Shown here one piece after another: positions 1 to 64,000 of a stretch of 64,000 nucleotides of DNA. The notes beneath the pieces are model-generated. The model worked only from the letters and a program-made list of their open reading frames with translations, had not been told where the DNA came from and did not search any database. The stretch covers positions 10,682-74,681 of the IMG/VR virus record IMGVR_UViG_3300024327_000003. One strand, written 5' to 3'. Origin of the DNA: a virus. Within the stretch, counting starts at the first letter, position 1. Each line of letters starts with the position of its first letter. Made by a program: the position numbers and the translations under genes.

Positions 1-189
1 GATACACAGAGCGTAACAGACGCATTAGTACTGGCAATCAATATTGCAATTACTGAAACTGTTATTGCATCAGATGCTATAACTGAATACGTTAATGGAA
101 CGCTTAATGGCTCAGCACTTAATACAAGACGATTAGCAGATGGAGATACGCCTGTATCAGGTACTAATATATTAATTACAATTACATAA
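1..189 (+). CDS. 3' end of a probable tail/structural protein (partial)
   Basis: Open frame from position 1 (DTQSVTDALVLAINIAITETV...ILITIT) ending at TAA 187-189; Thr/Asp/Ala-rich; upstream of tail genes. Confidence 0.55.
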   Translation, partial: DTQSVTDALVLAINIAITETVIASDAITEYVNGTLNGSALNTRRLADGDTPVSGTNILITIT

Positions 190-213
190 TTTAAATAGGA
201 TACGGAGTTTATT

Positions 214-660
214 ATGAAGACGCGTAAATTTGACGAACTTAAAGTTACGGGACATTTAAAAATTTTCCTTAATGGAAAAAAAGTAAGAGATATAGACAAT
301 CTAGTAGTCACAGAAGGCAAAGAATGGATTGCATCCAGAATGCAAGGCGTTACCGATGCTGTTATGGGTTGGATGACTATCGGTACAGGTACTACTGCAG
401 CTGTTGTTGGAGATAGTACTTGTGAAACCCAAGTATTTCATCAAGCTCTTACTGTTTCTGGCGGCTCAGTAGCAGGAGCGGTTATTACATTTGCAACTAC
501 GTATGCAGCTGGTGATGGTACCGGCGCAATAACTGAAGCGTGTATTACAAATAACACGACTGTAGATACTGGCGATATGCTAGCTCGAACGGTATTTGGT
601 GTTGTTAATAAAGCTGCTGGTGATACCATGACAATTAGCTGGTCAGTAACTATTTCCTAG
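214..660 (+). CDS. tail/baseplate-type structural protein
   Basis: NLVVTEG...IGTGTTAA...GAITEA...VNKAAGDTMTISWSVTIS pattern typical of phage tail-fibre-associated proteins; GGAG RBS. Confidence 0.65.
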   Translation: MKTRKFDELKVTGHLKIFLNGKKVRDIDNLVVTEGKEWIASRMQGVTDAVMGWMTIGTGTTAAVVGDSTCETQVFHQALTVSGGSVAGAVITFATTYAAGDGTGAITEACITNNTTVDTGDMLARTVFGVVNKAAGDTMTISWSVTIS

Positions 661-671
661 GGAGAATTATT

Positions 672-1835
672 GTGTTAGTAAAATTTTCAAATAATGTTGC
701 CACAGCCCTAACTAATAGTATTACAGATTCAGCTACGTCATTTGATTTAGATGACGTATCTGCTTTGCCTACGATTATATCGGGAGAGCATTTTTATCTT
801 TCTATACTTAGCGGGGGCAATGGAGAAATTGTTAAAGTAACTGGTGTAGCTGGTAATACGATTACTTGTGTACGAGGGGTAGATGGTACGTCTGGGACTG
901 CTGGCTTAGCTGCTGATGTAGTTGAGTTACGCATTACAACTGCAATGCTTACGGATGCATTCGATGCCATTAGTGATTTAGCTCCTGCGTTACATTTTCT
1001 TTTTGAAACAACTACTACGGATGCAGACCAGGGTGCCGGATTAGTATCTGGAAATAATGCTACTTTTGCTTCTTCAACAATTTTATATATTACAGATGAA
1101 GACGATAACGGTGTCGATGTTTCTGGACAAACTTCTACTTGGGGAGATTTTGCTGGAGTTGGAACAGCAGTTAGAGGAACTATTGTTATTAGATCAAAAG
1201 AAAATCCAACAACTCGATATGTTGCATTTCATATCAATGGCGCTTTAACAGACGGAACTGGTTACTGGAAATTCCCGGTAGCAAATGTTTATACTGCAGG
1301 CGTTTTGGTTGACGCTGAGCCGGTTACTATTGAATTTATTCAAGCTCCGGCTCAATCTGCATCAGCTACTTTAGCTGGAATTGTTGAATTACTTACCAGT
1401 GCTGAAGCTATTACTGGAACAGATACCACAAGAGCTATGACTGCTGCAGCATTTCGAGCAGCGCTAGTGGACGGTAATGATACTATTTTAGGTAAGTTTA
1501 ATCTTAAAGACTTTGGAATGATTACAGTTGCTAAAGGCAATCTGGGAGCAACTCCTGCTTTTGATTTATCAGCTGGCAATTGTCAAACTGGTACTGTAGA
1601 TGAAGCTATTACATCATCAACTTTTACTAATCCGACTGGCTCAGATGAGCTCTGCTCATTTATTCTTTTCTTAACTAATGGAGGCGCATTTTCTGTGGCA
1701 TGGCCTACAAGTGTTGATTGGGCCGGAGCAAGCGCACCGAGTTTGGTGGCTTCCGGAGTAGATATTTTAGCTTTTCATACTTATGATGGTGGAACTATTT
1801 GGCATGGAATATTGTTATCTGGAGATTCTAGCTAA
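672..1835 (+). CDS. tail fibre protein
   Basis: N-terminal EIVKVT...RGVDGT...VELRITT anchor, ATLAGIVELLT..EA..GTD fibre repeat, C-terminal WPTSVDWAG...DILAF.TYDGG.W domain. Confidence 0.7.
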   Translation: MLVKFSNNVATALTNSITDSATSFDLDDVSALPTIISGEHFYLSILSGGNGEIVKVTGVAGNTITCVRGVDGTSGTAGLAADVVELRITTAMLTDAFDAISDLAPALHFLFETTTTDADQGAGLVSGNNATFASSTILYITDEDDNGVDVSGQTSTWGDFAGVGTAVRGTIVIRSKENPTTRYVAFHINGALTDGTGYWKFPVANVYTAGVLVDAEPVTIEFIQAPAQSASATLAGIVELLTSAEAITGTDTTRAMTAAAFRAALVDGNDTILGKFNLKDFGMITVAKGNLGATPAFDLSAGNCQTGTVDEAITSSTFTNPTGSDELCSFILFLTNGGAFSVAWPTSVDWAGASAPSLVASGVDILAFHTYDGGTIWHGILLSGDSS

Positions 1836-2962
1836 TGTTTATATTTGGTGGTCCTAATTTTCTAATACCACAACCTACTTCAGGCAAATTGTTTGGATGG
1901 GGTAAGAATGCTTTTGGGTGTGTAGGGGATGGTACAACAACAAACCGTTATTCGCCTGTGCAAATCGGCTCCAACACAAATTGGAGTGGAGCTAAAGGCG
2001 GCTATGCCTTTACGTGTGCGATCAACACAGCGGGAAAAGCCTATGCGTGGGGTGAAGGTGCGGATGGTAGATTAGGAACAGGATCAACCACTGACACTTG
2101 TTCACCAAATCAAATTGGTGCGTTGACCGATTGGGTTCCGAAAGGCCCGTTTGCTATTGGTGGCACAAGGTATGGGATGCACTTTATCAAAGCCAATGGA
2201 ACATTGTGGGCGTGGGGAAAAAATAGTTATGGGCAGATAGGTGATGGAACAACAACTGCAAGAAGTTCACCAGTACAGATAGGAGCCTTGACCACTTGGA
2301 GATATGTTTCTGCGGGAGCCAGTGAACACGTTATTGCAATTACCACTAGCGGGACTATGTTTTCGTGGGGAAGCGGCAGTAGTGGAAGAACAGGACATAG
2401 CAATACCACATCTTATTGCTCACCTGTCCAGATAGGAGCCTTAACCACTTGGGCTAGGGTTAGATGTGGTGGTTCTTCTGGCAACTGGGCTGTAAGAACT
2501 GATGGGAAAATGTTTACTTGGGGCACAGGAACAGGGGGACAGTTAGGACTTGGCAACACTACTGCTTACTCATCTCCAAAACAAGTGGGGGCCTTAACTA
2601 CTTGGGCTTCGTCAATAAGCGGTACGCATCATGGCGGTTGTATAAAAAGTGACAACACCCTTTGGTCATGGGGAAGTGGTGGTAGTGGTCGAACGGGTCA
2701 TAACAACACCACGGATTATTCATCTCCGGTACAAGTAACAGCTCCGGCTGTGACATGGCTTTATGCAGATGCAGGACAGTACTCTACTATGGGACAAGAT
2801 GTAGATGGCTATCTTTATATGTGGGGTGATGGCGCACAAGGACAGCAGGGCGATGGTATCGGTTCTTCTGTGTCTTGTCCCAAACAGTTAGGAACAGAGA
2901 AGTGGCTTTCTATGCAATATATTTCAATGGCAAATAAACATAAACATCAAATACGAACATGA
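1835..2962 (+). CDS. RCC1-repeat beta-propeller protein (possible receptor-binding/tail accessory)
   Basis: About seven repeats of L[WF]xWG.n..G.lG.g.T....SPVQIG..T.W. Confidence 0.85.
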   Translation: MFIFGGPNFLIPQPTSGKLFGWGKNAFGCVGDGTTTNRYSPVQIGSNTNWSGAKGGYAFTCAINTAGKAYAWGEGADGRLGTGSTTDTCSPNQIGALTDWVPKGPFAIGGTRYGMHFIKANGTLWAWGKNSYGQIGDGTTTARSSPVQIGALTTWRYVSAGASEHVIAITTSGTMFSWGSGSSGRTGHSNTTSYCSPVQIGALTTWARVRCGGSSGNWAVRTDGKMFTWGTGTGGQLGLGNTTAYSSPKQVGALTTWASSISGTHHGGCIKSDNTLWSWGSGGSGRTGHNNTTDYSSPVQVTAPAVTWLYADAGQYSTMGQDVDGYLYMWGDGAQGQQGDGIGSSVSCPKQLGTEKWLSMQYISMANKHKHQIRT

Positions 2963-4731
2963 TATATTTTCTCTCATCACTACCAAGATCAGGAAGCACT
3001 TTGCTGGCATCATTGCTAGGGCAGAGAGAGGATACGCACGTTTCAAAAACGTCTAACCTGTCTGAAACTCTAGGGGCTGTTTACAACACTATTCAGAATA
3101 GTGGGGCGACAAAAGCAGAAGGCGGCACAGATGAAGATACCTTCCGTGCGCTTGAGGGGATTGTTAAAGCCAAGTATGCCACCACAGAAAAAGAATTTAT
3201 CTTCGACAAAGATAGGATGTGGCCTAACCCTAACATTATGCCAATAATGAGAGAAGTGCAGGGCGGGGGCGCACCTAAAATTGTCGCAACCGTAAGACCT
3301 ATTGTTGAGTGTATCGCATCTTTTTATTTGATTGACAAGTCGGAGCTTTCCCCTAAAGAGTGGGTTAGAACTTCTCATCTATTTAAACATTTAATGGAGT
3401 CATATAAAACTCTACAGGAAGGCTATCAGCTTGCCCCTAAAAACTTTTGTATTGTAGAATATGACAATCTTGTAAATGACCCACAGAAAGAATTAGATCG
3501 TATTGCAGATTTCATTGGGATGCCTCATATTGACTACAAGCCTGAGATTGAGCAAGTAGAAGAAAATGATGAGGTGTGGGGGATAGAGAATCTACACACT
3601 CTGTCACCAGAGATTCATAAAAATCATATAAATGCAAGGGCTGTTCTAGGGCAAGAGCTTTACGATCATTATTCTGGTGGTGAGTTTTGGAATGACAAGC
3701 CAGAGCCAGTTAAACCTCCGCAGGTTCTTGACTTGACCCTAGAGGCTGGCCTTCATGGGCATTTTGAAAAAGCTGAAAGCATGTTACGGCAAGAGATCAA
3801 GGTAAACCCCGGCAACGAAAGAGCGCAATTCAATCTTGGGCTATACGACATGATGAATGGCAACCAAGTCAGAGGCTATAGGCAGTTTGAGTATGGCAGG
3901 ACTATGAATGTCTATGGCAACAACAACACAGCCAAGACTGCTATGCCTAGATGGGACGGTAAGCAACCGGGAACAATCTTGATGGATATGGAAGGCGGTT
4001 ATGGCGATCAGTTTTTCTATATTCGCTTTGCTAAAGACATTGTTGACCGAGGGAATAAATTAATTGTTTCTGGATGTGAGTGGCTTTCTAATATTATGCG
4101 AAGCGTGGAAGGCGTTGACACCTTTTGTATGCACCAAGGGTCAGAGTTTGTTTATCATAACTACTGGCTCCCCTCAATGTCTGCCCCTTTAGTGATGGAC
4201 TTGGAGTATTCTGATATGAGGGGGGAGGCTTATATCCCTAGGGTTTGCCCAAGTGAAGGGAAGATCGGGGTCAAGTGGGCTGGCAACCCAAAGTTTGAAC
4301 ACGAACAACATAGGCTGTTCCCTAAAGAAATGATGTGGGATGTTGTAGAGGGGTTCGATGTTATATCATTCCAACGTAATGATGAGACAGGCGAAACAGA
4401 AGGCCCAGAGTGGATGGAGAAAGCCGACCTCTTTTCATGGGATATAACAATGAAAGAGCTGAGTAAGTGCGACCTGTTGCTTACTTCTTGTACTGGGCTA
4501 GCGCATCTTGCTGGGGCTATGGGGATTGAGACTTGGATTGTCACTCCATTGCTCCCCTATCATACTTGGGCAGTACCGGGGAATAAAAGTCCGCATTATA
4601 ACAGCGTTACTTTATTTCGACAGGAACAGTATGGAAATTGGGATAAGCCATTTTGGAATTTGAAGAAAGCCTTTAGACAGAGAATGTGGAAAACAAAAGA
4701 TATTGAAGATGAACTTTTATTGCATATATAG
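2959..4731 (+). CDS. sulfotransferase / TPR / GT-B (GT9-like) glycosyltransferase fusion
   Basis: SLPRSGSTLL (5'-PSB loop), RPIVECIASF (3'-PB-like), TPR-like helix pair, then EGGYGDQF, IGVKWAGNP, DLLLTSCTGLAHLAGAMG. Confidence 0.75.
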   Translation: MIYFLSSLPRSGSTLLASLLGQREDTHVSKTSNLSETLGAVYNTIQNSGATKAEGGTDEDTFRALEGIVKAKYATTEKEFIFDKDRMWPNPNIMPIMREVQGGGAPKIVATVRPIVECIASFYLIDKSELSPKEWVRTSHLFKHLMESYKTLQEGYQLAPKNFCIVEYDNLVNDPQKELDRIADFIGMPHIDYKPEIEQVEENDEVWGIENLHTLSPEIHKNHINARAVLGQELYDHYSGGEFWNDKPEPVKPPQVLDLTLEAGLHGHFEKAESMLRQEIKVNPGNERAQFNLGLYDMMNGNQVRGYRQFEYGRTMNVYGNNNTAKTAMPRWDGKQPGTILMDMEGGYGDQFFYIRFAKDIVDRGNKLIVSGCEWLSNIMRSVEGVDTFCMHQGSEFVYHNYWLPSMSAPLVMDLEYSDMRGEAYIPRVCPSEGKIGVKWAGNPKFEHEQHRLFPKEMMWDVVEGFDVISFQRNDETGETEGPEWMEKADLFSWDITMKELSKCDLLLTSCTGLAHLAGAMGIETWIVTPLLPYHTWAVPGNKSPHYNSVTLFRQEQYGNWDKPFWNLKKAFRQRMWKTKDIEDELLLHI

Positions 4732-4740
4732 GAGTAGGTT

Positions 4741-5223
4741 ATGGCACAGGGAAATCATGTTTTAGTTGAAGGCGGGGTTGTTGTTTGGGGACCTGGAGAA
4801 CTTCCTCGAAGTTGGAAGAATCATTCAGGCTTGAATATGAAAAGTGTTGCTGATCTTAAAACACTCGGTTGGTTACCATGGTCAGAAGTGCTTATCCCCT
4901 ATGACAATAAAACGCATTACCGGGATGACTACACTCACGATATTCAAGCAGATCAGGTTATTTACACTGATATTATCAGGGCATTTACAGCTGAGCAGTT
5001 AACGCAAAATAACTGGAATGACTGGTCAACTGAAATGAGTGAAAGTGATCGATTACTAAATCCCACTTCAGAGGGGGTACAACTTCCTCGGCAAATTGAA
5101 GATGTCGTGAATATGCTGATTAATAAGTTTCCAAATATTTTGGACGAAGCAGGAAACGAAAAGATGAAAGAACGTTATGATGCAAAAAGGGCGTTAAGAG
5201 GCATTAAGCCTCCGCAACCATAA
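4741..5223 (+). CDS. hypothetical protein, tail-fibre-assembly-like
   Basis: ORF with GGAG RBS; LPRSWKNHSGL..LKTLGWLP motif and C-terminal ALR.I.PP resemble fibre chaperone families. Confidence 0.45.
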   Translation: MAQGNHVLVEGGVVVWGPGELPRSWKNHSGLNMKSVADLKTLGWLPWSEVLIPYDNKTHYRDDYTHDIQADQVIYTDIIRAFTAEQLTQNNWNDWSTEMSESDRLLNPTSEGVQLPRQIEDVVNMLINKFPNILDEAGNEKMKERYDAKRALRGIKPPQP

Positions 5224-5247
5224 TTAATTATTGATACGGAGTTTCTG

Positions 5248-5484
5248 ATGCCAGATAGACTTTCGCCAATAGAAATTGACGAGTTAGCTGAAGCTATAGT
5301 GAAGAAGAGCTCAGAAACTGAATTCTATGTGGATCCGAAACTTCATTATAATCAGCATGAACGTTTAGAGCGGTTACTGGATGCATATGATGCAGCTAGT
5401 AATGTAATATTCAAATTTTTTATAGGGGCATGTTTAGTAGGACTGGTAGGATTCGCTGCTATGGGCCTGGGGTGGCACAAGTAG
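5248..5484 (+). CDS. small membrane protein, holin/antiholin candidate
   Basis: 78 aa with one C-terminal hydrophobic helix; first gene of lysis-like cluster. Confidence 0.5.
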   Translation: MPDRLSPIEIDELAEAIVKKSSETEFYVDPKLHYNQHERLERLLDAYDAASNVIFKFFIGACLVGLVGFAAMGLGWHK

Positions 5485-5509
5485 GAACATTTATCCCAGG
5501 AGGCATACA

Positions 5510-5851
5510 GTGGATGATTTAGACAGCATACGAACTTTGGTAACGTTAGCTGGCGTATTCGCATCAATAGCAGGTGCTTGGTGGCTTATGCGTTACCAAA
5601 TTAATGAAATAAGAAAATCTATTCAAGAATTACGAGTAGATAAAATTTCAATGTGGAAAAAAGTAGATATTGGCCATGAAAAAGTTTCATTACTGGTACA
5701 GCAACAAGGAGTTATATCAGGAATGTTAAGACCTGATGCAGTAGCAGAGCAAGTAAGTAAAATGACTACTATGGAAGTTGAATTAAAATATTTACGTAGA
5801 GACGTTGACGAAGTAAGAGTATTTACAATACTAAAAAAGGAACCTAAATAA
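5510..5851 (+). CDS. membrane-anchored coiled-coil protein (holin/i-spanin candidate)
   Basis: N-terminal TM helix (LVTLAGVFASIAGAWWLM) followed by coiled coil; GGAGG RBS, GTG start. Confidence 0.45.
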   Translation: MDDLDSIRTLVTLAGVFASIAGAWWLMRYQINEIRKSIQELRVDKISMWKKVDIGHEKVSLLVQQQGVISGMLRPDAVAEQVSKMTTMEVELKYLRRDVDEVRVFTILKKEPK

Positions 5852-6024
5852 TGGCACAAGATACCAGTACCAGTACTAATATTAATATTAAAACCAGTAC
5901 TCTTGTTACTGGTCTTGCTATATTAATTATTGGTATTCTAGGTTGGTCATTAAAAGGCAATTACGATAGTATTCAGCGACAATTAACTAAACAATGGGAA
6001 AAGATTGACGCCATTGAAAAGTAA
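5851..6024 (+). CDS. 57-aa single-TM protein (not in ORF track)
   Basis: ATG overlaps the previous stop (TAATG); MAQDTSTSTNINIKTSTLVTGLAILIIGILGWSLKG...IEK*. Confidence 0.55.
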   Translation: MAQDTSTSTNINIKTSTLVTGLAILIIGILGWSLKGNYDSIQRQLTKQWEKIDAIEK

Positions 6025-6064
6025 TTTGTGCTGATCATCCTGTCCAATGTAAAGAACTTAACTA

Positions 6065-6505
6065 ATGCATATACGTGTTGATCGACATTCCTCAAACGAA
6101 GAAGCTACTCTATCTAAAATTTACTTAGATGGTGATTTCTTCTGTTATGGTCTTGAAGATCAGTATCAAGAAGTAAAAGTTCCTGGAGAAACTCGTATAC
6201 CTGCAGGAACATATAATATTATTTTACGTACCGATGGAGGTATGACTAAAAGATATGCCGAACGATATGCTTTTCATCAAGGAATGCTTCATGTTCGATA
6301 TGTACCTGGATTTACTTATGTATATATTCATACTGGAAATACTGATGATCACACAGACGGGTGTCTTCTTGTAGGAGAATTTCAAGACGAAGAGAAATTT
6401 ACTATTAGCTCAAGTAGATTTGCGTATACACGGTTATACCGGGCTGTAATAGACGCCGCAGCTGCCGATGAATTAACTATAACCTACGAGGATAATGATG
6501 AGTAG
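6065..6505 (+). CDS. DUF5675-family protein, probable endolysin (L,D-transpeptidase-like)
   Basis: GLED...IPAGTY...IYIHTGNT..HTDGCLLVG; located in lysis cluster. Confidence 0.7.
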   Translation: MHIRVDRHSSNEEATLSKIYLDGDFFCYGLEDQYQEVKVPGETRIPAGTYNIILRTDGGMTKRYAERYAFHQGMLHVRYVPGFTYVYIHTGNTDDHTDGCLLVGEFQDEEKFTISSSRFAYTRLYRAVIDAAAADELTITYEDNDE

Positions 6506-7004
6506 AACTAATATATTAAGTCCTAATCAAATGCCAGTTATGCGTCCACTGCCTATGGCAGATGGAGCGCCTCATCGCGAATGGGAACTTATGCGTAATT
6601 GGACTTTATGTTGTACCCCGTTAAATATTATATTTTTTATTCCAAGTGGTTTTATTTTTAATGGCGCTAGCGTACCTCGAGTATTCAGTAATATATTCCC
6701 AGCTACTGGTTATTTATTTATTGCTGCATTAATTCATGATTATTTATATGGTAATGCTTGCTATATACAGATAAAAAACGGTCTCAAGAAAAAACAAAAA
6801 GTAGATAAAAAAATCTCTGATAATTATTTTGCAGATATAGCCCAGTGGCTTTATAAAGACCATTGGTTTAAGACAAAGCTTGCTAAAGGGGCTTTAGTAG
6901 TAGGTGGCCAAGGCGCCTGGGATGCTTGTCGAAAGATCGACGGCACTTATGTAAAGCCTAAGAAATATATATATTTTGGAGATAACGAGGAAGACAATCA
7001 ATGA
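6495..7004 (+). CDS. DUF1353-family protein
   Basis: IPSGFIFNGASVPR...AALIHDYLY signature. Confidence 0.75.
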   Translation: MMSRTNILSPNQMPVMRPLPMADGAPHREWELMRNWTLCCTPLNIIFFIPSGFIFNGASVPRVFSNIFPATGYLFIAALIHDYLYGNACYIQIKNGLKKKQKVDKKISDNYFADIAQWLYKDHWFKTKLAKGALVVGGQGAWDACRKIDGTYVKPKKYIYFGDNEEDNQ

Positions 7005-7180
7005 TACGGTACGTATTAATTTTTTTAATAGCTCTCGTACTATCTGGGTGCGCAACTTTTACAGCTGTTGTGTCTGGAGGAATGGCAGCAAAAGAAGCGT
7101 GGGATTACTTTACAGAAGACGATCAAACAATAATTAAAGTTGAAAAACTTGAAATAATAATGCCAAAAGAAAAGGAATAA
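7001..7180 (+). CDS. 59-aa lipoprotein, o-spanin candidate (not in ORF track)
   Basis: MIRYVLIFLIALVLSG-C lipobox; ATGA overlap with the previous gene; GAGG RBS. Confidence 0.6.
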   Translation: MIRYVLIFLIALVLSGCATFTAVVSGGMAAKEAWDYFTEDDQTIIKVEKLEIIMPKEKE

Positions 7181-7183
7181 GTT

Positions 7184-7588
7184 ATGAAGAAATTAATTGC
7201 CGCCGTATTGTCGATATTTTTATTTTGCATGGTTACGAGCGCACATGCAGAAAGAGTTTGGGATGTAGGTAAAAAATGGAATAGTACATCTATTGCTCCA
7301 GACACTGATTGGTTTTCAGCAGATATTACACCTAATCAGCGAAACCTGGAAAGCGTTAAACATACTTTTCAATTCATGTGTCCTACAACGACTGTTGTTA
7401 ATATGCAGCTAGTATTTAATTCAATTACTAAAGTTCTTGCATTTAATTCTGGAGTTGCTCTAGATGCTAATAACGGATATGTATTTACGGTTCTGTTGCA
7501 GAAAAACATGTCATACAATATTCAACATAAAACTGGTACACAAAATTGTTCTGTAATTATTACTGAATCTGGGAATGCAGATCTATAA
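7184..7588 (+). CDS. secreted beta-rich hypothetical protein
   Basis: Signal peptide MKKLIAAVLSIFLFCMVTSAHA; AAGGA RBS. Confidence 0.6.
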   Translation: MKKLIAAVLSIFLFCMVTSAHAERVWDVGKKWNSTSIAPDTDWFSADITPNQRNLESVKHTFQFMCPTTTVVNMQLVFNSITKVLAFNSGVALDANNGYVFTVLLQKNMSYNIQHKTGTQNCSVIITESGNADL

Positions 7589-7598
7589 AGGAAATATC

Positions 7599-8126
7599 AT
7601 GAAAAAACTTATCTTATCTATTCTATTACCATTAGTTCTGATATTTGGAACCGGTGCCGGTATGCAGGGTGAAAGGCCTGGAGCTGTAGGCTCATTTAAC
7701 GTAGCAACTGGCGAAGCTAACTCTAGGAACGCATTTACCCAGTTTCAAGTAAACGGGACGTCCTGGGGCCTTCAAACTGGAGCATTTGTTACTGTTACGA
7801 CGTCGACTATATATAACGATTATTGTGGCTCTATCTATTACATTGTTGGAGATAATGAAGGTGGATTACTTAATCCGACAATTACTATCTCTGATGCTGC
7901 TGATGTTCCTGGATGTAAGTTTACTTTTATTAGTGGAACAGATGAAAACGTAACTATTGCTACTACATCAGCTGCTAAATTTAGAGGCGGAGTAGGTGTC
8001 GGTCGTTTAGCAGATACAAGTATGAACGTTTCTGATATTGGAATTGGATTTACTATTATCTATACCAATGATGGTTTCTGGCAATTAATTGCTGGAGATG
8101 AGGATGCCATAACGTGGACAGATTAA
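7599..8126 (+). CDS. signal-peptide-bearing protein with fibre-like beta domain
   Basis: Likely start ATG 7599 (AAGGAA RBS), MKKLILSILLPLVLIFG; C-terminal TITISDAA..G.KFTFI...FTIIY...WQLI resembles phage fibre modules. Confidence 0.5.
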   Translation: MKKLILSILLPLVLIFGTGAGMQGERPGAVGSFNVATGEANSRNAFTQFQVNGTSWGLQTGAFVTVTTSTIYNDYCGSIYYIVGDNEGGLLNPTITISDAADVPGCKFTFISGTDENVTIATTSAAKFRGGVGVGRLADTSMNVSDIGIGFTIIYTNDGFWQLIAGDEDAITWTD

Positions 8127-8473
8127 AGATCTGTTTATTATTACTTTTACTCATTCCTGCAGCAGTTATGTACGGAAAAAGAGATAAAGTATTTAATTGC
8201 AGAGGAATGATCTCTAATTTACAAAAGAATATATGGCCTGTTGTTTTAACAGATCAATTACATGAAAGATATTGTCGAGGCACAGGTAAAGTAATTCCTC
8301 ATCGTTCGATGATCTTGGCTTCTCTTGTAACTAAATACAATACGCCTTTACAATTAAAAGGCATGTCTCGTAAAGAAAAACTTATTGCTATAAATACTAG
8401 ATTAGCTAATTCTAATGTTTATTATTTATATAAGAATGCTGCGATCGTAACTCTTAATGAATTACAGCATTAA
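8114..8473 (+). CDS. hypothetical protein with N-terminal hydrophobic segment
   Basis: ORF track; ICLLLLLLIPAAV leader; GAGGA RBS before GTG. Confidence 0.5.
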   Translation: MDRLKICLLLLLLIPAAVMYGKRDKVFNCRGMISNLQKNIWPVVLTDQLHERYCRGTGKVIPHRSMILASLVTKYNTPLQLKGMSRKEKLIAINTRLANSNVYYLYKNAAIVTLNELQH

Positions 8474-8480
8474 GTTTTGG

Positions 8481-8927
8481 TTATGGTTTAACTTTATGAA
8501 GTTCTGTATCCCCTTTAAGATATGGCGGCACCGGGTCTGGATATTTCTCAAAAAGTTTATTTACAATTTGCTGCATGTCTGCCTTATCAGTTTCTACCAT
8601 TGAAACTGGTGGACGGTCGTCATTACATAAACCCCGCATTTGGGCATCGCGCAGTACTATCAAAGAAGCAATAGCCTTGGTTATGTGGTGGAGGCCACTG
8701 TCAGGGTCGATATCTTGACCTTCCCAGTAATCTAATATATGCCCTATAGTAGCGTCGATATAAATACCGGCTCGAACACCGGCAACTCTATAATTATGCC
8801 GGCCGTACTTCATCGAACCTTCCATCATGCCTACACTTACTTCACGAAGTACGTTACCAGGTACATTTGTATAAAGCCTGGGTTTCTTAACAGCTATTCC
8901 ATCTTTGGGGTTTGTTTCTTTTTTCAT
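8481..8927 (-). CDS. dATP/dGTP diphosphohydrolase-like protein (DUF5664)
   Basis: NPKD...K...GSMKYGRHNYR...Y.DA..GH...YWEGQDIDPDSGLHHITKA signature; GGAGG RBS. Confidence 0.75.
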   Translation of the reverse strand: MKKETNPKDGIAVKKPRLYTNVPGNVLREVSVGMMEGSMKYGRHNYRVAGVRAGIYIDATIGHILDYWEGQDIDPDSGLHHITKAIASLIVLRDAQMRGLCNDDRPPVSMVETDKADMQQIVNKLFEKYPDPVPPYLKGDTELHKVKP

Positions 8928-8955
8928 GTAACCTCCTAGGATTATTATGATACGT

Positions 8956-8990
8956 TTGTATTAGCTAAATTAATTTGTTATATATAAATC
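8956..8990 (+). promoter_or_regulatory. possible sigma70-type late promoter for the ACP-KAS-portal operon
   Basis: TTGTAT-17 nt-TATATA in the AT-rich divergent intergenic region. Confidence 0.35.
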
Positions 8991-9016
8991 AATATTTTAT
9001 TTCATAAGGTATATAA

Positions 9017-9370
9017 ATGAGTGAAACATTTAAAGAAGAAGATTTTAGTACTTCGTCGTTTGATTTTACAGATGAGCAATTCTTATGCATCATCAACCAT
9101 TTATTCAAATTGGATGCCCCTATGGGTGAAGATTTTGTTCCGATTGAGACAATGGATGAAGAAATTACTATCGAAAAATTAGATAGCTTGAGTGCTGTAG
9201 TTTTCTTTATCTGGATCTCTGAACTATTTGGGATCCCTGAAGACATGGTTAATGACTACATGGTGTCCGGAAAAAATACCGGCCGAGATTTAAAAGATTT
9301 TGTGATGAAGAACGCTACTCATACATATACTTATAAAGAAGCCGTAGAGTACAGCAAACGATGCTTTTAA
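9017..9370 (+). CDS. acyl carrier protein-like
   Basis: Acidic 117 aa; KLDSLSAVVFFIWISELFGI matches the ACP DSL phosphopantetheine site (Ser57) and helix II; later T..DL..FV helix. Confidence 0.75.
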   Translation: MSETFKEEDFSTSSFDFTDEQFLCIINHLFKLDAPMGEDFVPIETMDEEITIEKLDSLSAVVFFIWISELFGIPEDMVNDYMVSGKNTGRDLKDFVMKNATHTYTYKEAVEYSKRCF

Positions 9371-10377
9371 CCCACACTAATTCTGTATATTCTGAAAATA
9401 TTTCTTTATTGGATTACGTTACGTATCCCCAATACGTACATGTCGTTAATAACGGTGGAGGACCCCTGGTTAAAAAGGGAATTAAAACAGCGTGCGAAGA
9501 ACTGGTTAACTACGTATTACAAGGTAAACATGGAGCTACTCCAGGAACTTTTGAATTTTTACGCAAGTGCACGGAGTCAGAATTCAATAAAGTAGGCCTT
9601 ATATTGGCTGCCGGGGGTACGCATTGGATGGGGCATTTAACTAGCGTTAAATGGTCAGATCAATATCCTACCTATAAAATACCGGTAATGGCTGAAACGC
9701 AGATCTACGCCGGCTCAATAGCTAATAAGATCGGAGAATTTGAATATATCTCTACCGACGCCACAAGCTGCATCAGTGGACATTCCGCTTGGTACACAGC
9801 CCGTAACCTCATGAAAGTAGGGGCTTTAGATACAGTTGTTATTATCAGCGTGGATGACGGTATTTCAGAAGACTATTTGTCGATATTTGGAGAATTTGGG
9901 TTATCTAAACTAGTCGACGAAGAGAATAACCCAGCTATTACTAAGTTTAGGTGCGGCCAGGCCTGTAATATATCGGTATTTGAGACTGGGTATTCTGCCT
10001 GGAATAACGAACATAAAGTTATTGCCCGGATTGAGGATATGTATATTGGTGCCGAATCGCATAATACGCCTTTAGGTATATCAGCTTCTGGATCCGGATA
10101 CCGTAAAGTGATAGATAGGGTGTATACTGATAAGATTGATTTTGTTAAAACTCACAGTACTTTCTCCGAGGATAACAAAATAGAGGAAATCCTTATTAAA
10201 GAATTATTTGGGGATATTAAGACAGTGAATTATAAACTACGTATCGGTCACACTATGGGGGCATCTACAGCTGTTGAAACTGCATTAGCTATCCAGGAAG
10301 AATCTGGCACGTTTTTAAGTTTAGGCGCCGGCATGGGTAATGTATTTTCATCTGCAGTGGTGAAAATTGAATCATGA
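9361..10377 (+). CDS. beta-ketoacyl-ACP synthase-like (FabB/FabF fold), compact
   Basis: DATSC137ISG, KTH265STFS, KLRIGH297TMGAS and C-terminal SLGAGMGN give an intact Cys-His-His triad. Confidence 0.8.
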   Translation: MLLTHTNSVYSENISLLDYVTYPQYVHVVNNGGGPLVKKGIKTACEELVNYVLQGKHGATPGTFEFLRKCTESEFNKVGLILAAGGTHWMGHLTSVKWSDQYPTYKIPVMAETQIYAGSIANKIGEFEYISTDATSCISGHSAWYTARNLMKVGALDTVVIISVDDGISEDYLSIFGEFGLSKLVDEENNPAITKFRCGQACNISVFETGYSAWNNEHKVIARIEDMYIGAESHNTPLGISASGSGYRKVIDRVYTDKIDFVKTHSTFSEDNKIEEILIKELFGDIKTVNYKLRIGHTMGASTAVETALAIQEESGTFLSLGAGMGNVFSSAVVKIES

Positions 10378-10772
10378 TGTTTTCTCACGTTAATTTAATC
10401 CAAGAAGGCGAATCTGCACTGTTTTATAGGTTTTCCCGGGAATTGCACGGTTACATGATAGCCGGCATATTCATTGCTCCGGATCTAGCTTCTAAAATGA
10501 ATTTTGCTAAGATTTGGAAATACTTCGTATCTTCGGTGGTTCAGGCAGACGATATCTATTGCTCTATTCTTTTAGGAACACAGAACTCAATGTTTAGTAA
10601 TTATTTAGATTATCATGATACAATCAATGGGCTTAAGATATATAAAGTTGATAATTATCTTAAAGAACAATACAGTAGTTATGACATGCAAGCGAAGCGA
10701 GCTAAGAAGAGGCGCGATATAGTACATATGACAAACCCTAAAAAATCCATTAAAGAGAGTATAAATCCATGA
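10374..10772 (+). CDS. hypothetical protein, possible GNAT-like acyltransferase
   Basis: ATGA overlaps with both KAS and portal; beta-beta-beta-alpha-beta pattern judged by eye; function inferred only. Confidence 0.4.
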   Translation: MMFSHVNLIQEGESALFYRFSRELHGYMIAGIFIAPDLASKMNFAKIWKYFVSSVVQADDIYCSILLGTQNSMFSNYLDYHDTINGLKIYKVDNYLKEQYSSYDMQAKRAKKRRDIVHMTNPKKSIKESINP

Positions 10773-12850
10773 GTGACGAAGATGTTGGATTTGAAATAGA
10801 TTTAATAGATACAGATGCGAGTACTCTAGTGGATTGGGAAAATCCACCTAGTCTTGCAGATCTTAAAGCAGATTTGGAATCCGCTCAAACTGCTCATAGT
10901 ATTCATACTCTGGAAGTAGATAATTGGATAAGAGTACTTGAAGGCAAACAAACTATTAACGCTAAGCGAGGTCGATCTAAATTAGTACCTAAGCTAGCGC
11001 GTAAGCAAGCTGAATGGCGTTACGCAGCATTATCAGAACCCTTCTTGTCTACCGACGACGTATTTAACACTTCCCCTGCTACCTTTGAAGATAAAGAGAA
11101 AGCCGAACAAAACGGCATGGTATTGAATTATCAGCTCAATTGCCGTATGGATAAGATTGGCTTTATAGATAATTATATTAGGACTGCAGTAGATGAAGGT
11201 ACTGTAATAGTGCGTGTTGGTTGGGAATTCGAAAAGGGCATACGTACGGTTTACGAAGACGTATTCGAAGATCGATTAATGCAGGACCCTCAAACAGGAC
11301 AACCTGCCTTGGATCCGTCTGGTGCGCCGCTATTAGAAAGGGTTAAAACTGGCCAAACAGAATCAGAACAAGAAATAACTATTAAAAACCAACCTGTATT
11401 AACAGTCTGCGATTATAATAATTTAGTATTAGATCCCACCTGCGAAGGCGACATAGATAAAGCCAGCTTTGCTATTTACAGCTTTGAAACCTCATTATCC
11501 GAACTTAAGAAAGACGGTCGGTATAAGAATTTAGATCAAGTTAATTTCGAGAATGCTTCGGTATTAGCTGAAGCTGATCATAAAGTTAAAACTGACGATA
11601 CTTCGTTTACTTTTAAAGATAAAGCTCGTAGGAAGGTAGTTGCTCGGGAATACTGGGGATTCTGGGATATTGACGATACCGGAGAGGTTAAGCCATTTGT
11701 CGCCACCTGGGTAGGGAAGACTTTTATTCGATTAGAAGAGAACCCCTTTCCGGATAAGAAATTACCCTTTGTATTAGTTCAGTATTTGCCCCGACGTCGA
11801 AATGTCTATGGTGAACCTGATTCAGCTCTTATTGAAGATAACCAGAAGATCGTAGGAGCAGTAACGCGAGGAATCATTGATATCATTGGGCGTAGTGCGA
11901 GTGGGCAACAGGGCATCCGAAAGGATGCGCTGGATGTTACCAATGCAAGGAAATTTGAGCGGGGTGAAGATTTTAAATTTAATGCAAATGTGGATCCTAA
12001 AGTGGCATTTTACATGGAGACATACCCGGAAATTCCTCGTTCTGCCATAGAAGTAATCCAGATGCAGAATAACGATGCAGAGGCTTTAACAGGCGTTAAG
12101 GCCTTCACACAAGGTATTTCTGGCCAGGCCCTGGGAGTTACAGCAACTGGTATTAGATCAGCCTTAGATGCTACTTCCAAGCGGGAATTAGGTATCTTAC
12201 GCCGGCTGTCCAATGGAATGACTCGAATTGGCCGTAAAATCATCTCTATGAATTCAGAATGGTTGGAAGACGAAGAAATCATTCGTATTACCAACGAACA
12301 ATTAGTAGAGATCGATCGTAATGATTTAGGCGGTAAATACGATATTAAGCTTAATATTTCAACAGCTGAAGCAGATGAACAAAAAGCCAGCGAATTAGCA
12401 TTTATGTTACAAACTGTAGGCAATAATATGCCTATTGAAATGACTCAGATGATTTTGTCAGATATTGCTAAATTGCGTAAAATGCCTGAGTTAGCTAAAC
12501 AAGTTCAGGAATACCAGCCTCAACCAGATCCTATAGCCCAGGAAAAAGCTCAATTAGAAGTAGAATTACTACGAGCTCAAATAAGCAATGAGATCGCTAA
12601 AGGACGCGAGAATGAAGTAGATGTGGGTCTCAAGACAGCTAAAACTGCAACTGAAGAAGCTAAAGCACGGCAGATGCATAGCGATTCTGATAACAAAGAT
12701 CTTGATTTTGTTGAGAAAGAATCTGGAGTAGCTAACCTTCGAGATCAGGATGCTGCTGAAACAAAACATGCTCAAGATATGGAAGGTAAAGAGCATGATA
12801 GATTATCTGCTCTTGACAAAGAAGCATTCAGTGCGTTAAATAAAGGATAG
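10769..12850 (+). CDS. portal protein (N4 gp59-like)
   Basis: W.N.P...DLK.DL, GRSKLVPKLARKQAEWRYAALSEPFLS, ALTGVKAF.QGISG, RSALDA.SKRE.GILRRL. Confidence 0.92.
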   Translation: MSDEDVGFEIDLIDTDASTLVDWENPPSLADLKADLESAQTAHSIHTLEVDNWIRVLEGKQTINAKRGRSKLVPKLARKQAEWRYAALSEPFLSTDDVFNTSPATFEDKEKAEQNGMVLNYQLNCRMDKIGFIDNYIRTAVDEGTVIVRVGWEFEKGIRTVYEDVFEDRLMQDPQTGQPALDPSGAPLLERVKTGQTESEQEITIKNQPVLTVCDYNNLVLDPTCEGDIDKASFAIYSFETSLSELKKDGRYKNLDQVNFENASVLAEADHKVKTDDTSFTFKDKARRKVVAREYWGFWDIDDTGEVKPFVATWVGKTFIRLEENPFPDKKLPFVLVQYLPRRRNVYGEPDSALIEDNQKIVGAVTRGIIDIIGRSASGQQGIRKDALDVTNARKFERGEDFKFNANVDPKVAFYMETYPEIPRSAIEVIQMQNNDAEALTGVKAFTQGISGQALGVTATGIRSALDATSKRELGILRRLSNGMTRIGRKIISMNSEWLEDEEIIRITNEQLVEIDRNDLGGKYDIKLNISTAEADEQKASELAFMLQTVGNNMPIEMTQMILSDIAKLRKMPELAKQVQEYQPQPDPIAQEKAQLEVELLRAQISNEIAKGRENEVDVGLKTAKTATEEAKARQMHSDSDNKDLDFVEKESGVANLRDQDAAETKHAQDMEGKEHDRLSALDKEAFSALNKG

Positions 12851-12890
12851 AGGTTTAATAACTAGTTAATTTAACCATAAGGAAAATACT

Positions 12891-13229
12891 ATGCAGCCCA
12901 TTGAACAAATTGAAGTTGATATCGAGACAGCCGAAAAAGCACAAGCATTACGAGATCAATGTGTTAAATTACTTGATAACGAACATTTTAAAGTAATTAT
13001 TGAAGAAGAGTATTTTCAAAAAGAAGCTGCTAGATTAACAATGGCTAAAAGTTCTGATCTTAATGATCAACAAATGCGAAATATTGAAAATATGATGTAT
13101 GGGGTTGGTTCATTACGTAATTTTCTTAGCGCTATTATGATTCGCGGTGCTCAAATGGATCAGTCTCTTAAACAAGACGAAGAAACTCGTGAAGAGATGT
13201 TAGCTGAGGAGATTGAAAACCATGGCTGA
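12891..13229 (+). CDS. N4 gp58-like conserved protein
   Basis: Position between portal and scaffold; FK.II.E.YF..EAARL motif. Confidence 0.7.
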   Translation: MQPIEQIEVDIETAEKAQALRDQCVKLLDNEHFKVIIEEEYFQKEAARLTMAKSSDLNDQQMRNIENMMYGVGSLRNFLSAIMIRGAQMDQSLKQDEETREEMLAEEIENHG

Positions 13230-14406
13230 AGCTACAGAAACTCCAGGAACTTCTCTAGGAATATCTGACGAAGAGTTTTTAAAACAAGATCATAGTGAGT
13301 TTTTGTCTGATCCTGTTATTCCGAAAACAGATGAAAAACCTGAAGATAAAGAAATTGAATCATCGGATCAAACCGATGAGGACGATAAAGAAGCATCCTC
13401 TGATAAAGAGGATAGTGAAGCACAGGAGCACACTGAAACTACCGCCGACAAGGAAGAAGTAGCCGACACTAATGAGGATACTCAACAGACGGATGAAACT
13501 TCTGAGGATAGTGATGATTCAGAATCTCTCGATACTGGTAAGAAAGACTCAACTGACACGAAAGGGGATACCCAGGATACAAAAGAGTTTGATTACAAAA
13601 GTGCATTTGAAAAGGTAACTAGTCCTTTCAAAGCCAATGGCACTAAAATGCAGGTTAAGAATCCTGAAGATATTCAGCGTCTCATGCAAATGGGCGCTAA
13701 TTATCAGAAGAAGATGGCTTCACTGAAGCCACATCTTAAGACAATTAAGATGCTTGAGAATAACGATTTACTTGATGAGGCTAAACTTCATCAATTAATC
13801 GATATTCATAAAAAAGACCCTAAAGCAATTGCCAAGCTTATTGAAGAAAGTGGAATAGACCCTTTAGATATCAATACGGATGACCAATCGGAGTATAAGC
13901 CGAAAGATTATTCGGTTAGTGACAAAGAATACAATTTAGATCAAGTACTGGAAGAGATCAAAGATACTGAAACTTTTAGTAGAACGATTGATGTTTTAAC
14001 TAAAGAATGGGATCAGAAAAGCAAAAATGTTATTTCAGATAACCCAAACTTTATTACTATTATCAATCAGCATATGGGTAATGGAGTCTTTGATAAAGTT
14101 AATTCAGTAATGCAGCAAGATAAAGCACTTGGTAAATTAAGAGGTGTTTCTGATGCTGATGCATATGGTCAGATTCTTGAAGATATGCATAAAAAAGGTA
14201 TTCTTAAGCACACCGATGATGATAAATCGTCATCTGAAAAGGTATCGAGCGAATCTGAAGACAAATCACAAGCTAATGCTGAACGTGATAAAAAACGTAA
14301 AGCTGCGGCGCTGGGTAAGCAAAGTACTTCAAAGAAAGAAGCAGCCGTTAAGAATTTTTTAAACTTATCGGATGAAGATTTTTTAAAACAAAATGCTCCC
14401 GGATAA
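13222..14406 (+). CDS. scaffolding protein (N4 gp57-like)
   Basis: Acidic N-terminus, PFKANG...LMQMGANY.KKM..LKP; SDE[E/D]FLKQ at both ends; likely start ATG 13222 after GAGGAG. Confidence 0.8.
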   Translation: MAEATETPGTSLGISDEEFLKQDHSEFLSDPVIPKTDEKPEDKEIESSDQTDEDDKEASSDKEDSEAQEHTETTADKEEVADTNEDTQQTDETSEDSDDSESLDTGKKDSTDTKGDTQDTKEFDYKSAFEKVTSPFKANGTKMQVKNPEDIQRLMQMGANYQKKMASLKPHLKTIKMLENNDLLDEAKLHQLIDIHKKDPKAIAKLIEESGIDPLDINTDDQSEYKPKDYSVSDKEYNLDQVLEEIKDTETFSRTIDVLTKEWDQKSKNVISDNPNFITIINQHMGNGVFDKVNSVMQQDKALGKLRGVSDADAYGQILEDMHKKGILKHTDDDKSSSEKVSSESEDKSQANAERDKKRKAAALGKQSTSKKEAAVKNFLNLSDEDFLKQNAPG

Positions 14407-14429
14407 TTTTATAACTCGAGAGAATTATC

Positions 14430-15728
14430 ATGGCTAACGAAAATGCATATAACAGTCCCACCGCAACCGATGCGGGGACTGCATCAGATATAGGCTTACA
14501 GGCCCGTACTGATTATTACTATAAAAAAGCGCTTATTGCGGTTCGCGATAAGCAGTGGTTTATGCCCCTGGCTGACGTACGAGCAATGCCGAAGCACATG
14601 GGTAAGAAAATCAAGCAGGATGTTTATGTTCCTCTGCTTGATGTACTGAATACCGGCGACCAGGGTATCAACGCTGACGGTGTTGTTATTCTTGCTGATG
14701 GAGAATGGTCTTCATGGGATTCTTCTGGCGTAGTTACCGGTGTTTCAGATGCTTCTGAAGCAGCTGCTTTGGCTGCTGCTGGAGCTGGCGGTACATTCGC
14801 TATCAATGACCAGAACTTGTACGGTTCTTCTAAAGATACCGGTACGATTACTTCTAAAATTCCAGCATTAACTGAGAATGGCGGACGAGTTAACCGTGTT
14901 GGTTTCACACGTACGCAAATTACTGGTGATCTGTATAAACGTGGTTTCTTCACTGAGTATACTCAGGAATCAATGGACTTCGATTCTGATGCAGAATTGC
15001 TGTCTCATATTACTGAGGAAGCTCTTGTTGGTGCCAATGAGCTGACTGAAGCCGAGCTTCAGGCAGATCTTATTACCAATGCTACAGCAAACGGTACTGC
15101 CTATTACATGGGAGGAACAACCAAGGTCACAGTTGACGAAGTTGTTACATATACCGATCTGATGAATCTTTCTATTGCTTTGGATAACAATAAGACCCCA
15201 AAACAGACGAAGATTATCAGCGGTTCCCGTTTGATCGATACGAAAACCATTAATGGTGGTCGTGTTATGTATATCGGTTCTGAATTGATCCCGGTTATTA
15301 AAGCTATGGTTGATCTACATAGTAACCCTGCATTCGTCTCTGTTGAGAAGTATGCTTCGGCCGGTAATATTCTAAATGGTGAGATCGGTACTGTTGATCA
15401 GTTCCGTCTGATCGTAGTTCCGGAAATGCAGTTTGCCGAGTATGGTGGAGCAGCTTCTGCTGATGTTGGCGGTACGGGTGCTTTGACAGATGCAGACATC
15501 TATCCAATGCTGGTTGTTGGTGATGGTGCCTTCACGACTATCGGTTTTCAGACTGATGGTAAATCTGTTAAGTTTGTTATTAATCACAAACCGCCTGGCA
15601 AAGATATTGCTGCGCTGACTGACCCATATGGTGAAGTAGGGTTCTACTCTATCAAATGGTATTATGGTTTCATGGCCTTGCGCCCTGAACGTCTTGGTAT
15701 TATTTGGACTGCCCTAACTGCAGTATAA
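14430..15728 (+). CDS. major capsid protein (N4 gp56 family)
   Basis: MPKHMGKKIK...YVPLLD, LTENGGRVNRVGFTR, GEIG.VDQFR, DPYGEVGFYSIKWYYG. Confidence 0.95.
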   Translation: MANENAYNSPTATDAGTASDIGLQARTDYYYKKALIAVRDKQWFMPLADVRAMPKHMGKKIKQDVYVPLLDVLNTGDQGINADGVVILADGEWSSWDSSGVVTGVSDASEAAALAAAGAGGTFAINDQNLYGSSKDTGTITSKIPALTENGGRVNRVGFTRTQITGDLYKRGFFTEYTQESMDFDSDAELLSHITEEALVGANELTEAELQADLITNATANGTAYYMGGTTKVTVDEVVTYTDLMNLSIALDNNKTPKQTKIISGSRLIDTKTINGGRVMYIGSELIPVIKAMVDLHSNPAFVSVEKYASAGNILNGEIGTVDQFRLIVVPEMQFAEYGGAASADVGGTGALTDADIYPMLVVGDGAFTTIGFQTDGKSVKFVINHKPPGKDIAALTDPYGEVGFYSIKWYYGFMALRPERLGIIWTALTAV

Positions 15729-15742
15729 ATAATATAAATTGT

Positions 15743-15781
15743 TTCCTCGGGAGCCTTCCAAGCTCCCGGGGAATACTTTTC
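15743..15781 (+). terminator. Rho-independent terminator after the capsid gene
   Basis: TTCCTCGGGAGC / GCTCCCGGGGAA stem (one G-U) followed by TACTTTT. Confidence 0.7.
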
Positions 15782-15797
15782 ATAAGGAAAATAAAGC

Positions 15798-16451
15798 ATG
15801 AATGATACAACTGGAAAAACAGGTGGCGAAATGAAACAAATAGCTGTTAAAGATATGGATGCTGGAGAAATACGTAAAGAACTTGCACAAAATAAAGTTA
15901 CGTTGCATCACAAAACAGGCATAGAAAAGCTTATATCGACTCTTATTGCAGTCCGTACTGGCAATTACCAGGCTCCGGCACCTACAGAATCTGCGCCTAA
16001 AGCGCCTTCAAGTATTCCTAAACCGGTACCAGAAAAATTTGTAAAGCCTACTGCAGCTGCATTAGCAGCCAAAAAAGAACATGAAACACTGACTCGGGAA
16101 CAGCGAGCAATGAAACTCACACGAGTTATAGTTACTCCTAATGATCCCAATATGTCTTCGTATCCCGGGCTTATTTTTACAGTGGGTAGTTCTAAAGTAA
16201 ATAACGGTCGTATGATTAAGAAATTCGTGCCTTTTAATAAAGAATCAGGTTGGCATGTTCCCCAAATTATTTTAGATACTATTGAAAATGCTGAAATGCA
16301 GAAATTTAAAACTGTTAAATTGCCAGATGGTAATAAAACTTCACAGGCATATATAACCAAGAAATTTAATGTTCAAGTATTGGACCCGCTTACGAACGAA
16401 GAAATGCAGGCTCTTGCTGCATCTCAGCGAGCTGTTGGAGGGCTTGGTTAA
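15798..16451 (+). CDS. N4 gp55-like protein
   Basis: Synteny; AMKL.RV...DP....G.IFTVG...KKFVPF...GWHVP..I...KFNV.VLDPLT.EE..LA..Q. Confidence 0.8.
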   Translation: MNDTTGKTGGEMKQIAVKDMDAGEIRKELAQNKVTLHHKTGIEKLISTLIAVRTGNYQAPAPTESAPKAPSSIPKPVPEKFVKPTAAALAAKKEHETLTREQRAMKLTRVIVTPNDPNMSSYPGLIFTVGSSKVNNGRMIKKFVPFNKESGWHVPQIILDTIENAEMQKFKTVKLPDGNKTSQAYITKKFNVQVLDPLTNEEMQALAASQRAVGGLG

Positions 16452-16976
16452 ATGGCAGCATTAACTATTACAGACTTAACTGATAATATAGCTACCAGTG
16501 CTGCATTTGTCGTAACCGGTGACGGTGTATTTGACGATATGATGGAAACTGTTAATGCGCATTTTGATGCGCAGTTTCAGTTAAATCGTATTACTAATAC
16601 TGATTTTGGACAAATATATGCAGAAGCAGTAGCTGCTGTATTAGCTCAAGCTGTTGCATATACAATCGGAGTTCAAAAAGGCAATGCTGAAGAAACTTTG
16701 TTATTTCAAAAAGAAGTAACTGAGTTTGCTCAGACTGGTCAAACAACGTTAGTTGCTCCAACTGCTGGCAGTATTCAAGGAGCCGCTGCTCTATTATCGG
16801 TTGAGCAAGCTAAAGGCTTTCTTTGGAATGCTGATCAGAAATATCTTAAAACTATCCTGGATGCCTGGGCTATTAATATCTCTACATCCGGCGTAGCAGC
16901 TACTGGTGTAGATGCCATTAACGAAGTAGGTGCCGGTAACATTAACACCCAAATATCTAACGCTGAGCCAACTTAA
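16452..16976 (+). CDS. N4 gp54-like structural protein
   Basis: G.GVFD.MM..VNAH...QF...RIT..D...Y motif; synteny. Confidence 0.75.
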   Translation: MAALTITDLTDNIATSAAFVVTGDGVFDDMMETVNAHFDAQFQLNRITNTDFGQIYAEAVAAVLAQAVAYTIGVQKGNAEETLLFQKEVTEFAQTGQTTLVAPTAGSIQGAAALLSVEQAKGFLWNADQKYLKTILDAWAINISTSGVAATGVDAINEVGAGNINTQISNAEPT

Positions 16977-16988
16977 TAAGGCTGTGTA

Positions 16989-19748
16989 ATGGGCTTTATA
17001 TCTAGTATTTTTACAGCCGTTATTACGATTGTTGTCGCGGTTATAATATTCATTGTTGATGCTGTTGTCGCAATAGTAGAAGCAATTGTTCAATTAATCA
17101 TGATACTCCTCGGTTGGGAGCCAGAAGGCCAAACCGTGGAGTATTTTGAAGTACGTAACATCCCACTCTTCGAAGATACTGATAGGCAAAATCCTCTATT
17201 AAGCGCAATTCTTTCCAGTATTTTAAATAATACAGATCTCTCTACAGGTATTGTTTACTCTCAGACATTTACAAGTCTCAAAGGAGATTTTCGTGACTTC
17301 ATGGCATTTATTGATGATGGAGATTATTTTGAATCATTTCCTACAGTAGAATCTTTTATCTTAATCCCAGATTATGATGAAGTAAATGCGGCATTGCTAA
17401 CTCTTACTGGGGTTACTTGCACGGCAGAATCAATTCGATTAAATGCGTTAACTTTTATAGATTGGATTAAATATTGGCTTCAAGAAAATAAAGATTATGA
17501 TGTTGGAGAAAATAGATTAGGATTAGAATTTACAGAAGATTTTACTGCTCCTGCTACCCCAGCAGCCACTACTAATACTTTTTTACATACGCTAACTATT
17601 ACAGATGAAGTAGCCACAGAAGATACAATGCAAGTCAATGCAGAAACCCCTGTTAGTACTTCTCCAATTACGCCTGCAGCCACAGTAGTTGTTAAGACAA
17701 TTGCATTAACTACAGCAGATGAAGCAGCTACTGAAGACGAAATGACTGTAGAATCCCGGTGGCAAGTAGATTTTAGCGAGATTACTTATAACTCCGGTCC
17801 TGATGATTACACGATTGATGTTTTTAATGATGATGGGGATACGGCTACTCTTGGGTATACAGCACCTGCTATTCCTACTCAATTGCATTATATCGTACTT
17901 TACTACAAGAATAGTGACCCAACTCGACAATACATATTTATATATCAAGTAGGTGAAGGTACATATGTTGATTTAGATACTGTTGAGACTCCTATCGATA
18001 TTGCCGGCAATACGCTACAAACAGTACCCGCTATTCCTCTTCGAATCAGCAATTCTAATTACACTACTTTTGGTGCATCCAAAGAAGCAGCGATCGATGA
18101 TATATGTGACTTAGTTAATTTAGATGCAGAAGCTATTCTTGATGAAGTTTTAAATGACCCGGATGCAGATCCTGGAGATATAGATAACGTTTATATTAAT
18201 TTTGGAATCCGGTTGAGAGATACTTCTCAGGTAGGCATAACATATTTATTTAATATGTTTGAGAACTTGTTTCCATCACAGGGTACAACTCAAGCTGATT
18301 ATGATGCTGCTTCTCCTGGAGACGATAAACCTCAGAATAATATCATTACGGAAACAGATGACAATAAACTGGTTTTCCAGTGGTCTTATATTACGTTCGA
18401 ACACACTACTTTAGCAGCAATTGATGCTGCCCCGGGTAGCGATGAATACGCAGTATATTATTCAGATGCATCGAAATTCAATGCCTCTAATCTCCTAGTT
18501 TCCCCTTACTACATTTCTTCAGCTAAAACTACGTACAATGTAGGTTTTAAAGCAGGTACATTAACTGAAGTAGCAGATTTCTTAACAGGTAGCGGAACAG
18601 TTAATTCAGGTACTGTATCTGCTGAAGCTACTAATTGGCTACAAGTAACTGAAAGGCTTAGCTATAATAACCCTACTCCTGTATTAAAAGATCCAGATAA
18701 TACCACCAGTGCTTTATTATTTTTAACTCCAGATCAGGTATACGAGAATAACGGATCCGGAGTATTACGATTAGTGAATTCAGCAGCTGAAGAAACTACC
18801 GTAGGGCAAGCAATTACCTATTACTGCGCTGATGAGGACGGATTAGACGCCTATACTGTTGTCGCACCTATTGCTGCCATGAGAGTAATTGATGGGGACT
18901 CAGGCGTGTTCAGGACCGTTAAATTCAATCTGGGAGATGAGCTGGATTTAATGGCTCCAATGATCCATACTTTTGTTAAAGATCTGCCCAATTTTGCTGT
19001 TACCGAAGTATTCTTAGATGGAGCTCATGTTTCTATCTATATAGCTCATTATGAAGTTATTCAGCCGGCTAGCATGAGTTTTCTTACGGCATTAGTTCTG
19101 CTTATAATTATTATAGTTATAATTTATTTTGCTTGGGCAGCAGCTCCAGAATTAATAGCAGGAATTCAAGGAACATTCAGTGCCCTGGTTGCAGGCCAAG
19201 TTACGCTACTTCAAGTACTTCAAGCAGCTATTGTGCCTTTACTGAAGAAATTATTAATCAATTTTGCTGTTCAATTAATTATTACAGAAGTAGCTAAAGA
19301 AAATGAAGAATTAGCTCTAATATTGTCTGTAGCAGCCATTTGGTATTTTGCTGAAGGCAGTGGTGTAGAGGGACAATTTACCAATATTGACTTTGCTGGA
19401 TATGCTCTAGATGTCTTAAATTCATATAATACTGTGCAGGAAGTAGCAATCCAAGAAGATTATCAAAAGCTCGAAGAAGAGATAAACGAGCATGAGAAGT
19501 GGTTTAGAGATCAATTAGATGCTCTAGCCGCAATAGACGAAAGCATTGCTGTAGGATATGAGCGTATTAAACGGCCAGAACAAACCGGATCATTAAACCT
19601 ATTTGCTAGTAGACTTCAACATAGCGGAAGGTATATGAGCTCGGAAGCTTATATTGACCTGGCTACGAGTTATAATACTCTTGACCCTTTAATGTATGAT
19701 TATGATAAGAAAATGTTAACTCAGATAACAAATATAGCGCCTATATAA
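16989..19748 (+). CDS. N4 gp53-like structural/ejection protein with hydrophobic termini
   Basis: Synteny; P..PLR, DIDN.Y..FG motifs; hydrophobic N-terminus and C-terminal TM segments. Confidence 0.7.
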   Translation: MGFISSIFTAVITIVVAVIIFIVDAVVAIVEAIVQLIMILLGWEPEGQTVEYFEVRNIPLFEDTDRQNPLLSAILSSILNNTDLSTGIVYSQTFTSLKGDFRDFMAFIDDGDYFESFPTVESFILIPDYDEVNAALLTLTGVTCTAESIRLNALTFIDWIKYWLQENKDYDVGENRLGLEFTEDFTAPATPAATTNTFLHTLTITDEVATEDTMQVNAETPVSTSPITPAATVVVKTIALTTADEAATEDEMTVESRWQVDFSEITYNSGPDDYTIDVFNDDGDTATLGYTAPAIPTQLHYIVLYYKNSDPTRQYIFIYQVGEGTYVDLDTVETPIDIAGNTLQTVPAIPLRISNSNYTTFGASKEAAIDDICDLVNLDAEAILDEVLNDPDADPGDIDNVYINFGIRLRDTSQVGITYLFNMFENLFPSQGTTQADYDAASPGDDKPQNNIITETDDNKLVFQWSYITFEHTTLAAIDAAPGSDEYAVYYSDASKFNASNLLVSPYYISSAKTTYNVGFKAGTLTEVADFLTGSGTVNSGTVSAEATNWLQVTERLSYNNPTPVLKDPDNTTSALLFLTPDQVYENNGSGVLRLVNSAAEETTVGQAITYYCADEDGLDAYTVVAPIAAMRVIDGDSGVFRTVKFNLGDELDLMAPMIHTFVKDLPNFAVTEVFLDGAHVSIYIAHYEVIQPASMSFLTALVLLIIIIVIIYFAWAAAPELIAGIQGTFSALVAGQVTLLQVLQAAIVPLLKKLLINFAVQLIITEVAKENEELALILSVAAIWYFAEGSGVEGQFTNIDFAGYALDVLNSYNTVQEVAIQEDYQKLEEEINEHEKWFRDQLDALAAIDESIAVGYERIKRPEQTGSLNLFASRLQHSGRYMSSEAYIDLATSYNTLDPLMYDYDKKMLTQITNIAPI

Positions 19749-19751
19749 AAA

Positions 19752-19780
19752 TAGACAATTATGTTAAATACCAGTAAGAT
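19752..19780 (+). promoter_or_regulatory. sigma70-type late promoter
   Basis: TAGACA-17 nt-TAAGAT upstream of 19808, followed by GAGGA RBS. Confidence 0.55.
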
Positions 19781-19807
19781 ACGTTAACTTAATTTTGAGG
19801 AAAGAAC

Positions 19808-20404
19808 ATGCCACATACTGGATACGAAAGCAAATTTCCAAATAACAATAGTCGAAATGGAATAATTGCTCCATACAATGGGCATAATAGAGATCTTGGG
19901 CAGTCTGCTTTGCCCTTTCAAACACCAAATACTGGTCCAGATTTGCAGGAAAAGATAAGAAGACTTAAAGGCTATTCTGTGCCAGGTGATACTCCTAAAC
20001 TAAGCAGTGTTACTGATCAGTTTAAGTCATTTAAACTTGGTGATGATTTTCAATTCGGACCAAAAGGGCAAGGCGAACTAGTTAATAGTAATTTTAGTAA
20101 TAGGGGCAATTTTACTGGTCTTAGTGATGACAGTTCCTTTTTTAATTTCGATAATCTTGGTTTAGGTCTAAAAGGGTTAGATTTTCTTAAAGATGCCTAT
20201 GGGCTATCTCTGCAAAAAGATCAGCTTGCTCTTAATAAACAAGCGCTCGAAGATAATCGAGCTGTAAATACTTCTAATATAGCAGCCCGGGCAGAAGATC
20301 AAAGAGTTCAGAAACGATTGATCAATAATCAAATTCTTGCAGATAATAACTTTAAATCTATTGGTAAGCGAGCAGGTGGGTATGTGCTCAATGAAACCAT
20401 TTAA
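19808..20404 (+). CDS. internal virion protein (N4 gp52 position)
   Basis: Synteny; Cys-free; LGLGLKGLDFL..AYG...K.QLA.NKQ pattern. Confidence 0.55.
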   Translation: MPHTGYESKFPNNNSRNGIIAPYNGHNRDLGQSALPFQTPNTGPDLQEKIRRLKGYSVPGDTPKLSSVTDQFKSFKLGDDFQFGPKGQGELVNSNFSNRGNFTGLSDDSSFFNFDNLGLGLKGLDFLKDAYGLSLQKDQLALNKQALEDNRAVNTSNIAARAEDQRVQKRLINNQILADNNFKSIGKRAGGYVLNETI

Positions 20405-20417
20405 GTAGAGGCGTATC

Positions 20418-22487
20418 ATGGCTAAAGTGATTGATTACCAGAGAGCTCACCAAATAAGAGCGGCTGATAGTTCAGGTATTTTAAATAACATACGCAATAC
20501 CAATAAAGATATTATTGCCAGTCTTGGCGGTATGGTTAATACCGGCGAAGAGGCATTAGAAGATTATGTTACTAACGCTACAGATAAATTCCAAGTACAA
20601 GCCGCTCAGTTAAAAACTGATGAAGCACGGAAAGCTCTGTTAGCTAATAGCGATCAATCGTTTTTAGATCTCGATGATATTAGCAAAGGATTTGTTGATG
20701 CTCAAAATCAAGATTTTAGAGTATCGGCCGAAGGCCGTGCAGTAGCAGCTGAGGGTCGAGCTGTAACAGCAGACGAACGAGATATCCTACAAGACGCAGT
20801 AACTCTCGATACCACTAAAGAAGCATTACGGCACAGCAAAGAAATCAATCCTGTTTCTTTAGATCAAGCAATACAGTCATTAGATGCCAGTAAAAAAGAA
20901 GCAGCACATCTTGAAGCTCTCCGTCCTGGAGCATTAATTAAACAAGGTCAAGAAATTACCAAAAACAGTTTAGATACGTTTGGTCAATTACAAGATATAG
21001 ATTTAGCTGAAAAAATAAATCCACTCAAAGTAGAAGGAGAACAGTACAAAACTAAATCTGCTAAATATCAATCAATCTCAGATAAACGAGGCCTTAAATA
21101 TAAACGAGAAGAGCACGAAGCTCTGAAGCAAGATGCTATAAATAAGCAACGTATCTTTGAACAAGAATCTCAGGCTTTAAGTGATGCAAGAAAGCGAGCT
21201 CAAACTAAAGATGAGCAGGACAAAATTGATAACGCTCAAAAAAATTTAGAGACTAAACGTATAAACGATGAATACGATAATAACGTTGCTTATAAAGCTC
21301 TCAAATTAGCAAACGATCAGGCAAGAGAAGAAAATGTGCGTAAAGATCGAACAGATAAAATAGCTGTTCAAGATAGCATAGCTGCTTTTCAGCCTAGTGG
21401 TAATTTAGATAACGATATTGCCGCATATGATGTCTTAAGACAGGGCGCTATTGACGGAAGAATGTCTGAAGAAAACAAAGCATTACTTAAACCTATCGAA
21501 GATAGATTAGTAGATCGATATTCTACTGATATTGATGCTAGGTTAGAGCGTCTTACTGGCGAATCTACTTCTACACTTAAGGAAAACGCATACACATTTG
21601 ACTTATATAAACAATTGCGCGATGGAATTGTTGGAAATTTAGGACAACCAAGTAAATTTCATTGGATGACTGAATCTCAATTAGAAACAATTGCTGATAA
21701 AGCTATCAATGATAATAATCCTGCGAAAATAAAATTTCGTCGAGTTACTCAAGCACTTGAACTTAAAAATAAATTAGAAGCCAGATCTAGAGAAACAGTT
21801 GCAAAGAAATATGATTTAAACCAAGAAGATATTGAAACACTAAATCGTGATCCTGAAGCCAGTATTTATGATCGTGTACAGACTCGGTTGAAAGATGTTG
21901 ATTGGGATAAAGAAAATATTCGAGCATTGCGAAACAGCATTTCTAATACGTTTATAAAACTACGCAAGGCACTACCTGGATTATCACTTGAAGGACAAGA
22001 ACAATTAAATTTAGGTGTATTAGATTTGTATGCAAAAGCTAATTTTAATCAGGATTATATTCCTTATAATCATAATGATTTTTCATTAGCTGACGATAAA
22101 GAAACAGATATTTCTGATCGAGAAATTCCTGCATTATTTCAAGTTATACAAAGAAGTTTTGGTAAAAAGACAGATTTAGGAGATGCAATTGCTGCAATAG
22201 ATGCTGCAACTGCTGAAGCTAATAAGAAGAAAAGTCAGCTAGAGAAAAGTGCTGAAAAAGTAACTCCGAAGGGATTAACAAAAGAAGAATACAGAGCTAA
22301 AAAGAAAGCTAATTTAAAAAAATATGAACAAAATCTTAAAAATGCATTAAGTCCTGATCCAGAAGCAGTAGCTAAATTAGAAGCAGCAATTGCTGCTCTA
22401 GATCCTAATGATCCTAAGGACGCTATACAATTAAAACGATATAACCGAGTTAATGATGTTAAAAAATTCTTTGGATTTGGGAAATAA
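20418..22487 (+). CDS. internal virion/ejection protein (N4 gp51 position)
   Basis: Directly upstream of vRNAP; Cys-free, helical/coiled-coil; AEGRAV tandem repeats. Confidence 0.6.
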   Translation: MAKVIDYQRAHQIRAADSSGILNNIRNTNKDIIASLGGMVNTGEEALEDYVTNATDKFQVQAAQLKTDEARKALLANSDQSFLDLDDISKGFVDAQNQDFRVSAEGRAVAAEGRAVTADERDILQDAVTLDTTKEALRHSKEINPVSLDQAIQSLDASKKEAAHLEALRPGALIKQGQEITKNSLDTFGQLQDIDLAEKINPLKVEGEQYKTKSAKYQSISDKRGLKYKREEHEALKQDAINKQRIFEQESQALSDARKRAQTKDEQDKIDNAQKNLETKRINDEYDNNVAYKALKLANDQAREENVRKDRTDKIAVQDSIAAFQPSGNLDNDIAAYDVLRQGAIDGRMSEENKALLKPIEDRLVDRYSTDIDARLERLTGESTSTLKENAYTFDLYKQLRDGIVGNLGQPSKFHWMTESQLETIADKAINDNNPAKIKFRRVTQALELKNKLEARSRETVAKKYDLNQEDIETLNRDPEASIYDRVQTRLKDVDWDKENIRALRNSISNTFIKLRKALPGLSLEGQEQLNLGVLDLYAKANFNQDYIPYNHNDFSLADDKETDISDREIPALFQVIQRSFGKKTDLGDAIAAIDAATAEANKKKSQLEKSAEKVTPKGLTKEEYRAKKKANLKKYEQNLKNALSPDPEAVAKLEAAIAALDPNDPKDAIQLKRYNRVNDVKKFFGFGK

Positions 22488-25400
22488 TGAATTTTGATGA
22501 ACGTCTTTTAGCTGTTCGAGATCAAGTATTATCAAAAAAAGCTGAAACAGCTACGCTTGTTGCTGATGCTAAAAATTCCTTTTTACCATCTTCTCAGCTT
22601 GCTGATGCAGATTTGTTCAGACAAACTGCGCAAGATGTCGATACTGATCTATTCAGAGAAGTTACTCCTGGTAGTACAGAGATATTTAAAGAAGTTGGTG
22701 AAGAGGCTACCAGTCTTAAAGCCAATTCCCCAATTGTATCTCAAGAAGGGCCTATATCTTTACATGAAGACGGCACCTATTCAGTAACCACTGCTGAAGG
22801 TGTATTCATTCCCGGGTTAACTGAATTAAATGCCCGAGAATTTGCTGGATATAATCAAGAAAATGCCAGAGCTGTAAAAGCAGGAGCCCCTACAGATTTC
22901 TTAGGTACCAAAGCAAATGCTATTGTTCAGACCACTATCGATCTGGGAGCACAAGCTGCCTCAGCGTTTACTACAGATCCTGAAAATCTTAAAGCAATTA
23001 AAGACTTCTCTGCGAACCTTAAAACTAAAGTTCCAGTTAATCGTAAAGAACAAGTAGCTGCCCATACAGCTTTCACCACGATTGCTAAAAATAGTGGTAA
23101 TTGGGAAGCTACTAAGAATGCTTTATTTAACGATCTAGGTACTCTTATCTCACAGGGCATAGACAGTGTTCCCTACATGGTGGCATTCACCATAGGAGGA
23201 CCTGTAGCCCAGACAGCTATTCTTACCTCTTTAGCTATTGGTAAGGGTAATCAGGCCATTGAAGAATTCACCGAAAAGAACGGTCGCAGGCCTACTGAGA
23301 AAGAAGCTACTCGTATTAAATTATGGTCAGCTGTTGGTACTGTTGCTGAGAAATACGGTGATATGGCAGCTGTTAAAGCTATCCCGGGTCGACTGGCTTG
23401 GATTAAGCAAGTTCAGAAGACTGTCAAAGAAGTCACCCCACCCAGTATTCTTAGCTTAACTGTACTTCGACCAGCAAGAGGACTTGCCGGTGAAGGATTA
23501 TCTGGAGGTATTACCTCTGCTACCGAACAATTAGCTGCTGAAGGTGAGATCACAGATACTGCAGCTATCACATACGATGCTCTGGCAGAAGCTGCTGGTA
23601 CTCCTGGAGGAGTTGCCACTATCGTTGCTGGTCTCACCGGTGTACATGCAAGTATTAAACTAACCGAAAGATTAGCTGATGCTGCTATCAGTCCTTCCAG
23701 TAAAACCAAAATTAAAGAATCAATAGAGAAAGAGATTGCAGGTATTAAGGCAATTTTAGCAGGACAAGAAACTATAAAATTTGGTAATACAGAAGAAGGC
23801 GACAAATACATTAAAAAATTAGCAGAGATAGAAGTAACTCTTGCGGCAGCAAATATTGATATTGATGGAAATTTTGATAAAGAAAAGGCTGATACTGAAA
23901 ACGCAATATTTAATGGAATGTACATGGCATATAAAGAAGCCAATCCATTAAGCAGTAATGAGGAAGCTAATGTTGAAACTAGAAAACAACTTCGAAAAGA
24001 AATTGCTGCATTAGAAGCTCATAAAAAAGAAGTAACAGAAAAACTAGATACTCCTCTTTCTGGTGACGAAACTGTAGATCATATTAAGGAATTAGAAGAT
24101 ACCAAAGTTTTTTTAGAAGGTCTTCTTGAGAAAGGTGACTTTTCTGACAAGACCATAACAAAGGATTTAAAAGACGCTAAAGAAACTATTAAACCTAGTA
24201 AAGAAAATACTGAGATTGAAGATGATGAATTCAACACTATTATCAAAGACGCTAATAAATCTACTACTCAAAAAACTATAGAGAGTTTAACTAAAGTAAG
24301 TAAACGCGTATTGTCTGCTTCTCAAAAAGCAGCATTGGTTATTAGCAATAATAAACTAATTAAAAAATTAACAGATAAAGTTGGAACAGTATTAGATGTT
24401 GTAGATAAAGTAAGTTTCTTTGGCAGCATAGGCCCAACTATTGCTGAAATTCAAACAGCTATTGATACTGCTAAAAATGATCATGATAGGGTACTTCTAC
24501 AAGCTCAATTAGATGCTCTCAAAATAGAAGAGCAGTTAGATACAAAGTCTGTTGATAAAACCATGGCAGAAGTTCATGACGAAGTAGAAGAGGGCACATC
24601 TCAGAGATGGAGAGGCATAAAGAGCTATCAAGACGAGATATTAGATATTATTAATAGCGACATGCATTACCAATTAGCTCAGCAAAAGATTACAGTCCTT
24701 GAGCAACGATTGAAAGTGCATGCAGATAATCTACAAAATAAAGCAGATAAATTTGCTGAAGCACATAAGCTAGCTCTTGCAGATCCCCAAGGACGTTCGA
24801 TCCGTGTAGTTAGTCGGAGTGATAAAAAGGCTCGAGGCGAACGGGCTGTACGTTATGAAATTCCTAAGGGAGATGATAAATACGTTACTGAGAAAAACAA
24901 GAAAGCACCATTTACTACTATTATTCATAAAAAGTCTAATACCTTAATTACTGTAGTTACTAAAGAAGCCTCTTATGGACAGTTAACAACCCAAGTAGTA
25001 AAAGGGCATAAGACTACTTCTTTTCATAAAAATGCTCAGCAACTCAAAAGAGATAAAGCTAATGCTGCTGCACAATTAGCAAAAGCAAAGTCTATAGAAG
25101 GCAATATTAAAACAGTAGCTGACCCTGCTACTCAAAAAGATATAAATAAGTTAAAGAATCCAGAAGGCAAAACCTCTCCCAAAGCTGACCCGGTGGAGGC
25201 GTCGGCGCAGCCAGAGCCGACACAGGGCAGCGATAAAACAACTAAATCTGATGTCTTTCATTCCAATTCACCTGGAGTTAAACGAGCATTTGATATATTT
25301 GACATAGAAAAACTTCAAGAACAAATTAAAAGATTAGAAAAAATATTAGCTAACCCTGAAACAATTAAAGCTAATAGCGAACATACAGCAGCTGAACGTA

Positions 25401-28400
25401 TTGCTCAGGCTAAATTAAATCTTGAAGCAGCAAAAATACAATTAGAGTATTTACAAGAAGGTCAAGAAAAAGGGTTAGCTTCTCCAGAAAGTATACGATT
25501 TATAGTAGTAAAGACAGATCAATTAAAAGCACAATTAGCTAAACTTAAATCAGGTACAAAAGCACACACTGCAAAAGCAGCTGAATTAAAAGAAGCGAAT
25601 GATGCATTAACTGCTTTAATTGATAAAGATGTAGAAACTGAATTAGATCTTAAGGAAGAAGAAAATGCTAAAAAATCAAAAACAGGAACTACGGGACAAG
25701 CTCCAGGATCTGGGAAAGAAACTTCGTCTACTACGGTTCCTCCTAAACGTTCTGGACAAAACAGGAATAATGAACGAGGAAAGCCCCAAGCAGCTCCAAC
25801 CAAAAAGAAAAAGGTTCCATCAGATTCTCCAATTAAAGTAGGAGATAAAGTTCAATGGACTTTACGGGGTGTAGATCAATTTAAAGAACCTACTACTGTA
25901 TTAAAGATTTACCCGCTAACTCCAGACGGTTTTACTTATGTAAAACTTGAAGGAACTAATACGGGTGCACTAATTACAGAATTAACTGTTGTTGATTCTA
26001 CTAAACAGACAATTCCTAAAACATTTGAATTTACTAAAGATGAATCATTTGCTTTAGCAGATCCTGAGAATGGATATTCTCCAGAAGATATTCAACGATT
26101 ACTGGATGATCCTGTATTTGCAGCAGAAGCTTTAGCTGAAGCGAAGCCTACCCCGTTAACTGCCGAAGAACAAGCAGCAGAAGATTTAGAGCGAGAAGAA
26201 AATGATGATTTTGGTATTACTGAAGATTTTGCCGATGGTGGAGATACAGTTAAAATAGTTGCTGCCCTAGAGCGATTACAAGCATCTAGACAAGCTCCTT
26301 CAACCAATAAACTTACTAAAACGCTACTAAAAGGATTTAAAACTACAGACGTAGCTTTACAGTGGTTAATCGATAATGCAGTTAATCCAGAATTTAAAGG
26401 GGTAGCAAAACAACTATTAGGTACAGTTGGTAAACTAGAAGTTAGATTTAGCGAAAAAAGACCTGATAGTGCACTTGGATCTACTATAGTTACTGTAGAT
26501 GGAGTGGAAGTACAAAGAGATATAGAACCTACTGGCACAAGTACGTCTGTTACAGAATTTATTGGTATTGTCATTTATGCTAATGCTTTAGATAATAAAG
26601 TGCTTACTACAGAAGAAGTATTATTACATGAACTTATTCATGTAGCTGTGCGGAATACTTTTACAAACCCCATAACTAAAGCACAAAAAGCAGCTGTTAA
26701 AGAGTTACACAAAATAAATAGTTTATTGCGTGTTGAATTTGATGCTATAGAACATGGTGGTAGAGATCCTGAACGGGCATTTGGCGGAAAATTAACAAAA
26801 AAAGAAATTAATATTTTAGAAAAATTAGTAAATCAAACTCCAGAAGAATTTATTACATATGGATTGACGAATAAACTTTATCAAAATATCCTAAAGAAAC
26901 TTCCTCCCCAGTATGAATATGGTGAAACACCGAAGAATAAGCCTTCATCTTTATGGTCACAGTTTGTTAGTGTCGTACGTATTGTTCTCAATATCCCAGA
27001 ACATCAGCATACTTTATTAACTCAGATACTAGAAGCTAGCTCTGACCTAATACTAATTGCTGATGTAATTATTCCTTCTAATGAAAGTTTTGAAGACGTC
27101 GATCTTGATGCAATATTTGGTGCCGAAGGTAACTTTGGTGATTTCGAAAATGAATTTGCTGGTGAGAGTGCAGAAGAGCAAACACCTAAAGAGTTTTTAG
27201 AGGCAGATGCTAACAGGGAGCAGACTGCGGAAATAGAAGAAATAGATGATCTAGCTCCTTCCGATGTAACCGATCGATTTATACCTATTGAAGAGCTAAG
27301 CAAACAAGCTCTGTATCTGGTATTCCCAGAAGTCATTACCAGAAATGGGAAACTAAAAATAAAAGAGCAGGCTAATTTAACTGGACCGCAGAGAAAACAA
27401 TTTGGATTAATACTAAATCAATTGGCCAGCTTATTTGATCTGGATGTAATTAAGAATAGGAAAAAAGATTTCCCAGCGTTATTAGATGCACTTAAAGATC
27501 TCGGTGATACCAAGAACTTTATTGAAGTAACTAAAGATACATTGCCTATTGTTATTACCGATGAGCAATTAACTGAGAATAAAACTAAAGCCCTCCCGGG
27601 TAGAAAACGTGCAGCTCAAAAGAAGGGCGAAAAAGCTCCAACATTAGAAGAACTAAAAGCAGATAGCGGAGATAGCGCCTTAGGTATTTTAAGTAAGAAG
27701 TTCGCTGAACTAGTTCAGGTGCGTGTAAATAAGAAAGGCAAAGAAGCTACTGGCATATTTGCTCTTCCTGATGTTGTCTTTAAAAGTGACGCAATGCTAC
27801 AAAGAGCCTTAATCACATTAGGCTTAAGTAGACCTGCAGCTGTTCAGATGACCATCGAATATAATAGGTTCGCTAAAAAGTATCAGGACATTAAACTTAC
27901 TGAAACCTTCTCTACCGGAATTCCTGCTGCTAGAAAGCCACTATCTTTACTCCACCGAGGAGAAGAAGGATTACCTCCACAAATCATATTTGCAATGGCT
28001 ATAGGCTCAATGCAGATGATTAGTAGGAATCCTACTAATATAGCGTTTAGAAGTGGCTTTGCTAAATCAGAATTTTTATATAATACATACACTGATTTAA
28101 CCGGAGAAGAGAGTGAGCAACTTGATGAAGTAGGCTCCGGGTATAACAACACGGCAGAATCTACAGGTAAAAGCATTGCTGCTTTACTGAAGATAACTTC
28201 GGTCGATGTAGAGACCTCAGGTTACTTCGATCATTTAGAGATTGCTTTAGGACTAGCAGCTATACAAATAGAGCACGGTCCCAGCACTAAACTTAATAAA
28301 TTAACTTTTGAAGAAAGATCCAAATTACCAGATTCTCGCTATCATGTAGCGTCCCATATCTGGAATTTTAAACAAGTTCCTTATAATGCAGATCGTAAAT

Positions 28401-31400
28401 TCAATAGCAAGATAACTCAAGAAATAGCAGATGAATTAAATAAGGATGTTACAAAACCTAAGAATTTAAAATATCATAGCCAAACAACGTATCCCACGGT
28501 TGCTTCGCTACAAGCAGTAATGCAGCAATTACGTAATAAATTATCAAAAGATAAAACTGCCCTTAAAGCAATAATGGCAGACATGGCTATACTTCGTGCT
28601 GAACTGAATTACCGATCAAAGACTGTAGGGCTCAGAGACGCCACAGAATATAAACACATTCAGATTCATACACCTAGAGTCACTACAATAAGCGAAGACG
28701 GAACAAAAGAGCATAAAGAAACTCCATTTGAATTTTCAGATAAAGAAGCAGCTGCCTTAAAGGAAACTGAAGAGGCATTTGGTATTCAGTCCCATAATAA
28801 ATTTCCTTTACAAAAACCTAGCAAAAATATTGTTACCGAGGTTAGGAATTCAAACGGTAAAGTACCGGAAGAAGTTACAGAAACACTTACAGGGATGCAT
28901 AATAATGCCTGGACTAAAGCACAAGCTATGGACATGTTGTCTCTTGTTGCAGAGATCCCAGGTTTACGTGCTGTCATTGACACCTTGGCCGGCGTAGTTA
29001 AAATACATAAACGTGCTCACGAAGCCGTTAAATTATCTGATTCCGCATCAAATGCTAATAAGACAATTGCTTTGGATGAAGTACTCGAAGCTAATAAGCC
29101 AGAAAATAATAAATTAGAGAAATTCTTTTTTACTTATCGTTTACAAAATCAGCTTCGTATTTTGATGGACGGTAATATTAACCCGCAACAAAGCAAAGTA
29201 ACTAGACAATTACTTAGATCAGATGACAAAGTTACTGTTTACACAAAAGATAATATTCATCTATTTAAGCAATCTGTCGCTTCTCATCTTGGAGTTAAAA
29301 TAGATAAACAAAATTTAGCTGCCTCTGAAGCTGAATTCGATACCATAGTAAATGACCCGCATGTACAGAGGGCAGTAATTATTTTAGCTAACTTAGGAAA
29401 GAATCCTAAGAAAGACAAAAAATTAAAAACATTACTGCCTAAAATTCAGAATAAGTTTGGCGGAGATATTTCTATATTTGCTGCGCTGGTGGCATTAACT
29501 AATTATATGCCTGATGGGAAACCTCCTACTGAAGTAAGTGAGTCTTTTAGCTCAGATACTCTGCTTGAAATTGATGGCATCTCTAATGGATTTGCTCAGA
29601 ACGTAGGACAATTTCCTAATCTATACGGCGAAGAATTCAATGAACAGGTACAAAATCAGGTAGGGATATATAAAGGCAAAGAAGGAGATGAGATTCATCA
29701 CAATACTGATGCTCTTGATATCTATCATACTCTCGTAGAAAAAGTAATCGAAGGAGAAGATGCAGATATTGCTGCAGAATACGCTAGAAAGAGAAATCAG
29801 TTTTTTAATGAAGATGCTTATAAGAATAAAGATACTGCTCTAAAAGCTATATATAAGCAATTAAGGGATGAAAACTCTAGGGACTTGGTCAAGTATCCGT
29901 TTCTCATATTCATGTACGGAGGAGGCATTAAGAGCATCTCTGAAGGTGTTGCCAAACTGATAGTAGGAGAGATATACCAGCAATTAAGTGCTTTGAATAT
30001 CAAGTATCAGGATCTTGTAGAAGACAAGACATTGACTGAAGCACAAAAGGCTCCTCTATTGGTAGCTGAAATAAAAAAAATTAGAAAACTTGCAGATCAT
30101 TTAGAGACTATTGGCGCTTTTAAATTTAATAAAGGTAAAACAGATCGATTCCAAAGTAGAGATGATTTTGTCCGGAGTATAGTAAAAGGTACTTCCCAAA
30201 CTAAATATCTCAATGACAGCTTTCTAATAACTAACGTAGGAGAGGTCCTGGCTCCTAGATTCCATCATGGATTAACCGGCATGCTTGGAGGTACCCAACA
30301 GGCTAGAGACGCTGTAATTCAATCTGGGGAGATCCTACATGCAGCCTTTATGGTGCATTTCGAGAAAGCTTATGCAGAGAAATTAGGTAAGAGATCTTCA
30401 TTATCTAAAAAAGAGATAGACGCTCTTATTGAAGAACAGTTATTAGATGTATTCCCGCAATACAAAGGCCCGCTCATGACAAAAGAAGAGCGAGCATTTG
30501 TTGACTTAACTAAACGGGCACTATCACAGGCTATTAGTAATGAGGAAGTAAGTAAGTTTGCTTTCACAAATGAAAAAGGTACTCCTTCTGATGTCGGTGG
30601 GTCTCCACGACAAAGTGTATTTGTATCTCCTGGAGTAAGTGCACTTATTAGATTAATCATTAATATGGACTCAGCCATATTAACTAAAGTATTAGCCAAG
30701 TTTCCAAATGCCCTAGCTCTACATGACGCAATTATGGCTAATCCTTCAATATTAGAAGATGTGTCCAATGAGTACGGAAATGTATTTAATGAGCTCCATA
30801 AAAATCATAGCATCCTGCAAACTATTAGCGATCAAGTAGACACAGTAATTAAAATTACTGAAGCTAAAGATAAAGCTAATGGTAATCGAGCTTTAATGCA
30901 GGCACTGAATACATGGTTAATAACTGAAGGACATCAAAATCAATTTGCTAGAAAGACTGAAGATATTCAGGACCTTAATGCATTTCGGGCAAATATTGCT
31001 GAAGCTCTAGCAATTGTTACCGAAGGTAGAGCTGAAAGACAGAAAGAAGTTTCTAAAGCAGGCGGGAAAGTATTTAATCATCAGCTATTCTTAGCTCGGA
31101 AAGAAAGTAAAAAAGCTAAAAAGAATACTAAACCTAAAGTAAAGAAGAAGAAAGTTACTTTAGAAACAGAGCTCGAAAAGAAAGTAGTTATAAGCGTTAA
31201 GCGAGCTAAGCGTCCTAAGATGACAGAGACGATTGATATTATAGTGACGCCTACAGATTCCGATACAATTCCTTCTGTTCTTCATGGCGGTAAAGATGTT
31301 CCTGCTATTATTTTAGGAAATTTTGCCGTACATAAAGGACAGCCTGATTCTGGTAAAAATAAAGATATTTTTGGAAAAGGAAAGACATCTCAAGTTACTC

Positions 31401-34400
31401 ATATACCTAGCGGGGTAGTAGTAGTTAGAAACTTAACTGCACAAAAAGCTTATGAATGGGCATATGATTTTTCAGCGCTATTAGCTGAAGCAAATATAGA
31501 TACTGCTGGCATAAAAACTAGAAAAGATATAGATAGAGTTACTCCAATTTGGAGATTTGCCCGAAATGCTCTTATGGCAGATGACGTTGATACCGCAAAA
31601 AGAGAATTTCTAAAAGAACATTCAACTACGGATCCAGATAGCTTAAATCAATTTGCTTCATTAGATAATCTGAAAAGAGACAATGAAGTTACGATTATGA
31701 ATAAAGACGTTAATGGCAGTAATCTTATTTCTTTATTCGATACATTTGCTGAATTCTCTGCTAATTATTATGCCTCCACAGAGGATATGAATGCCCATAC
31801 GCTAGTATTAAATAGAATAATGAATATGCTAGCTAAAGGCATGGATGCAACTACCCAGATTAATTTAACTGTCGAAGAAATTGATGGAATTACCCAGGGT
31901 AATTACGACTTAGCTCGTGATGCTGTAAGGCTCTCACTTAGCCGGCAGCCTCCAGTATCTGCTAATGGACAGTCACCTCAGGAAGTGTATACACATGAAA
32001 TGGTGCATGCAATGGTAGCTGCTGCATTAGCTAGCGAGCCTTTGCTTGCTAGACGAGTTGAACAGCTATATAACCAGACTTTACATGAAATAGGTCCTGT
32101 CAGTAAAGGACATTTAATCTTCCTGGAAGGCATTACAAATCCTTCTGCAGAGGATGTTATTGCAGCCAAGCGACAGTATAATTATCTTTTCGATAATCCT
32201 ACAAAAGAAGCAAATAGATTACATGAATTTTTAGCTTACGCTGTAACTAATAAATCTCTTATTAAATATCTATCTGGTACTAATATTAAATTACCGGTAC
32301 GAAATAAAGGGCTATTAGGTAAATTATTGCATTTGGTTGATCTTATTGTTGATGAGTTTAAAGCACTTATTAATCGTAAATTTCATAAGAGACAAGGACG
32401 AGCCAATTCTTTTGAAGAAATGATAGCAGTAACTGAACAGTTAATAGCTATTCAGAGTAAACATGAAAGCATTCTTCGAAAAGAGATTACTAAAATATAC
32501 ACTCATCTCTCTGATACTGATCAGAAAATTAGAAATTATGCTGAAGAACAGGGACTTAAATTAATTCAATTAGAGTCTGTGGGAATATTTAAACAAGTAG
32601 TAAGCGATCTTGCCAGTGTAGGTGCTCTCACTATGAGTGATTCTGCCAGTGCTCATAACGCAAGACAACATATGTTTCTGACTCTTAATAAAACATTAAG
32701 ATCTATAGCTAATGAAGTAGGTAGAGGTTCTCTATCTAAAATAATGATTGATAGATTATTACATGCTAAAGTTAATATTTCTAAAGCTCGACAAGAAGCA
32801 GAGAGATTTACTACTAACTGGTTTAATGGTATTTGGAAAACAGTAAAACCAAGTGATCCGCATGGTATGACAGTAGATATGAGAGAAGCTTTAACTGACG
32901 TATTGCTTAGAGCAGATATTTCTAGTTTAAAACTTATAGGGTTATCTTCTCGAGCCATTGTACGTTTAATTGGCGCTGATAGAATAAGTAGGCAAGCAAT
33001 ATTAAAAGAACAGGCAGCTATCTTAACTAAATTGAATATTGCACGTTCACATAGAGCAATCAAATACGCTGATGAACTTGGGTATCACATCAGCACAGGC
33101 AATACTAAATTACATGGCGCATACCAAAATGCTTATAGTCTTGCTATTGGTGAACTTGATAATCCTACTGCTGAGCAAGTACAATTATTAGATGCGTATG
33201 CTTCGTTAGCTGCATTAAATTATGCTGATCCTCGAAAACTGGAACAAGTAAAAACTTTAGCCAATAACGAAATGGAAGCAAATTCTAAAGATAATGGCAT
33301 TGTAGATATGATAGATAGCCATCTTCTATTTAAGCGCAATTCGTTAGAACATTTGTTTAAGAGCAATCCTACACAAATGGTTAAAGGATATATTATCGAA
33401 CGAGTAGATAATTTTACTAGTATGAGAACAGGTTTCTCTACACAAGAAAAACAAATGAGTAAGGAAGGGTACACTGAAGCTTATTCATTGGGAGAGATTT
33501 TAGGTATTCCTCAGGCTCATGATACTTTATATATTACCCGGACCACTCCTGAAGTTCCTGATGCGTCTGGTGTCGTATCAACTACAAATCAGAGAAATAT
33601 GGGTACCACGCTAACTGAAATCTTAGCTAAGCATAAGGGTTTTCAGGACAGCAACGGTAATCCTGACTTTTTTAAAATAGAAAGAAAAGTTGCAGCATTT
33701 CATCAAACACAATTAGCAGAAGGTAAAGTATTAATTGAAAATAAAAAAATAAAACTTCGTCCTCTTCGAGATGATCAAAATAAAATTGTTGATTATCGCG
33801 TAATGATGGGTAATGAAACTAAAAAACAATTACTACGCCCAGATCTAGAAATACAAAATGTATTTGCTCATATGCATTCCGTGTATATTGATCGTAAAAA
33901 TACAATTGATAATGATTTAGAAGTAGTAAAGCTTTTAGTTCATGAACAAAGCGATATGCATAAATCGCATCCAGATATATTTATTGATTTTATAAATGAT
34001 CCTAATTATGTAGATCGATTTAGAAAACTCCCAAAAGAAGTACGTGACTATATGAAGTCTTTTGCTGTAAATGGAAAATTTATGGTTAGGGAGGATATAG
34101 TAGATAAAGTATTTGGATATAAAGTATGGGATTTTAGTCAATTTAAGTTTTTGCAAGGCGAGTCAATGGGGAGAGTTAAAAGATACGTAGGTATCTTTCA
34201 TTATATACTTAGGCAAATTGTAGGTTACGGTAAGGACCGTATTGTTGTAGCAATGCCTAAGGTAGTTTTTGGTAATATGATTTCAAACATTGCTCAATTA
34301 AGCATGCGAAACATCCCTATAACTTTTACTATCCGTAAAATACTAGAAGGATTTCATGAATACCAAAGATACCGAAAAGATACTGATGCACGTACATCAC

Positions 34401-35113
34401 TATTACATAGAATTGGGTCTAAGCAATTAGGAGCTAATAGCCCAGAAGCTATAAAAGCTGAGCAACTAAAAGTAAGAATTGAGAATAATAAAATTCATAG
34501 AATGACTGCAGCAGGACTTAATTCACTTATTGTGGAAGACGTCAACGAAGCTCAAATTGATGGATTTTTTAATCGTATTAAACGTACTCTTAAAGTAGAT
34601 AAAACATTTTCAGAGTTTGCTGATAGGGTTCCTAATTCAGTAAGTGAAACTGCTGCTATTATGTTTATGACTAAGACCAGTGCACCATATCAACTGGCTA
34701 GACAAATGGTACAGCTTACCGATTTCTTAGGTAGATATGTAATGATTGAACATCTTACTACTGTAGAAAATAAAGACTTTGAAGTAGCTATGCATGAATC
34801 ATTAGATGCATTTGTATTATTTGATGAGGCGTTAACACCTGCTTTAGAAGCAATAGATGCAGTCGGAGCTACCTCATTTATTTCTTATTTCATGCGTAAT
34901 CAAAGAGCCGCTAGAAGGTTAGCTCAAACTAATCCTACTGGAGTAGGTTTATCTGCTGCAATCCAAGGTCTTACTGGAATACCTACTTTAGGTAATGTAA
35001 ATGCTGCATGGCTTAGCGGGGATATATCTCCTAATATGCTTCAGTTCGATGATCTGCTTGATGAAGCCAATAACGTATCTTTATTAGAAGCACTAAAAGA
35101 TATATTTGGTTAA
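22487..35113 (+). CDS. virion-encapsidated RNA polymerase (N4 gp50-like), 4208 aa
   Basis: No Cys seen; GNINPQQSK..R, motif A EIDGISNG (~29570), motif B RDLVKYPFLIFMYGGG (~29880), motif C LHDA (~30720); C-terminal HEMVH domain. Confidence 0.93.
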   Translation: MNFDERLLAVRDQVLSKKAETATLVADAKNSFLPSSQLADADLFRQTAQDVDTDLFREVTPGSTEIFKEVGEEATSLKANSPIVSQEGPISLHEDGTYSVTTAEGVFIPGLTELNAREFAGYNQENARAVKAGAPTDFLGTKANAIVQTTIDLGAQAASAFTTDPENLKAIKDFSANLKTKVPVNRKEQVAAHTAFTTIAKNSGNWEATKNALFNDLGTLISQGIDSVPYMVAFTIGGPVAQTAILTSLAIGKGNQAIEEFTEKNGRRPTEKEATRIKLWSAVGTVAEKYGDMAAVKAIPGRLAWIKQVQKTVKEVTPPSILSLTVLRPARGLAGEGLSGGITSATEQLAAEGEITDTAAITYDALAEAAGTPGGVATIVAGLTGVHASIKLTERLADAAISPSSKTKIKESIEKEIAGIKAILAGQETIKFGNTEEGDKYIKKLAEIEVTLAAANIDIDGNFDKEKADTENAIFNGMYMAYKEANPLSSNEEANVETRKQLRKEIAALEAHKKEVTEKLDTPLSGDETVDHIKELEDTKVFLEGLLEKGDFSDKTITKDLKDAKETIKPSKENTEIEDDEFNTIIKDANKSTTQKTIESLTKVSKRVLSASQKAALVISNNKLIKKLTDKVGTVLDVVDKVSFFGSIGPTIAEIQTAIDTAKNDHDRVLLQAQLDALKIEEQLDTKSVDKTMAEVHDEVEEGTSQRWRGIKSYQDEILDIINSDMHYQLAQQKITVLEQRLKVHADNLQNKADKFAEAHKLALADPQGRSIRVVSRSDKKARGERAVRYEIPKGDDKYVTEKNKKAPFTTIIHKKSNTLITVVTKEASYGQLTTQVVKGHKTTSFHKNAQQLKRDKANAAAQLAKAKSIEGNIKTVADPATQKDINKLKNPEGKTSPKADPVEASAQPEPTQGSDKTTKSDVFHSNSPGVKRAFDIFDIEKLQEQIKRLEKILANPETIKANSEHTAAERIAQAKLNLEAAKIQLEYLQEGQEKGLASPESIRFIVVKTDQLKAQLAKLKSGTKAHTAKAAELKEANDALTALIDKDVETELDLKEEENAKKSKTGTTGQAPGSGKETSSTTVPPKRSGQNRNNERGKPQAAPTKKKKVPSDSPIKVGDKVQWTLRGVDQFKEPTTVLKIYPLTPDGFTYVKLEGTNTGALITELTVVDSTKQTIPKTFEFTKDESFALADPENGYSPEDIQRLLDDPVFAAEALAEAKPTPLTAEEQAAEDLEREENDDFGITEDFADGGDTVKIVAALERLQASRQAPSTNKLTKTLLKGFKTTDVALQWLIDNAVNPEFKGVAKQLLGTVGKLEVRFSEKRPDSALGSTIVTVDGVEVQRDIEPTGTSTSVTEFIGIVIYANALDNKVLTTEEVLLHELIHVAVRNTFTNPITKAQKAAVKELHKINSLLRVEFDAIEHGGRDPERAFGGKLTKKEINILEKLVNQTPEEFITYGLTNKLYQNILKKLPPQYEYGETPKNKPSSLWSQFVSVVRIVLNIPEHQHTLLTQILEASSDLILIADVIIPSNESFEDVDLDAIFGAEGNFGDFENEFAGESAEEQTPKEFLEADANREQTAEIEEIDDLAPSDVTDRFIPIEELSKQALYLVFPEVITRNGKLKIKEQANLTGPQRKQFGLILNQLASLFDLDVIKNRKKDFPALLDALKDLGDTKNFIEVTKDTLPIVITDEQLTENKTKALPGRKRAAQKKGEKAPTLEELKADSGDSALGILSKKFAELVQVRVNKKGKEATGIFALPDVVFKSDAMLQRALITLGLSRPAAVQMTIEYNRFAKKYQDIKLTETFSTGIPAARKPLSLLHRGEEGLPPQIIFAMAIGSMQMISRNPTNIAFRSGFAKSEFLYNTYTDLTGEESEQLDEVGSGYNNTAESTGKSIAALLKITSVDVETSGYFDHLEIALGLAAIQIEHGPSTKLNKLTFEERSKLPDSRYHVASHIWNFKQVPYNADRKFNSKITQEIADELNKDVTKPKNLKYHSQTTYPTVASLQAVMQQLRNKLSKDKTALKAIMADMAILRAELNYRSKTVGLRDATEYKHIQIHTPRVTTISEDGTKEHKETPFEFSDKEAAALKETEEAFGIQSHNKFPLQKPSKNIVTEVRNSNGKVPEEVTETLTGMHNNAWTKAQAMDMLSLVAEIPGLRAVIDTLAGVVKIHKRAHEAVKLSDSASNANKTIALDEVLEANKPENNKLEKFFFTYRLQNQLRILMDGNINPQQSKVTRQLLRSDDKVTVYTKDNIHLFKQSVASHLGVKIDKQNLAASEAEFDTIVNDPHVQRAVIILANLGKNPKKDKKLKTLLPKIQNKFGGDISIFAALVALTNYMPDGKPPTEVSESFSSDTLLEIDGISNGFAQNVGQFPNLYGEEFNEQVQNQVGIYKGKEGDEIHHNTDALDIYHTLVEKVIEGEDADIAAEYARKRNQFFNEDAYKNKDTALKAIYKQLRDENSRDLVKYPFLIFMYGGGIKSISEGVAKLIVGEIYQQLSALNIKYQDLVEDKTLTEAQKAPLLVAEIKKIRKLADHLETIGAFKFNKGKTDRFQSRDDFVRSIVKGTSQTKYLNDSFLITNVGEVLAPRFHHGLTGMLGGTQQARDAVIQSGEILHAAFMVHFEKAYAEKLGKRSSLSKKEIDALIEEQLLDVFPQYKGPLMTKEERAFVDLTKRALSQAISNEEVSKFAFTNEKGTPSDVGGSPRQSVFVSPGVSALIRLIINMDSAILTKVLAKFPNALALHDAIMANPSILEDVSNEYGNVFNELHKNHSILQTISDQVDTVIKITEAKDKANGNRALMQALNTWLITEGHQNQFARKTEDIQDLNAFRANIAEALAIVTEGRAERQKEVSKAGGKVFNHQLFLARKESKKAKKNTKPKVKKKKVTLETELEKKVVISVKRAKRPKMTETIDIIVTPTDSDTIPSVLHGGKDVPAIILGNFAVHKGQPDSGKNKDIFGKGKTSQVTHIPSGVVVVRNLTAQKAYEWAYDFSALLAEANIDTAGIKTRKDIDRVTPIWRFARNALMADDVDTAKREFLKEHSTTDPDSLNQFASLDNLKRDNEVTIMNKDVNGSNLISLFDTFAEFSANYYASTEDMNAHTLVLNRIMNMLAKGMDATTQINLTVEEIDGITQGNYDLARDAVRLSLSRQPPVSANGQSPQEVYTHEMVHAMVAAALASEPLLARRVEQLYNQTLHEIGPVSKGHLIFLEGITNPSAEDVIAAKRQYNYLFDNPTKEANRLHEFLAYAVTNKSLIKYLSGTNIKLPVRNKGLLGKLLHLVDLIVDEFKALINRKFHKRQGRANSFEEMIAVTEQLIAIQSKHESILRKEITKIYTHLSDTDQKIRNYAEEQGLKLIQLESVGIFKQVVSDLASVGALTMSDSASAHNARQHMFLTLNKTLRSIANEVGRGSLSKIMIDRLLHAKVNISKARQEAERFTTNWFNGIWKTVKPSDPHGMTVDMREALTDVLLRADISSLKLIGLSSRAIVRLIGADRISRQAILKEQAAILTKLNIARSHRAIKYADELGYHISTGNTKLHGAYQNAYSLAIGELDNPTAEQVQLLDAYASLAALNYADPRKLEQVKTLANNEMEANSKDNGIVDMIDSHLLFKRNSLEHLFKSNPTQMVKGYIIERVDNFTSMRTGFSTQEKQMSKEGYTEAYSLGEILGIPQAHDTLYITRTTPEVPDASGVVSTTNQRNMGTTLTEILAKHKGFQDSNGNPDFFKIERKVAAFHQTQLAEGKVLIENKKIKLRPLRDDQNKIVDYRVMMGNETKKQLLRPDLEIQNVFAHMHSVYIDRKNTIDNDLEVVKLLVHEQSDMHKSHPDIFIDFINDPNYVDRFRKLPKEVRDYMKSFAVNGKFMVREDIVDKVFGYKVWDFSQFKFLQGESMGRVKRYVGIFHYILRQIVGYGKDRIVVAMPKVVFGNMISNIAQLSMRNIPITFTIRKILEGFHEYQRYRKDTDARTSLLHRIGSKQLGANSPEAIKAEQLKVRIENNKIHRMTAAGLNSLIVEDVNEAQIDGFFNRIKRTLKVDKTFSEFADRVPNSVSETAAIMFMTKTSAPYQLARQMVQLTDFLGRYVMIEHLTTVENKDFEVAMHESLDAFVLFDEALTPALEAIDAVGATSFISYFMRNQRAARRLAQTNPTGVGLSAAIQGLTGIPTLGNVNAAWLSGDISPNMLQFDDLLDEANNVSLLEALKDIFG

Positions 35114-35280
35114 TTCTCTTCTATTGATGACTTAATCACATAATATATAACAAGAATTAATATGGCAAAAATTGCTACTGGAATAGTTAAAAATATAATA
35201 ATAAGAGCAGCAATAATTGTCGCTATTAATCCTATTGCCCATAAAATACTTTTAGTCGTTAACCAGAATTTTTTGAACAT
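35110..35280 (-). CDS. 56-aa hydrophobic membrane protein (not in ORF track)
   Basis: MFKKFWLTTKSILWAIGLIATIIAALIIIFLTIPVAIFAILILVIYYVIKSSIEEN*; converges on the vRNAP stop. Confidence 0.6.
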   Translation of the reverse strand: MFKKFWLTTKSILWAIGLIATIIAALIIIFLTIPVAIFAILILVIYYVIKSSIEEN

Positions 35281-35311
35281 ATAGTTACCAGTGTTTATCC
35301 ATCCAGGCGAA

Positions 35312-35878
35312 TCACGAGAATAGAGAGTCAGTATTTAGCTTCTCAGTCGTTGGTATTGAGGGCTCTTCAGAAGCTGGAAGTTGTTCTTCTCCATTTACGA
35401 ATACTTTGCCACCAGGTTCTTCAGCTGCAGCTTCTTCTGCGAGCTCCTTAGAGGCTGCATCCATGCCCTGTTTAGCCATCTCATCAATACGTACCTTTTT
35501 AAGGGTATCTTGCTTAGCTTTTTCCTCAGCAGTTTCGTCTATTTCGACATGCGCTTTAGCTTCTCCTTTCTCCTCAGGAGTTAGATTCCTGCCTAATTTA
35601 AGTTCTAAATCATGTAGAGCTATTTGTTCAGGATTTCTACGTGTACCAGGTCTAGGGCCAAATTCCCATGTAATATTACTGGGTGCCTTATTGATTGCAG
35701 GTTTAGTAGTTGATGCTGCTGGAGTATGTTGCTGTTGACCAGTTGTAGCAACTGTAATAGTTTTTCTTGGTTCTGGATCAGATACAATTTCTATCTCTGT
35801 ACCAAAATCTATTTTTTCTAGAAGAATTTTACGAATTTCTTCCCGAAGAACTTGTTCGATATTAATTGTGATCTCCAT
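35312..35878 (-). CDS. hypothetical protein (acidic, low complexity)
   Basis: ORF with AAGGA RBS; ends ...SLFS like the neighbouring SSB tail. Confidence 0.6.
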   Translation of the reverse strand: MEITINIEQVLREEIRKILLEKIDFGTEIEIVSDPEPRKTITVATTGQQQHTPAASTTKPAINKAPSNITWEFGPRPGTRRNPEQIALHDLELKLGRNLTPEEKGEAKAHVEIDETAEEKAKQDTLKKVRIDEMAKQGMDAASKELAEEAAAEEPGGKVFVNGEEQLPASEEPSIPTTEKLNTDSLFS

Positions 35879-35888
35879 ATTTTATTCC

Positions 35889-36347
35889 TTATATGTTGGA
35901 TAGCCCATAATGAGCTATCATTAATGCATCAGATCGGCCATCAATTAGGCCACCTTTAGGTCCACGAATATTAGCTGCAGGATATATTGTTGAAGCCACT
36001 TGAGCAACTTGCTTCTTAATCATAGATCCTTTAGCTGTGATTCCTATATGTTTTTGCCACACTCTAGGGACGACTGATTTAGGTAGCAATCCCTTGGTAC
36101 CAATTTCACATATACTCATTGCAATTCCATAGCTGCGACCAAATCCAAAACTAGATTTAGCAGCCATACCAGGAAAAGCATGTATCTTCTCTAACCAAAT
36201 TACATTTACATTTTGATCATGCAACCATTTAGCTGCATCATAAATAGTGTTTAGATGGAAATCGAACAGGGCAATATGTGCTGGATCATTAGAATCCAGC
36301 ACACACATTGCCCCTCGAGTTCCTGGATCCATTCCACAGACTCGCAT
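35889..36347 (-). CDS. RuvC-like Holliday junction resolvase
   Basis: CGMDPGTRGA, LEKIHA, SSFGFG.SYG, P.VWQK, DGRSDALMIAHYG. Confidence 0.85.
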   Translation of the reverse strand: MRVCGMDPGTRGAMCVLDSNDPAHIALFDFHLNTIYDAAKWLHDQNVNVIWLEKIHAFPGMAAKSSFGFGRSYGIAMSICEIGTKGLLPKSVVPRVWQKHIGITAKGSMIKKQVAQVASTIYPAANIRGPKGGLIDGRSDALMIAHYGLSNI

Positions 36348-37099
36348 TAGTTAAATAACGAGCTTGCAGCGTTACCGGCTACGTTTTCAGGAGATGCAGT
36401 ATTTGATTGTCCACCTCCCATGATGTCAGCAGCAGAAGCTGCACCAGCATTCTTGGTAGTTTTGTCAATAACATTGCCGGTATTCTTCTCGGCCCATTTA
36501 GTGAACATTTCGGCAGGCTTATCCCCCAGAATTTCTTCTGTAGTTTTGCCTTCGATATTACCAAAGAATTTACACTCGTTAATTGTACGAGATTCACCAG
36601 TCGATTCATACTGACCAGCTGCATTCTTCTTTTGCTTATCTTCGGTAACCTGGTGAACAGCTACCTTAACTGCTTTGTTAAGCAAATTTGCCAATACAGG
36701 ACGTTCAGTTGGAACCTCTTCTTTCTTATCATAATCGTAAATCTTGACCATTTTCTTTTCAGCTGTATCCATACACTTAGATAAGCTGAGTCCTGTAGCA
36801 GCTACGCACATAGAGTTAGCAACTGAATAACCAGGAAGTGGATAATTCTTACTATCTTTTGTGTAGTAGGTTTTGTTACCTTTTGCAGTACCAGATTTAA
36901 TCCAAAAGGATTCTTTCAGTTCCTTACCTGCAGAATTTTGCAAAACAACATTAAAGCTTACTGCTTTAGAGTCGGCTTGATTCAGATATACCATGGTAAT
37001 ATTGGCATCATAGACCCCAGATTCCCAAGCAAAACCTCCACCTAATCGTTCGATAGATTGTTTCTCAGTACCTGTAGGCAATTCCCATTCTTCACTCAT
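36347..37099 (-). CDS. single-stranded DNA-binding protein (N4 gp45-like)
   Basis: LGGG...ESGVY, YPLPGY..ANS, YDY..K.EVP, GESR..NE..KFF, C-terminal SLF. Confidence 0.85.
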   Translation of the reverse strand: MSEEWELPTGTEKQSIERLGGGFAWESGVYDANITMVYLNQADSKAVSFNVVLQNSAGKELKESFWIKSGTAKGNKTYYTKDSKNYPLPGYSVANSMCVAATGLSLSKCMDTAEKKMVKIYDYDKKEEVPTERPVLANLLNKAVKVAVHQVTEDKQKKNAAGQYESTGESRTINECKFFGNIEGKTTEEILGDKPAEMFTKWAEKNTGNVIDKTTKNAGAASAADIMGGGQSNTASPENVAGNAASSLFN

Positions 37100-37133
37100 A
37101 ATTTTTTATCCTTCTGTTACGGGGTTATTAAAA

Positions 37134-37337
37134 TCACTTTCTATTAGCTAAATCAATCGGTACTTGTTTTTTGGCATTTTCTATATAGCCATCCAAGATA
37201 TGAGTAAAATCTCTAAGAGTCATACCAGGTTTTTGTGCTATAGCTTGAGCAGCAAGTTCTTGAACTACTGCAATGCCGAACTCTGTACCAGCGAATACTA
37301 GATTCTGAGTAAGAGTAGTTTCTAATTCTTTTTTCAT
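37134..37337 (-). CDS. hypothetical protein
   Basis: ORF coupled to dCMP deaminase; GGAGG RBS. Confidence 0.55.
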   Translation of the reverse strand: MKKELETTLTQNLVFAGTEFGIAVVQELAAQAIAQKPGMTLRDFTHILDGYIENAKKQVPIDLANRK

Positions 37338-37789
37338 GTGCCCTCCAGAGTTAATCCAACTATAGATATATTGGCTTCCTTAAACATTAGTGTGGCTTCT
37401 TCGCTATTATGCCGTGCCATATCATCATCTGTTTGTTCATAGATGATATGTTTAATTCCTGCTTGAATTATAATACCGGCACAATCAGCACAAGGATGGT
37501 GAGTAATAGCTAGAGCACTGCCACTTGTACTGATCCCCTGGTTAGCAGCTTCGACAATAGCATTAGCTTCAGCATGTACAACACGGGGATATTTACGAGT
37601 TTTATCTTCATAGAGATCTGGTTTATCTGAAGTATTTCTGGGAAATCCATTATAGCCAGTAGTGATAATAGTTTTCCTAAATGGATTGAAAATTACTGCA
37701 CCAACTTTAGTAGAGGGATCCTTAGAAAACGTAGCTATTAATTTAGCCATCTTTAACATTCTAGATTCCCACTTATTTGCCATTTCCAT
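37334..37789 (-). CDS. dCMP deaminase
   Basis: SKDPSTKVGA, GYNGFPR, HAEANA, PCADC. Confidence 0.92.
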   Translation of the reverse strand: MEMANKWESRMLKMAKLIATFSKDPSTKVGAVIFNPFRKTIITTGYNGFPRNTSDKPDLYEDKTRKYPRVVHAEANAIVEAANQGISTSGSALAITHHPCADCAGIIIQAGIKHIIYEQTDDDMARHNSEEATLMFKEANISIVGLTLEGT

Positions 37790-37814
37790 TTAGATACCCT
37801 TGGTAAGTTATTGA

Positions 37815-38050
37815 ACTGAGGTAACGATAAACAGGACAGAGGGAGATTAATATCCTATATTGTGTATTGTTACCCCAGTCCTAAAGAAAGACGCCCTCCC
37901 TGGGAGTGTGAGCCAGGGAGGACTAGAGTTTTATAACCCTTCGGTTAAGATAGGCCCCGTAGAAGGAGGTTTGCCTTCATAAGGAAAGGCCAATACAGTC
38001 CTATCCCGCATTAGATTTATTTAACGTCGCTCTTATAATGCGATACGAGC
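37815..38050. ncRNA. candidate structured RNA/regulatory element
   Basis: ORF-free stretch with four or five stems and a possible pseudoknot (see findings). Confidence 0.4.
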
Positions 38051-38093
38051 CACGCTAATTATACCTAAATAGGGAATATTCTTCTACCTATAA

Positions 38094-38828
38094 TTATACA
38101 CAATAGTAATCAGTTAAACGTTGAATAACGAGTTGAACGTTATTATCGATATATGTTTCTTTTGGAGTCCACATTCCCATAGGAGCTCTAATACGCTCAT
38201 TAACCGTTTCTTTAGTCAATGTGGTTTGAAATACATATTTGAATCCTAAAGCTTCTTCTTGCGGAGTAACTTGAAATAATGGCGAATCAGCATTATCTTT
38301 AGTAAATTTAGCTAAAGCAAGTTTCTTAGATGAAATAACGTTAGTGAAATAACTTTCAATACCGTTATTCATCAATGAGCCTTTAACTTTAACAAGAGTC
38401 TCGGTCACCATTTCAGTCTCATTAAACAGATCTGCACTATGAGCTAAAAAAATTACATTCTTTGTTGATTTAGCTACTTTATCAGACATTAGTCTTTTAA
38501 AGAACTGAGCATAATTACCCCATGCTTTTCTACTTTCTTTTTCTCCTACAGTTAATACACGCGTAGTTTCATACAAATCTAGCATGTAAGTTAGGGTATC
38601 GATAATAATAGTATGAATGTCTTTTCGTTCTTCTGCTTGATCAAATGCTTGGTATATTACAGCGCAATCAGTAATAACAAGATTTTTAAAATCATTTTTA
38701 AATGGCAGTTTTTTACCCATATCGCAATTTAGGTAAACGACTCCTGGTTGATTTTGTATATCTCTTAAACTGGCACTTTTACCCGTTGCGGATTTCCCAC
38801 TGATCAATACCAAATGATCATTTGTCAT
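38094..38828 (-). CDS. AAA_24/Sak4-like ATPase (N4 gp44-like)
   Basis: GKSATGKS Walker A, IIIDTLT Walker B, VKGSL..NGIESYF, ERIRAPMG. Confidence 0.85.
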   Translation of the reverse strand: MTNDHLVLISGKSATGKSASLRDIQNQPGVVYLNCDMGKKLPFKNDFKNLVITDCAVIYQAFDQAEERKDIHTIIIDTLTYMLDLYETTRVLTVGEKESRKAWGNYAQFFKRLMSDKVAKSTKNVIFLAHSADLFNETEMVTETLVKVKGSLMNNGIESYFTNVISSKKLALAKFTKDNADSPLFQVTPQEEALGFKYVFQTTLTKETVNERIRAPMGMWTPKETYIDNNVQLVIQRLTDYYCV

Positions 38829-39003
38829 AATAAGTATTCTCCTTATGAATGATTTTATAGTTAGAAACGCAAAGCGGATTACAGAAGTAATATACTCCTA
38901 TTTTCCAATAACCAACGTAGGCAGGAACTATTCGTCCTTGTATTAGCTGTGACCATTGACCATACCAAGGCTTATTACATTGCCGGCATCGGTAAATAAT
39001 CAT
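38818..39003 (-). CDS. small Cys-containing hypothetical protein
   Basis: CRQC...FCNPLC; coupled to neighbouring genes. Confidence 0.5.
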   Translation of the reverse strand: MIIYRCRQCNKPWYGQWSQLIQGRIVPAYVGYWKIGVYYFCNPLCVSNYKIIHKENTYYDK

Positions 39004-41163
39004 TTAATTGCCTCGTTTTTGAACCTCTTTACTAATAGATTTAACTGTACTATTTCTGAATTGCTGTTCAGGTAGGGGTGATTCTAATCCTTTATTAAAG
39101 TTCTCTAATCGTTCGATTATTTCACCTAAAGCCAGGCCTGCATCTACCATCACCATTCCATATCTATATAGATGTGTGGCTCTATTGCCTTTAGATGTAT
39201 GTGTCATAAACCAACGCTCGATGTTATTTACTCCAGTAGTTGAAATCGTTTCTTTAGTTTCATCAGAACGTTTAGTCTGTGGAATAAACATAGTGGCGTC
39301 AATAACGTTTCCTTCGTTATATTCATAATGCCCTTTATGTGCTGCCCACTTTCTGGAGATATCTTTGGTAGCTTCATCTACAGGAAATGGTAACCATTCG
39401 AATACATTTGTCATAAATTTAGCGTATTCTTGAGGGCCTAATTGAAGACGATGAGATATAGGCAGAATAAGCCTAAATCTATTTTGCTCTGCAGTATGTC
39501 GTTTGGTAGTAGAAATTAAGAAGGCATAATCTTCTAATAAGACTTTAACAATAGAGATGCTTACATCTCCATCGCAGTCTAAAATAATAAGATCAAAGCC
39601 CGGGATAGCATTCTCACTCTTACGATGGCCATTCACGAATCCGTGTGCAGTGTAATGGTACCCCGGGGCAGTGGTCAATTTATGAAGCTTCTTAAATGGA
39701 GGATGACTAGTCTCATAATCATAGGCAATATCTTTGCTAATTCCTGTCGTCATATGATTCAGATCTGTCTCCAGGAGAGTTTCTCCAGAAAAGAACTCGA
39801 TATTGTCCGATGTACGCCTTCTGATGATGATATTGTTCTTATACCCAAAGGACATAGCTAACGTCATTATGTCCTTCCTCTGGGCTTCTGAGCCCTTATA
39901 GAAGGGCAATTCTTCCAATAGCTCATGTTGGGTCACTTCGTTGTTACAATCGGCCAAATAGTGAGCTAAACGCTCATATGAGCCTTGTTTACGCATGAGG
40001 GTGTGGAAAGCTTCCCCGGAGTCCTCAACTACGCTAATAGCACAATCCAGATGGTTTTTAGTGACTTCTGTGGAATTGTCTGAAAATGCATACGCTCCAG
40101 CTAATTTAAGAGCTTTATAGTACCTGTGCATCATTTCAGCCTTATGGATACCCATATGCTCTCTGAAATTATCAGCCAGGGTTTCGCACCGTTCCTGATA
40201 CTCAATTAAATAAATAGAATTGACTTCAGACATTAGCAATACAGGATTAAATGGACGCTTAGCAAAATTAGCAAATGCTGTCTGAATAGCTTGCATTTCT
40301 GTAACTAAACTAACATCGACCATTTGCTTATATCTGTCTTTAGCAGAAGCATATTTAATGCGATGAGTTTCTGTCGTATACCCAAATAGCAATCTACGAG
40401 CATATCCAGTTTCAAGAAATTGCTTAAATTCTTCTTCAGTTCGGCCTCCATCTAATAGCTTGGTTGGGGTTCCGAACATCATAAGATTAGTGGGTGTATT
40501 ACCAGGAAGCTCTTCAGATCTAATATTTTCTACTGTATTCTTAATAAGCTTTTGCTTAATTAAGCCTACGTCGTAGAGCTCAAGAAATGCATTAAGAACG
40601 TCTACATTAGCAGACATATTAGAGCCAATCTCATCCAGCTCTAAATTCATAGAGCCGGCTGAGGCTAGCAAAAGTTTCTCCCGCATCTGTTTGACCGCTG
40701 GAGCGGTTCCACTATCAAAGCTGAATGCTAACTCTCCTAAACGATCGAAATGTTTTTGAAACTTATCTTCTTGAATAGATGCTTCTTCTAATACATTGGC
40801 ACATGTACTTTGACCGGCATTAAATAATCTATGAGCAGCTTCCATAGCTAAAGATTGAATATGCTCTTCGGCTTTTCGAGGGAATACAACATTTAGAAAT
40901 TCATGTTTAAAGTGAGCTACAAATTCTCTTTCGAGAATATTAGTAGAATGTCCTTTACCTGCTCCAGATGGCATTAAATTTAATACATAGGTATTTACTG
41001 GTATGACGTCCCTATCGTTAGTCTGAATATTACAGCGCATCATTGAAGCTACTTTAGATAAGTAATACCCTGCTAGAATACGAAAATAATGCCTATTATT
41101 GTTATTCGTTTTACGAGTAAGGACATCGACTATTCTTTCAGCAAATGGATGGTATTTTTTCAT
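39004..41163 (-). CDS. DNA primase (N4 gp43-like)
   Basis: SGAGKG, FDSGT.PAVKQMR.KLL, LDCDG, TTKRHT...NRFRLILP, GNR...LYRY. Confidence 0.9.
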   Translation of the reverse strand: MKKYHPFAERIVDVLTRKTNNNNRHYFRILAGYYLSKVASMMRCNIQTNDRDVIPVNTYVLNLMPSGAGKGHSTNILEREFVAHFKHEFLNVVFPRKAEEHIQSLAMEAAHRLFNAGQSTCANVLEEASIQEDKFQKHFDRLGELAFSFDSGTAPAVKQMREKLLLASAGSMNLELDEIGSNMSANVDVLNAFLELYDVGLIKQKLIKNTVENIRSEELPGNTPTNLMMFGTPTKLLDGGRTEEEFKQFLETGYARRLLFGYTTETHRIKYASAKDRYKQMVDVSLVTEMQAIQTAFANFAKRPFNPVLLMSEVNSIYLIEYQERCETLADNFREHMGIHKAEMMHRYYKALKLAGAYAFSDNSTEVTKNHLDCAISVVEDSGEAFHTLMRKQGSYERLAHYLADCNNEVTQHELLEELPFYKGSEAQRKDIMTLAMSFGYKNNIIIRRRTSDNIEFFSGETLLETDLNHMTTGISKDIAYDYETSHPPFKKLHKLTTAPGYHYTAHGFVNGHRKSENAIPGFDLIILDCDGDVSISIVKVLLEDYAFLISTTKRHTAEQNRFRLILPISHRLQLGPQEYAKFMTNVFEWLPFPVDEATKDISRKWAAHKGHYEYNEGNVIDATMFIPQTKRSDETKETISTTGVNNIERWFMTHTSKGNRATHLYRYGMVMVDAGLALGEIIERLENFNKGLESPLPEQQFRNSTVKSISKEVQKRGN

Positions 41164-41170
41164 GTTATTC

Positions 41171-41596
41171 CTATTCGTCGATAGTTTTAAGAACTAGTTG
41201 TATGTCTCCGTCTTTTGCAATGACATCAATAATAGCTTGTTTGCTAACTTCTCCAATTCCAGCCATCCATAATGAGGCAGAATGGTGCATAGTAAAACTG
41301 GGGTCAGGTCCTATATTAGGTTTCATTAATGTGCTTTCGCACATTTTTAAAAATTCACCAACTGTAATAGCTGCATTAGTTTGATTAAATGCCAAATCTT
41401 CTGGATGCCCTGCATAAATATGGGGCATACCTGGTGACCCTCCAGATGCAGTCATTACTAATAGTCCTTTACGCTCTCTCTTAAGAGCCTTAATCAAACT
41501 ACCTAATGTCATCTGATTATTGCCACGAGGTTTAGGCTTATATGAATGTAATTTTTTAAATAGTTCTTTTACATGTTTCTTTTTAGGTAGCCGCAT
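41171..41596 (-). CDS. conserved phage hypothetical protein
   Basis: MTLGSLIKAL...PH.Y.G..EDLAF pattern. Confidence 0.55.
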   Translation of the reverse strand: MRLPKKKHVKELFKKLHSYKPKPRGNNQMTLGSLIKALKRERKGLLVMTASGGSPGMPHIYAGHPEDLAFNQTNAAITVGEFLKMCESTLMKPNIGPDPSFTMHHSASLWMAGIGEVSKQAIIDVIAKDGDIQLVLKTIDE

Positions 41597-42272
41597 GTGT
41601 TTTCTCCCAGGCTTCTAGAGATACTGGAGCTACTGATTTAGCTAATAGCAACATAGCTTCAGCATAAACCCTGATTTCATATTGAGCATGACTGTGACAT
41701 CTCAATGTAAGAAATTTCATAAAATTAAGAAGGTTTACTGTAGCAAACATATGACTGTAAGTAGCCAGAGGAAGTACACATCTAGCTAATTCACGAGGAC
41801 ATCCATCTTTTAGCATTTGTTTATATAGATGAAATGCTTGGCTATTAGATTCCATCATATGTGCTCGAAATACAGCAGCTTTAGGATTTTGTTCATCTGT
41901 ACGCATTTGCTTATTGTCAGTAGATTGGGTAGTAATTTGCTCTGCTTGAGGAATATAAAATTCTTCAGGAAGTTCTTTATACCGTGCTGATAGCTCGTTA
42001 TAGCTCCATGTTCTATGTCTATGCCATTGCCTATAGACAAAGATAGGAGCCTTAACTTCAAATGTAAGAGTGACTGATTCGAATGGAGTAGAATGTTTAT
42101 TCTTCCAGAGATAATTAATTAATTTAGTATCTCCTCCAGTATCATTACCAGCTCTCCATGCTGCATCATATGAGACTCTGGCAGATCGAACTACAGAAAG
42201 ATCGTTTCCCATGAAATCCACTAAACGTACGAAGCCGTGATCAAGTAAATCAATTTTATCATTCTTTTCCAC
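41583..42272 (-). CDS. thyX: flavin-dependent thymidylate synthase
   Basis: H.TPFE, RQWHRHRTWSYNELSARY, ELAR.VLP, LR...HAQYEIR. Confidence 0.95.
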   Translation of the reverse strand: MEKNDKIDLLDHGFVRLVDFMGNDLSVVRSARVSYDAAWRAGNDTGGDTKLINYLWKNKHSTPFESVTLTFEVKAPIFVYRQWHRHRTWSYNELSARYKELPEEFYIPQAEQITTQSTDNKQMRTDEQNPKAAVFRAHMMESNSQAFHLYKQMLKDGCPRELARCVLPLATYSHMFATVNLLNFMKFLTLRCHSHAQYEIRVYAEAMLLLAKSVAPVSLEAWEKTHAAT

Positions 42273-42453
42273 TATACCAATCTCCTTGATAAGGTTTAAA
42301 ACACATTAAATATTCATACCAGCGCCTAGTTGGGTATGATCTAAAATAATAACAATTTTGTATCTCAAGAAATACATCATCAAAGTATTTAAATAAATTA
42401 TACGTTTCTTCTACATTAAAAAATTGTCTGCGGTTTAACCGCATGAAGGGCAA
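42259..42453 (-). CDS. hypothetical protein
   Basis: ORF track; overlaps neighbours. Confidence 0.4.
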   Translation of the reverse strand: MPFMRLNRRQFFNVEETYNLFKYFDDVFLEIQNCYYFRSYPTRRWYEYLMCFKPYQGDWYSGKE

Positions 42454-42653
42454 TCTCCTATCCTATTAGCTTCCATTTTTTCTAATAAATATGTTGTACG
42501 ATGTTGTGGGGGAATTGAATTTTCAATAGACCAGCTAGCTTGTCTTAGTATAGCTGCTGTATTAGCGTCGCTACTTCTTCTCATATAAACATCGGCGTCT
42601 AGACTAAGTCTTTCTGTAATTCCAAATAAGAATACAGCTGTTGCATAATTCAT
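42435..42653 (-). CDS. hypothetical protein
   Basis: ORF with AAGGAG RBS. Confidence 0.55.
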   Translation of the reverse strand: MNYATAVFLFGITERLSLDADVYMRRSSDANTAAILRQASWSIENSIPPQHRTTYLLEKMEANRIGDCPSCG

Positions 42654-42669
42654 ATTAACTCCTTAATTT

Positions 42670-42963
42670 ATCAGGCGGACAGTGAGCTCCGCAACTGGAT
42701 CTCTGTGCCTTTAATGGGCTGATAAGCCTAGGACTAGCTCTTACCCAACCTGGTAAAACTGATCTGCCAAAGTAACACACCATAAAGGATTCACAGCTAC
42801 TGCTCCGGCGAGGTTGAGCGACCGATAGCGCTCTCCTGGCAGACCTTTAAATTAAGCAAAACTGGTCTCGACCAAATACGATTTCCCTAGTAGGAGCGGG
42901 TATAAGATAAAGACCAGTCTCCGCGTACAGACTGGACGGTTACGATCCGCAACCCGGTCTGAT
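42670..42963 (-). ncRNA. candidate ~294-nt structured ncRNA downstream of tRNA-Thr
   Basis: GC-enriched and ORF-free; ends pair (ATCAG/CTGAT); many stems whose G-U pairs favour the - strand. Confidence 0.55.
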
Positions 42964-42972
42964 AAAATATGA

Positions 42973-43045
42973 AGCCCTTAGATGGGTTCAAACCACCGAC
43001 CTAAGCTTTACAAGAGCTTTGCTCTGCCAGCTGAGCTATAAGGGC
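42973..43045 (-). tRNA. tRNA-Thr(UGU)
   Basis: Acceptor GCCCTTA/TAAGGGC, D arm GCTC-AGCTGGCA-GAGC, anticodon arm AAGCT-CTTGTAA-AGCTT, T arm GGTGG-TTTGAAC-CCATC; no encoded CCA (reads TCA). Confidence 0.88.
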
Positions 43046-43051
43046 AATAAA

Positions 43052-44041
43052 CTATAGTACTAAACGTCCACTTGCCAGCATTTCTTCTGCTTGATCGCAG
43101 ACACCAACAACTGCACAATATTGACATGCTTTGACTTCGCCAGGAACAGTTTTAATGACACCGACATCGCCATCATTAGCTTTACGAGTTATAGCATCCT
43201 GTATATCATCAAAATTTTTGGTAGACCTAGACATCGAGTTAGGATTTTTATAGTACTTGTGCACCGTCTTAGAGGCCCATAATTCTTCATCTGTGCATTT
43301 TGGGAGCAAATCTTGAGTAGCATCAGCTAATTCTTGATATGCTTCGAGCCTATTCATGATCCAATGTTCGGTCTCTTCAGGTCCCCAAAGAGGATATTTT
43401 TTAGTTATACATCGTAGTTGAGGATACCCTTTCGGATCCTGTCTAGCGTTAGCAGCTGACCAATCTGTGAATATATAATTAATATTAATATACTCACTGG
43501 TAATTTTATCTTGATTAAGCCACTTATAAATACTGCCTTGTTTAATATGATTCTGGGCATTACTATCATAGATATAGCCCCAGACACTGCCAGTTTTATA
43601 ATCGTTAACTACACCATGCATAACTAAATCAAATTTACCTGTGACAACATAACCAATGATTTCTTTTTCTGTACGTTGCTCTACATAAATAGCAATTTCA
43701 TCTTCTTTAACTGGCTTATCAGGATTAATTCGAATACTCTCAATAGCTATATCAGATGCGCCCGCTAACTTAAGAGCTTTGGCAATATTATCCATATCTG
43801 TCCAAGCTTTTTCACAGCCATCATGAATAGATGAGCCCATACGAGATGCTACTAGATCAGAAATATCTACTGTTTTAAGCAGTTGCTTGTTTTGCTGACT
43901 AAGTACTATCTGACGCATTGGTTTCATGAGACTCGTAGCGCTGATAGCATTAGATCTCTCGTCATAACCATAGTCGTCATACATTAAGAAGACTGCTAGA
44001 GCTAATGGAATATTATGTTTATTTGTGTAAGTAAATGCCAT
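43052..44041 (-). CDS. PD-(D/E)XK Cas4-like nuclease (N4 gp42-like)
   Basis: ISATSL.KP.RQ, SR.G..IHD..E, TGKFD...DYK, Q.SIY.WLN, C..C...C cluster. Confidence 0.85.
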   Translation of the reverse strand: MAFTYTNKHNIPLALAVFLMYDDYGYDERSNAISATSLMKPMRQIVLSQQNKQLLKTVDISDLVASRMGSSIHDGCEKAWTDMDNIAKALKLAGASDIAIESIRINPDKPVKEDEIAIYVEQRTEKEIIGYVVTGKFDLVMHGVVNDYKTGSVWGYIYDSNAQNHIKQGSIYKWLNQDKITSEYININYIFTDWSAANARQDPKGYPQLRCITKKYPLWGPEETEHWIMNRLEAYQELADATQDLLPKCTDEELWASKTVHKYYKNPNSMSRSTKNFDDIQDAITRKANDGDVGVIKTVPGEVKACQYCAVVGVCDQAEEMLASGRLVL

Positions 44042-44055
44042 AGTAATTCCTTATA

Positions 44056-45354
44056 TTAACCACCGTTTATATATACGTTTTTACTAGCTCGAGTAAGAGC
44101 AACATAGAGTAATCTGGCTTTAACAGCTGGGATATGACATTTATTAATATTTGTTCTATCTATGAATACGGCAGGAAATGTTCCACCTTGAGCTTTGTGA
44201 GTAGTACCAGCAAATGGTGGGCGTAGATCAGCTAAAGATTGCTTTAGTTCATAGAAATGTACCCAGGCTGCTTTAGATTTAGTTTTAATAGCCCTATCTT
44301 TATGCACATTAAGAACCTTATCTACTGCTGCTTTATTTTTAGGAACAAATACTTTTTTCTTATCAGAACCATTAGCAGGATTAAAATCTCCGCGTACTGT
44401 TACAAAGTACCCGGGAATTTCAGCAAACTCTCCTTCTTCATACGAAATAACATGTACTGCTTCGTTATTTGTTAGAAGAGGACGTTCTCCCCGCATAACA
44501 ACACTATTAGTAATTAATCTTTCGCCTACATAGAAAGGTTTGATAGTGTCTTCAAGGAAATACGCTGCCTTACGAATCATATTATTATAATTAATAGCAG
44601 ATTCATTTGTGTAAGTACAGAGTGGCACATCTACTGGTGCTCCAGCAGAATAGTCTACATATTTATGAACGAATTTAGTAATAAATTCTGTATGAGGTAA
44701 TATGTGAATACCTTCGCCTTTAGCGTTAATACATGTTTCTATTACTGGCTCAACATTACGAATACCTTCTATAAATTCACGGAACTCATTAGCCTTCTCG
44801 AGGATAGGATTACCTCCTGCTTGTCGATGGACTTGAGTAAGTGTGAAAGTTTGCAACGAGCCGTCAAAGATACTGCAAGTATCTGTAGGCGGCGGCAGTT
44901 GAAAGGGATCTCCTACAAATAATATTTTTAGAGACCGTTTCTTAATGATATCTACAATAGCATGTAAGAATTTGTTCCCAATCATTGATGTCTCATCAAT
45001 AATAAGAACAGATCCATAAGGAATATTGCACATCCCAGTACTTTTAAGAGTTTCTTTTCCAAATTTATCAAGACTAGGGCGTAACTTAAATAATGAATGA
45101 GCTGTCGTTACAGGCTCTCCTGAAATATCTCGAAGTACCATCGCAGCTCTATGAGTAGTAGCAGACAATTCAACATTAGTTTTTTGGGTATGTTGACTAA
45201 TTCTATCAAGAATTTCCGTAACTACAGTAGTCTTACCAGTACCTGCTGACCCGGTAAGAACTGCTATGGCATGAGATTTATTAGAAGGATCAAGTAACGT
45301 ACGACAAATACCGTCTACTGCATCAACCTGATCCTGTGAGAATTGGAAAGACAT
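44056..45354 (-). CDS. Dda/RecD-like SF1B DNA helicase (N4 gp37-like)
   Basis: GSAGTGKT, IIDETSM, GDPFQLPP, HRQ, THKAQG.T, LYVALTRA; likely start MSFQF at 45354. Confidence 0.9.
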   Translation of the reverse strand: MSFQFSQDQVDAVDGICRTLLDPSNKSHAIAVLTGSAGTGKTTVVTEILDRISQHTQKTNVELSATTHRAAMVLRDISGEPVTTAHSLFKLRPSLDKFGKETLKSTGMCNIPYGSVLIIDETSMIGNKFLHAIVDIIKKRSLKILFVGDPFQLPPPTDTCSIFDGSLQTFTLTQVHRQAGGNPILEKANEFREFIEGIRNVEPVIETCINAKGEGIHILPHTEFITKFVHKYVDYSAGAPVDVPLCTYTNESAINYNNMIRKAAYFLEDTIKPFYVGERLITNSVVMRGERPLLTNNEAVHVISYEEGEFAEIPGYFVTVRGDFNPANGSDKKKVFVPKNKAAVDKVLNVHKDRAIKTKSKAAWVHFYELKQSLADLRPPFAGTTHKAQGGTFPAVFIDRTNINKCHIPAVKARLLYVALTRASKNVYINGG

Positions 45355-46030
45355 CTGTAATTTCCTTAAGAGTTGCATTGTTATGTAATGGGACTAATTT
45401 ATCCCAAGACTTACCGACTTCAAGTGAAGCTTTCATAGGAACATCTGTAGATCTAATTAGATCATTATCGTTCCATTCCATCTCCTCTATCAGTACATCA
45501 TTTAAAAATTTAATATACTGAGGTTCTGCTTTTACTAAGAAATATCCTGCATCATGAATCATGTTACAGGGAAGAATAGCAGTTCCATGCCCAGCTTCTT
45601 CAATACGTCTATTAGCAGCAATGATTGCTCGATTAAGCAACATGCCCCATGACTGAGTTACTGCGTTATTAGCGCTACGTCCTTCGCTTTCAGCTTCATA
45701 GGGAGTTTTAGAATTTCCCATTACGCACTGCGAAATAATCGGAGTTCTTAGCTTTAGTCCGAATGCACATTCTATATAGCCATGCTTCTCCATAAATTCT
45801 TTATTCTTCTTATTGAATTCCCCGGAGACCGCGTAGAGTTCATGAAATGATTTCTCTATCTGTTTAGCTTGTTCTTTAGGAAAGCCTGTTCGTTTATGCA
45901 ATGTAAACCAGGTACCGTCGTATTGAAGAGCAAACGTAGGAGGCTTAGATTTAGTTCTAAGCTCTGAATATTTAGTAGCGATAGAATTAATTGTTCCAGC
46001 TAAATATTCTTCTTTAGTTATAAGATTCAT
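45323..46030 (-). CDS. DNA polymerase family A, C-terminal fragment (motifs B and C)
   Basis: RTKSKPPTFALQY (motif B), RSANNAVTQS, MIHDAGY (motif C); own GAGGT RBS. Confidence 0.88.
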   Translation of the reverse strand: MNLITKEEYLAGTINSIATKYSELRTKSKPPTFALQYDGTWFTLHKRTGFPKEQAKQIEKSFHELYAVSGEFNKKNKEFMEKHGYIECAFGLKLRTPIISQCVMGNSKTPYEAESEGRSANNAVTQSWGMLLNRAIIAANRRIEEAGHGTAILPCNMIHDAGYFLVKAEPQYIKFLNDVLIEEMEWNDNDLIRSTDVPMKASLEVGKSWDKLVPLHNNATLKEITDVFPILTGSG

Positions 46031-46038
46031 AAATACCT

Positions 46039-46617
46039 CTATTTAGGATATGAAATACTATTTTGTTTATCGTGAGGTAGCCAATTACGATAGATATCTA
46101 TTGAATTGAATCCTTCTAGATCACGTTTATCTTCTAAAAGTTGACTAACTTTAAGAGTTGCAGGTAATCCATAAGGTTCAAAATATAATCTAGCTGGATA
46201 GATTTGAATAAAAGAATTTAAATTTGTGAAATAAGCATAATAATATTCATCAGATTTACTATGTTTAGTTACTTCTACTTCAGCTATTTCAGGTACATCA
46301 CACATTAATTGTGATAATTCAGATTCAGGAGAATTTGCTTTTATTTTTCCAAAACTTGAAAATGTAGAATTTAATGTTTGTATATCAACAGGATCAGTAA
46401 AAACTAATTCTGCATCGGCATACATAAATATATTGTCATATTCCCCTGGAAATATAGTATCTGCTGGGTTTACATAATCATATCCTTGTGCTTCTATTCT
46501 TGAAGCAATAATAGTAGTTGACTGTTCTTTAGCCCATTCAAGTAATTTACATCTAATTTCATAAGTTACTGCAGGTTCTGATATAAAATTATTCACAACA
46601 ATATTCTCCTTTATCAC
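46039..46617 (-). CDS. hypothetical AT-rich ORF inserted between polymerase fragments
   Basis: 192-aa ORF; no motif recognised. Confidence 0.5.
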   Translation of the reverse strand: MIKENIVVNNFISEPAVTYEIRCKLLEWAKEQSTTIIASRIEAQGYDYVNPADTIFPGEYDNIFMYADAELVFTDPVDIQTLNSTFSSFGKIKANSPESELSQLMCDVPEIAEVEVTKHSKSDEYYYAYFTNLNSFIQIYPARLYFEPYGLPATLKVSQLLEDKRDLEGFNSIDIYRNWLPHDKQNSISYPK

Positions 46618-46975
46618 TTATCCAGAATTTAGTAGCTGTTTTAGCTTTAGCTAGTGCAGAAGTAATATCTGGCATTTGATCAGCAAAATATTTGTAAGCC
46701 CTCATAGAATGGCCATCATATCCATCTGTATATACTTTAATCCTATTAGGATCTTGACTTAAAATAGCGCCAATACGCTCCTCAAGAGCTGAAAAATCAG
46801 CACCAGCAAAGAGCCAACCAGGATGGTATTCAAATGCTTCTTTAACTTGTTGTTGTAATTCAGACGGTAATGTATTAACTAGTGTTTCAAATTGTTCACA
46901 ATCTTTTATTTCATTTCTTTTAATTAAAGAATTAATCTCTAACAGAGTATTAGATGTGCTGGTGCTGTAATTCAT
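46589..46975 (-). CDS. DNA polymerase family A, middle fragment (motif A)
   Basis: PGWLFAGADFSALEERI (motif A), DPN.IKVYTDGYDGHS.RA..YF..QMPDI. Confidence 0.88.
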   Translation of the reverse strand: MNYSTSTSNTLLEINSLIKRNEIKDCEQFETLVNTLPSELQQQVKEAFEYHPGWLFAGADFSALEERIGAILSQDPNRIKVYTDGYDGHSMRAYKYFADQMPDITSALAKAKTATKFWISDKGEYCCE

Positions 46976-47453
46976 ATATTCTCAAATGCTCCTGCAAGTT
47001 ATTATCAATAAAATATTGTTTACGGGCTTGATGAGCTTCTAATGCATCATCAAATTTACCGATTTCAATTCGTTTATTTTTAATAGTTACTCTAGCAAAC
47101 CATTTTTCTTTTTTTTTATGCCAATTAACTCCTACATATCCTGAGGTATTTTTAACAGTCATACCTCGATTACCTGCTTGGCATTCTGCAGGTATCCAAG
47201 TGCAATTTTTAGGAGTATACCCAAACGTAAAATTTTTACGTTCAATAGTTAATTTGTCTGTGTATCCATTTAATAATGCCCAGGCCATAAATTCATTAGC
47301 GTTGTTTCTCCAATTGGGACATACAGTAATACCTTTAGCTCCGTATTTGGAATACCCTGAGTAATTTGGGTTATGGCATCTACCGTTTATAGATTCCCAT
47401 GTTCTAAATAACCTAGTGTCTTGTATTCTTGCGTACTGTCCCATAATAAGCAC
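46950..47453 (-). mobile_element. free-standing HNH-AP2 homing endonuclease
   Basis: W..I..RC.NP....Y..YG..GI.VC..W, LTIER....GY.P.NC.W, AP2 domain NTSGY.GV.W......W.A; probable start ATG 47444 after GAGGT. Confidence 0.85.
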
Positions 47454-47456
47454 CTC

Positions 47457-49163
47457 TTAAGGGTTATTGATTGGAGCCAGTATAGCATTCCATTTTACAC
47501 TGTCAACTGTGTATTTTTTACCAGGAGCAACAATACAACTTTTTGTGAGTTTACCCATTGGACCGTGCGCAGGGAGATTAGTAAGATTAGGATCGCTACT
47601 AGACAAACGCCCTGACTGAGCACCACCCAATTTAAGACTACCATGTAGAAAATCCTTCTCTTGCATAAATGCTTTTATAAAAGTTCCATTAATTTTATTG
47701 GCTTCAGCTAGCTCTCGTATAAATTCGAGCAAATCAATTACATTTTGATTAGTTGTATGATTAGCTAAATTCTCTAATATATCTCCGCTAGTAGAAGGAG
47801 CTCCTGTCTTTGTTTTCTCTAATACAGGTAGTCCTAACGTATCAAAAAATAATTGCCCTATCTGTAGAGGGCTTCGTGGATTAAATTCGATATCTTGAAA
47901 AGCATCAATTGTTTTAACAGGAGTACGTACCTTTACTCCCTGTAATATTCTTTCAGCACGATCTGCTTTATTTTTATCACAAGCTTTCTTTCGCAATAAT
48001 ATATTAAAATGCATTACGCAGCTATTATCTTGAATTTGCTCATTAAGAATTTTTTGCTTAGCTGCCAGAATTTGATTTACCTCTTTGACTCTATCTGAAT
48101 CCATAGGCAAACCAACTAGCATCATTTTAAGAATAGGGTAGATACTAGGCTGGAATATTTCTACGTAAGGTCTGGAAGTAATTTCATCTTGGTACTTCTC
48201 CCATAGGTAGAAAGTACCTAAAGTATCAATCAAGTTGTATTGCAAGATTTCTTGCTTGGTATACTTGGTTATATCTTCGATCTCGATAGCATAATTACCG
48301 ACATAATCGAGAGCTAGTTCTTTAAGTCCCAGTCCAACATGCGTAGTTGCATTCTTAGCTATAAAAGCTAATAGCATCGTGTCATCAATATCCTTAAAAT
48401 ATTTTAAACCTTCAAGCATACCTGCATAGTCAGTGCCATGTTCCATCCATAAATGTCGAATGAGCATCTTTCCGTCATATAGTCCTCCATGGAATATTAG
48501 CTTACCTGTGTAAGCTTGAAGGAATTTACGTAGGTAATACATACCTGTAATAGATAAATCAATTGCAATTCCATCATGTTTACTCCATGCGAAGGATACC
48601 GATACGATCTGATCATAAAGAGTTAGCCCGGTAGTTTCAATATCTGCTGCCAGTACAGGATACTTGTGTAGTGAATCTAATAATTCTCTATCGGATCCAT
48701 ATTCGAATCCGTATTGAGCTGTCTTAATTAAAACAGAGGTTCCTGTACCAGCTATAGCTTTAAGTCCTAGATCAATTAATTGCGAGTTTTCAGGTTGCTT
48801 AAAAAGTGTCTTATAATTCGGAACATATACGCAATTAAATGCTGAATATCCATCATGTTTACCTTTTATTGTAGTGCCATAATACGTAGATACTTTTCCT
48901 GCACCAGTAATAAATTTGTAATAGCTACTATCTGCAATAATTAAATTAATAACAGTATCAGGAATCCTGCTAAGTAATTTATCTAGATAAGCTTTAGCAG
49001 TTTTAGCGTAAACTTTAACTGCATTATTATAATATAAAGGCTTTATTAATATAGCATCAGTAGGGATTCCTTCTTTAGCTAAAGGCTGCAAGTAGTGGGT
49101 ATCAATTGCTGCAGTACCCATTGCAGATTCTTTAATTAAAATTACTGTAGTTATATCAGGCAT
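47457..49163 (-). CDS. DNA polymerase family A, N-terminal fragment (N4-type N-domain, 3'-5' exonuclease, thumb)
   Basis: AADIETTGL (ExoI), FHGGLYD (ExoII), YNLID (ExoIII), FNPRS..Q, GRLSSSDPNL.NLP. Confidence 0.9.
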   Translation of the reverse strand: MPDITTVILIKESAMGTAAIDTHYLQPLAKEGIPTDAILIKPLYYNNAVKVYAKTAKAYLDKLLSRIPDTVINLIIADSSYYKFITGAGKVSTYYGTTIKGKHDGYSAFNCVYVPNYKTLFKQPENSQLIDLGLKAIAGTGTSVLIKTAQYGFEYGSDRELLDSLHKYPVLAADIETTGLTLYDQIVSVSFAWSKHDGIAIDLSITGMYYLRKFLQAYTGKLIFHGGLYDGKMLIRHLWMEHGTDYAGMLEGLKYFKDIDDTMLLAFIAKNATTHVGLGLKELALDYVGNYAIEIEDITKYTKQEILQYNLIDTLGTFYLWEKYQDEITSRPYVEIFQPSIYPILKMMLVGLPMDSDRVKEVNQILAAKQKILNEQIQDNSCVMHFNILLRKKACDKNKADRAERILQGVKVRTPVKTIDAFQDIEFNPRSPLQIGQLFFDTLGLPVLEKTKTGAPSTSGDILENLANHTTNQNVIDLLEFIRELAEANKINGTFIKAFMQEKDFLHGSLKLGGAQSGRLSSSDPNLTNLPAHGPMGKLTKSCIVAPGKKYTVDSVKWNAILAPINNP

Positions 49164-49180
49164 ATTACTTCCTTTAAAAA

Positions 49181-49345
49181 TTAATACGGTTCTATTTGCA
49201 TAGTTCCTGTGTGCTCTATACTTTGTATAGGATCATCATCATTTAAAGCATGAAAATGATCACCTAATTTATTTATAGCATCGTCTATATCTTTTGCTTC
49301 AAATACAATATCTGCAGTAAAGTGAAATTTTTTATCAGTCGACAT
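49181..49345 (-). CDS. 54-aa hypothetical protein (not in ORF track)
   Basis: MSTDKKFHFTADIVFEAKDIDDA...EPY*; GGAG RBS; fills the gap between the vWA and polymerase genes. Confidence 0.5.
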   Translation of the reverse strand: MSTDKKFHFTADIVFEAKDIDDAINKLGDHFHALNDDDPIQSIEHTGTMQIEPY

Positions 49346-50429
49346 AAATAGTTTCTCCTATATTGCATGGTTCGTGCTCTGAATTGCATATCCATAAAAT
49401 AGGATAATCTACTTCATCCAATTTCTCTTCGCCGTATAAATCAGTGAAATATACAAGAGCCTGGGTAGGATTTTCGGCTACGTAGTCTAGTACTGGCATA
49501 AAACTAGTGCCTCCACCTCCATGAAAGCTCAAGGACATTATATCAGTATTCTGATTAACATCGTGTACTTTATGAATCTTGGCGTCACAATCTATAATAG
49601 TCATTCGTTCAGGATTAAATACATCTCTGATGCCTTTAATTTCGCTTAGCATAGCGCTCAATTCTTCATCACTTACACTGCCACTCGTATCAATTGCGAA
49701 GGTTAAATGCCCTAATCCGTAGCTGTGCAGGCTAGGCAGATAAGTAGACCTAAATCTACGATTTCTCCGTGCCCAGGAGTATTCTTCTCGAGTTCTTTGA
49801 TCTAAGAATCTATTTAATATAACTGGCCAAGGCAATTTAGGATTTAGGAGCTTATCGATAACTCTGGCAATCTCATCTGGGATCTCTCCAGCTGATTTCT
49901 CACCAGATATCTGTGCTTGAGTCTGAGCTCGAACAATAATATCAGTGATGGTAGATCGAGCATCAGGAGCCTCTGCTCCTTCACCATAAATAAGATCCAG
50001 CATCATATTATTGCAAGGCTTACCTTCTTTAATTAGATCATCATATACACCATCAGTAGACCAACCATTTCCGTATTTAGAGCTGAGTAACCCATTAACA
50101 GGTATTTCAAATCCTGCTTTAATAAGCATATGATTAATTATATAGTCTCCTGCATGATTCCATACATCCGGGCATCTATCTCCTCTACGACCGGCATGTT
50201 GAAATGCCAGATGCCAGCATTCATGAGCTATTAATCCAGCAAATTGTGAGACTGTTTGTTTTTCTATAAAATCAGGATTATAGCGGATAGTAGTTTTGCA
50301 GACATCAGCGGTTTTAGTGGCAGGAGTAATTATGTGACGAACACTTAATGCAATAGTAGAAATAAAGACCGATCGAGTCATCAGCTCTATCTTGGCCTTG
50401 AGTAATTTACTCTCCAGTTCTTTAGACAT
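49335..50429 (-). CDS. metallopeptidase-vWA protein (N4 gp25-like)
   Basis: HECWH, WN.AGDY.IN, AIDTSGSVS (MIDAS), GGGGTSF, YFTD. Confidence 0.9.
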   Translation of the reverse strand: MSKELESKLLKAKIELMTRSVFISTIALSVRHIITPATKTADVCKTTIRYNPDFIEKQTVSQFAGLIAHECWHLAFQHAGRRGDRCPDVWNHAGDYIINHMLIKAGFEIPVNGLLSSKYGNGWSTDGVYDDLIKEGKPCNNMMLDLIYGEGAEAPDARSTITDIIVRAQTQAQISGEKSAGEIPDEIARVIDKLLNPKLPWPVILNRFLDQRTREEYSWARRNRRFRSTYLPSLHSYGLGHLTFAIDTSGSVSDEELSAMLSEIKGIRDVFNPERMTIIDCDAKIHKVHDVNQNTDIMSLSFHGGGGTSFMPVLDYVAENPTQALVYFTDLYGEEKLDEVDYPILWICNSEHEPCNIGETIYVD

Positions 50430-50432
50430 AAA

Positions 50433-50843
50433 TTATCCTACTTCAGTCATATAATAAATAATACGATGATTCTCATCTATCGTATCAGGAAATGCTTCTA
50501 AAATATTTCTAGCGTGTTTCTGACATGGCTGTAATTTAGTAGAATCTTGCTGTAATAATAAATCAGCAATTATCATTTTTAATTCAATAACAAACATATA
50601 GCTATATGTTTTTTTATAAGGTTTACGATGCGTATTTACAAAACGTTCATCACGTTCTACTTGCACTTTTTTACTAGCACCGGATGGTATGCCTTGTCGA
50701 AGTGGGCCTGTAAATTGATTTTCTTTATGCCAACAAAATAACATCCAGTATAAAGTAGAATCGTGAGGAAAACACATTTCTCCTATTAACGTCCAAACAT
50801 TATTTACTTTTTCTTCTGCATACATAAAAATATTAAGACTCAT
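50433..50843 (-). CDS. hypothetical protein
   Basis: ORF with AGGA RBS. Confidence 0.55.
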   Translation of the reverse strand: MSLNIFMYAEEKVNNVWTLIGEMCFPHDSTLYWMLFCWHKENQFTGPLRQGIPSGASKKVQVERDERFVNTHRKPYKKTYSYMFVIELKMIIADLLLQQDSTKLQPCQKHARNILEAFPDTIDENHRIIYYMTEVG

Positions 50844-50851
50844 AACATTTC

Positions 50852-51742
50852 CTATATATCAGATGGGTCTCGAAATCCTATGAATACGGGATGTCGAGGT
50901 AATTCTTTTACCCCAATATGAAAATATTTATATTTAATTAATCTGCCCATTTCTTGCTTACGACCATCCCATATATCTTGACGTAATAAATCTGAGAATC
51001 CTGTACCAACGTTAAATACAAAACCGGTTTCTGTATCTCGACAAATTAAAGCTCCTAATGTTCCTGTAGGAACTTTGTTTTCTTGATGGGATGAACGTTG
51101 AGTTCTGCCTAATTCATTTGTTTTAGCTTCATTGGCATTGTGCATACGCTCTTCAAATCCAACGATAGTAGCTTCAGAATCAGTAAATCGTTTTACTTTA
51201 ATAAGATGTCCTTGCTTAGCTGTGGATCTACCGTATTTATATTCAGCACCTGGATCTCGGAGAATAATTCCTTCATATCCTTGCAGTAAACAAGATTCTT
51301 CATACGCTTGCATCTCATTCATATTAGTAATAATTTGAGATTGAAGAATTTGAATATTTTCAGGTAAGGGAAATTCTTTTAATAAATTAAATCTATCTAT
51401 ATACGCATTTGCATTTAGACAATGATCAAATACATAGAATGTGAAATTAGGTATTCCGGATGATCGCATAACAGCACTAACTGTTTGGTTATACACATCA
51501 TGAGCAGTAGGACTGCCCACAATTAATTCTCCATCTAATCCATTAAATTCTTCTTTAGCTAATAGAATCTTAATGTGCTGATTTTGAATTAATTTAAGAG
51601 ACCTAGATAGAGCTATTCCATTTTGAATTAAACAACGGATGCCGTCTAGTTTAGGAGAGGCAATCATGTGACCGAATTTATCTATTAAATCTTTAATCTG
51701 TATATCTGTAGCTTTAGCAGCTAGCATAGGTTTAACTGGCAT
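50852..51742 (-). CDS. ATP-dependent DNA ligase
   Basis: KPMLA, SPKLDGIRC, LDGEL, FYVFD, GYEGIILR, K.KRF.D.EA, VGTGF, PRHPVF. Confidence 0.93.
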   Translation of the reverse strand: MPVKPMLAAKATDIQIKDLIDKFGHMIASPKLDGIRCLIQNGIALSRSLKLIQNQHIKILLAKEEFNGLDGELIVGSPTAHDVYNQTVSAVMRSSGIPNFTFYVFDHCLNANAYIDRFNLLKEFPLPENIQILQSQIITNMNEMQAYEESCLLQGYEGIILRDPGAEYKYGRSTAKQGHLIKVKRFTDSEATIVGFEERMHNANEAKTNELGRTQRSSHQENKVPTGTLGALICRDTETGFVFNVGTGFSDLLRQDIWDGRKQEMGRLIKYKYFHIGVKELPRHPVFIGFRDPSDI

Positions 51743-51929
51743 AATTACCCTCTAAAAAATGTTTAACTTTAGCTTGTAAAGCTTTTTCGTATGTTGAGTA
51801 AACTCCAATATTTTTCCAGCAATTTTTTTCAACTTCATAATCTAGAAAAAATTGATCTCGTTGATACTGGTTATAGTGCTCAATACGATATCTCATCAGA
51901 ACATAATGCTTGCATTTCTTGAAATCCAA
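51732..51929 (-). CDS. hypothetical protein
   Basis: ORF track; overlaps both neighbours. Confidence 0.4.
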   Translation of the reverse strand: MDFKKCKHYVLMRYRIEHYNQYQRDQFFLDYEVEKNCWKNIGVYSTYEKALQAKVKHFLEGNYAS

Positions 51930-52942
51930 TTAACAATAGAAGGATGTTTCTGTAATTCAGGAGTTCTCTTATAAATATCTTTAAAAGTAATTACCTGGAA
52001 ATCGATAGGCAATCGTTCAATAGCTATGATAATTTTATCTATACTTTCTACAGTAGTATTGTGAGATAGCATCGTAGTCACAGCATATTGCTCACTAGGT
52101 TCTGTAGGAACTTTCCATCCTGATCTAGGATCTTTAAGTATTTCTTCGATCGTAGGTAAGCTTTTATAAATATCAGAATAGACTGCTAGTTCAGATGCAG
52201 CTCCTGCTCCAACTGTGCCGGCTAATCTGATTTTAGTAATTTCCCCTAATGTGGTTTTATTAGTAATAATTTTAGAAGCAAATTCCCATGTACGAGGACA
52301 TGGAAAAGTAAGCTCCTGGGTATTTGGATCAAATTTATGCAGAATATCTGGTTTAAATTTAATGAAAGAGATAATACGATGATCAAGGTTATTGGCATTT
52401 GCCCAATCGATCCATGCTCTATGATCAATTTGCAATCTATAATTAATTAATCGTGAGGTAGTAGCGGTGCTTTGAGTATTTACGATAGCTCTATCTGTGA
52501 TTAAATTACCGGCTGCAGCAATTAGACATTTTGGATGTAATTTATGTTTATATACTTCTCTATCCAAAATTAATTTATATGATGCAGCTTCGGTTTGTTT
52601 ATTTCCTGAATTAAGTTCATCAAGAAATATTAACCATCCTTCGTATCGCTCTGTAGGATCTTCTGGATTGTTTGTCAGTGGTAATTCATCTCCCACAATA
52701 GGAAAGTATTCGGGGATATGAAAGGTCATCCTTCCGTCTATGACTCCAGGATAACCTTGCATATCCACTGGCTCACATTGAGATACACGAATATCAATAA
52801 GTAAGAGTTTAAACTGTTTAGCTACATCTCGGATAATATCTGATTTACCCATACCCGGACTGGATGCTACCATCGGGGTAAGGCCTGCTTTGAGATCTTC
52901 AATTAAGCATTCACGTAATTGCACGGTATTTACTTCATACAT
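51896..52942 (-). CDS. MoxR-like AAA+ ATPase (N4 gp24-like)
   Basis: SSPGMGKS, IFLDELN, YKLILDR, AAGN, PCPRTWEF; partner vWA gene nearby. Confidence 0.9.
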   Translation of the reverse strand: MYEVNTVQLRECLIEDLKAGLTPMVASSPGMGKSDIIRDVAKQFKLLLIDIRVSQCEPVDMQGYPGVIDGRMTFHIPEYFPIVGDELPLTNNPEDPTERYEGWLIFLDELNSGNKQTEAASYKLILDREVYKHKLHPKCLIAAAGNLITDRAIVNTQSTATTSRLINYRLQIDHRAWIDWANANNLDHRIISFIKFKPDILHKFDPNTQELTFPCPRTWEFASKIITNKTTLGEITKIRLAGTVGAGAASELAVYSDIYKSLPTIEEILKDPRSGWKVPTEPSEQYAVTTMLSHNTTVESIDKIIIAIERLPIDFQVITFKDIYKRTPELQKHPSIVNWISRNASIMF

Positions 52943-52943
52943 T

Positions 52944-53558
52944 TTAGTTTCCTTCGAGTAGATTGGTTGTTAATCGGTTTTTAAGAAAATCTGGTTCCGG
53001 AGGACTTATTATTTTAGTTTTAGTTTTCTTTTTAGAACTTTTAACAGGTTCAGGTGGAAAATATTTATGTAAAGACTCTGGCCAAACCTTTTTTAATTGA
53101 AGTGATCCAGAATAAGTATCAGTAGTTGTGTCCAGAAAATTTTTCATTTTGCCCTTTTCTGTATTTAGGGCGATAATTTCTTCACATAATTCAGCTGCGG
53201 AATCTTGCAATCTTCGATCTAAATTGGATTTTGCATGCTTAAGATTTCCAAGAAAAATTGGATCAGGATTAATTACATTTTTAGTTTGTTTATATTCCCA
53301 AATTTCTTGTAAAGCGTATTTAGTATGATCATTAATTGCTGGCTTATATTTGATAAATACCTGATAACAGGTATTTACACTAAATAAATTTTCAGGTATT
53401 TGATCAATGAATTGCTGAAGAGGTGCCATTACGTATTCTCTGTTTTTCTTAGCTATTTCAATTCGCCTGGTCATTAATTTCTCTTCTAATGCTCCGTATA
53501 AATCTTCCAATATTTTTTCCTTTATTCCCTTTAATTCATACCAGGATAATCGTGCCAT
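52944..53558 (-). CDS. hypothetical protein, possibly Nmad5-like
   Basis: Helical; C-terminal QLKKVWPE....P resembles nucleotide-modification-associated domain 5. Confidence 0.4.
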   Translation of the reverse strand: MARLSWYELKGIKEKILEDLYGALEEKLMTRRIEIAKKNREYVMAPLQQFIDQIPENLFSVNTCYQVFIKYKPAINDHTKYALQEIWEYKQTKNVINPDPIFLGNLKHAKSNLDRRLQDSAAELCEEIIALNTEKGKMKNFLDTTTDTYSGSLQLKKVWPESLHKYFPPEPVKSSKKKTKTKIISPPEPDFLKNRLTTNLLEGN

Positions 53559-53561
53559 GTG

Positions 53562-53753
53562 CTATTTCTCCAATACTCGTTCGAGTCTAAATTGATTAAT
53601 TTGACGCCGTACTTCACACACTGAGCTATCGTGCATATTAGCTATATATTTAATTTGTGGCTTAATTGAGACACCGTCTTTAACGCATTTATCGTATATT
53701 CTCCAATTAAGACAAGCTTTTAATGTGCAAGATTTAACTGCAAAAACCGACAT
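53562..53753 (-). CDS. hypothetical protein
   Basis: ORF with AGGAG RBS. Confidence 0.55.
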   Translation of the reverse strand: MSVFAVKSCTLKACLNWRIYDKCVKDGVSIKPQIKYIANMHDSSVCEVRRQINQFRLERVLEK

Positions 53754-53818
53754 TGGGATTCTCCTGTGTATTTGTGTACTCTAGTCCTTTCAATATCGTA
53801 ATCTTAAGTATGAAAGAT

Positions 53819-53927
53819 GTTAAGAGCTGGTGCGCTCCTTAATAAATGCTTACTTGGCTCAGCTGCCACAGAGGAGATAACGTTAAGTCTCCTGTTAACA
53901 GCCTTACTATTAAGGCCAGCTCTTAAC
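53819..53927. ncRNA. candidate ~109-nt branched stem-loop RNA
   Basis: Perfect 12-bp closing stem GTTAAGAGCTGG/CCAGCTCTTAAC with inner stems. Confidence 0.4.
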
Positions 53928-53960
53928 AAAAAAAAATAGACTCCCCGAAGGGAGTCTATT
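53928..53960 (-). terminator. Rho-independent terminator after RNAP II
   Basis: On - strand AATAGACTCCC-TTCG-GGGAGTCTATT followed by a T run. Confidence 0.9.
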
Positions 53961-54070
53961 CTAAAGACCTGTTGCAAATCCACATGTAGGCCGTCTCTAG
54001 CAATTCTGCTATGAGCTCTGTCAGTGGTAAGTTGGTAGTGATGAAGTACCGTCCTAACAAGGGCAAGTCT

Positions 54071-55813
54071 TTAAGAAAGCATATAACTGCTTTTAAGAAT
54101 ATCCTGATCTAAGTCATTGCTATGTTTGCTTAACTTAAGAGTAGGATTATTACTAATTTGACCCAGGATATCAGCAAGCAGATCCCCTGAAGCAATATCA
54201 GCCATGATCAGCTTATACGTATTAACTACGTCATTTAAGTGATCTGGGCTAAAGACAAAGCAATCATGTACATGACTCAATTGAAAGTTACATAACCGAA
54301 CCATTTCCCGGGCTATATAACCATCGATCGAATGAATAACATTAGCCGGTAAAGATCTAAAGTTATCAGAACAGGTTTGATGGTAATACCTGAGAGGTAT
54401 TTCTCCTAGTTCAGGATCTCTATATACAGCGTTAAGACCTTCAACCACTGGTACGTATACTGTATGGCCATCGGGCATTGTCCACGTATGATGATCAGCT
54501 TCAGGGTTCCAACATGCATTGATCGTATCCATAACATCTTCGGCGCCTGGCAATAAGCCTTTAATTACTTGATAAAATACATGTAATTCTTGCTCTGTGA
54601 GCAAGGCTTTAGGCGTAGCTTTGGAGTTATAGTAATGAGTCATCCCAGCATATTTAATGATTTTCCTAGGTACAGGCTTGTTTATATTAGCATTCATTAA
54701 ATTAGCTATTTCACCATATACATCGTATCTGGTGGTAGGATCAGTCATATTGACCAATTTAGCTGTTTTCTTACACCCGGATAGAGCAGCCATAATCTGA
54801 AGGCCTGAGGCTGTCGCATCGAGACTCATTACATACCCTGAAGGTTTGCCTTCAGTGCTATCTTTGAGCGCTCTAACAGCCTTTCTGCCTAAGATAGGCT
54901 CTTCCCAAGGAATCTTATCAACATCCGGTTGACTTGCTGTCCAATTTATACGTTCCTTCCAGGTAAGCTTATCCTGGCCGGCATGGTTTGCAATAGCAAT
55001 ATACAGATTGGGTATATTGGTAATCATCTCCTTATTATGCAATGAGATAAGAGCTTTGCCATACTCATTTGTTTGAAGATTTAGATCATACCCGGATGAA
55101 TAGCTTCTTCCCCGGGAATCATATCTCCATACAAAATGAAATGGCTGACCAATATACTCGTTAATAACTCGTAAGAATTTTCTCTTATTGAGATTATGAT
55201 TAGTTTCCTTCTCCAGGAGATATGTATCAGCATCTATCTCCCAAGGAATCGATTGAAGCTTATTAATAACATCATAAGCTAAAGGTTTATTATGCTTGGT
55301 AAATCTGCTACCTAATATCAGGTGCTTTGTTTCCCATAACCATCCACCGTTATGATTATCTGTCCAATTTAACGGTTTTACTTTCATGGGAGGCAGATAC
55401 TGTAACTTAGCTAACTTTTGCTGGGTTTGTTTATCGAGAGTAAAGTTCGGGCATACATACCATTCATTTTCAATATGTTTAAGGGTATATAAGCCCGACT
55501 CTTTACAACTCTTTACCAGTAAAATACCCCATTCAAATGCTTCAGCAGAGTCTTGAATACCAGCCATACGGCCAAGCTGAGTAGCAATTGCCTGGATAGG
55601 TTTACCAATTTTATCTCTAAGAATCAGAGAAAAGAACTTAATAAACAGATCTTTATTAGCCATCTTGCCTCTATTCAAATCAGCAAGCCCCTGAAGAATA
55701 TTCAGTTCCATATCCAATGGGATATGTCCCCGAATAGCTTCAAGTATTATTGTATCGGTAATTCTGGTCGACCAGGTTGTTTCTAACGCGTATTGATCAA
55801 TAGATTCGGTCAT
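54071..55813 (-). CDS. N4 RNAP II-type T7-like RNA polymerase, single chain (gp15+gp16 equivalent)
   Basis: YLPPM..P..W, YDSRGRSY..GY..N.Q, LDATASGLQI (A), RKIIK...MTHYY (B), NVIHSIDG, VHDCF (C) all in one 580-aa ORF. Confidence 0.9.
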   Translation of the reverse strand: MTESIDQYALETTWSTRITDTIILEAIRGHIPLDMELNILQGLADLNRGKMANKDLFIKFFSLILRDKIGKPIQAIATQLGRMAGIQDSAEAFEWGILLVKSCKESGLYTLKHIENEWYVCPNFTLDKQTQQKLAKLQYLPPMKVKPLNWTDNHNGGWLWETKHLILGSRFTKHNKPLAYDVINKLQSIPWEIDADTYLLEKETNHNLNKRKFLRVINEYIGQPFHFVWRYDSRGRSYSSGYDLNLQTNEYGKALISLHNKEMITNIPNLYIAIANHAGQDKLTWKERINWTASQPDVDKIPWEEPILGRKAVRALKDSTEGKPSGYVMSLDATASGLQIMAALSGCKKTAKLVNMTDPTTRYDVYGEIANLMNANINKPVPRKIIKYAGMTHYYNSKATPKALLTEQELHVFYQVIKGLLPGAEDVMDTINACWNPEADHHTWTMPDGHTVYVPVVEGLNAVYRDPELGEIPLRYYHQTCSDNFRSLPANVIHSIDGYIAREMVRLCNFQLSHVHDCFVFSPDHLNDVVNTYKLIMADIASGDLLADILGQISNNPTLKLSKHSNDLDQDILKSSYMLS

Positions 55814-55841
55814 TAAGGAGCTCCTTCTTAATGTAAATTGA

Positions 55842-56399
55842 TTAAATAGTATCTAAATATTTTACCATTGCATCACTAATGCCGTGCTTTGGAGCAGTTC
55901 TGTCTTTGGGAACCATATACCCATGAGCTACTAACAAAGTTTCAAATTTATCTACATACAAAGCAGGTAGAATTAAACTAATTCTATTAGGATTGGATAC
56001 GATAACAGGCCTAGATTTGTAAGTATTTATAGACTTAGCAATCTTGATAAAGTTTGTAACTGATGTCTTTTTCTTAGTTCCCCAACGCTGTTGGGCCATT
56101 ACTGTTCGACTATAACTAAGAGATTTAGCTATTGTTTGAATCTCAGTCCATTTGTACCATTTAGATAGTTGATTATAATTTGATACCCACAGCAATACAT
56201 TGCCTGGAAGTAAATCAGGAAATTCTGCCAGAACAAAATCTCGAAAAGTTACATACGGAGATTTTGGCCAGATAATCATGCTATGAATCTGTGCAAATGC
56301 TCTAGCACGTTCCCAACGGCTAATTGCCATATCTTTTCCTGCTTTATCAATAACTTTAACCTGTTTTGCTATCATCTTTTTAATTTGGATTTTATTCAT
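55842..56399 (-). CDS. hypothetical basic protein
   Basis: ORF with AAGGA RBS, directly upstream of RNAP II. Confidence 0.6.
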   Translation of the reverse strand: MNKIQIKKMIAKQVKVIDKAGKDMAISRWERARAFAQIHSMIIWPKSPYVTFRDFVLAEFPDLLPGNVLLWVSNYNQLSKWYKWTEIQTIAKSLSYSRTVMAQQRWGTKKKTSVTNFIKIAKSINTYKSRPVIVSNPNRISLILPALYVDKFETLLVAHGYMVPKDRTAPKHGISDAMVKYLDTI

Positions 56400-56416
56400 C
56401 GGTAAATTCCTTATGA

Positions 56417-56704
56417 TTAGGGTTCTAATAATAGTGCTGTACGCACTGTTTTAATATACTGCTCTGCTTCATCTTCTGAATGAAATGCTTGGCTGGAATG
56501 ATCTGGATCATCATTACCTGCATGATCTCTGATCGTAACTCCCCATAACCCTTTTCCAGTTAATCCTTTTCCATATGATATTTCGTATACCAGTCGTCCC
56601 ATTTGAACTCGTTTCCAGGTATCTCGAGTCATAATATTAGGCTGACCAAATATACGATTTAGCTGATTATCGCTTAAATTAACTGCAGGAATAGCCATAG
56701 GCAT
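56417..56704 (-). CDS. hypothetical protein
   Basis: AGGAG RBS; YEISYG.G....WGVT pattern. Confidence 0.6.
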   Translation of the reverse strand: MPMAIPAVNLSDNQLNRIFGQPNIMTRDTWKRVQMGRLVYEISYGKGLTGKGLWGVTIRDHAGNDDPDHSSQAFHSEDEAEQYIKTVRTALLLEP

Positions 56705-57160
56705 ACTTCTCCTTCTGAATGGGGTTGGGGTACCAATTCCGCTGAAAGCGGGTTTAAGAAGGTGTTTCTACGTAGATAATCTGTTCTTCATAACATTCTT
56801 CCGGGGCATGGAAACTGCCATTACTGCACCATCGTCTATTCGTTCCCATACCAAATACATGCCTAGGCTTTTCAGGGTGATAACAGACACAACCTCTGCA
56901 ATCACCACGAGTATTAGCTGGTTTCTTCACTAATTTCATGGCAATACCAGGGCATATCGAATACCTGCTACCAATACATGTCCCATAAGAAACACAGTAA
57001 ATAACAATAAGAGTGACCATCCTGCTAATTTTAATTGTCTTTCCATGACTAGAAACCTCCCATAATATCAAGTATTTTCATAGCTTTATCTTTATAACAG
57101 ATATCGATTGGTGAGCATATTACTTTTAGATAAAATGCCCTGGCTTGCCATAATGTTTGT

Positions 57161-57700
57161 TCAAGTTGGTAATTTATCATTGGCTTTTGGACGTTTAAGT
57201 TTATAAGCCGTATACCGAGTACACGGGTTCCAACAGTATTTCTGCTTACCATCTGGAGCTCTAAATGTCTTTTTACATTGCTTGCATTTAGGATATTTTA
57301 CTAAATTAGAAGCTCTTTTCTTATTTTGACTTACACACGGATCGTTGCAATAGATATGTCGCCGGGTGGTAGGTTCGAAGTCTTTCTTACATACTTCGCA
57401 TTTCCGGGTACTTAATTCAAGATCTGGACGGGTAGTAATGTCCTTAGGATCCGTACATGGATTATGGCAATACTCTCTTTCGGCAATAGCCTTAAACTCT
57501 TGATTACATGTCTCACATACGTAATTTTGAGTCTCATGCTTTATGAAAGTATCACGTTGTTTTGTTGTCTGCATGAGCTTATCGAACCCGGGTCCTTCTT
57601 CCCAGAACTTCTCCTGGCACTGTTTAGCAGATATTGTTTTACGCTTTGTTAATATTCCGTCTTTATTCGGTTTATATATTCTGCATTCTTCAATAGCCAT
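57161..57700 (-). CDS. zinc-finger repeat protein
   Basis: Three CxxC...F.......YCxxPC units; GAGGAG RBS. Confidence 0.7.
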   Translation of the reverse strand: MAIEECRIYKPNKDGILTKRKTISAKQCQEKFWEEGPGFDKLMQTTKQRDTFIKHETQNYVCETCNQEFKAIAEREYCHNPCTDPKDITTRPDLELSTRKCEVCKKDFEPTTRRHIYCNDPCVSQNKKRASNLVKYPKCKQCKKTFRAPDGKQKYCWNPCTRYTAYKLKRPKANDKLPT

Positions 57701-57776
57701 TTAATCTCCTCAAAAGTTAAAAAGGCAAGGGGGTTGGAAAATCCTTCTCGTAACTAGTATGCGAGTCTAGGGCTAA

Positions 57777-57799
57777 CCCCCCCCCCCCCCCCCCCCCCC
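57777..57799. repeat. 23-nt poly-C (poly-G on - strand) homopolymer
   Basis: Directly visible in the intergenic region. Confidence 0.9.
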
Positions 57800-57857
57800 T
57801 ACCAACCGCTTGCGACTTACTCACTATCCGGTAGCGGTACAAACGGCTTGCCTTTGT

Positions 57858-58319
57858 TTATCTGATTTGCTTATTTAGCAGCATTCTCTTGTAGCGTTCC
57901 TTTGTTTCCTCCAATTCCTCTTTGAGCTTGGTGTTTTCCTCCTTTAACTCCACAAAAGCTTCGTGAGGAATGTTAAGGTCTATTTGTTCTTGAAGTTTGG
58001 CGTTTTCTTCTTTTAAGTAATTTATTTTTGCCCTGTGAGCCTTAGCATCTGTAAGGCGTATATTCTGGTCACCAGTTTCAATAGCTTTCAATTCTTCCCT
58101 AAATATCCCCTTCAAACTCTCAACTTCTTCTTTTAATTTGTTTTCTCTTCTCTGTGCAGAAATTATATCTTCGTCACATTCTTCCACTAGCTTTGCGGTT
58201 TCAGCTTTTGCTTTGTCCGTAAGTTTAACAAGGGCAACTAAAGCATCCTTGCCAGTTTTCCAACTATAGCCGCAAGTAGCGCAGGTTGATTCATCCGTCA
58301 GCACAAGTTTTTCATTCAT
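57858..58319 (-). CDS. coiled-coil hypothetical protein
   Basis: N-terminal CATC; LKEEN.KL heptad repeats. Confidence 0.6.
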   Translation of the reverse strand: MNEKLVLTDESTCATCGYSWKTGKDALVALVKLTDKAKAETAKLVEECDEDIISAQRRENKLKEEVESLKGIFREELKAIETGDQNIRLTDAKAHRAKINYLKEENAKLQEQIDLNIPHEAFVELKEENTKLKEELEETKERYKRMLLNKQIR

Positions 58320-58516
58320 TTCTTTTTCTCCCTCTCAATATAAACTCTTGTTTCTTTAGGCCAGTAAGCAGGACAAGGATCACCGAACCCTACTCCCGGC
58401 ACATAGTTTTTATTGTCACACATCCAAACCGGATTCCCTTTTTCATCCTTCGTAGCCAACATATCCAAACCGCAAACTTCGCAAGCAGGGCCTTTAATGT
58501 AATCTAATTCATTCAT
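58316..58516 (-). CDS. small zinc-ribbon protein
   Basis: CEVC...WMC...C; GAGGAGG RBS. Confidence 0.55.
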   Translation of the reverse strand: MNELDYIKGPACEVCGLDMLATKDEKGNPVWMCDNKNYVPGVGFGDPCPAYWPKETRVYIEREKKK

Positions 58517-58615
58517 TTCTTTTCCTCCTCTTTAACAGGAATTATCTCAACACAATCCAGAAAAATCCTAATAAAGTAATCGCAGTTATTGCTTGATTTA
58601 TCACTTCAGGCCAAG

Positions 58616-58840
58616 TCATTTCTTTTTCTCCTCCCAGTGGATACAGCCATCACTTTCCTTCCATTCGCTATGTAGATACATGTGGGTGCATCTTTCGTCA
58701 TCCTCACGATGTTCATTGTTTGGGTTAGGTATCCAAAAAGCACATTTTCCACAAGTGCCGATAACGTGAAGTCCTTTTTCTTTGATCTGTTCACGCAACC
58801 ACCCAATAGAGGCTGACTGTGGTAAATCTTCAAGTTTCAT
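58616..58840 (-). CDS. small Cys-rich hypothetical protein
   Basis: CGKCAFW...C...DGCIHWE; GGAGG RBS. Confidence 0.55.
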   Translation of the reverse strand: MKLEDLPQSASIGWLREQIKEKGLHVIGTCGKCAFWIPNPNNEHREDDERCTHMYLHSEWKESDGCIHWEEKKK

Positions 58841-58984
58841 TTCTTTTTCCTCCGAAGGCAGTTTTTACATGTTACGTTTTTCCAACGGTTAGACACTTCT
58901 GGGCTGTTTTTAGTTTTTGCCCAGTAATCATTGGTTTTACATATAGTCATGGCAAACACCCATTCCATAGTGCTATGAGTGAGC

Positions 58985-59395
58985 TTATGAACTTTCATCT
59001 TTCACCGCCTTGTAAACAGCTTCATAAAATGCTTCTTGTCGGGAGTTGCCTACTCCACGAGATATAAATCCTTCCTCTACATATTCCCAGTCCTTCCATA
59101 ATTCACATCCCATCTCAAATCTATCTACTTCTGGCAAATCATTTCTAAAAGGCTGTTTAAGTACCCTGAAAAATATAGGATTTTGTCCTATAGGCAGACA
59201 ATCCCAAACCGCCATAAATCCTGCGGGGGAATTGAAGTGTTCTACCATGTTTACAGTAGTCATCCCCGGTTCACAGTTAGGGCTATGCCACAGGTCAAAC
59301 CCGCAATCATCATCTGCTAATACAGGTTCCCACCCACAGAAACCAGCCAACCATTCTGATTGGTCTTGATTTGACATTTGTTTCCAGTTATTCAT
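58985..59395 (-). CDS. hypothetical protein (possibly phage ABA-sandwich-like)
   Basis: LA.FCGW...FNSPAGFMAVWD...EA.Y.AV.KA pattern. Confidence 0.45.
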   Translation of the reverse strand: MNNWKQMSNQDQSEWLAGFCGWEPVLADDDCGFDLWHSPNCEPGMTTVNMVEHFNSPAGFMAVWDCLPIGQNPIFFRVLKQPFRNDLPEVDRFEMGCELWKDWEYVEEGFISRGVGNSRQEAFYEAVYKAVKDESS

Positions 59396-59622
59396 TTATT
59401 TTCTCTCTCCTTTACCTTACAAACAGCACATATTCCGGAATTAAGTTGACTTACCCATCCAAGACTTTCAGCTAGAAGGCCCGTAATCTCTGCTGTATGG
59501 GCCATTAATTTTTCAGGATCACATAGACCCGCATCTTGAGAAAACTCATCAGATAGCTTGTTAGCTCGTGACAGAGCCTGTTTGAGTTGTCCCAGCATCC
59601 ACTCTATTTCAGTATTTTTCAT
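59392..59622 (-). CDS. hypothetical protein
   Basis: ORF track; ATGA coupling to the next gene. Confidence 0.5.
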   Translation of the reverse strand: MKNTEIEWMLGQLKQALSRANKLSDEFSQDAGLCDPEKLMAHTAEITGLLAESLGWVSQLNSGICAVCKVKERENK

Positions 59623-59729
59623 TGTTCCGGAACCTTAAAAGATTGATATATGCAGAATAGTACGAGGAATACTCCTACTATGCCGGCTGCTACACCGGCA
59701 CAGAATCCAGATAACCATATATAATTCAT

Positions 59730-60083
59730 TTAGTTACCTTCGTGAATAGTTCCAATACCCCGGTATCCGGATAGTGGAACTCGTTCGATAATATACTTCT
59801 TAGGGTAAGATTCTTGAGTAATCAGATGCACTTTCTCTCCTACAATTGCTACTTCATTGCATGCAGGTACCGGTTCAGCATAGCTGACTACTTTATACTG
59901 GTGCACGAATTCAAATACCCCATGCTTACTGACAGTAATATACGTAATCTTCATAGTGCCGGTTCTTGTTAGATCCCATTTCTCAATGGTAGCTGGTACT
60001 GTATTTTGAGCTCTAGCTTCGCCAATACCTACTGCTATAATTAAACTTATCCATAATAAGTAAAATATAATTAATTTAAACAT
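59730..60083 (-). CDS. secreted hypothetical protein
   Basis: Likely start MFKLIIFYLLW...ARA (signal peptide) after GAGGAG. Confidence 0.5.
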   Translation of the reverse strand: MFKLIIFYLLWISLIIAVGIGEARAQNTVPATIEKWDLTRTGTMKITYITVSKHGVFEFVHQYKVVSYAEPVPACNEVAIVGEKVHLITQESYPKKYIIERVPLSGYRGIGTIHEGN

Positions 60084-60235
60084 ATCGGTAATCTCCTCTA
60101 AATTAATAGTGAGGAATAGCTCTTTCACCCACATTACCGGGGTGAAAGAGCCAGAGCCACTCCGGTTCGTTGATACGGTGCAGAGGGTTCATCTGTAAAT
60201 GTCCTCCCCTGGCAGTGGATCCGGAATACTGCCGC

Positions 60236-60520
60236 CTACATTCCATAATATTGCCACATTACAGCATTACAATAAGCATGAACTGCTCCTCGAGTCATGC
60301 CTGTATCGTGGTTATGATCCAGATGAACTGGATAATCTAAGAAATGTACTCCACCTGGAAATAGATCCCAATTGATTGATTTAGCAGTTATTTCTGCAGC
60401 TGCAGGCTCATCTAATGGCATATTGCAATGAGCACATTTATTATCTTGCGCGATTACATACTCGAGTCTGATAACTCTGCGCTCTTGCATAGATAATCTT
60501 GTATAATTAACCGGTTCCAT
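60236..60520 (-). CDS. endonuclease VII-like His-Me finger protein
   Basis: Q...CAHC, VHLDHNHDTG.TRG.VH..CN. Confidence 0.75.
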   Translation of the reverse strand: MEPVNYTRLSMQERRVIRLEYVIAQDNKCAHCNMPLDEPAAAEITAKSINWDLFPGGVHFLDYPVHLDHNHDTGMTRGAVHAYCNAVMWQYYGM

Positions 60521-60529
60521 CCTATCTCC

Positions 60530-60724
60530 TTATATTTCAACAGTTACCCAGTCATAAGCTAACAAATCCTCATGAGTTGGGATCCAGGTTCCATTACGCC
60601 CTGGTTCTTTTATTTTAATATCCCTATTTTTATCTAAATAAATGAATATACGTCTGTTATCCCATTCATGCCTTGTGAGTCTTTTACTAAATTCCATCTC
60701 GATAACTGCGTCACCAAATCTCAT
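60530..60724 (-). CDS. DUF2829 / Tad2-like anti-defence candidate
   Basis: M.FG.A......KR..R..W....FIYL ... W.PT.EDLLA.DW signature. Confidence 0.7.
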   Translation of the reverse strand: MRFGDAVIEMEFSKRLTRHEWDNRRIFIYLDKNRDIKIKEPGRNGTWIPTHEDLLAYDWVTVEI

Positions 60725-60963
60725 TAATTCATCCTATTTGATAAATCTTCGTTAACAGCTTCAAGTACCAAGTCTCGTAATTGATCCAAGACTTCGTCTT
60801 GTACATGCATAAACGGCTTATTGATAACATCTTCCGGTAAATCAAAGATTTTAAGCATAAATTTACGAGGCATTAAGCATTCTCGGCCGGTGGGTATCTT
60901 ATGATAATCAACGCCGATTAGAGTAATGTATCCAGTTTCCATGGCTATTCCTTTACGGTTCAA
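60724..60963 (-). CDS. hypothetical protein
   Basis: ORF track; part of tightly packed early cluster. Confidence 0.5.
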   Translation of the reverse strand: MNRKGIAMETGYITLIGVDYHKIPTGRECLMPRKFMLKIFDLPEDVINKPFMHVQDEVLDQLRDLVLEAVNEDLSNRMN

Positions 60964-61201
60964 GAGTAGACTTCTTTCCCTGCAGAATACTTATAACATT
61001 TTCCAGGAAATTATATGCTCTTACATCTTTTTTAATTCTGCCCCGGCACCAGGTAATAGCTCTGCTTATGCGATTATCAGATTTAGTAGAGCCACCTGCT
61101 TTAAATCCATCTTCATAAGCTTGAGATATTAACCGTAGATCCCTATGTGAATAGACCCAATTATCGTTAGATATTTGATTCATATACGTTTTTAATGACA
61201 T
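60953..61201 (-). CDS. hypothetical protein
   Basis: ORF track; GAGGA RBS. Confidence 0.5.
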   Translation of the reverse strand: MSLKTYMNQISNDNWVYSHRDLRLISQAYEDGFKAGGSTKSDNRISRAITWCRGRIKKDVRAYNFLENVISILQGKKSTLEP

Positions 61202-61452
61202 TATGCATCCTCTGATTGGGCAGTAACGTTAACAGGAATAACTATTTCCTCTGGATCCATGGTGTAATTAACATGGCCACTAACTAAATTAACGTAATGA
61301 CAATACCTGTTATATGGGGGCTTTAGATTACCCACGCCAATACGCATATAAATATGCTTACCTCTATGTTTTCTAAAGGTATCTCTAGCTTCCATATCCA
61401 TAATACGTTTGCCATTACCTGGCGTTAATTCTTCTGTAAAATTAATTCCCAT
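61201..61452 (-). CDS. hypothetical protein
   Basis: ORF track; AGGAG RBS. Confidence 0.5.
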   Translation of the reverse strand: MGINFTEELTPGNGKRIMDMEARDTFRKHRGKHIYMRIGVGNLKPPYNRYCHYVNLVSGHVNYTMDPEEIVIPVNVTAQSEDA

Positions 61453-61454
61453 GA

Positions 61455-61775
61455 CTATAACTCCTTAGGATTAAACCAGTTATCATTTACAATATGCCCA
61501 ATTGCAATAATAGCAGATTGAGTATCTTTAACCATAACGCGTATAACTTTGCCTTTTAATAGGCTCCACTCAGATACACCTACAACATGCATAATTTCCC
61601 AGATCCATTTTCCTGCTATACAATTTTCAGGGTATTTAGGTTGAAATAGCGCATACCCTCCAAAGGATTGTCCGGAACTATCTCCATAATCTAAATTAAT
61701 CCAAATCGTCAAACATCCTTGATGTTCAGTAATTTGAGTATTTGTAATAATTGCATTCTTAATTTCCATTACCAT
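61455..61775 (-). CDS. conserved phage hypothetical protein
   Basis: NA.I.......G.LT.W..LDY....Q.FGGY.L...IM.VVGV..W..L.GK.IRV...IGHI....WF.P. Confidence 0.65.
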   Translation of the reverse strand: MVMEIKNAIITNTQITEHQGCLTIWINLDYGDSSGQSFGGYALFQPKYPENCIAGKWIWEIMHVVGVSEWSLLKGKVIRVMVKDTQSAIIAIGHIVNDNWFNPKEL

Positions 61776-61780
61776 CTCCT

Positions 61781-61809
61781 TTGATATTTTTAGTTAAATA
61801 ATATATATT
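61781..61809 (+). promoter_or_regulatory. sigma70-type late promoter
   Basis: TTGATA-17 nt-TATATT ahead of AGGAG RBS and ATG 61862. Confidence 0.65.
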
Positions 61810-61861
61810 AAGACTACATTTTGGTGGAATATTCCACTGACCCTTAACCAGGAGTTGAATT

Positions 61862-62554
61862 ATGGGCAAGCACACTATTACACAAGCAGAACAGATGTAT
61901 CATGGGAAAGCTGAATATGCTCCCCTATTTGGAATTAATGGCCGAAGAGGAATTCCAGTAACCCCAATCATGAAGCTTGATATGGGCACACCTGTTGTTG
62001 GTGATGCAAATGGTTTCGTAGTTTCGCAGGATGTAACTGATGCAGGTGTATTCTCTGTCAGTACGACTGTTGCTGCAGCTCTAGCAGCCGCTGCTCTAGC
62101 TGGTGTAGCCGATGTTCCTCGTAATATCGTAGCTGCATGGACGACTACATCAGTCATGACAGTTACTGGTACAGATGCTTATGGTGAGACCATATCTGAA
62201 GCCAGTGCTAGCGGTACCAGTCATACCGGTACAAAAGCTTTTAAAACAGTAACAAACATCACCTTTTCAATCAGCGTTACCAGTTGTACGGTAGGTACCG
62301 GCGACGTACTCGGTATTCCTTACTTCCTCACCCATGAATCTGATGTATTAGGATTCTATGCTGATGCAACTGAGGAAAAACTTGCTTCTGTATTTGTTGC
62401 AGGTGTTACCACGACAGCTACCACAACCACTGGAGATGTTCGCGGGACTGTTGATCCAGACACTACCCTGAATGGATCGGTTCGACTCTATCTGTGGATG
62501 CATGTACGCGGTACAGATCTGAAATCAGATCTGATAGGAGTTACCCAGGCTTAA
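61862..62554 (+). CDS. probable capsid decoration/structural protein
   Basis: Thr/Val/Gly-rich; PRNI, TVTGTD.YG....E, G.KAFKTV, GDVRGT motifs; lone late-strand gene with its own promoter and terminator. Confidence 0.6.
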   Translation: MGKHTITQAEQMYHGKAEYAPLFGINGRRGIPVTPIMKLDMGTPVVGDANGFVVSQDVTDAGVFSVSTTVAAALAAAALAGVADVPRNIVAAWTTTSVMTVTGTDAYGETISEASASGTSHTGTKAFKTVTNITFSISVTSCTVGTGDVLGIPYFLTHESDVLGFYADATEEKLASVFVAGVTTTATTTTGDVRGTVDPDTTLNGSVRLYLWMHVRGTDLKSDLIGVTQA

Positions 62555-62578
62555 GCTTCTATTAAGCTCCTAGTATTG

Positions 62579-62616
62579 AAGGCTACCCGGGCAACTGGGT
62601 AGCCTTTTCTATTTTA
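62579..62616 (+). terminator. Rho-independent terminator
   Basis: AAGGCTACCCGG-GCAA-CTGGGTAGCCTT followed by TTCTATTTT. Confidence 0.85.
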
Positions 62617-62856
62617 TTACCCTCTCTTTGCATTAAATAGTGCTTTGATCTTCTGCAGATCAGGAAGCCTTGGTGCAGATAGCATACGTCTCATAGCTGG
62701 CTGTTCTTTAGTTAAATGTTTGTTTGTTCTGGCCTCTAGCTTACGTCGAAAGCTACTGGTTTGATTACGCAGATCATCATTCTTGGTTCGGTCTTTAGTC
62801 TTCTTCAAACGCATAGTACGTTTCTTTAACAATTTCCTGCGCTTCTTCATCTTCAT
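62617..62856 (-). CDS. very basic hypothetical protein
   Basis: Likely start MKMKKRRK after AGGAG; Lys/Arg-rich. Confidence 0.5.
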   Translation of the reverse strand: MKMKKRRKLLKKRTMRLKKTKDRTKNDDLRNQTSSFRRKLEARTNKHLTKEQPAMRRMLSAPRLPDLQKIKALFNAKRG

Positions 62857-63021
62857 TTCAATCTCCTTTCGAATTAAGAGGGTAGGCAGTTTAGTAGCAC
62901 AGTGCCCAGGTGCTATCATTTCCTTTTGCAATCTGTATCTAAATATAATCCTACTTAATTAGGGCATAACAAGCCTCCTTTCCTAAATGGGATTAAAGTA
63001 ATCAGATGCTATTCACAGATA

Positions 63022-63417
63022 TTAGCTTTCGAGTAATTGGTTAGCTTTCAATACTTTAAGATGCTCTTCGTAATCCTTATCAGGACGATATGTTAATTGG
63101 ATCAGATTTAATAGTTGTTTAGGGCCGTAATATTGACCAGACGGTTCTTTAATCATCATGTCTTCCATTTTTATCTGGGATTCATGTATAAATACGCATT
63201 CTGCATCAGGTACACCATACCACTTAGGTAGCCATTGAGCTTCTATTTTTAAGATGTTATTAAGATCATATGAATCTGGATCTAAACCATAAGTAATAGG
63301 CGGTGATTGGTATTTAGGATTAAATGGAAATTCCCCGCCGATACATAGATATTTTTTCATGTTAAAACTTTCTTGATTTGATAGGGGTTCCTGTACATAA
63401 AGACTTACCTTCAGCAT
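63022..63417 (-). CDS. hypothetical protein
   Basis: ORF track; true start may be MKKYLC. Confidence 0.5.
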   Translation of the reverse strand: MLKVSLYVQEPLSNQESFNMKKYLCIGGEFPFNPKYQSPPITYGLDPDSYDLNNILKIEAQWLPKWYGVPDAECVFIHESQIKMEDMMIKEPSGQYYGPKQLLNLIQLTYRPDKDYEEHLKVLKANQLLES

Positions 63418-63598
63418 GCCCGTGCTTGATATCTCTATTTAATTGACGTAAGTCTTTGTTGGTACATTTAATCTGAGTATTCGGTTTCTTACCAGTTCTC
63501 TTTTTATATCTGTTTGTTACTGTTGACATCATAGTGTCCGGAGATACAGTTTCGATCAACTTACCGTCTTTATCATAGCGTTTGCACTCATGAAACAT
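63362..63598 (-). CDS. hypothetical protein
   Basis: Likely start MFHECKRYDKDGKL at 63598; the ORF track extends to 63739. Confidence 0.45.
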   Translation of the reverse strand: MFHECKRYDKDGKLIETVSPDTMMSTVTNRYKKRTGKKPNTQIKCTNKDLRQLNRDIKHGHAEGKSLCTGTPIKSRKF

Positions 63599-63674
63599 GG
63601 TACCGCCATCTTTATTATGCTCAGATATCCTCATTTGCTTACGATAAGTACACTTTCTTTTTGTGGTCATAACA

Positions 63675-63983
63675 CTATCTCCTTGATATAATTGTAATAA
63701 CTTCCAACAAAGTATCAACTCGACTATTAAGCCGGTCATTGGAACGTAATACCCGATTCCTGAATTCCGTCATCTTATTTAATCTAATACTTAAATCCTC
63801 ATCCTGAGCAACTTGAGCATTATGAGCTTCTAGATACTCTTTCTGCTTATTTTGTAATTCAATATTCTTAGCTACCATGTGTGCAATATCCTCATCTTTC
63901 TTAGATATTACCTCTTCGTAACTGGATATAGTTCGTTTATCCATAGCTAGAGCACGAACTTGTATATCTATTTGCTTTTGCAT
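63675..63983 (-). CDS. coiled-coil hypothetical protein (may start beyond the window)
   Basis: ORF track; heptad pattern. Confidence 0.5.
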   Translation of the reverse strand: MQKQIDIQVRALAMDKRTISSYEEVISKKDEDIAHMVAKNIELQNKQKEYLEAHNAQVAQDEDLSIRLNKMTEFRNRVLRSNDRLNSRVDTLLEVITIISRR

Positions 63984-64000
63984 TTGAGCTTTAGTTGGCA

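Follow-up and report, generated by a model that had tools for sequence, protein, structure and literature searches.

Analyses of a 64,000-nucleotide stretch of viral DNA (the window; positions 10,682 to 74,681 of IMG/VR record IMGVR_UViG_3300024327_000003) identified, in an uncultured marine N4-like phage with a complete genome of 74.7 kb, a cassette of three overlapping genes that leads directly into the portal gene. The cassette encodes a very divergent predicted carrier protein (ACPl), a minimal FabF-like ketosynthase (KS) and a small protein with a GNAT-like fold (mini-GNAT). We tentatively interpret it as a phage-private acyl-carrier and acyl-transfer module that would be expressed with the late (head) genes, a reading we hold to be a real possibility while rating it somewhat below even. 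The KS was identified by its sequence matches to PDB entries, ACPl by fold and motif, and the mini-GNAT by fold alone; none of the three ORFs reached a Pfam gathering score. An earlier note made from the sequence of this DNA had stated that no function was known to have been described for such genes, and our literature searches likewise found no published description of an ACPl/KS/mini-GNAT cassette.

Re-reading of the locus confirmed the chain of three ORFs leading into the portal gene that the earlier note had described, with successive overlaps of 10 nt, ATGA and ATGA, the last being that of the mini-GNAT and portal genes (Table 1). All three ORFs were under strong purifying selection (dN/dS about 0.2 or less, with dS saturated) and their metagenomic homologues numbered in the hundreds, which together indicate that they are real genes. 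The cassette was located in the structural operon, and replication and metabolism genes occupied the opposite strand. Judging from the sequence, the spacer upstream of ACPl probably marks the start of a transcription unit and would have a promoter role. A single weak sigma-70-like match was found in the spacer region, and such matches around the spacer were not in excess of those in shuffled sequence. The proposal that the trio opens the operon holds in the window, based on the 89-bp spacer and the divergent gene beyond it, but does not extend to a sister clade without the KS. There, lysis-type small ORFs are followed by a peptidase-like gene, probably that of an endolysin, with which the downstream ACPl overlaps.

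Table 1. Features of the cassette and associated sites (window positions, except for FabZ).
Feature	Position	Strand	Details
Spacer	8928..9016	+	89 bp, AT-rich; between divergent minus-strand gene and ACPl gene (sequence read)
Weak sigma-70-like match	8921-8948
ACPl, predicted carrier protein	9017..9370	+	117 aa, acidic, pI 4.3
ACPl Leu55-Asp56-Ser57-Leu58	9179-9190
ACPl Ser57	9185-9187		candidate attachment site
Ketosynthase (KS), minimal, FabF-like	9361..10377	+	338 aa
KS Cys137	9769-9771
KS His265	10153-10155
KS Lys292	10234-10236
KS His297	10249-10251
Mini-GNAT-fold protein	10374..10772	+	132 aa
Portal, N4/SU10-type	10769..12850	+	Pfam SU10_portal E 9e-138; PHROG 1216 E 8e-224
FabZ	G000:7061-7513		same genome, outside the window; adjoins large terminase gene

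Based on the fold of its AlphaFold model (pLDDT 77), ACPl is a very divergent carrier protein, with Ser57 as the candidate phosphopantetheine site. The model had the four-helix-bundle carrier fold (PP-binding, PF00550 class). Its top-50 matches in VIA were all carriers of the ACP, PCP or DltC type (Z up to 7.4, 83/85 residues, with whole targets covered), and nearly all Foldseek matches were to ACPs or PCPs, though their E-values were weak. Ser57 begins a model helix (residues 57-71) and is a DSL serine at the N-terminus of helix II. In the 120 clusters of the ACPl family, this motif was almost invariant (D56 in 120/120, S57 in 119/120 and L58 in 120/120). No Pfam match was found for the ACPl of the window, and the best member of its family remained below threshold for PP-binding (PF00550; 16.7 bits versus a cut-off of 20.8, E 0.009); some members of the family carry the JGI name "acyl carrier protein". 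Similarity to Escherichia coli AcpP was not significant, and the ACPl profile had only insignificant matches to PDB sequences (a colicin immunity helix and a peptidyl carrier protein). As with AcpP of the bacterial type II fatty-acid synthesis (FAS) system, ACPl is a free-standing DSL carrier; it differs from AcpP in its length, which includes an N-terminal extension, and in a helix II that is hydrophobic, not acidic. The carrier fold, the near-invariant DSL serine and the lack of significant similarity to AcpP bear out the earlier suggestion of an ACP-like, private carrier distinct from the housekeeping ACP.

The KS had been described as a compact ketosynthase with intact Cys137, His265 and His297. 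These three residues were invariant (120/120 clusters) and aligned with FabF, and Lys292 was equally conserved, giving the Cys-His-His triad and lysine of KAS I/II enzymes (FabB/FabF; PF00109 and PF02801). The catalytic residues were in register with those of E. coli FabF by hhalign (E 4.6e-5), and phmmer searches of the PDB, in which the active-site motifs were aligned, matched the ketosynthase 6kxd (E 1.8e-6) and FabF 1j3n (E 4e-5). The former, the best match among solved structures, is Iga11, a type II polyketide synthase (PKS)-like ketosynthase for ishigamide, although the similarity is low and confined to KS residues 103-306. Unlike type II FAS ketosynthases, the phage enzyme is short (338 aa versus about 410 aa for full-length KAS I/II) and scored far below family thresholds, with 12.3 bits versus 20.8 for PF02801, 32 bits versus 494 for the fabF equivalog model and an NCBIfam score of 36 bits versus cut-offs of 400+. 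The KS was assigned to PHROG 35856 ("unknown function"). A distant KS homologue in the phage MW202545 passes both Pfam models and thereby ties the phage KS family to the superfamily. The complete 74.7-kb genome had no second KS-like gene that could act as a chain-length factor, the partner that a minimal type II PKS includes and that sets Iga11 apart from the phage KS.

The mini-GNAT consists of a core (residues 1-95) and a C-terminal helix; an extra basic tail of 18 aa in this phage brings it to 132 aa, and its relatives usually have about 114 aa. The earlier note had thought this protein possibly GNAT-like and proposed a Foldseek search, and a GNAT-like fold was indeed obtained from two independent predictors. 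The AlphaFold model (pLDDT 79.6) contained the GNAT core (beta2-4, alpha3, beta5, beta6-7), its top-50 VIA matches were all GNATs (Z 6.1-7.8), Foldseek matches in the PDB had probabilities up to 0.99 (E 0.018 or worse), and the ESM Atlas model, from a second predictor, likewise matched GNAT clusters. As Z stayed below 8, the GNAT assignment is at the level of fold only. The model aligned solely to the C-terminal two thirds of GNATs, the N-terminal arm (beta1-alpha1-alpha2) being absent. Also absent was the Q/RxxGxG/A loop that binds the CoA pyrophosphate; the loop in the phage family is A-P-D/N-x-x-x-K, without a Gly motif in any member, and a conserved basic residue stands in its place at the start of helix 3. 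The mini-GNAT had no match to a GNAT Pfam profile, and its own profile had only insignificant matches to PDB sequences (GAPDH). A family-wide alignment of 15 sequences showed Phe51 and Lys91 to be invariant. Tyr62 was nearly invariant in a separate comparison, and no catalytic residue could be assigned from conservation.

A profile search of 1.84 billion representatives returned only 23 mini-GNAT clusters, all of them small phage proteins of 123 aa or shorter and none in fused form. Many small phage GNAT-like proteins in BFVD also matched the mini-GNAT, a single one of which was named "internal virion protein A". Comparison with the T7 gp13 family (PF11090) gave an hhalign probability of 0.3%, and members of the mini-GNAT family had no PF11090 match. 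An AcpS-like phosphopantetheinyl transferase (PPTase), which would be of similar size, was considered and rejected, as PF01648 was negative and no PPTase was among the structural matches. A complex prediction for a KS dimer with ACPl and the mini-GNAT scored 0.00 and speaks neither for nor against binding.

The complete genome also encodes a FabZ that passes family thresholds (NF000582, 144 bits versus a cut-off of 113; PF07977, E 2e-26). The earlier statement that no PPTase, reductase or dehydratase is visible therefore stands for the first two enzymes but for the dehydratase holds only within the window, beyond which its gene lies. We found no PPTase, reductase, malonyl transferase or adenylating enzyme in the phage genome, so host enzymes must be borrowed for these steps. 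In comparison with bacterial type II FAS, the phage has a Cys-His-His-Lys KS and an equivalog-passing FabZ but its cassette lies in a late operon, and the genome is without FabD, FabG, FabI, FabH and AcpS. KS and FabZ co-occurred in G000, G001, G003 and G005, and both were missing from a clade-B contig of 55 kb, where a gp69-like gene directly abuts TerL. This co-variation indicates that the system extends beyond the trio.

Homologues of the ACPl/KS cassette came from marine metagenomes, including Tara Oceans. The neighbourhood survey that the earlier note had proposed found the cassette tied to morphogenesis genes in at least 80 contigs from several clades, and the order mini-GNAT to portal was held in every locus examined. 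In addition to the arrangement in the window, a sister clade has ACPl, mini-GNAT and portal with neither KS nor FabZ, which makes the KS dispensable there, and in 9 of its contigs ACPl and mini-GNAT remain adjacent and overlapping. A third clade has the mini-GNAT alone directly before the portal, with an unrelated protein of 414 aa or longer upstream instead of ACPl, so the mini-GNAT may not need ACPl. Comparison of these three architectures indicates a core made up of the mini-GNAT, in most cases together with ACPl, to which KS and FabZ are a co-varying add-on. The earlier remark that N4 has no such genes could be extended, as cultured N4-like phages carry none of the cassette genes. These cultured relatives have lysis genes at the site before the portal, which may be a permissive site for insertion rather than a sign of functional coupling. 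In MW202545, an unrelated spring-water phage, an ACPl/KS pair was found within the structural module; the 146-aa protein downstream of its KS had no detectable homology to the mini-GNAT or T7 gp13. Other FabZ/KS tblastn matches in the phage collection resemble bacterial DNA and were set aside. They were mainly unannotated fragments under Listeria, Enterococcus or Staphylococcus phage or "Bacteriophage sp.", and a few were labelled bacterial or fabZ.

In the acyl-module model, a host PPTase would convert ACPl to its holo form at Ser57, and host enzymes would charge it with malonyl or acyl groups. Decarboxylative condensation by the KS would then lengthen the ACPl-bound chain, with the product processed by host FabG and phage FabZ, and possibly host FabI. 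Finally, the mini-GNAT would move the acyl group from acyl-ACPl to an amine acceptor, which could be a protein lysine, an N-terminus or a small molecule. In evolutionary terms, a core of mini-GNAT, usually with ACPl, may have had KS and FabZ added to it, tailoring the acyl chain. The observations beneath this model are the identities and folds of the parts, their catalytic and attachment residues, how well all of these are conserved, the three architectures, and the lack of other pathway enzymes; to these we add by inference host loading, acyl-ACPl as the donor for the mini-GNAT, the direction in which the acyl group moves and late expression. With no PPTase encoded and a hydrophobic helix II in ACPl, loading by host AcpS and FabD is an assumption. 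The persistence of the ACPl/mini-GNAT adjacency where the KS is missing and the location of the MW202545 pair in a structural module count for the model, whereas the assembly of virions by cultured N4-like phages without the cassette counts against it.

A mechanistic precedent for protein acylation by a carrier and a GNAT may be seen, by analogy, in the RTX toxin-activating acyltransferases (HlyC/CyaC/ApxIC). Enzymes of this RtxC/HlyC group are GNAT-like, are without CoA-binding elements and use acyl-ACP as the donor to acylate protein lysines (PMC8339906). We found no sequence relation between them and the mini-GNAT, whose core is far smaller (about 95 aa) and has no conserved His such as HlyC His23; in addition, HlyC-type enzymes draw on the host housekeeping ACP whereas the phage has a private carrier. 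A more specific form of the model, to which we would give only a slim chance, is that this would be the first phage-encoded system for protein fatty acylation, in which ACPl, KS and FabZ feed a mini-GNAT whose target for lipidation in marine N4-like phages is a virion protein, a portal-associated protein or an ejection protein. Such lipidation might, for example, ease the passage of the giant virion RNA polymerase or its channel proteins through the host envelope.

It is unlikely, in our judgment, that these are ordinary auxiliary metabolic genes (AMGs), with ACPl, KS and FabZ supplementing host type II fatty-acid synthesis to sustain lipid supply and the mini-GNAT an unrelated neighbour. There is precedent for such a role, as reports from marine viromes and from an N4-like phage of Alteromonas list fabF, fabG, fabZ and ACP among viral auxiliary genes (PMC10653327; PMC11705849) and lipid-metabolism AMGs average 0.23 per genome in marine N4-like viruses (PMC10654107). 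It would also fit the normal character of the phage FabZ and the need, in any case, for host enzymes at the missing steps. However, ACPl is retained with the mini-GNAT where KS and FabZ are both missing, the cassette lies in a late structural operon, apart from the replication and metabolism genes, which are on the opposite strand, and ACPl is without the acidic helix II for docking of FAS enzymes. Moreover, ACPl and KS are far more diverged from cellular proteins than FabZ, which speaks for a specialised phage system of long standing and against the fresh capture of a metabolic gene. We regard as decidedly unlikely a reading in which the mini-GNAT is a late factor independent of ACPl, either an acetyl-CoA acetyltransferase resembling AcrVA5 or a non-catalytic, GNAT-shaped assembly protein (possibly analogous to T7 gp13), and ACPl, KS and FabZ were inserted for unrelated reasons. 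Its placement before the portal is the sole invariant of the locus, one clade has an unrelated protein upstream, its catalytic residue is unassignable, and a BFVD match bears a virion protein name. Its best structural match is AcrVA5 (6iuf; Z 7.8, 85/95 residues aligned), which is also of phage origin, of similar size and mostly without the N-terminal arm. Against this reading, the mini-GNAT has lost the CoA pyrophosphate-binding motif, a sequence relation to T7 gp13 was undetectable, and in two of the three architectures, across wide divergence, the gene immediately before the mini-GNAT (or before the KS, where one intervenes) is ACPl, with overlaps in the window and in the clade without the KS. 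AcrVA5 itself is an anti-CRISPR protein that uses acetyl-CoA and has 7% identity to the mini-GNAT, which differs in being a late-operon protein with a fixed place before the portal and, in most cases, a carrier as its partner.

The phage trio resembles the GNAT-type loading modules of PKSs such as CurA and SxtA, which combine the same three domains, GNAT, ACP and KS. The mini-GNAT could accordingly be a malonyl-carrier decarboxylase of this kind, making acetyl-ACPl, whose condensation with malonyl-ACPl by the KS would yield a short product, either beta-keto or unsaturated, but we consider such polyketide-type initiation very improbable. The SxtA decarboxylase didomain (7uci, Z 6.4) and the SbzI-SbzG complex (8zt4) were both among the structural matches, and CurA GNAT-ACP, SxtA and SbzI-SbzG all have a GNAT-fold enzyme acting on a carrier-bound group, followed by a ketosynthase; the type II PKS-like nature of 6kxd points the same way. 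However, the His/Thr pair of decarboxylating GNATs is not conserved in the phage proteins (His5 varies across the mini-GNAT family), the KS lacks a chain-length-factor partner or second KS-like gene, and the ACPl-GNAT pair occurs without a KS. The known systems also belong to large synthases, as domains, or to large gene clusters.

Viral genes for ACP and Fab enzymes are routinely classed as generic AMGs. The ACPl and KS described here are ancient and minimal proteins specific to phages. They have a fixed place in the head operon of abundant uncultured marine N4-like phages and are joined to a tiny GNAT-fold protein that was found nowhere else (the 23 small phage clusters among 1.84 billion representatives). 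The natural variants, with KS and FabZ, without both, or with the mini-GNAT alone, offer a ready comparative design for the search for the acceptor. If the acyl-transfer system is true, its 338-aa KS, private carrier and 95-aa GNAT core would be very small orthogonal parts for enzymology, and the post-translational or small-molecule chemistry that the phage encodes would be of a new kind.

The window belongs to the genome of an N4-like phage, a 74.7-kb IMG/VR viral record rated complete. It contains a virion RNA polymerase gene (4208 aa, 22487-35113), and its head genes run in the order portal, small protein, acidic scaffold-like protein, major capsid protein. The earlier note had described three chained ORFs running into the portal gene, and this observation was confirmed, with coordinates and junctions matching exactly. 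These ORFs encode a carrier-like protein (ACPl), a ketosynthase (KS) and a small GNAT-like protein (mini-GNAT), with successive overlaps of 10 nt, ATGA and ATGA up to the portal start at 10769. As an AT-rich spacer of 89 bp and then a divergent gene (8481-8927) lie 5' of ACPl, its gene opens the portal/head transcription unit in this phage. In pairwise comparisons of close relatives, synonymous sites were saturated and dN/dS was at most ~0.2 for each of the three genes.

Cassette and FabZ-site features. G000 and L070 denote the same phage record in its own coordinates; other positions are those of the window.
Feature	Coordinates	Strand	Length	Remark
ACPl ORF	9017-9370	+	117 aa	
KS ORF	9361-10377	+	338 aa	
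mini-GNAT ORF	10374-10772	+	132 aa	
FabZ	G000:7061-7513			Outside window, ~3.2 kb before window position 1; Pfam FabA-like, E 2e-26
Cys-containing ORF	L070:7510-7698		62 aa	Directly after FabZ

The minus-strand divergent gene, kept just 5' of the cassette in many relatives (68-84% identity), carries a dATP/dGTP diphosphohydrolase N-terminal domain (PF18909, E 4.5e-19). Just 3' of DUF5675 (6065-6505) and DUF1353 (6495-7004) genes, a small ORF (7001-7180) starts with a lipobox-like signal (…LSGC) and may encode a spanin-type lipoprotein, which suggests that this phage, like the sister clade, has its lysis genes just 5' of the cassette. Two products of the tail-fibre region (1835-4731) are an RCC1-repeat protein (1835-2962) and a protein of 590 aa (2959-4731); the latter has an N-terminal sulfotransferase domain, which could be a second modification activity of the late region.

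ACPl had no match in Pfam or NCBIfam, and hhalign against E. coli AcpP was not significant. A VIA search with its AlphaFold model (pLDDT 77) returned carrier proteins for all of the top 50, with Z up to 7.4 and whole targets covered (e.g., 83/85 residues), and Foldseek agreed. Asp56, Ser57 and Leu58, at the start of the second long helix, are kept in 120, 119 and 120 of 120 ACPl clusters, respectively; the motif is also present in sister clades and in the 93-aa homologue of an unrelated phage, MW202545 (hhalign 96.9%). Several family members had PP-binding matches below threshold in the correct register, and JGI annotates some as 'acyl carrier protein'. Based on predicted fold, conserved motif and family-member matches, we consider ACPl a carrier protein. 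It is acidic (pI 4.3), but whereas helix II of housekeeping ACPs is acidic, that of ACPl is hydrophobic (DSLSAVVFFIWISELF), from which we infer a private, orthogonal carrier. Below threshold, the conserved N-terminal helix (9017-9120, F-x-F-T-D-x-E-F-L...) repeatedly matched colicin/pyocin immunity proteins at their helix I, with E 0.04 for Im9 in the PDB and, for several family members, E 0.02-0.13 against Pfam PF01320; the likeness recurs but is probably chance.

No Pfam match of KS reached threshold. Phmmer against PDB sequences found 6kxd (E 1.8e-6) and Thermus FabF 1j3n (E 4e-5), with the Cys, first-His and Lys/second-His motifs in line with those of the PDB ketosynthases. By hhalign to E. 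coli FabF (E 4.6e-5, residues 113-312), Cys137, His265, Lys292 and His297 face the active-site motifs; all four are invariant in 120/120 family clusters, and KS is apparently catalytically competent. An assignment as FabF orthologue was rejected, as NCBIfam scores did not exceed 36 bits where the cut-offs are 325-629, and KS is ~70 residues shorter than FabF. The invariant tetrad, tiny scores and short length together point to a very divergent, minimal KAS I/II-type enzyme.

In the AlphaFold model of mini-GNAT (pLDDT 79.6), a long helix separates three antiparallel strands from three further strands, after which come C-terminal helices. Foldseek matched GNATs with probabilities up to 0.99 but E of 0.018 or worse, an exhaustive VIA search gave only GNATs among the top 50 (Z 6.1-7.8; best AcrVA5, a phage anti-CRISPR acetyltransferase), and the ESM Atlas's own model likewise matched GNAT clusters; the earlier note's 'possibly GNAT-like' thus gained support at the level of fold only. 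As residues 1-95 match GNATs over their C-terminal two thirds, mini-GNAT lacks the beta1-alpha1-alpha2 arm. Where GNATs bind the CoA pyrophosphate, its loop has no Q/RxxGxG/A motif but a conserved Lys/Arg (Lys41). Phe51 and Lys91 are invariant in a 15-sequence family-wide alignment and Tyr62 is nearly so; no catalytic residue was confidently assignable from the model and alignments. This tiny, phage-restricted family has 23 clusters in a set of 1.84 billion representatives, none of them longer than 123 aa or fused. A 5'-truncated homologue (1836-2111) ends a low-coverage, 2.1-kb metagenome contig (L098, ERZ651768 NODE-40894) whose other ORFs appear, by eye from translations, to be of cellular housekeeping type; this junction is most likely an assembly chimera.

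A genuine FabZ (3-hydroxyacyl-ACP dehydratase), above the NCBIfam equivalog cut-off (144 bits vs 113), is encoded between the large terminase gene and a gp69-like gene, a position shared by relatives. Relatives with KS carry the same insertion; a KS-less relative lacks it. No phosphopantetheinyl transferase, short-chain reductase, canonical PP-binding protein, adenylating enzyme or malonyl transferase is encoded in the phage genome.

In all 67 IMG/VR loci found with KS, the genes follow in the order ACPl, KS, mini-GNAT, portal, p112, scaffold, capsid as far as the contig extends. As these phages form one lineage (portal identity 68-81%), the loci do not count as independent observations. More was learned from searches with distant mini-GNAT members, which gave further clades. 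A second clade (L075-L081; portal 62-65%, KS 46-49%) has the same trio. In a third (L082-L090, nine contigs), ACPl is followed directly by mini-GNAT and then portal; KS and FabZ are both absent from its 40-kb and 55-kb contigs, and in the latter the terminase gene adjoins the gp69-like gene at the FabZ site. In a fourth group (L074, L095-L097), portal is preceded by a mini-GNAT homologue of 123 aa (PHROG 28689, E 1e-6) and, 5' of that, by an unrelated protein of at least 414 aa, on contigs too short to read for ACPl elsewhere in those genomes. All three proteins were absent from the 477 cultured N4-like phage records with a related portal (54% identity or less); two that were inspected have lysis genes directly 5' of portal. 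The spring-water phage MW202545 encodes an ACPl/KS pair of the same PHROGs, 3' of a virion structural protein. The pair is followed (9055-15378) by four proteins of unknown family (146, 639, 412 and 490 aa), a run of large proteins that ends with a transglycosylase-type internal virion protein; the arrangement resembles an ejection-protein module.

We found no description of this cassette in the literature, and PHROGs labels all three families 'unknown function'. Published work treats viral fabF/fabG/fabZ or ACP genes solely as putative auxiliary metabolic genes (PMC10653327, PMC11705849, PMC10654107). Generic support for host lipid synthesis is one possible role. PKS-type priming, with mini-GNAT as a decarboxylating GNAT, is another possibility. 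Alternatively, mini-GNAT may work without ACPl, either as an enzyme dependent on acetyl-CoA or as an assembly factor that is not catalytic. Mini-GNAT 5' of portal is the sole constant among the architectures; ACPl is its usual partner, and KS and FabZ are present or absent together.

The most economical model, which we regard as plausible, is that ACPl would be a private carrier loaded with help of the host, that mini-GNAT, having lost CoA-binding elements, would use the carrier-bound acyl group, and that the optional KS and FabZ pair would tailor the chain. [quoted passage not shown] The earlier note's interpretation of a candidate virion acylation system was partly supported, the third protein now being GNAT-like by fold; a virion or ejection protein is a possible acceptor, and the site 5' of portal may simply be insertion-tolerant. 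So far undescribed, the cassette is a robust and conserved set of phage genes, its parts are remote members of known superfamilies, and its proposed chemistry, judged from sequences and models, is plausible.
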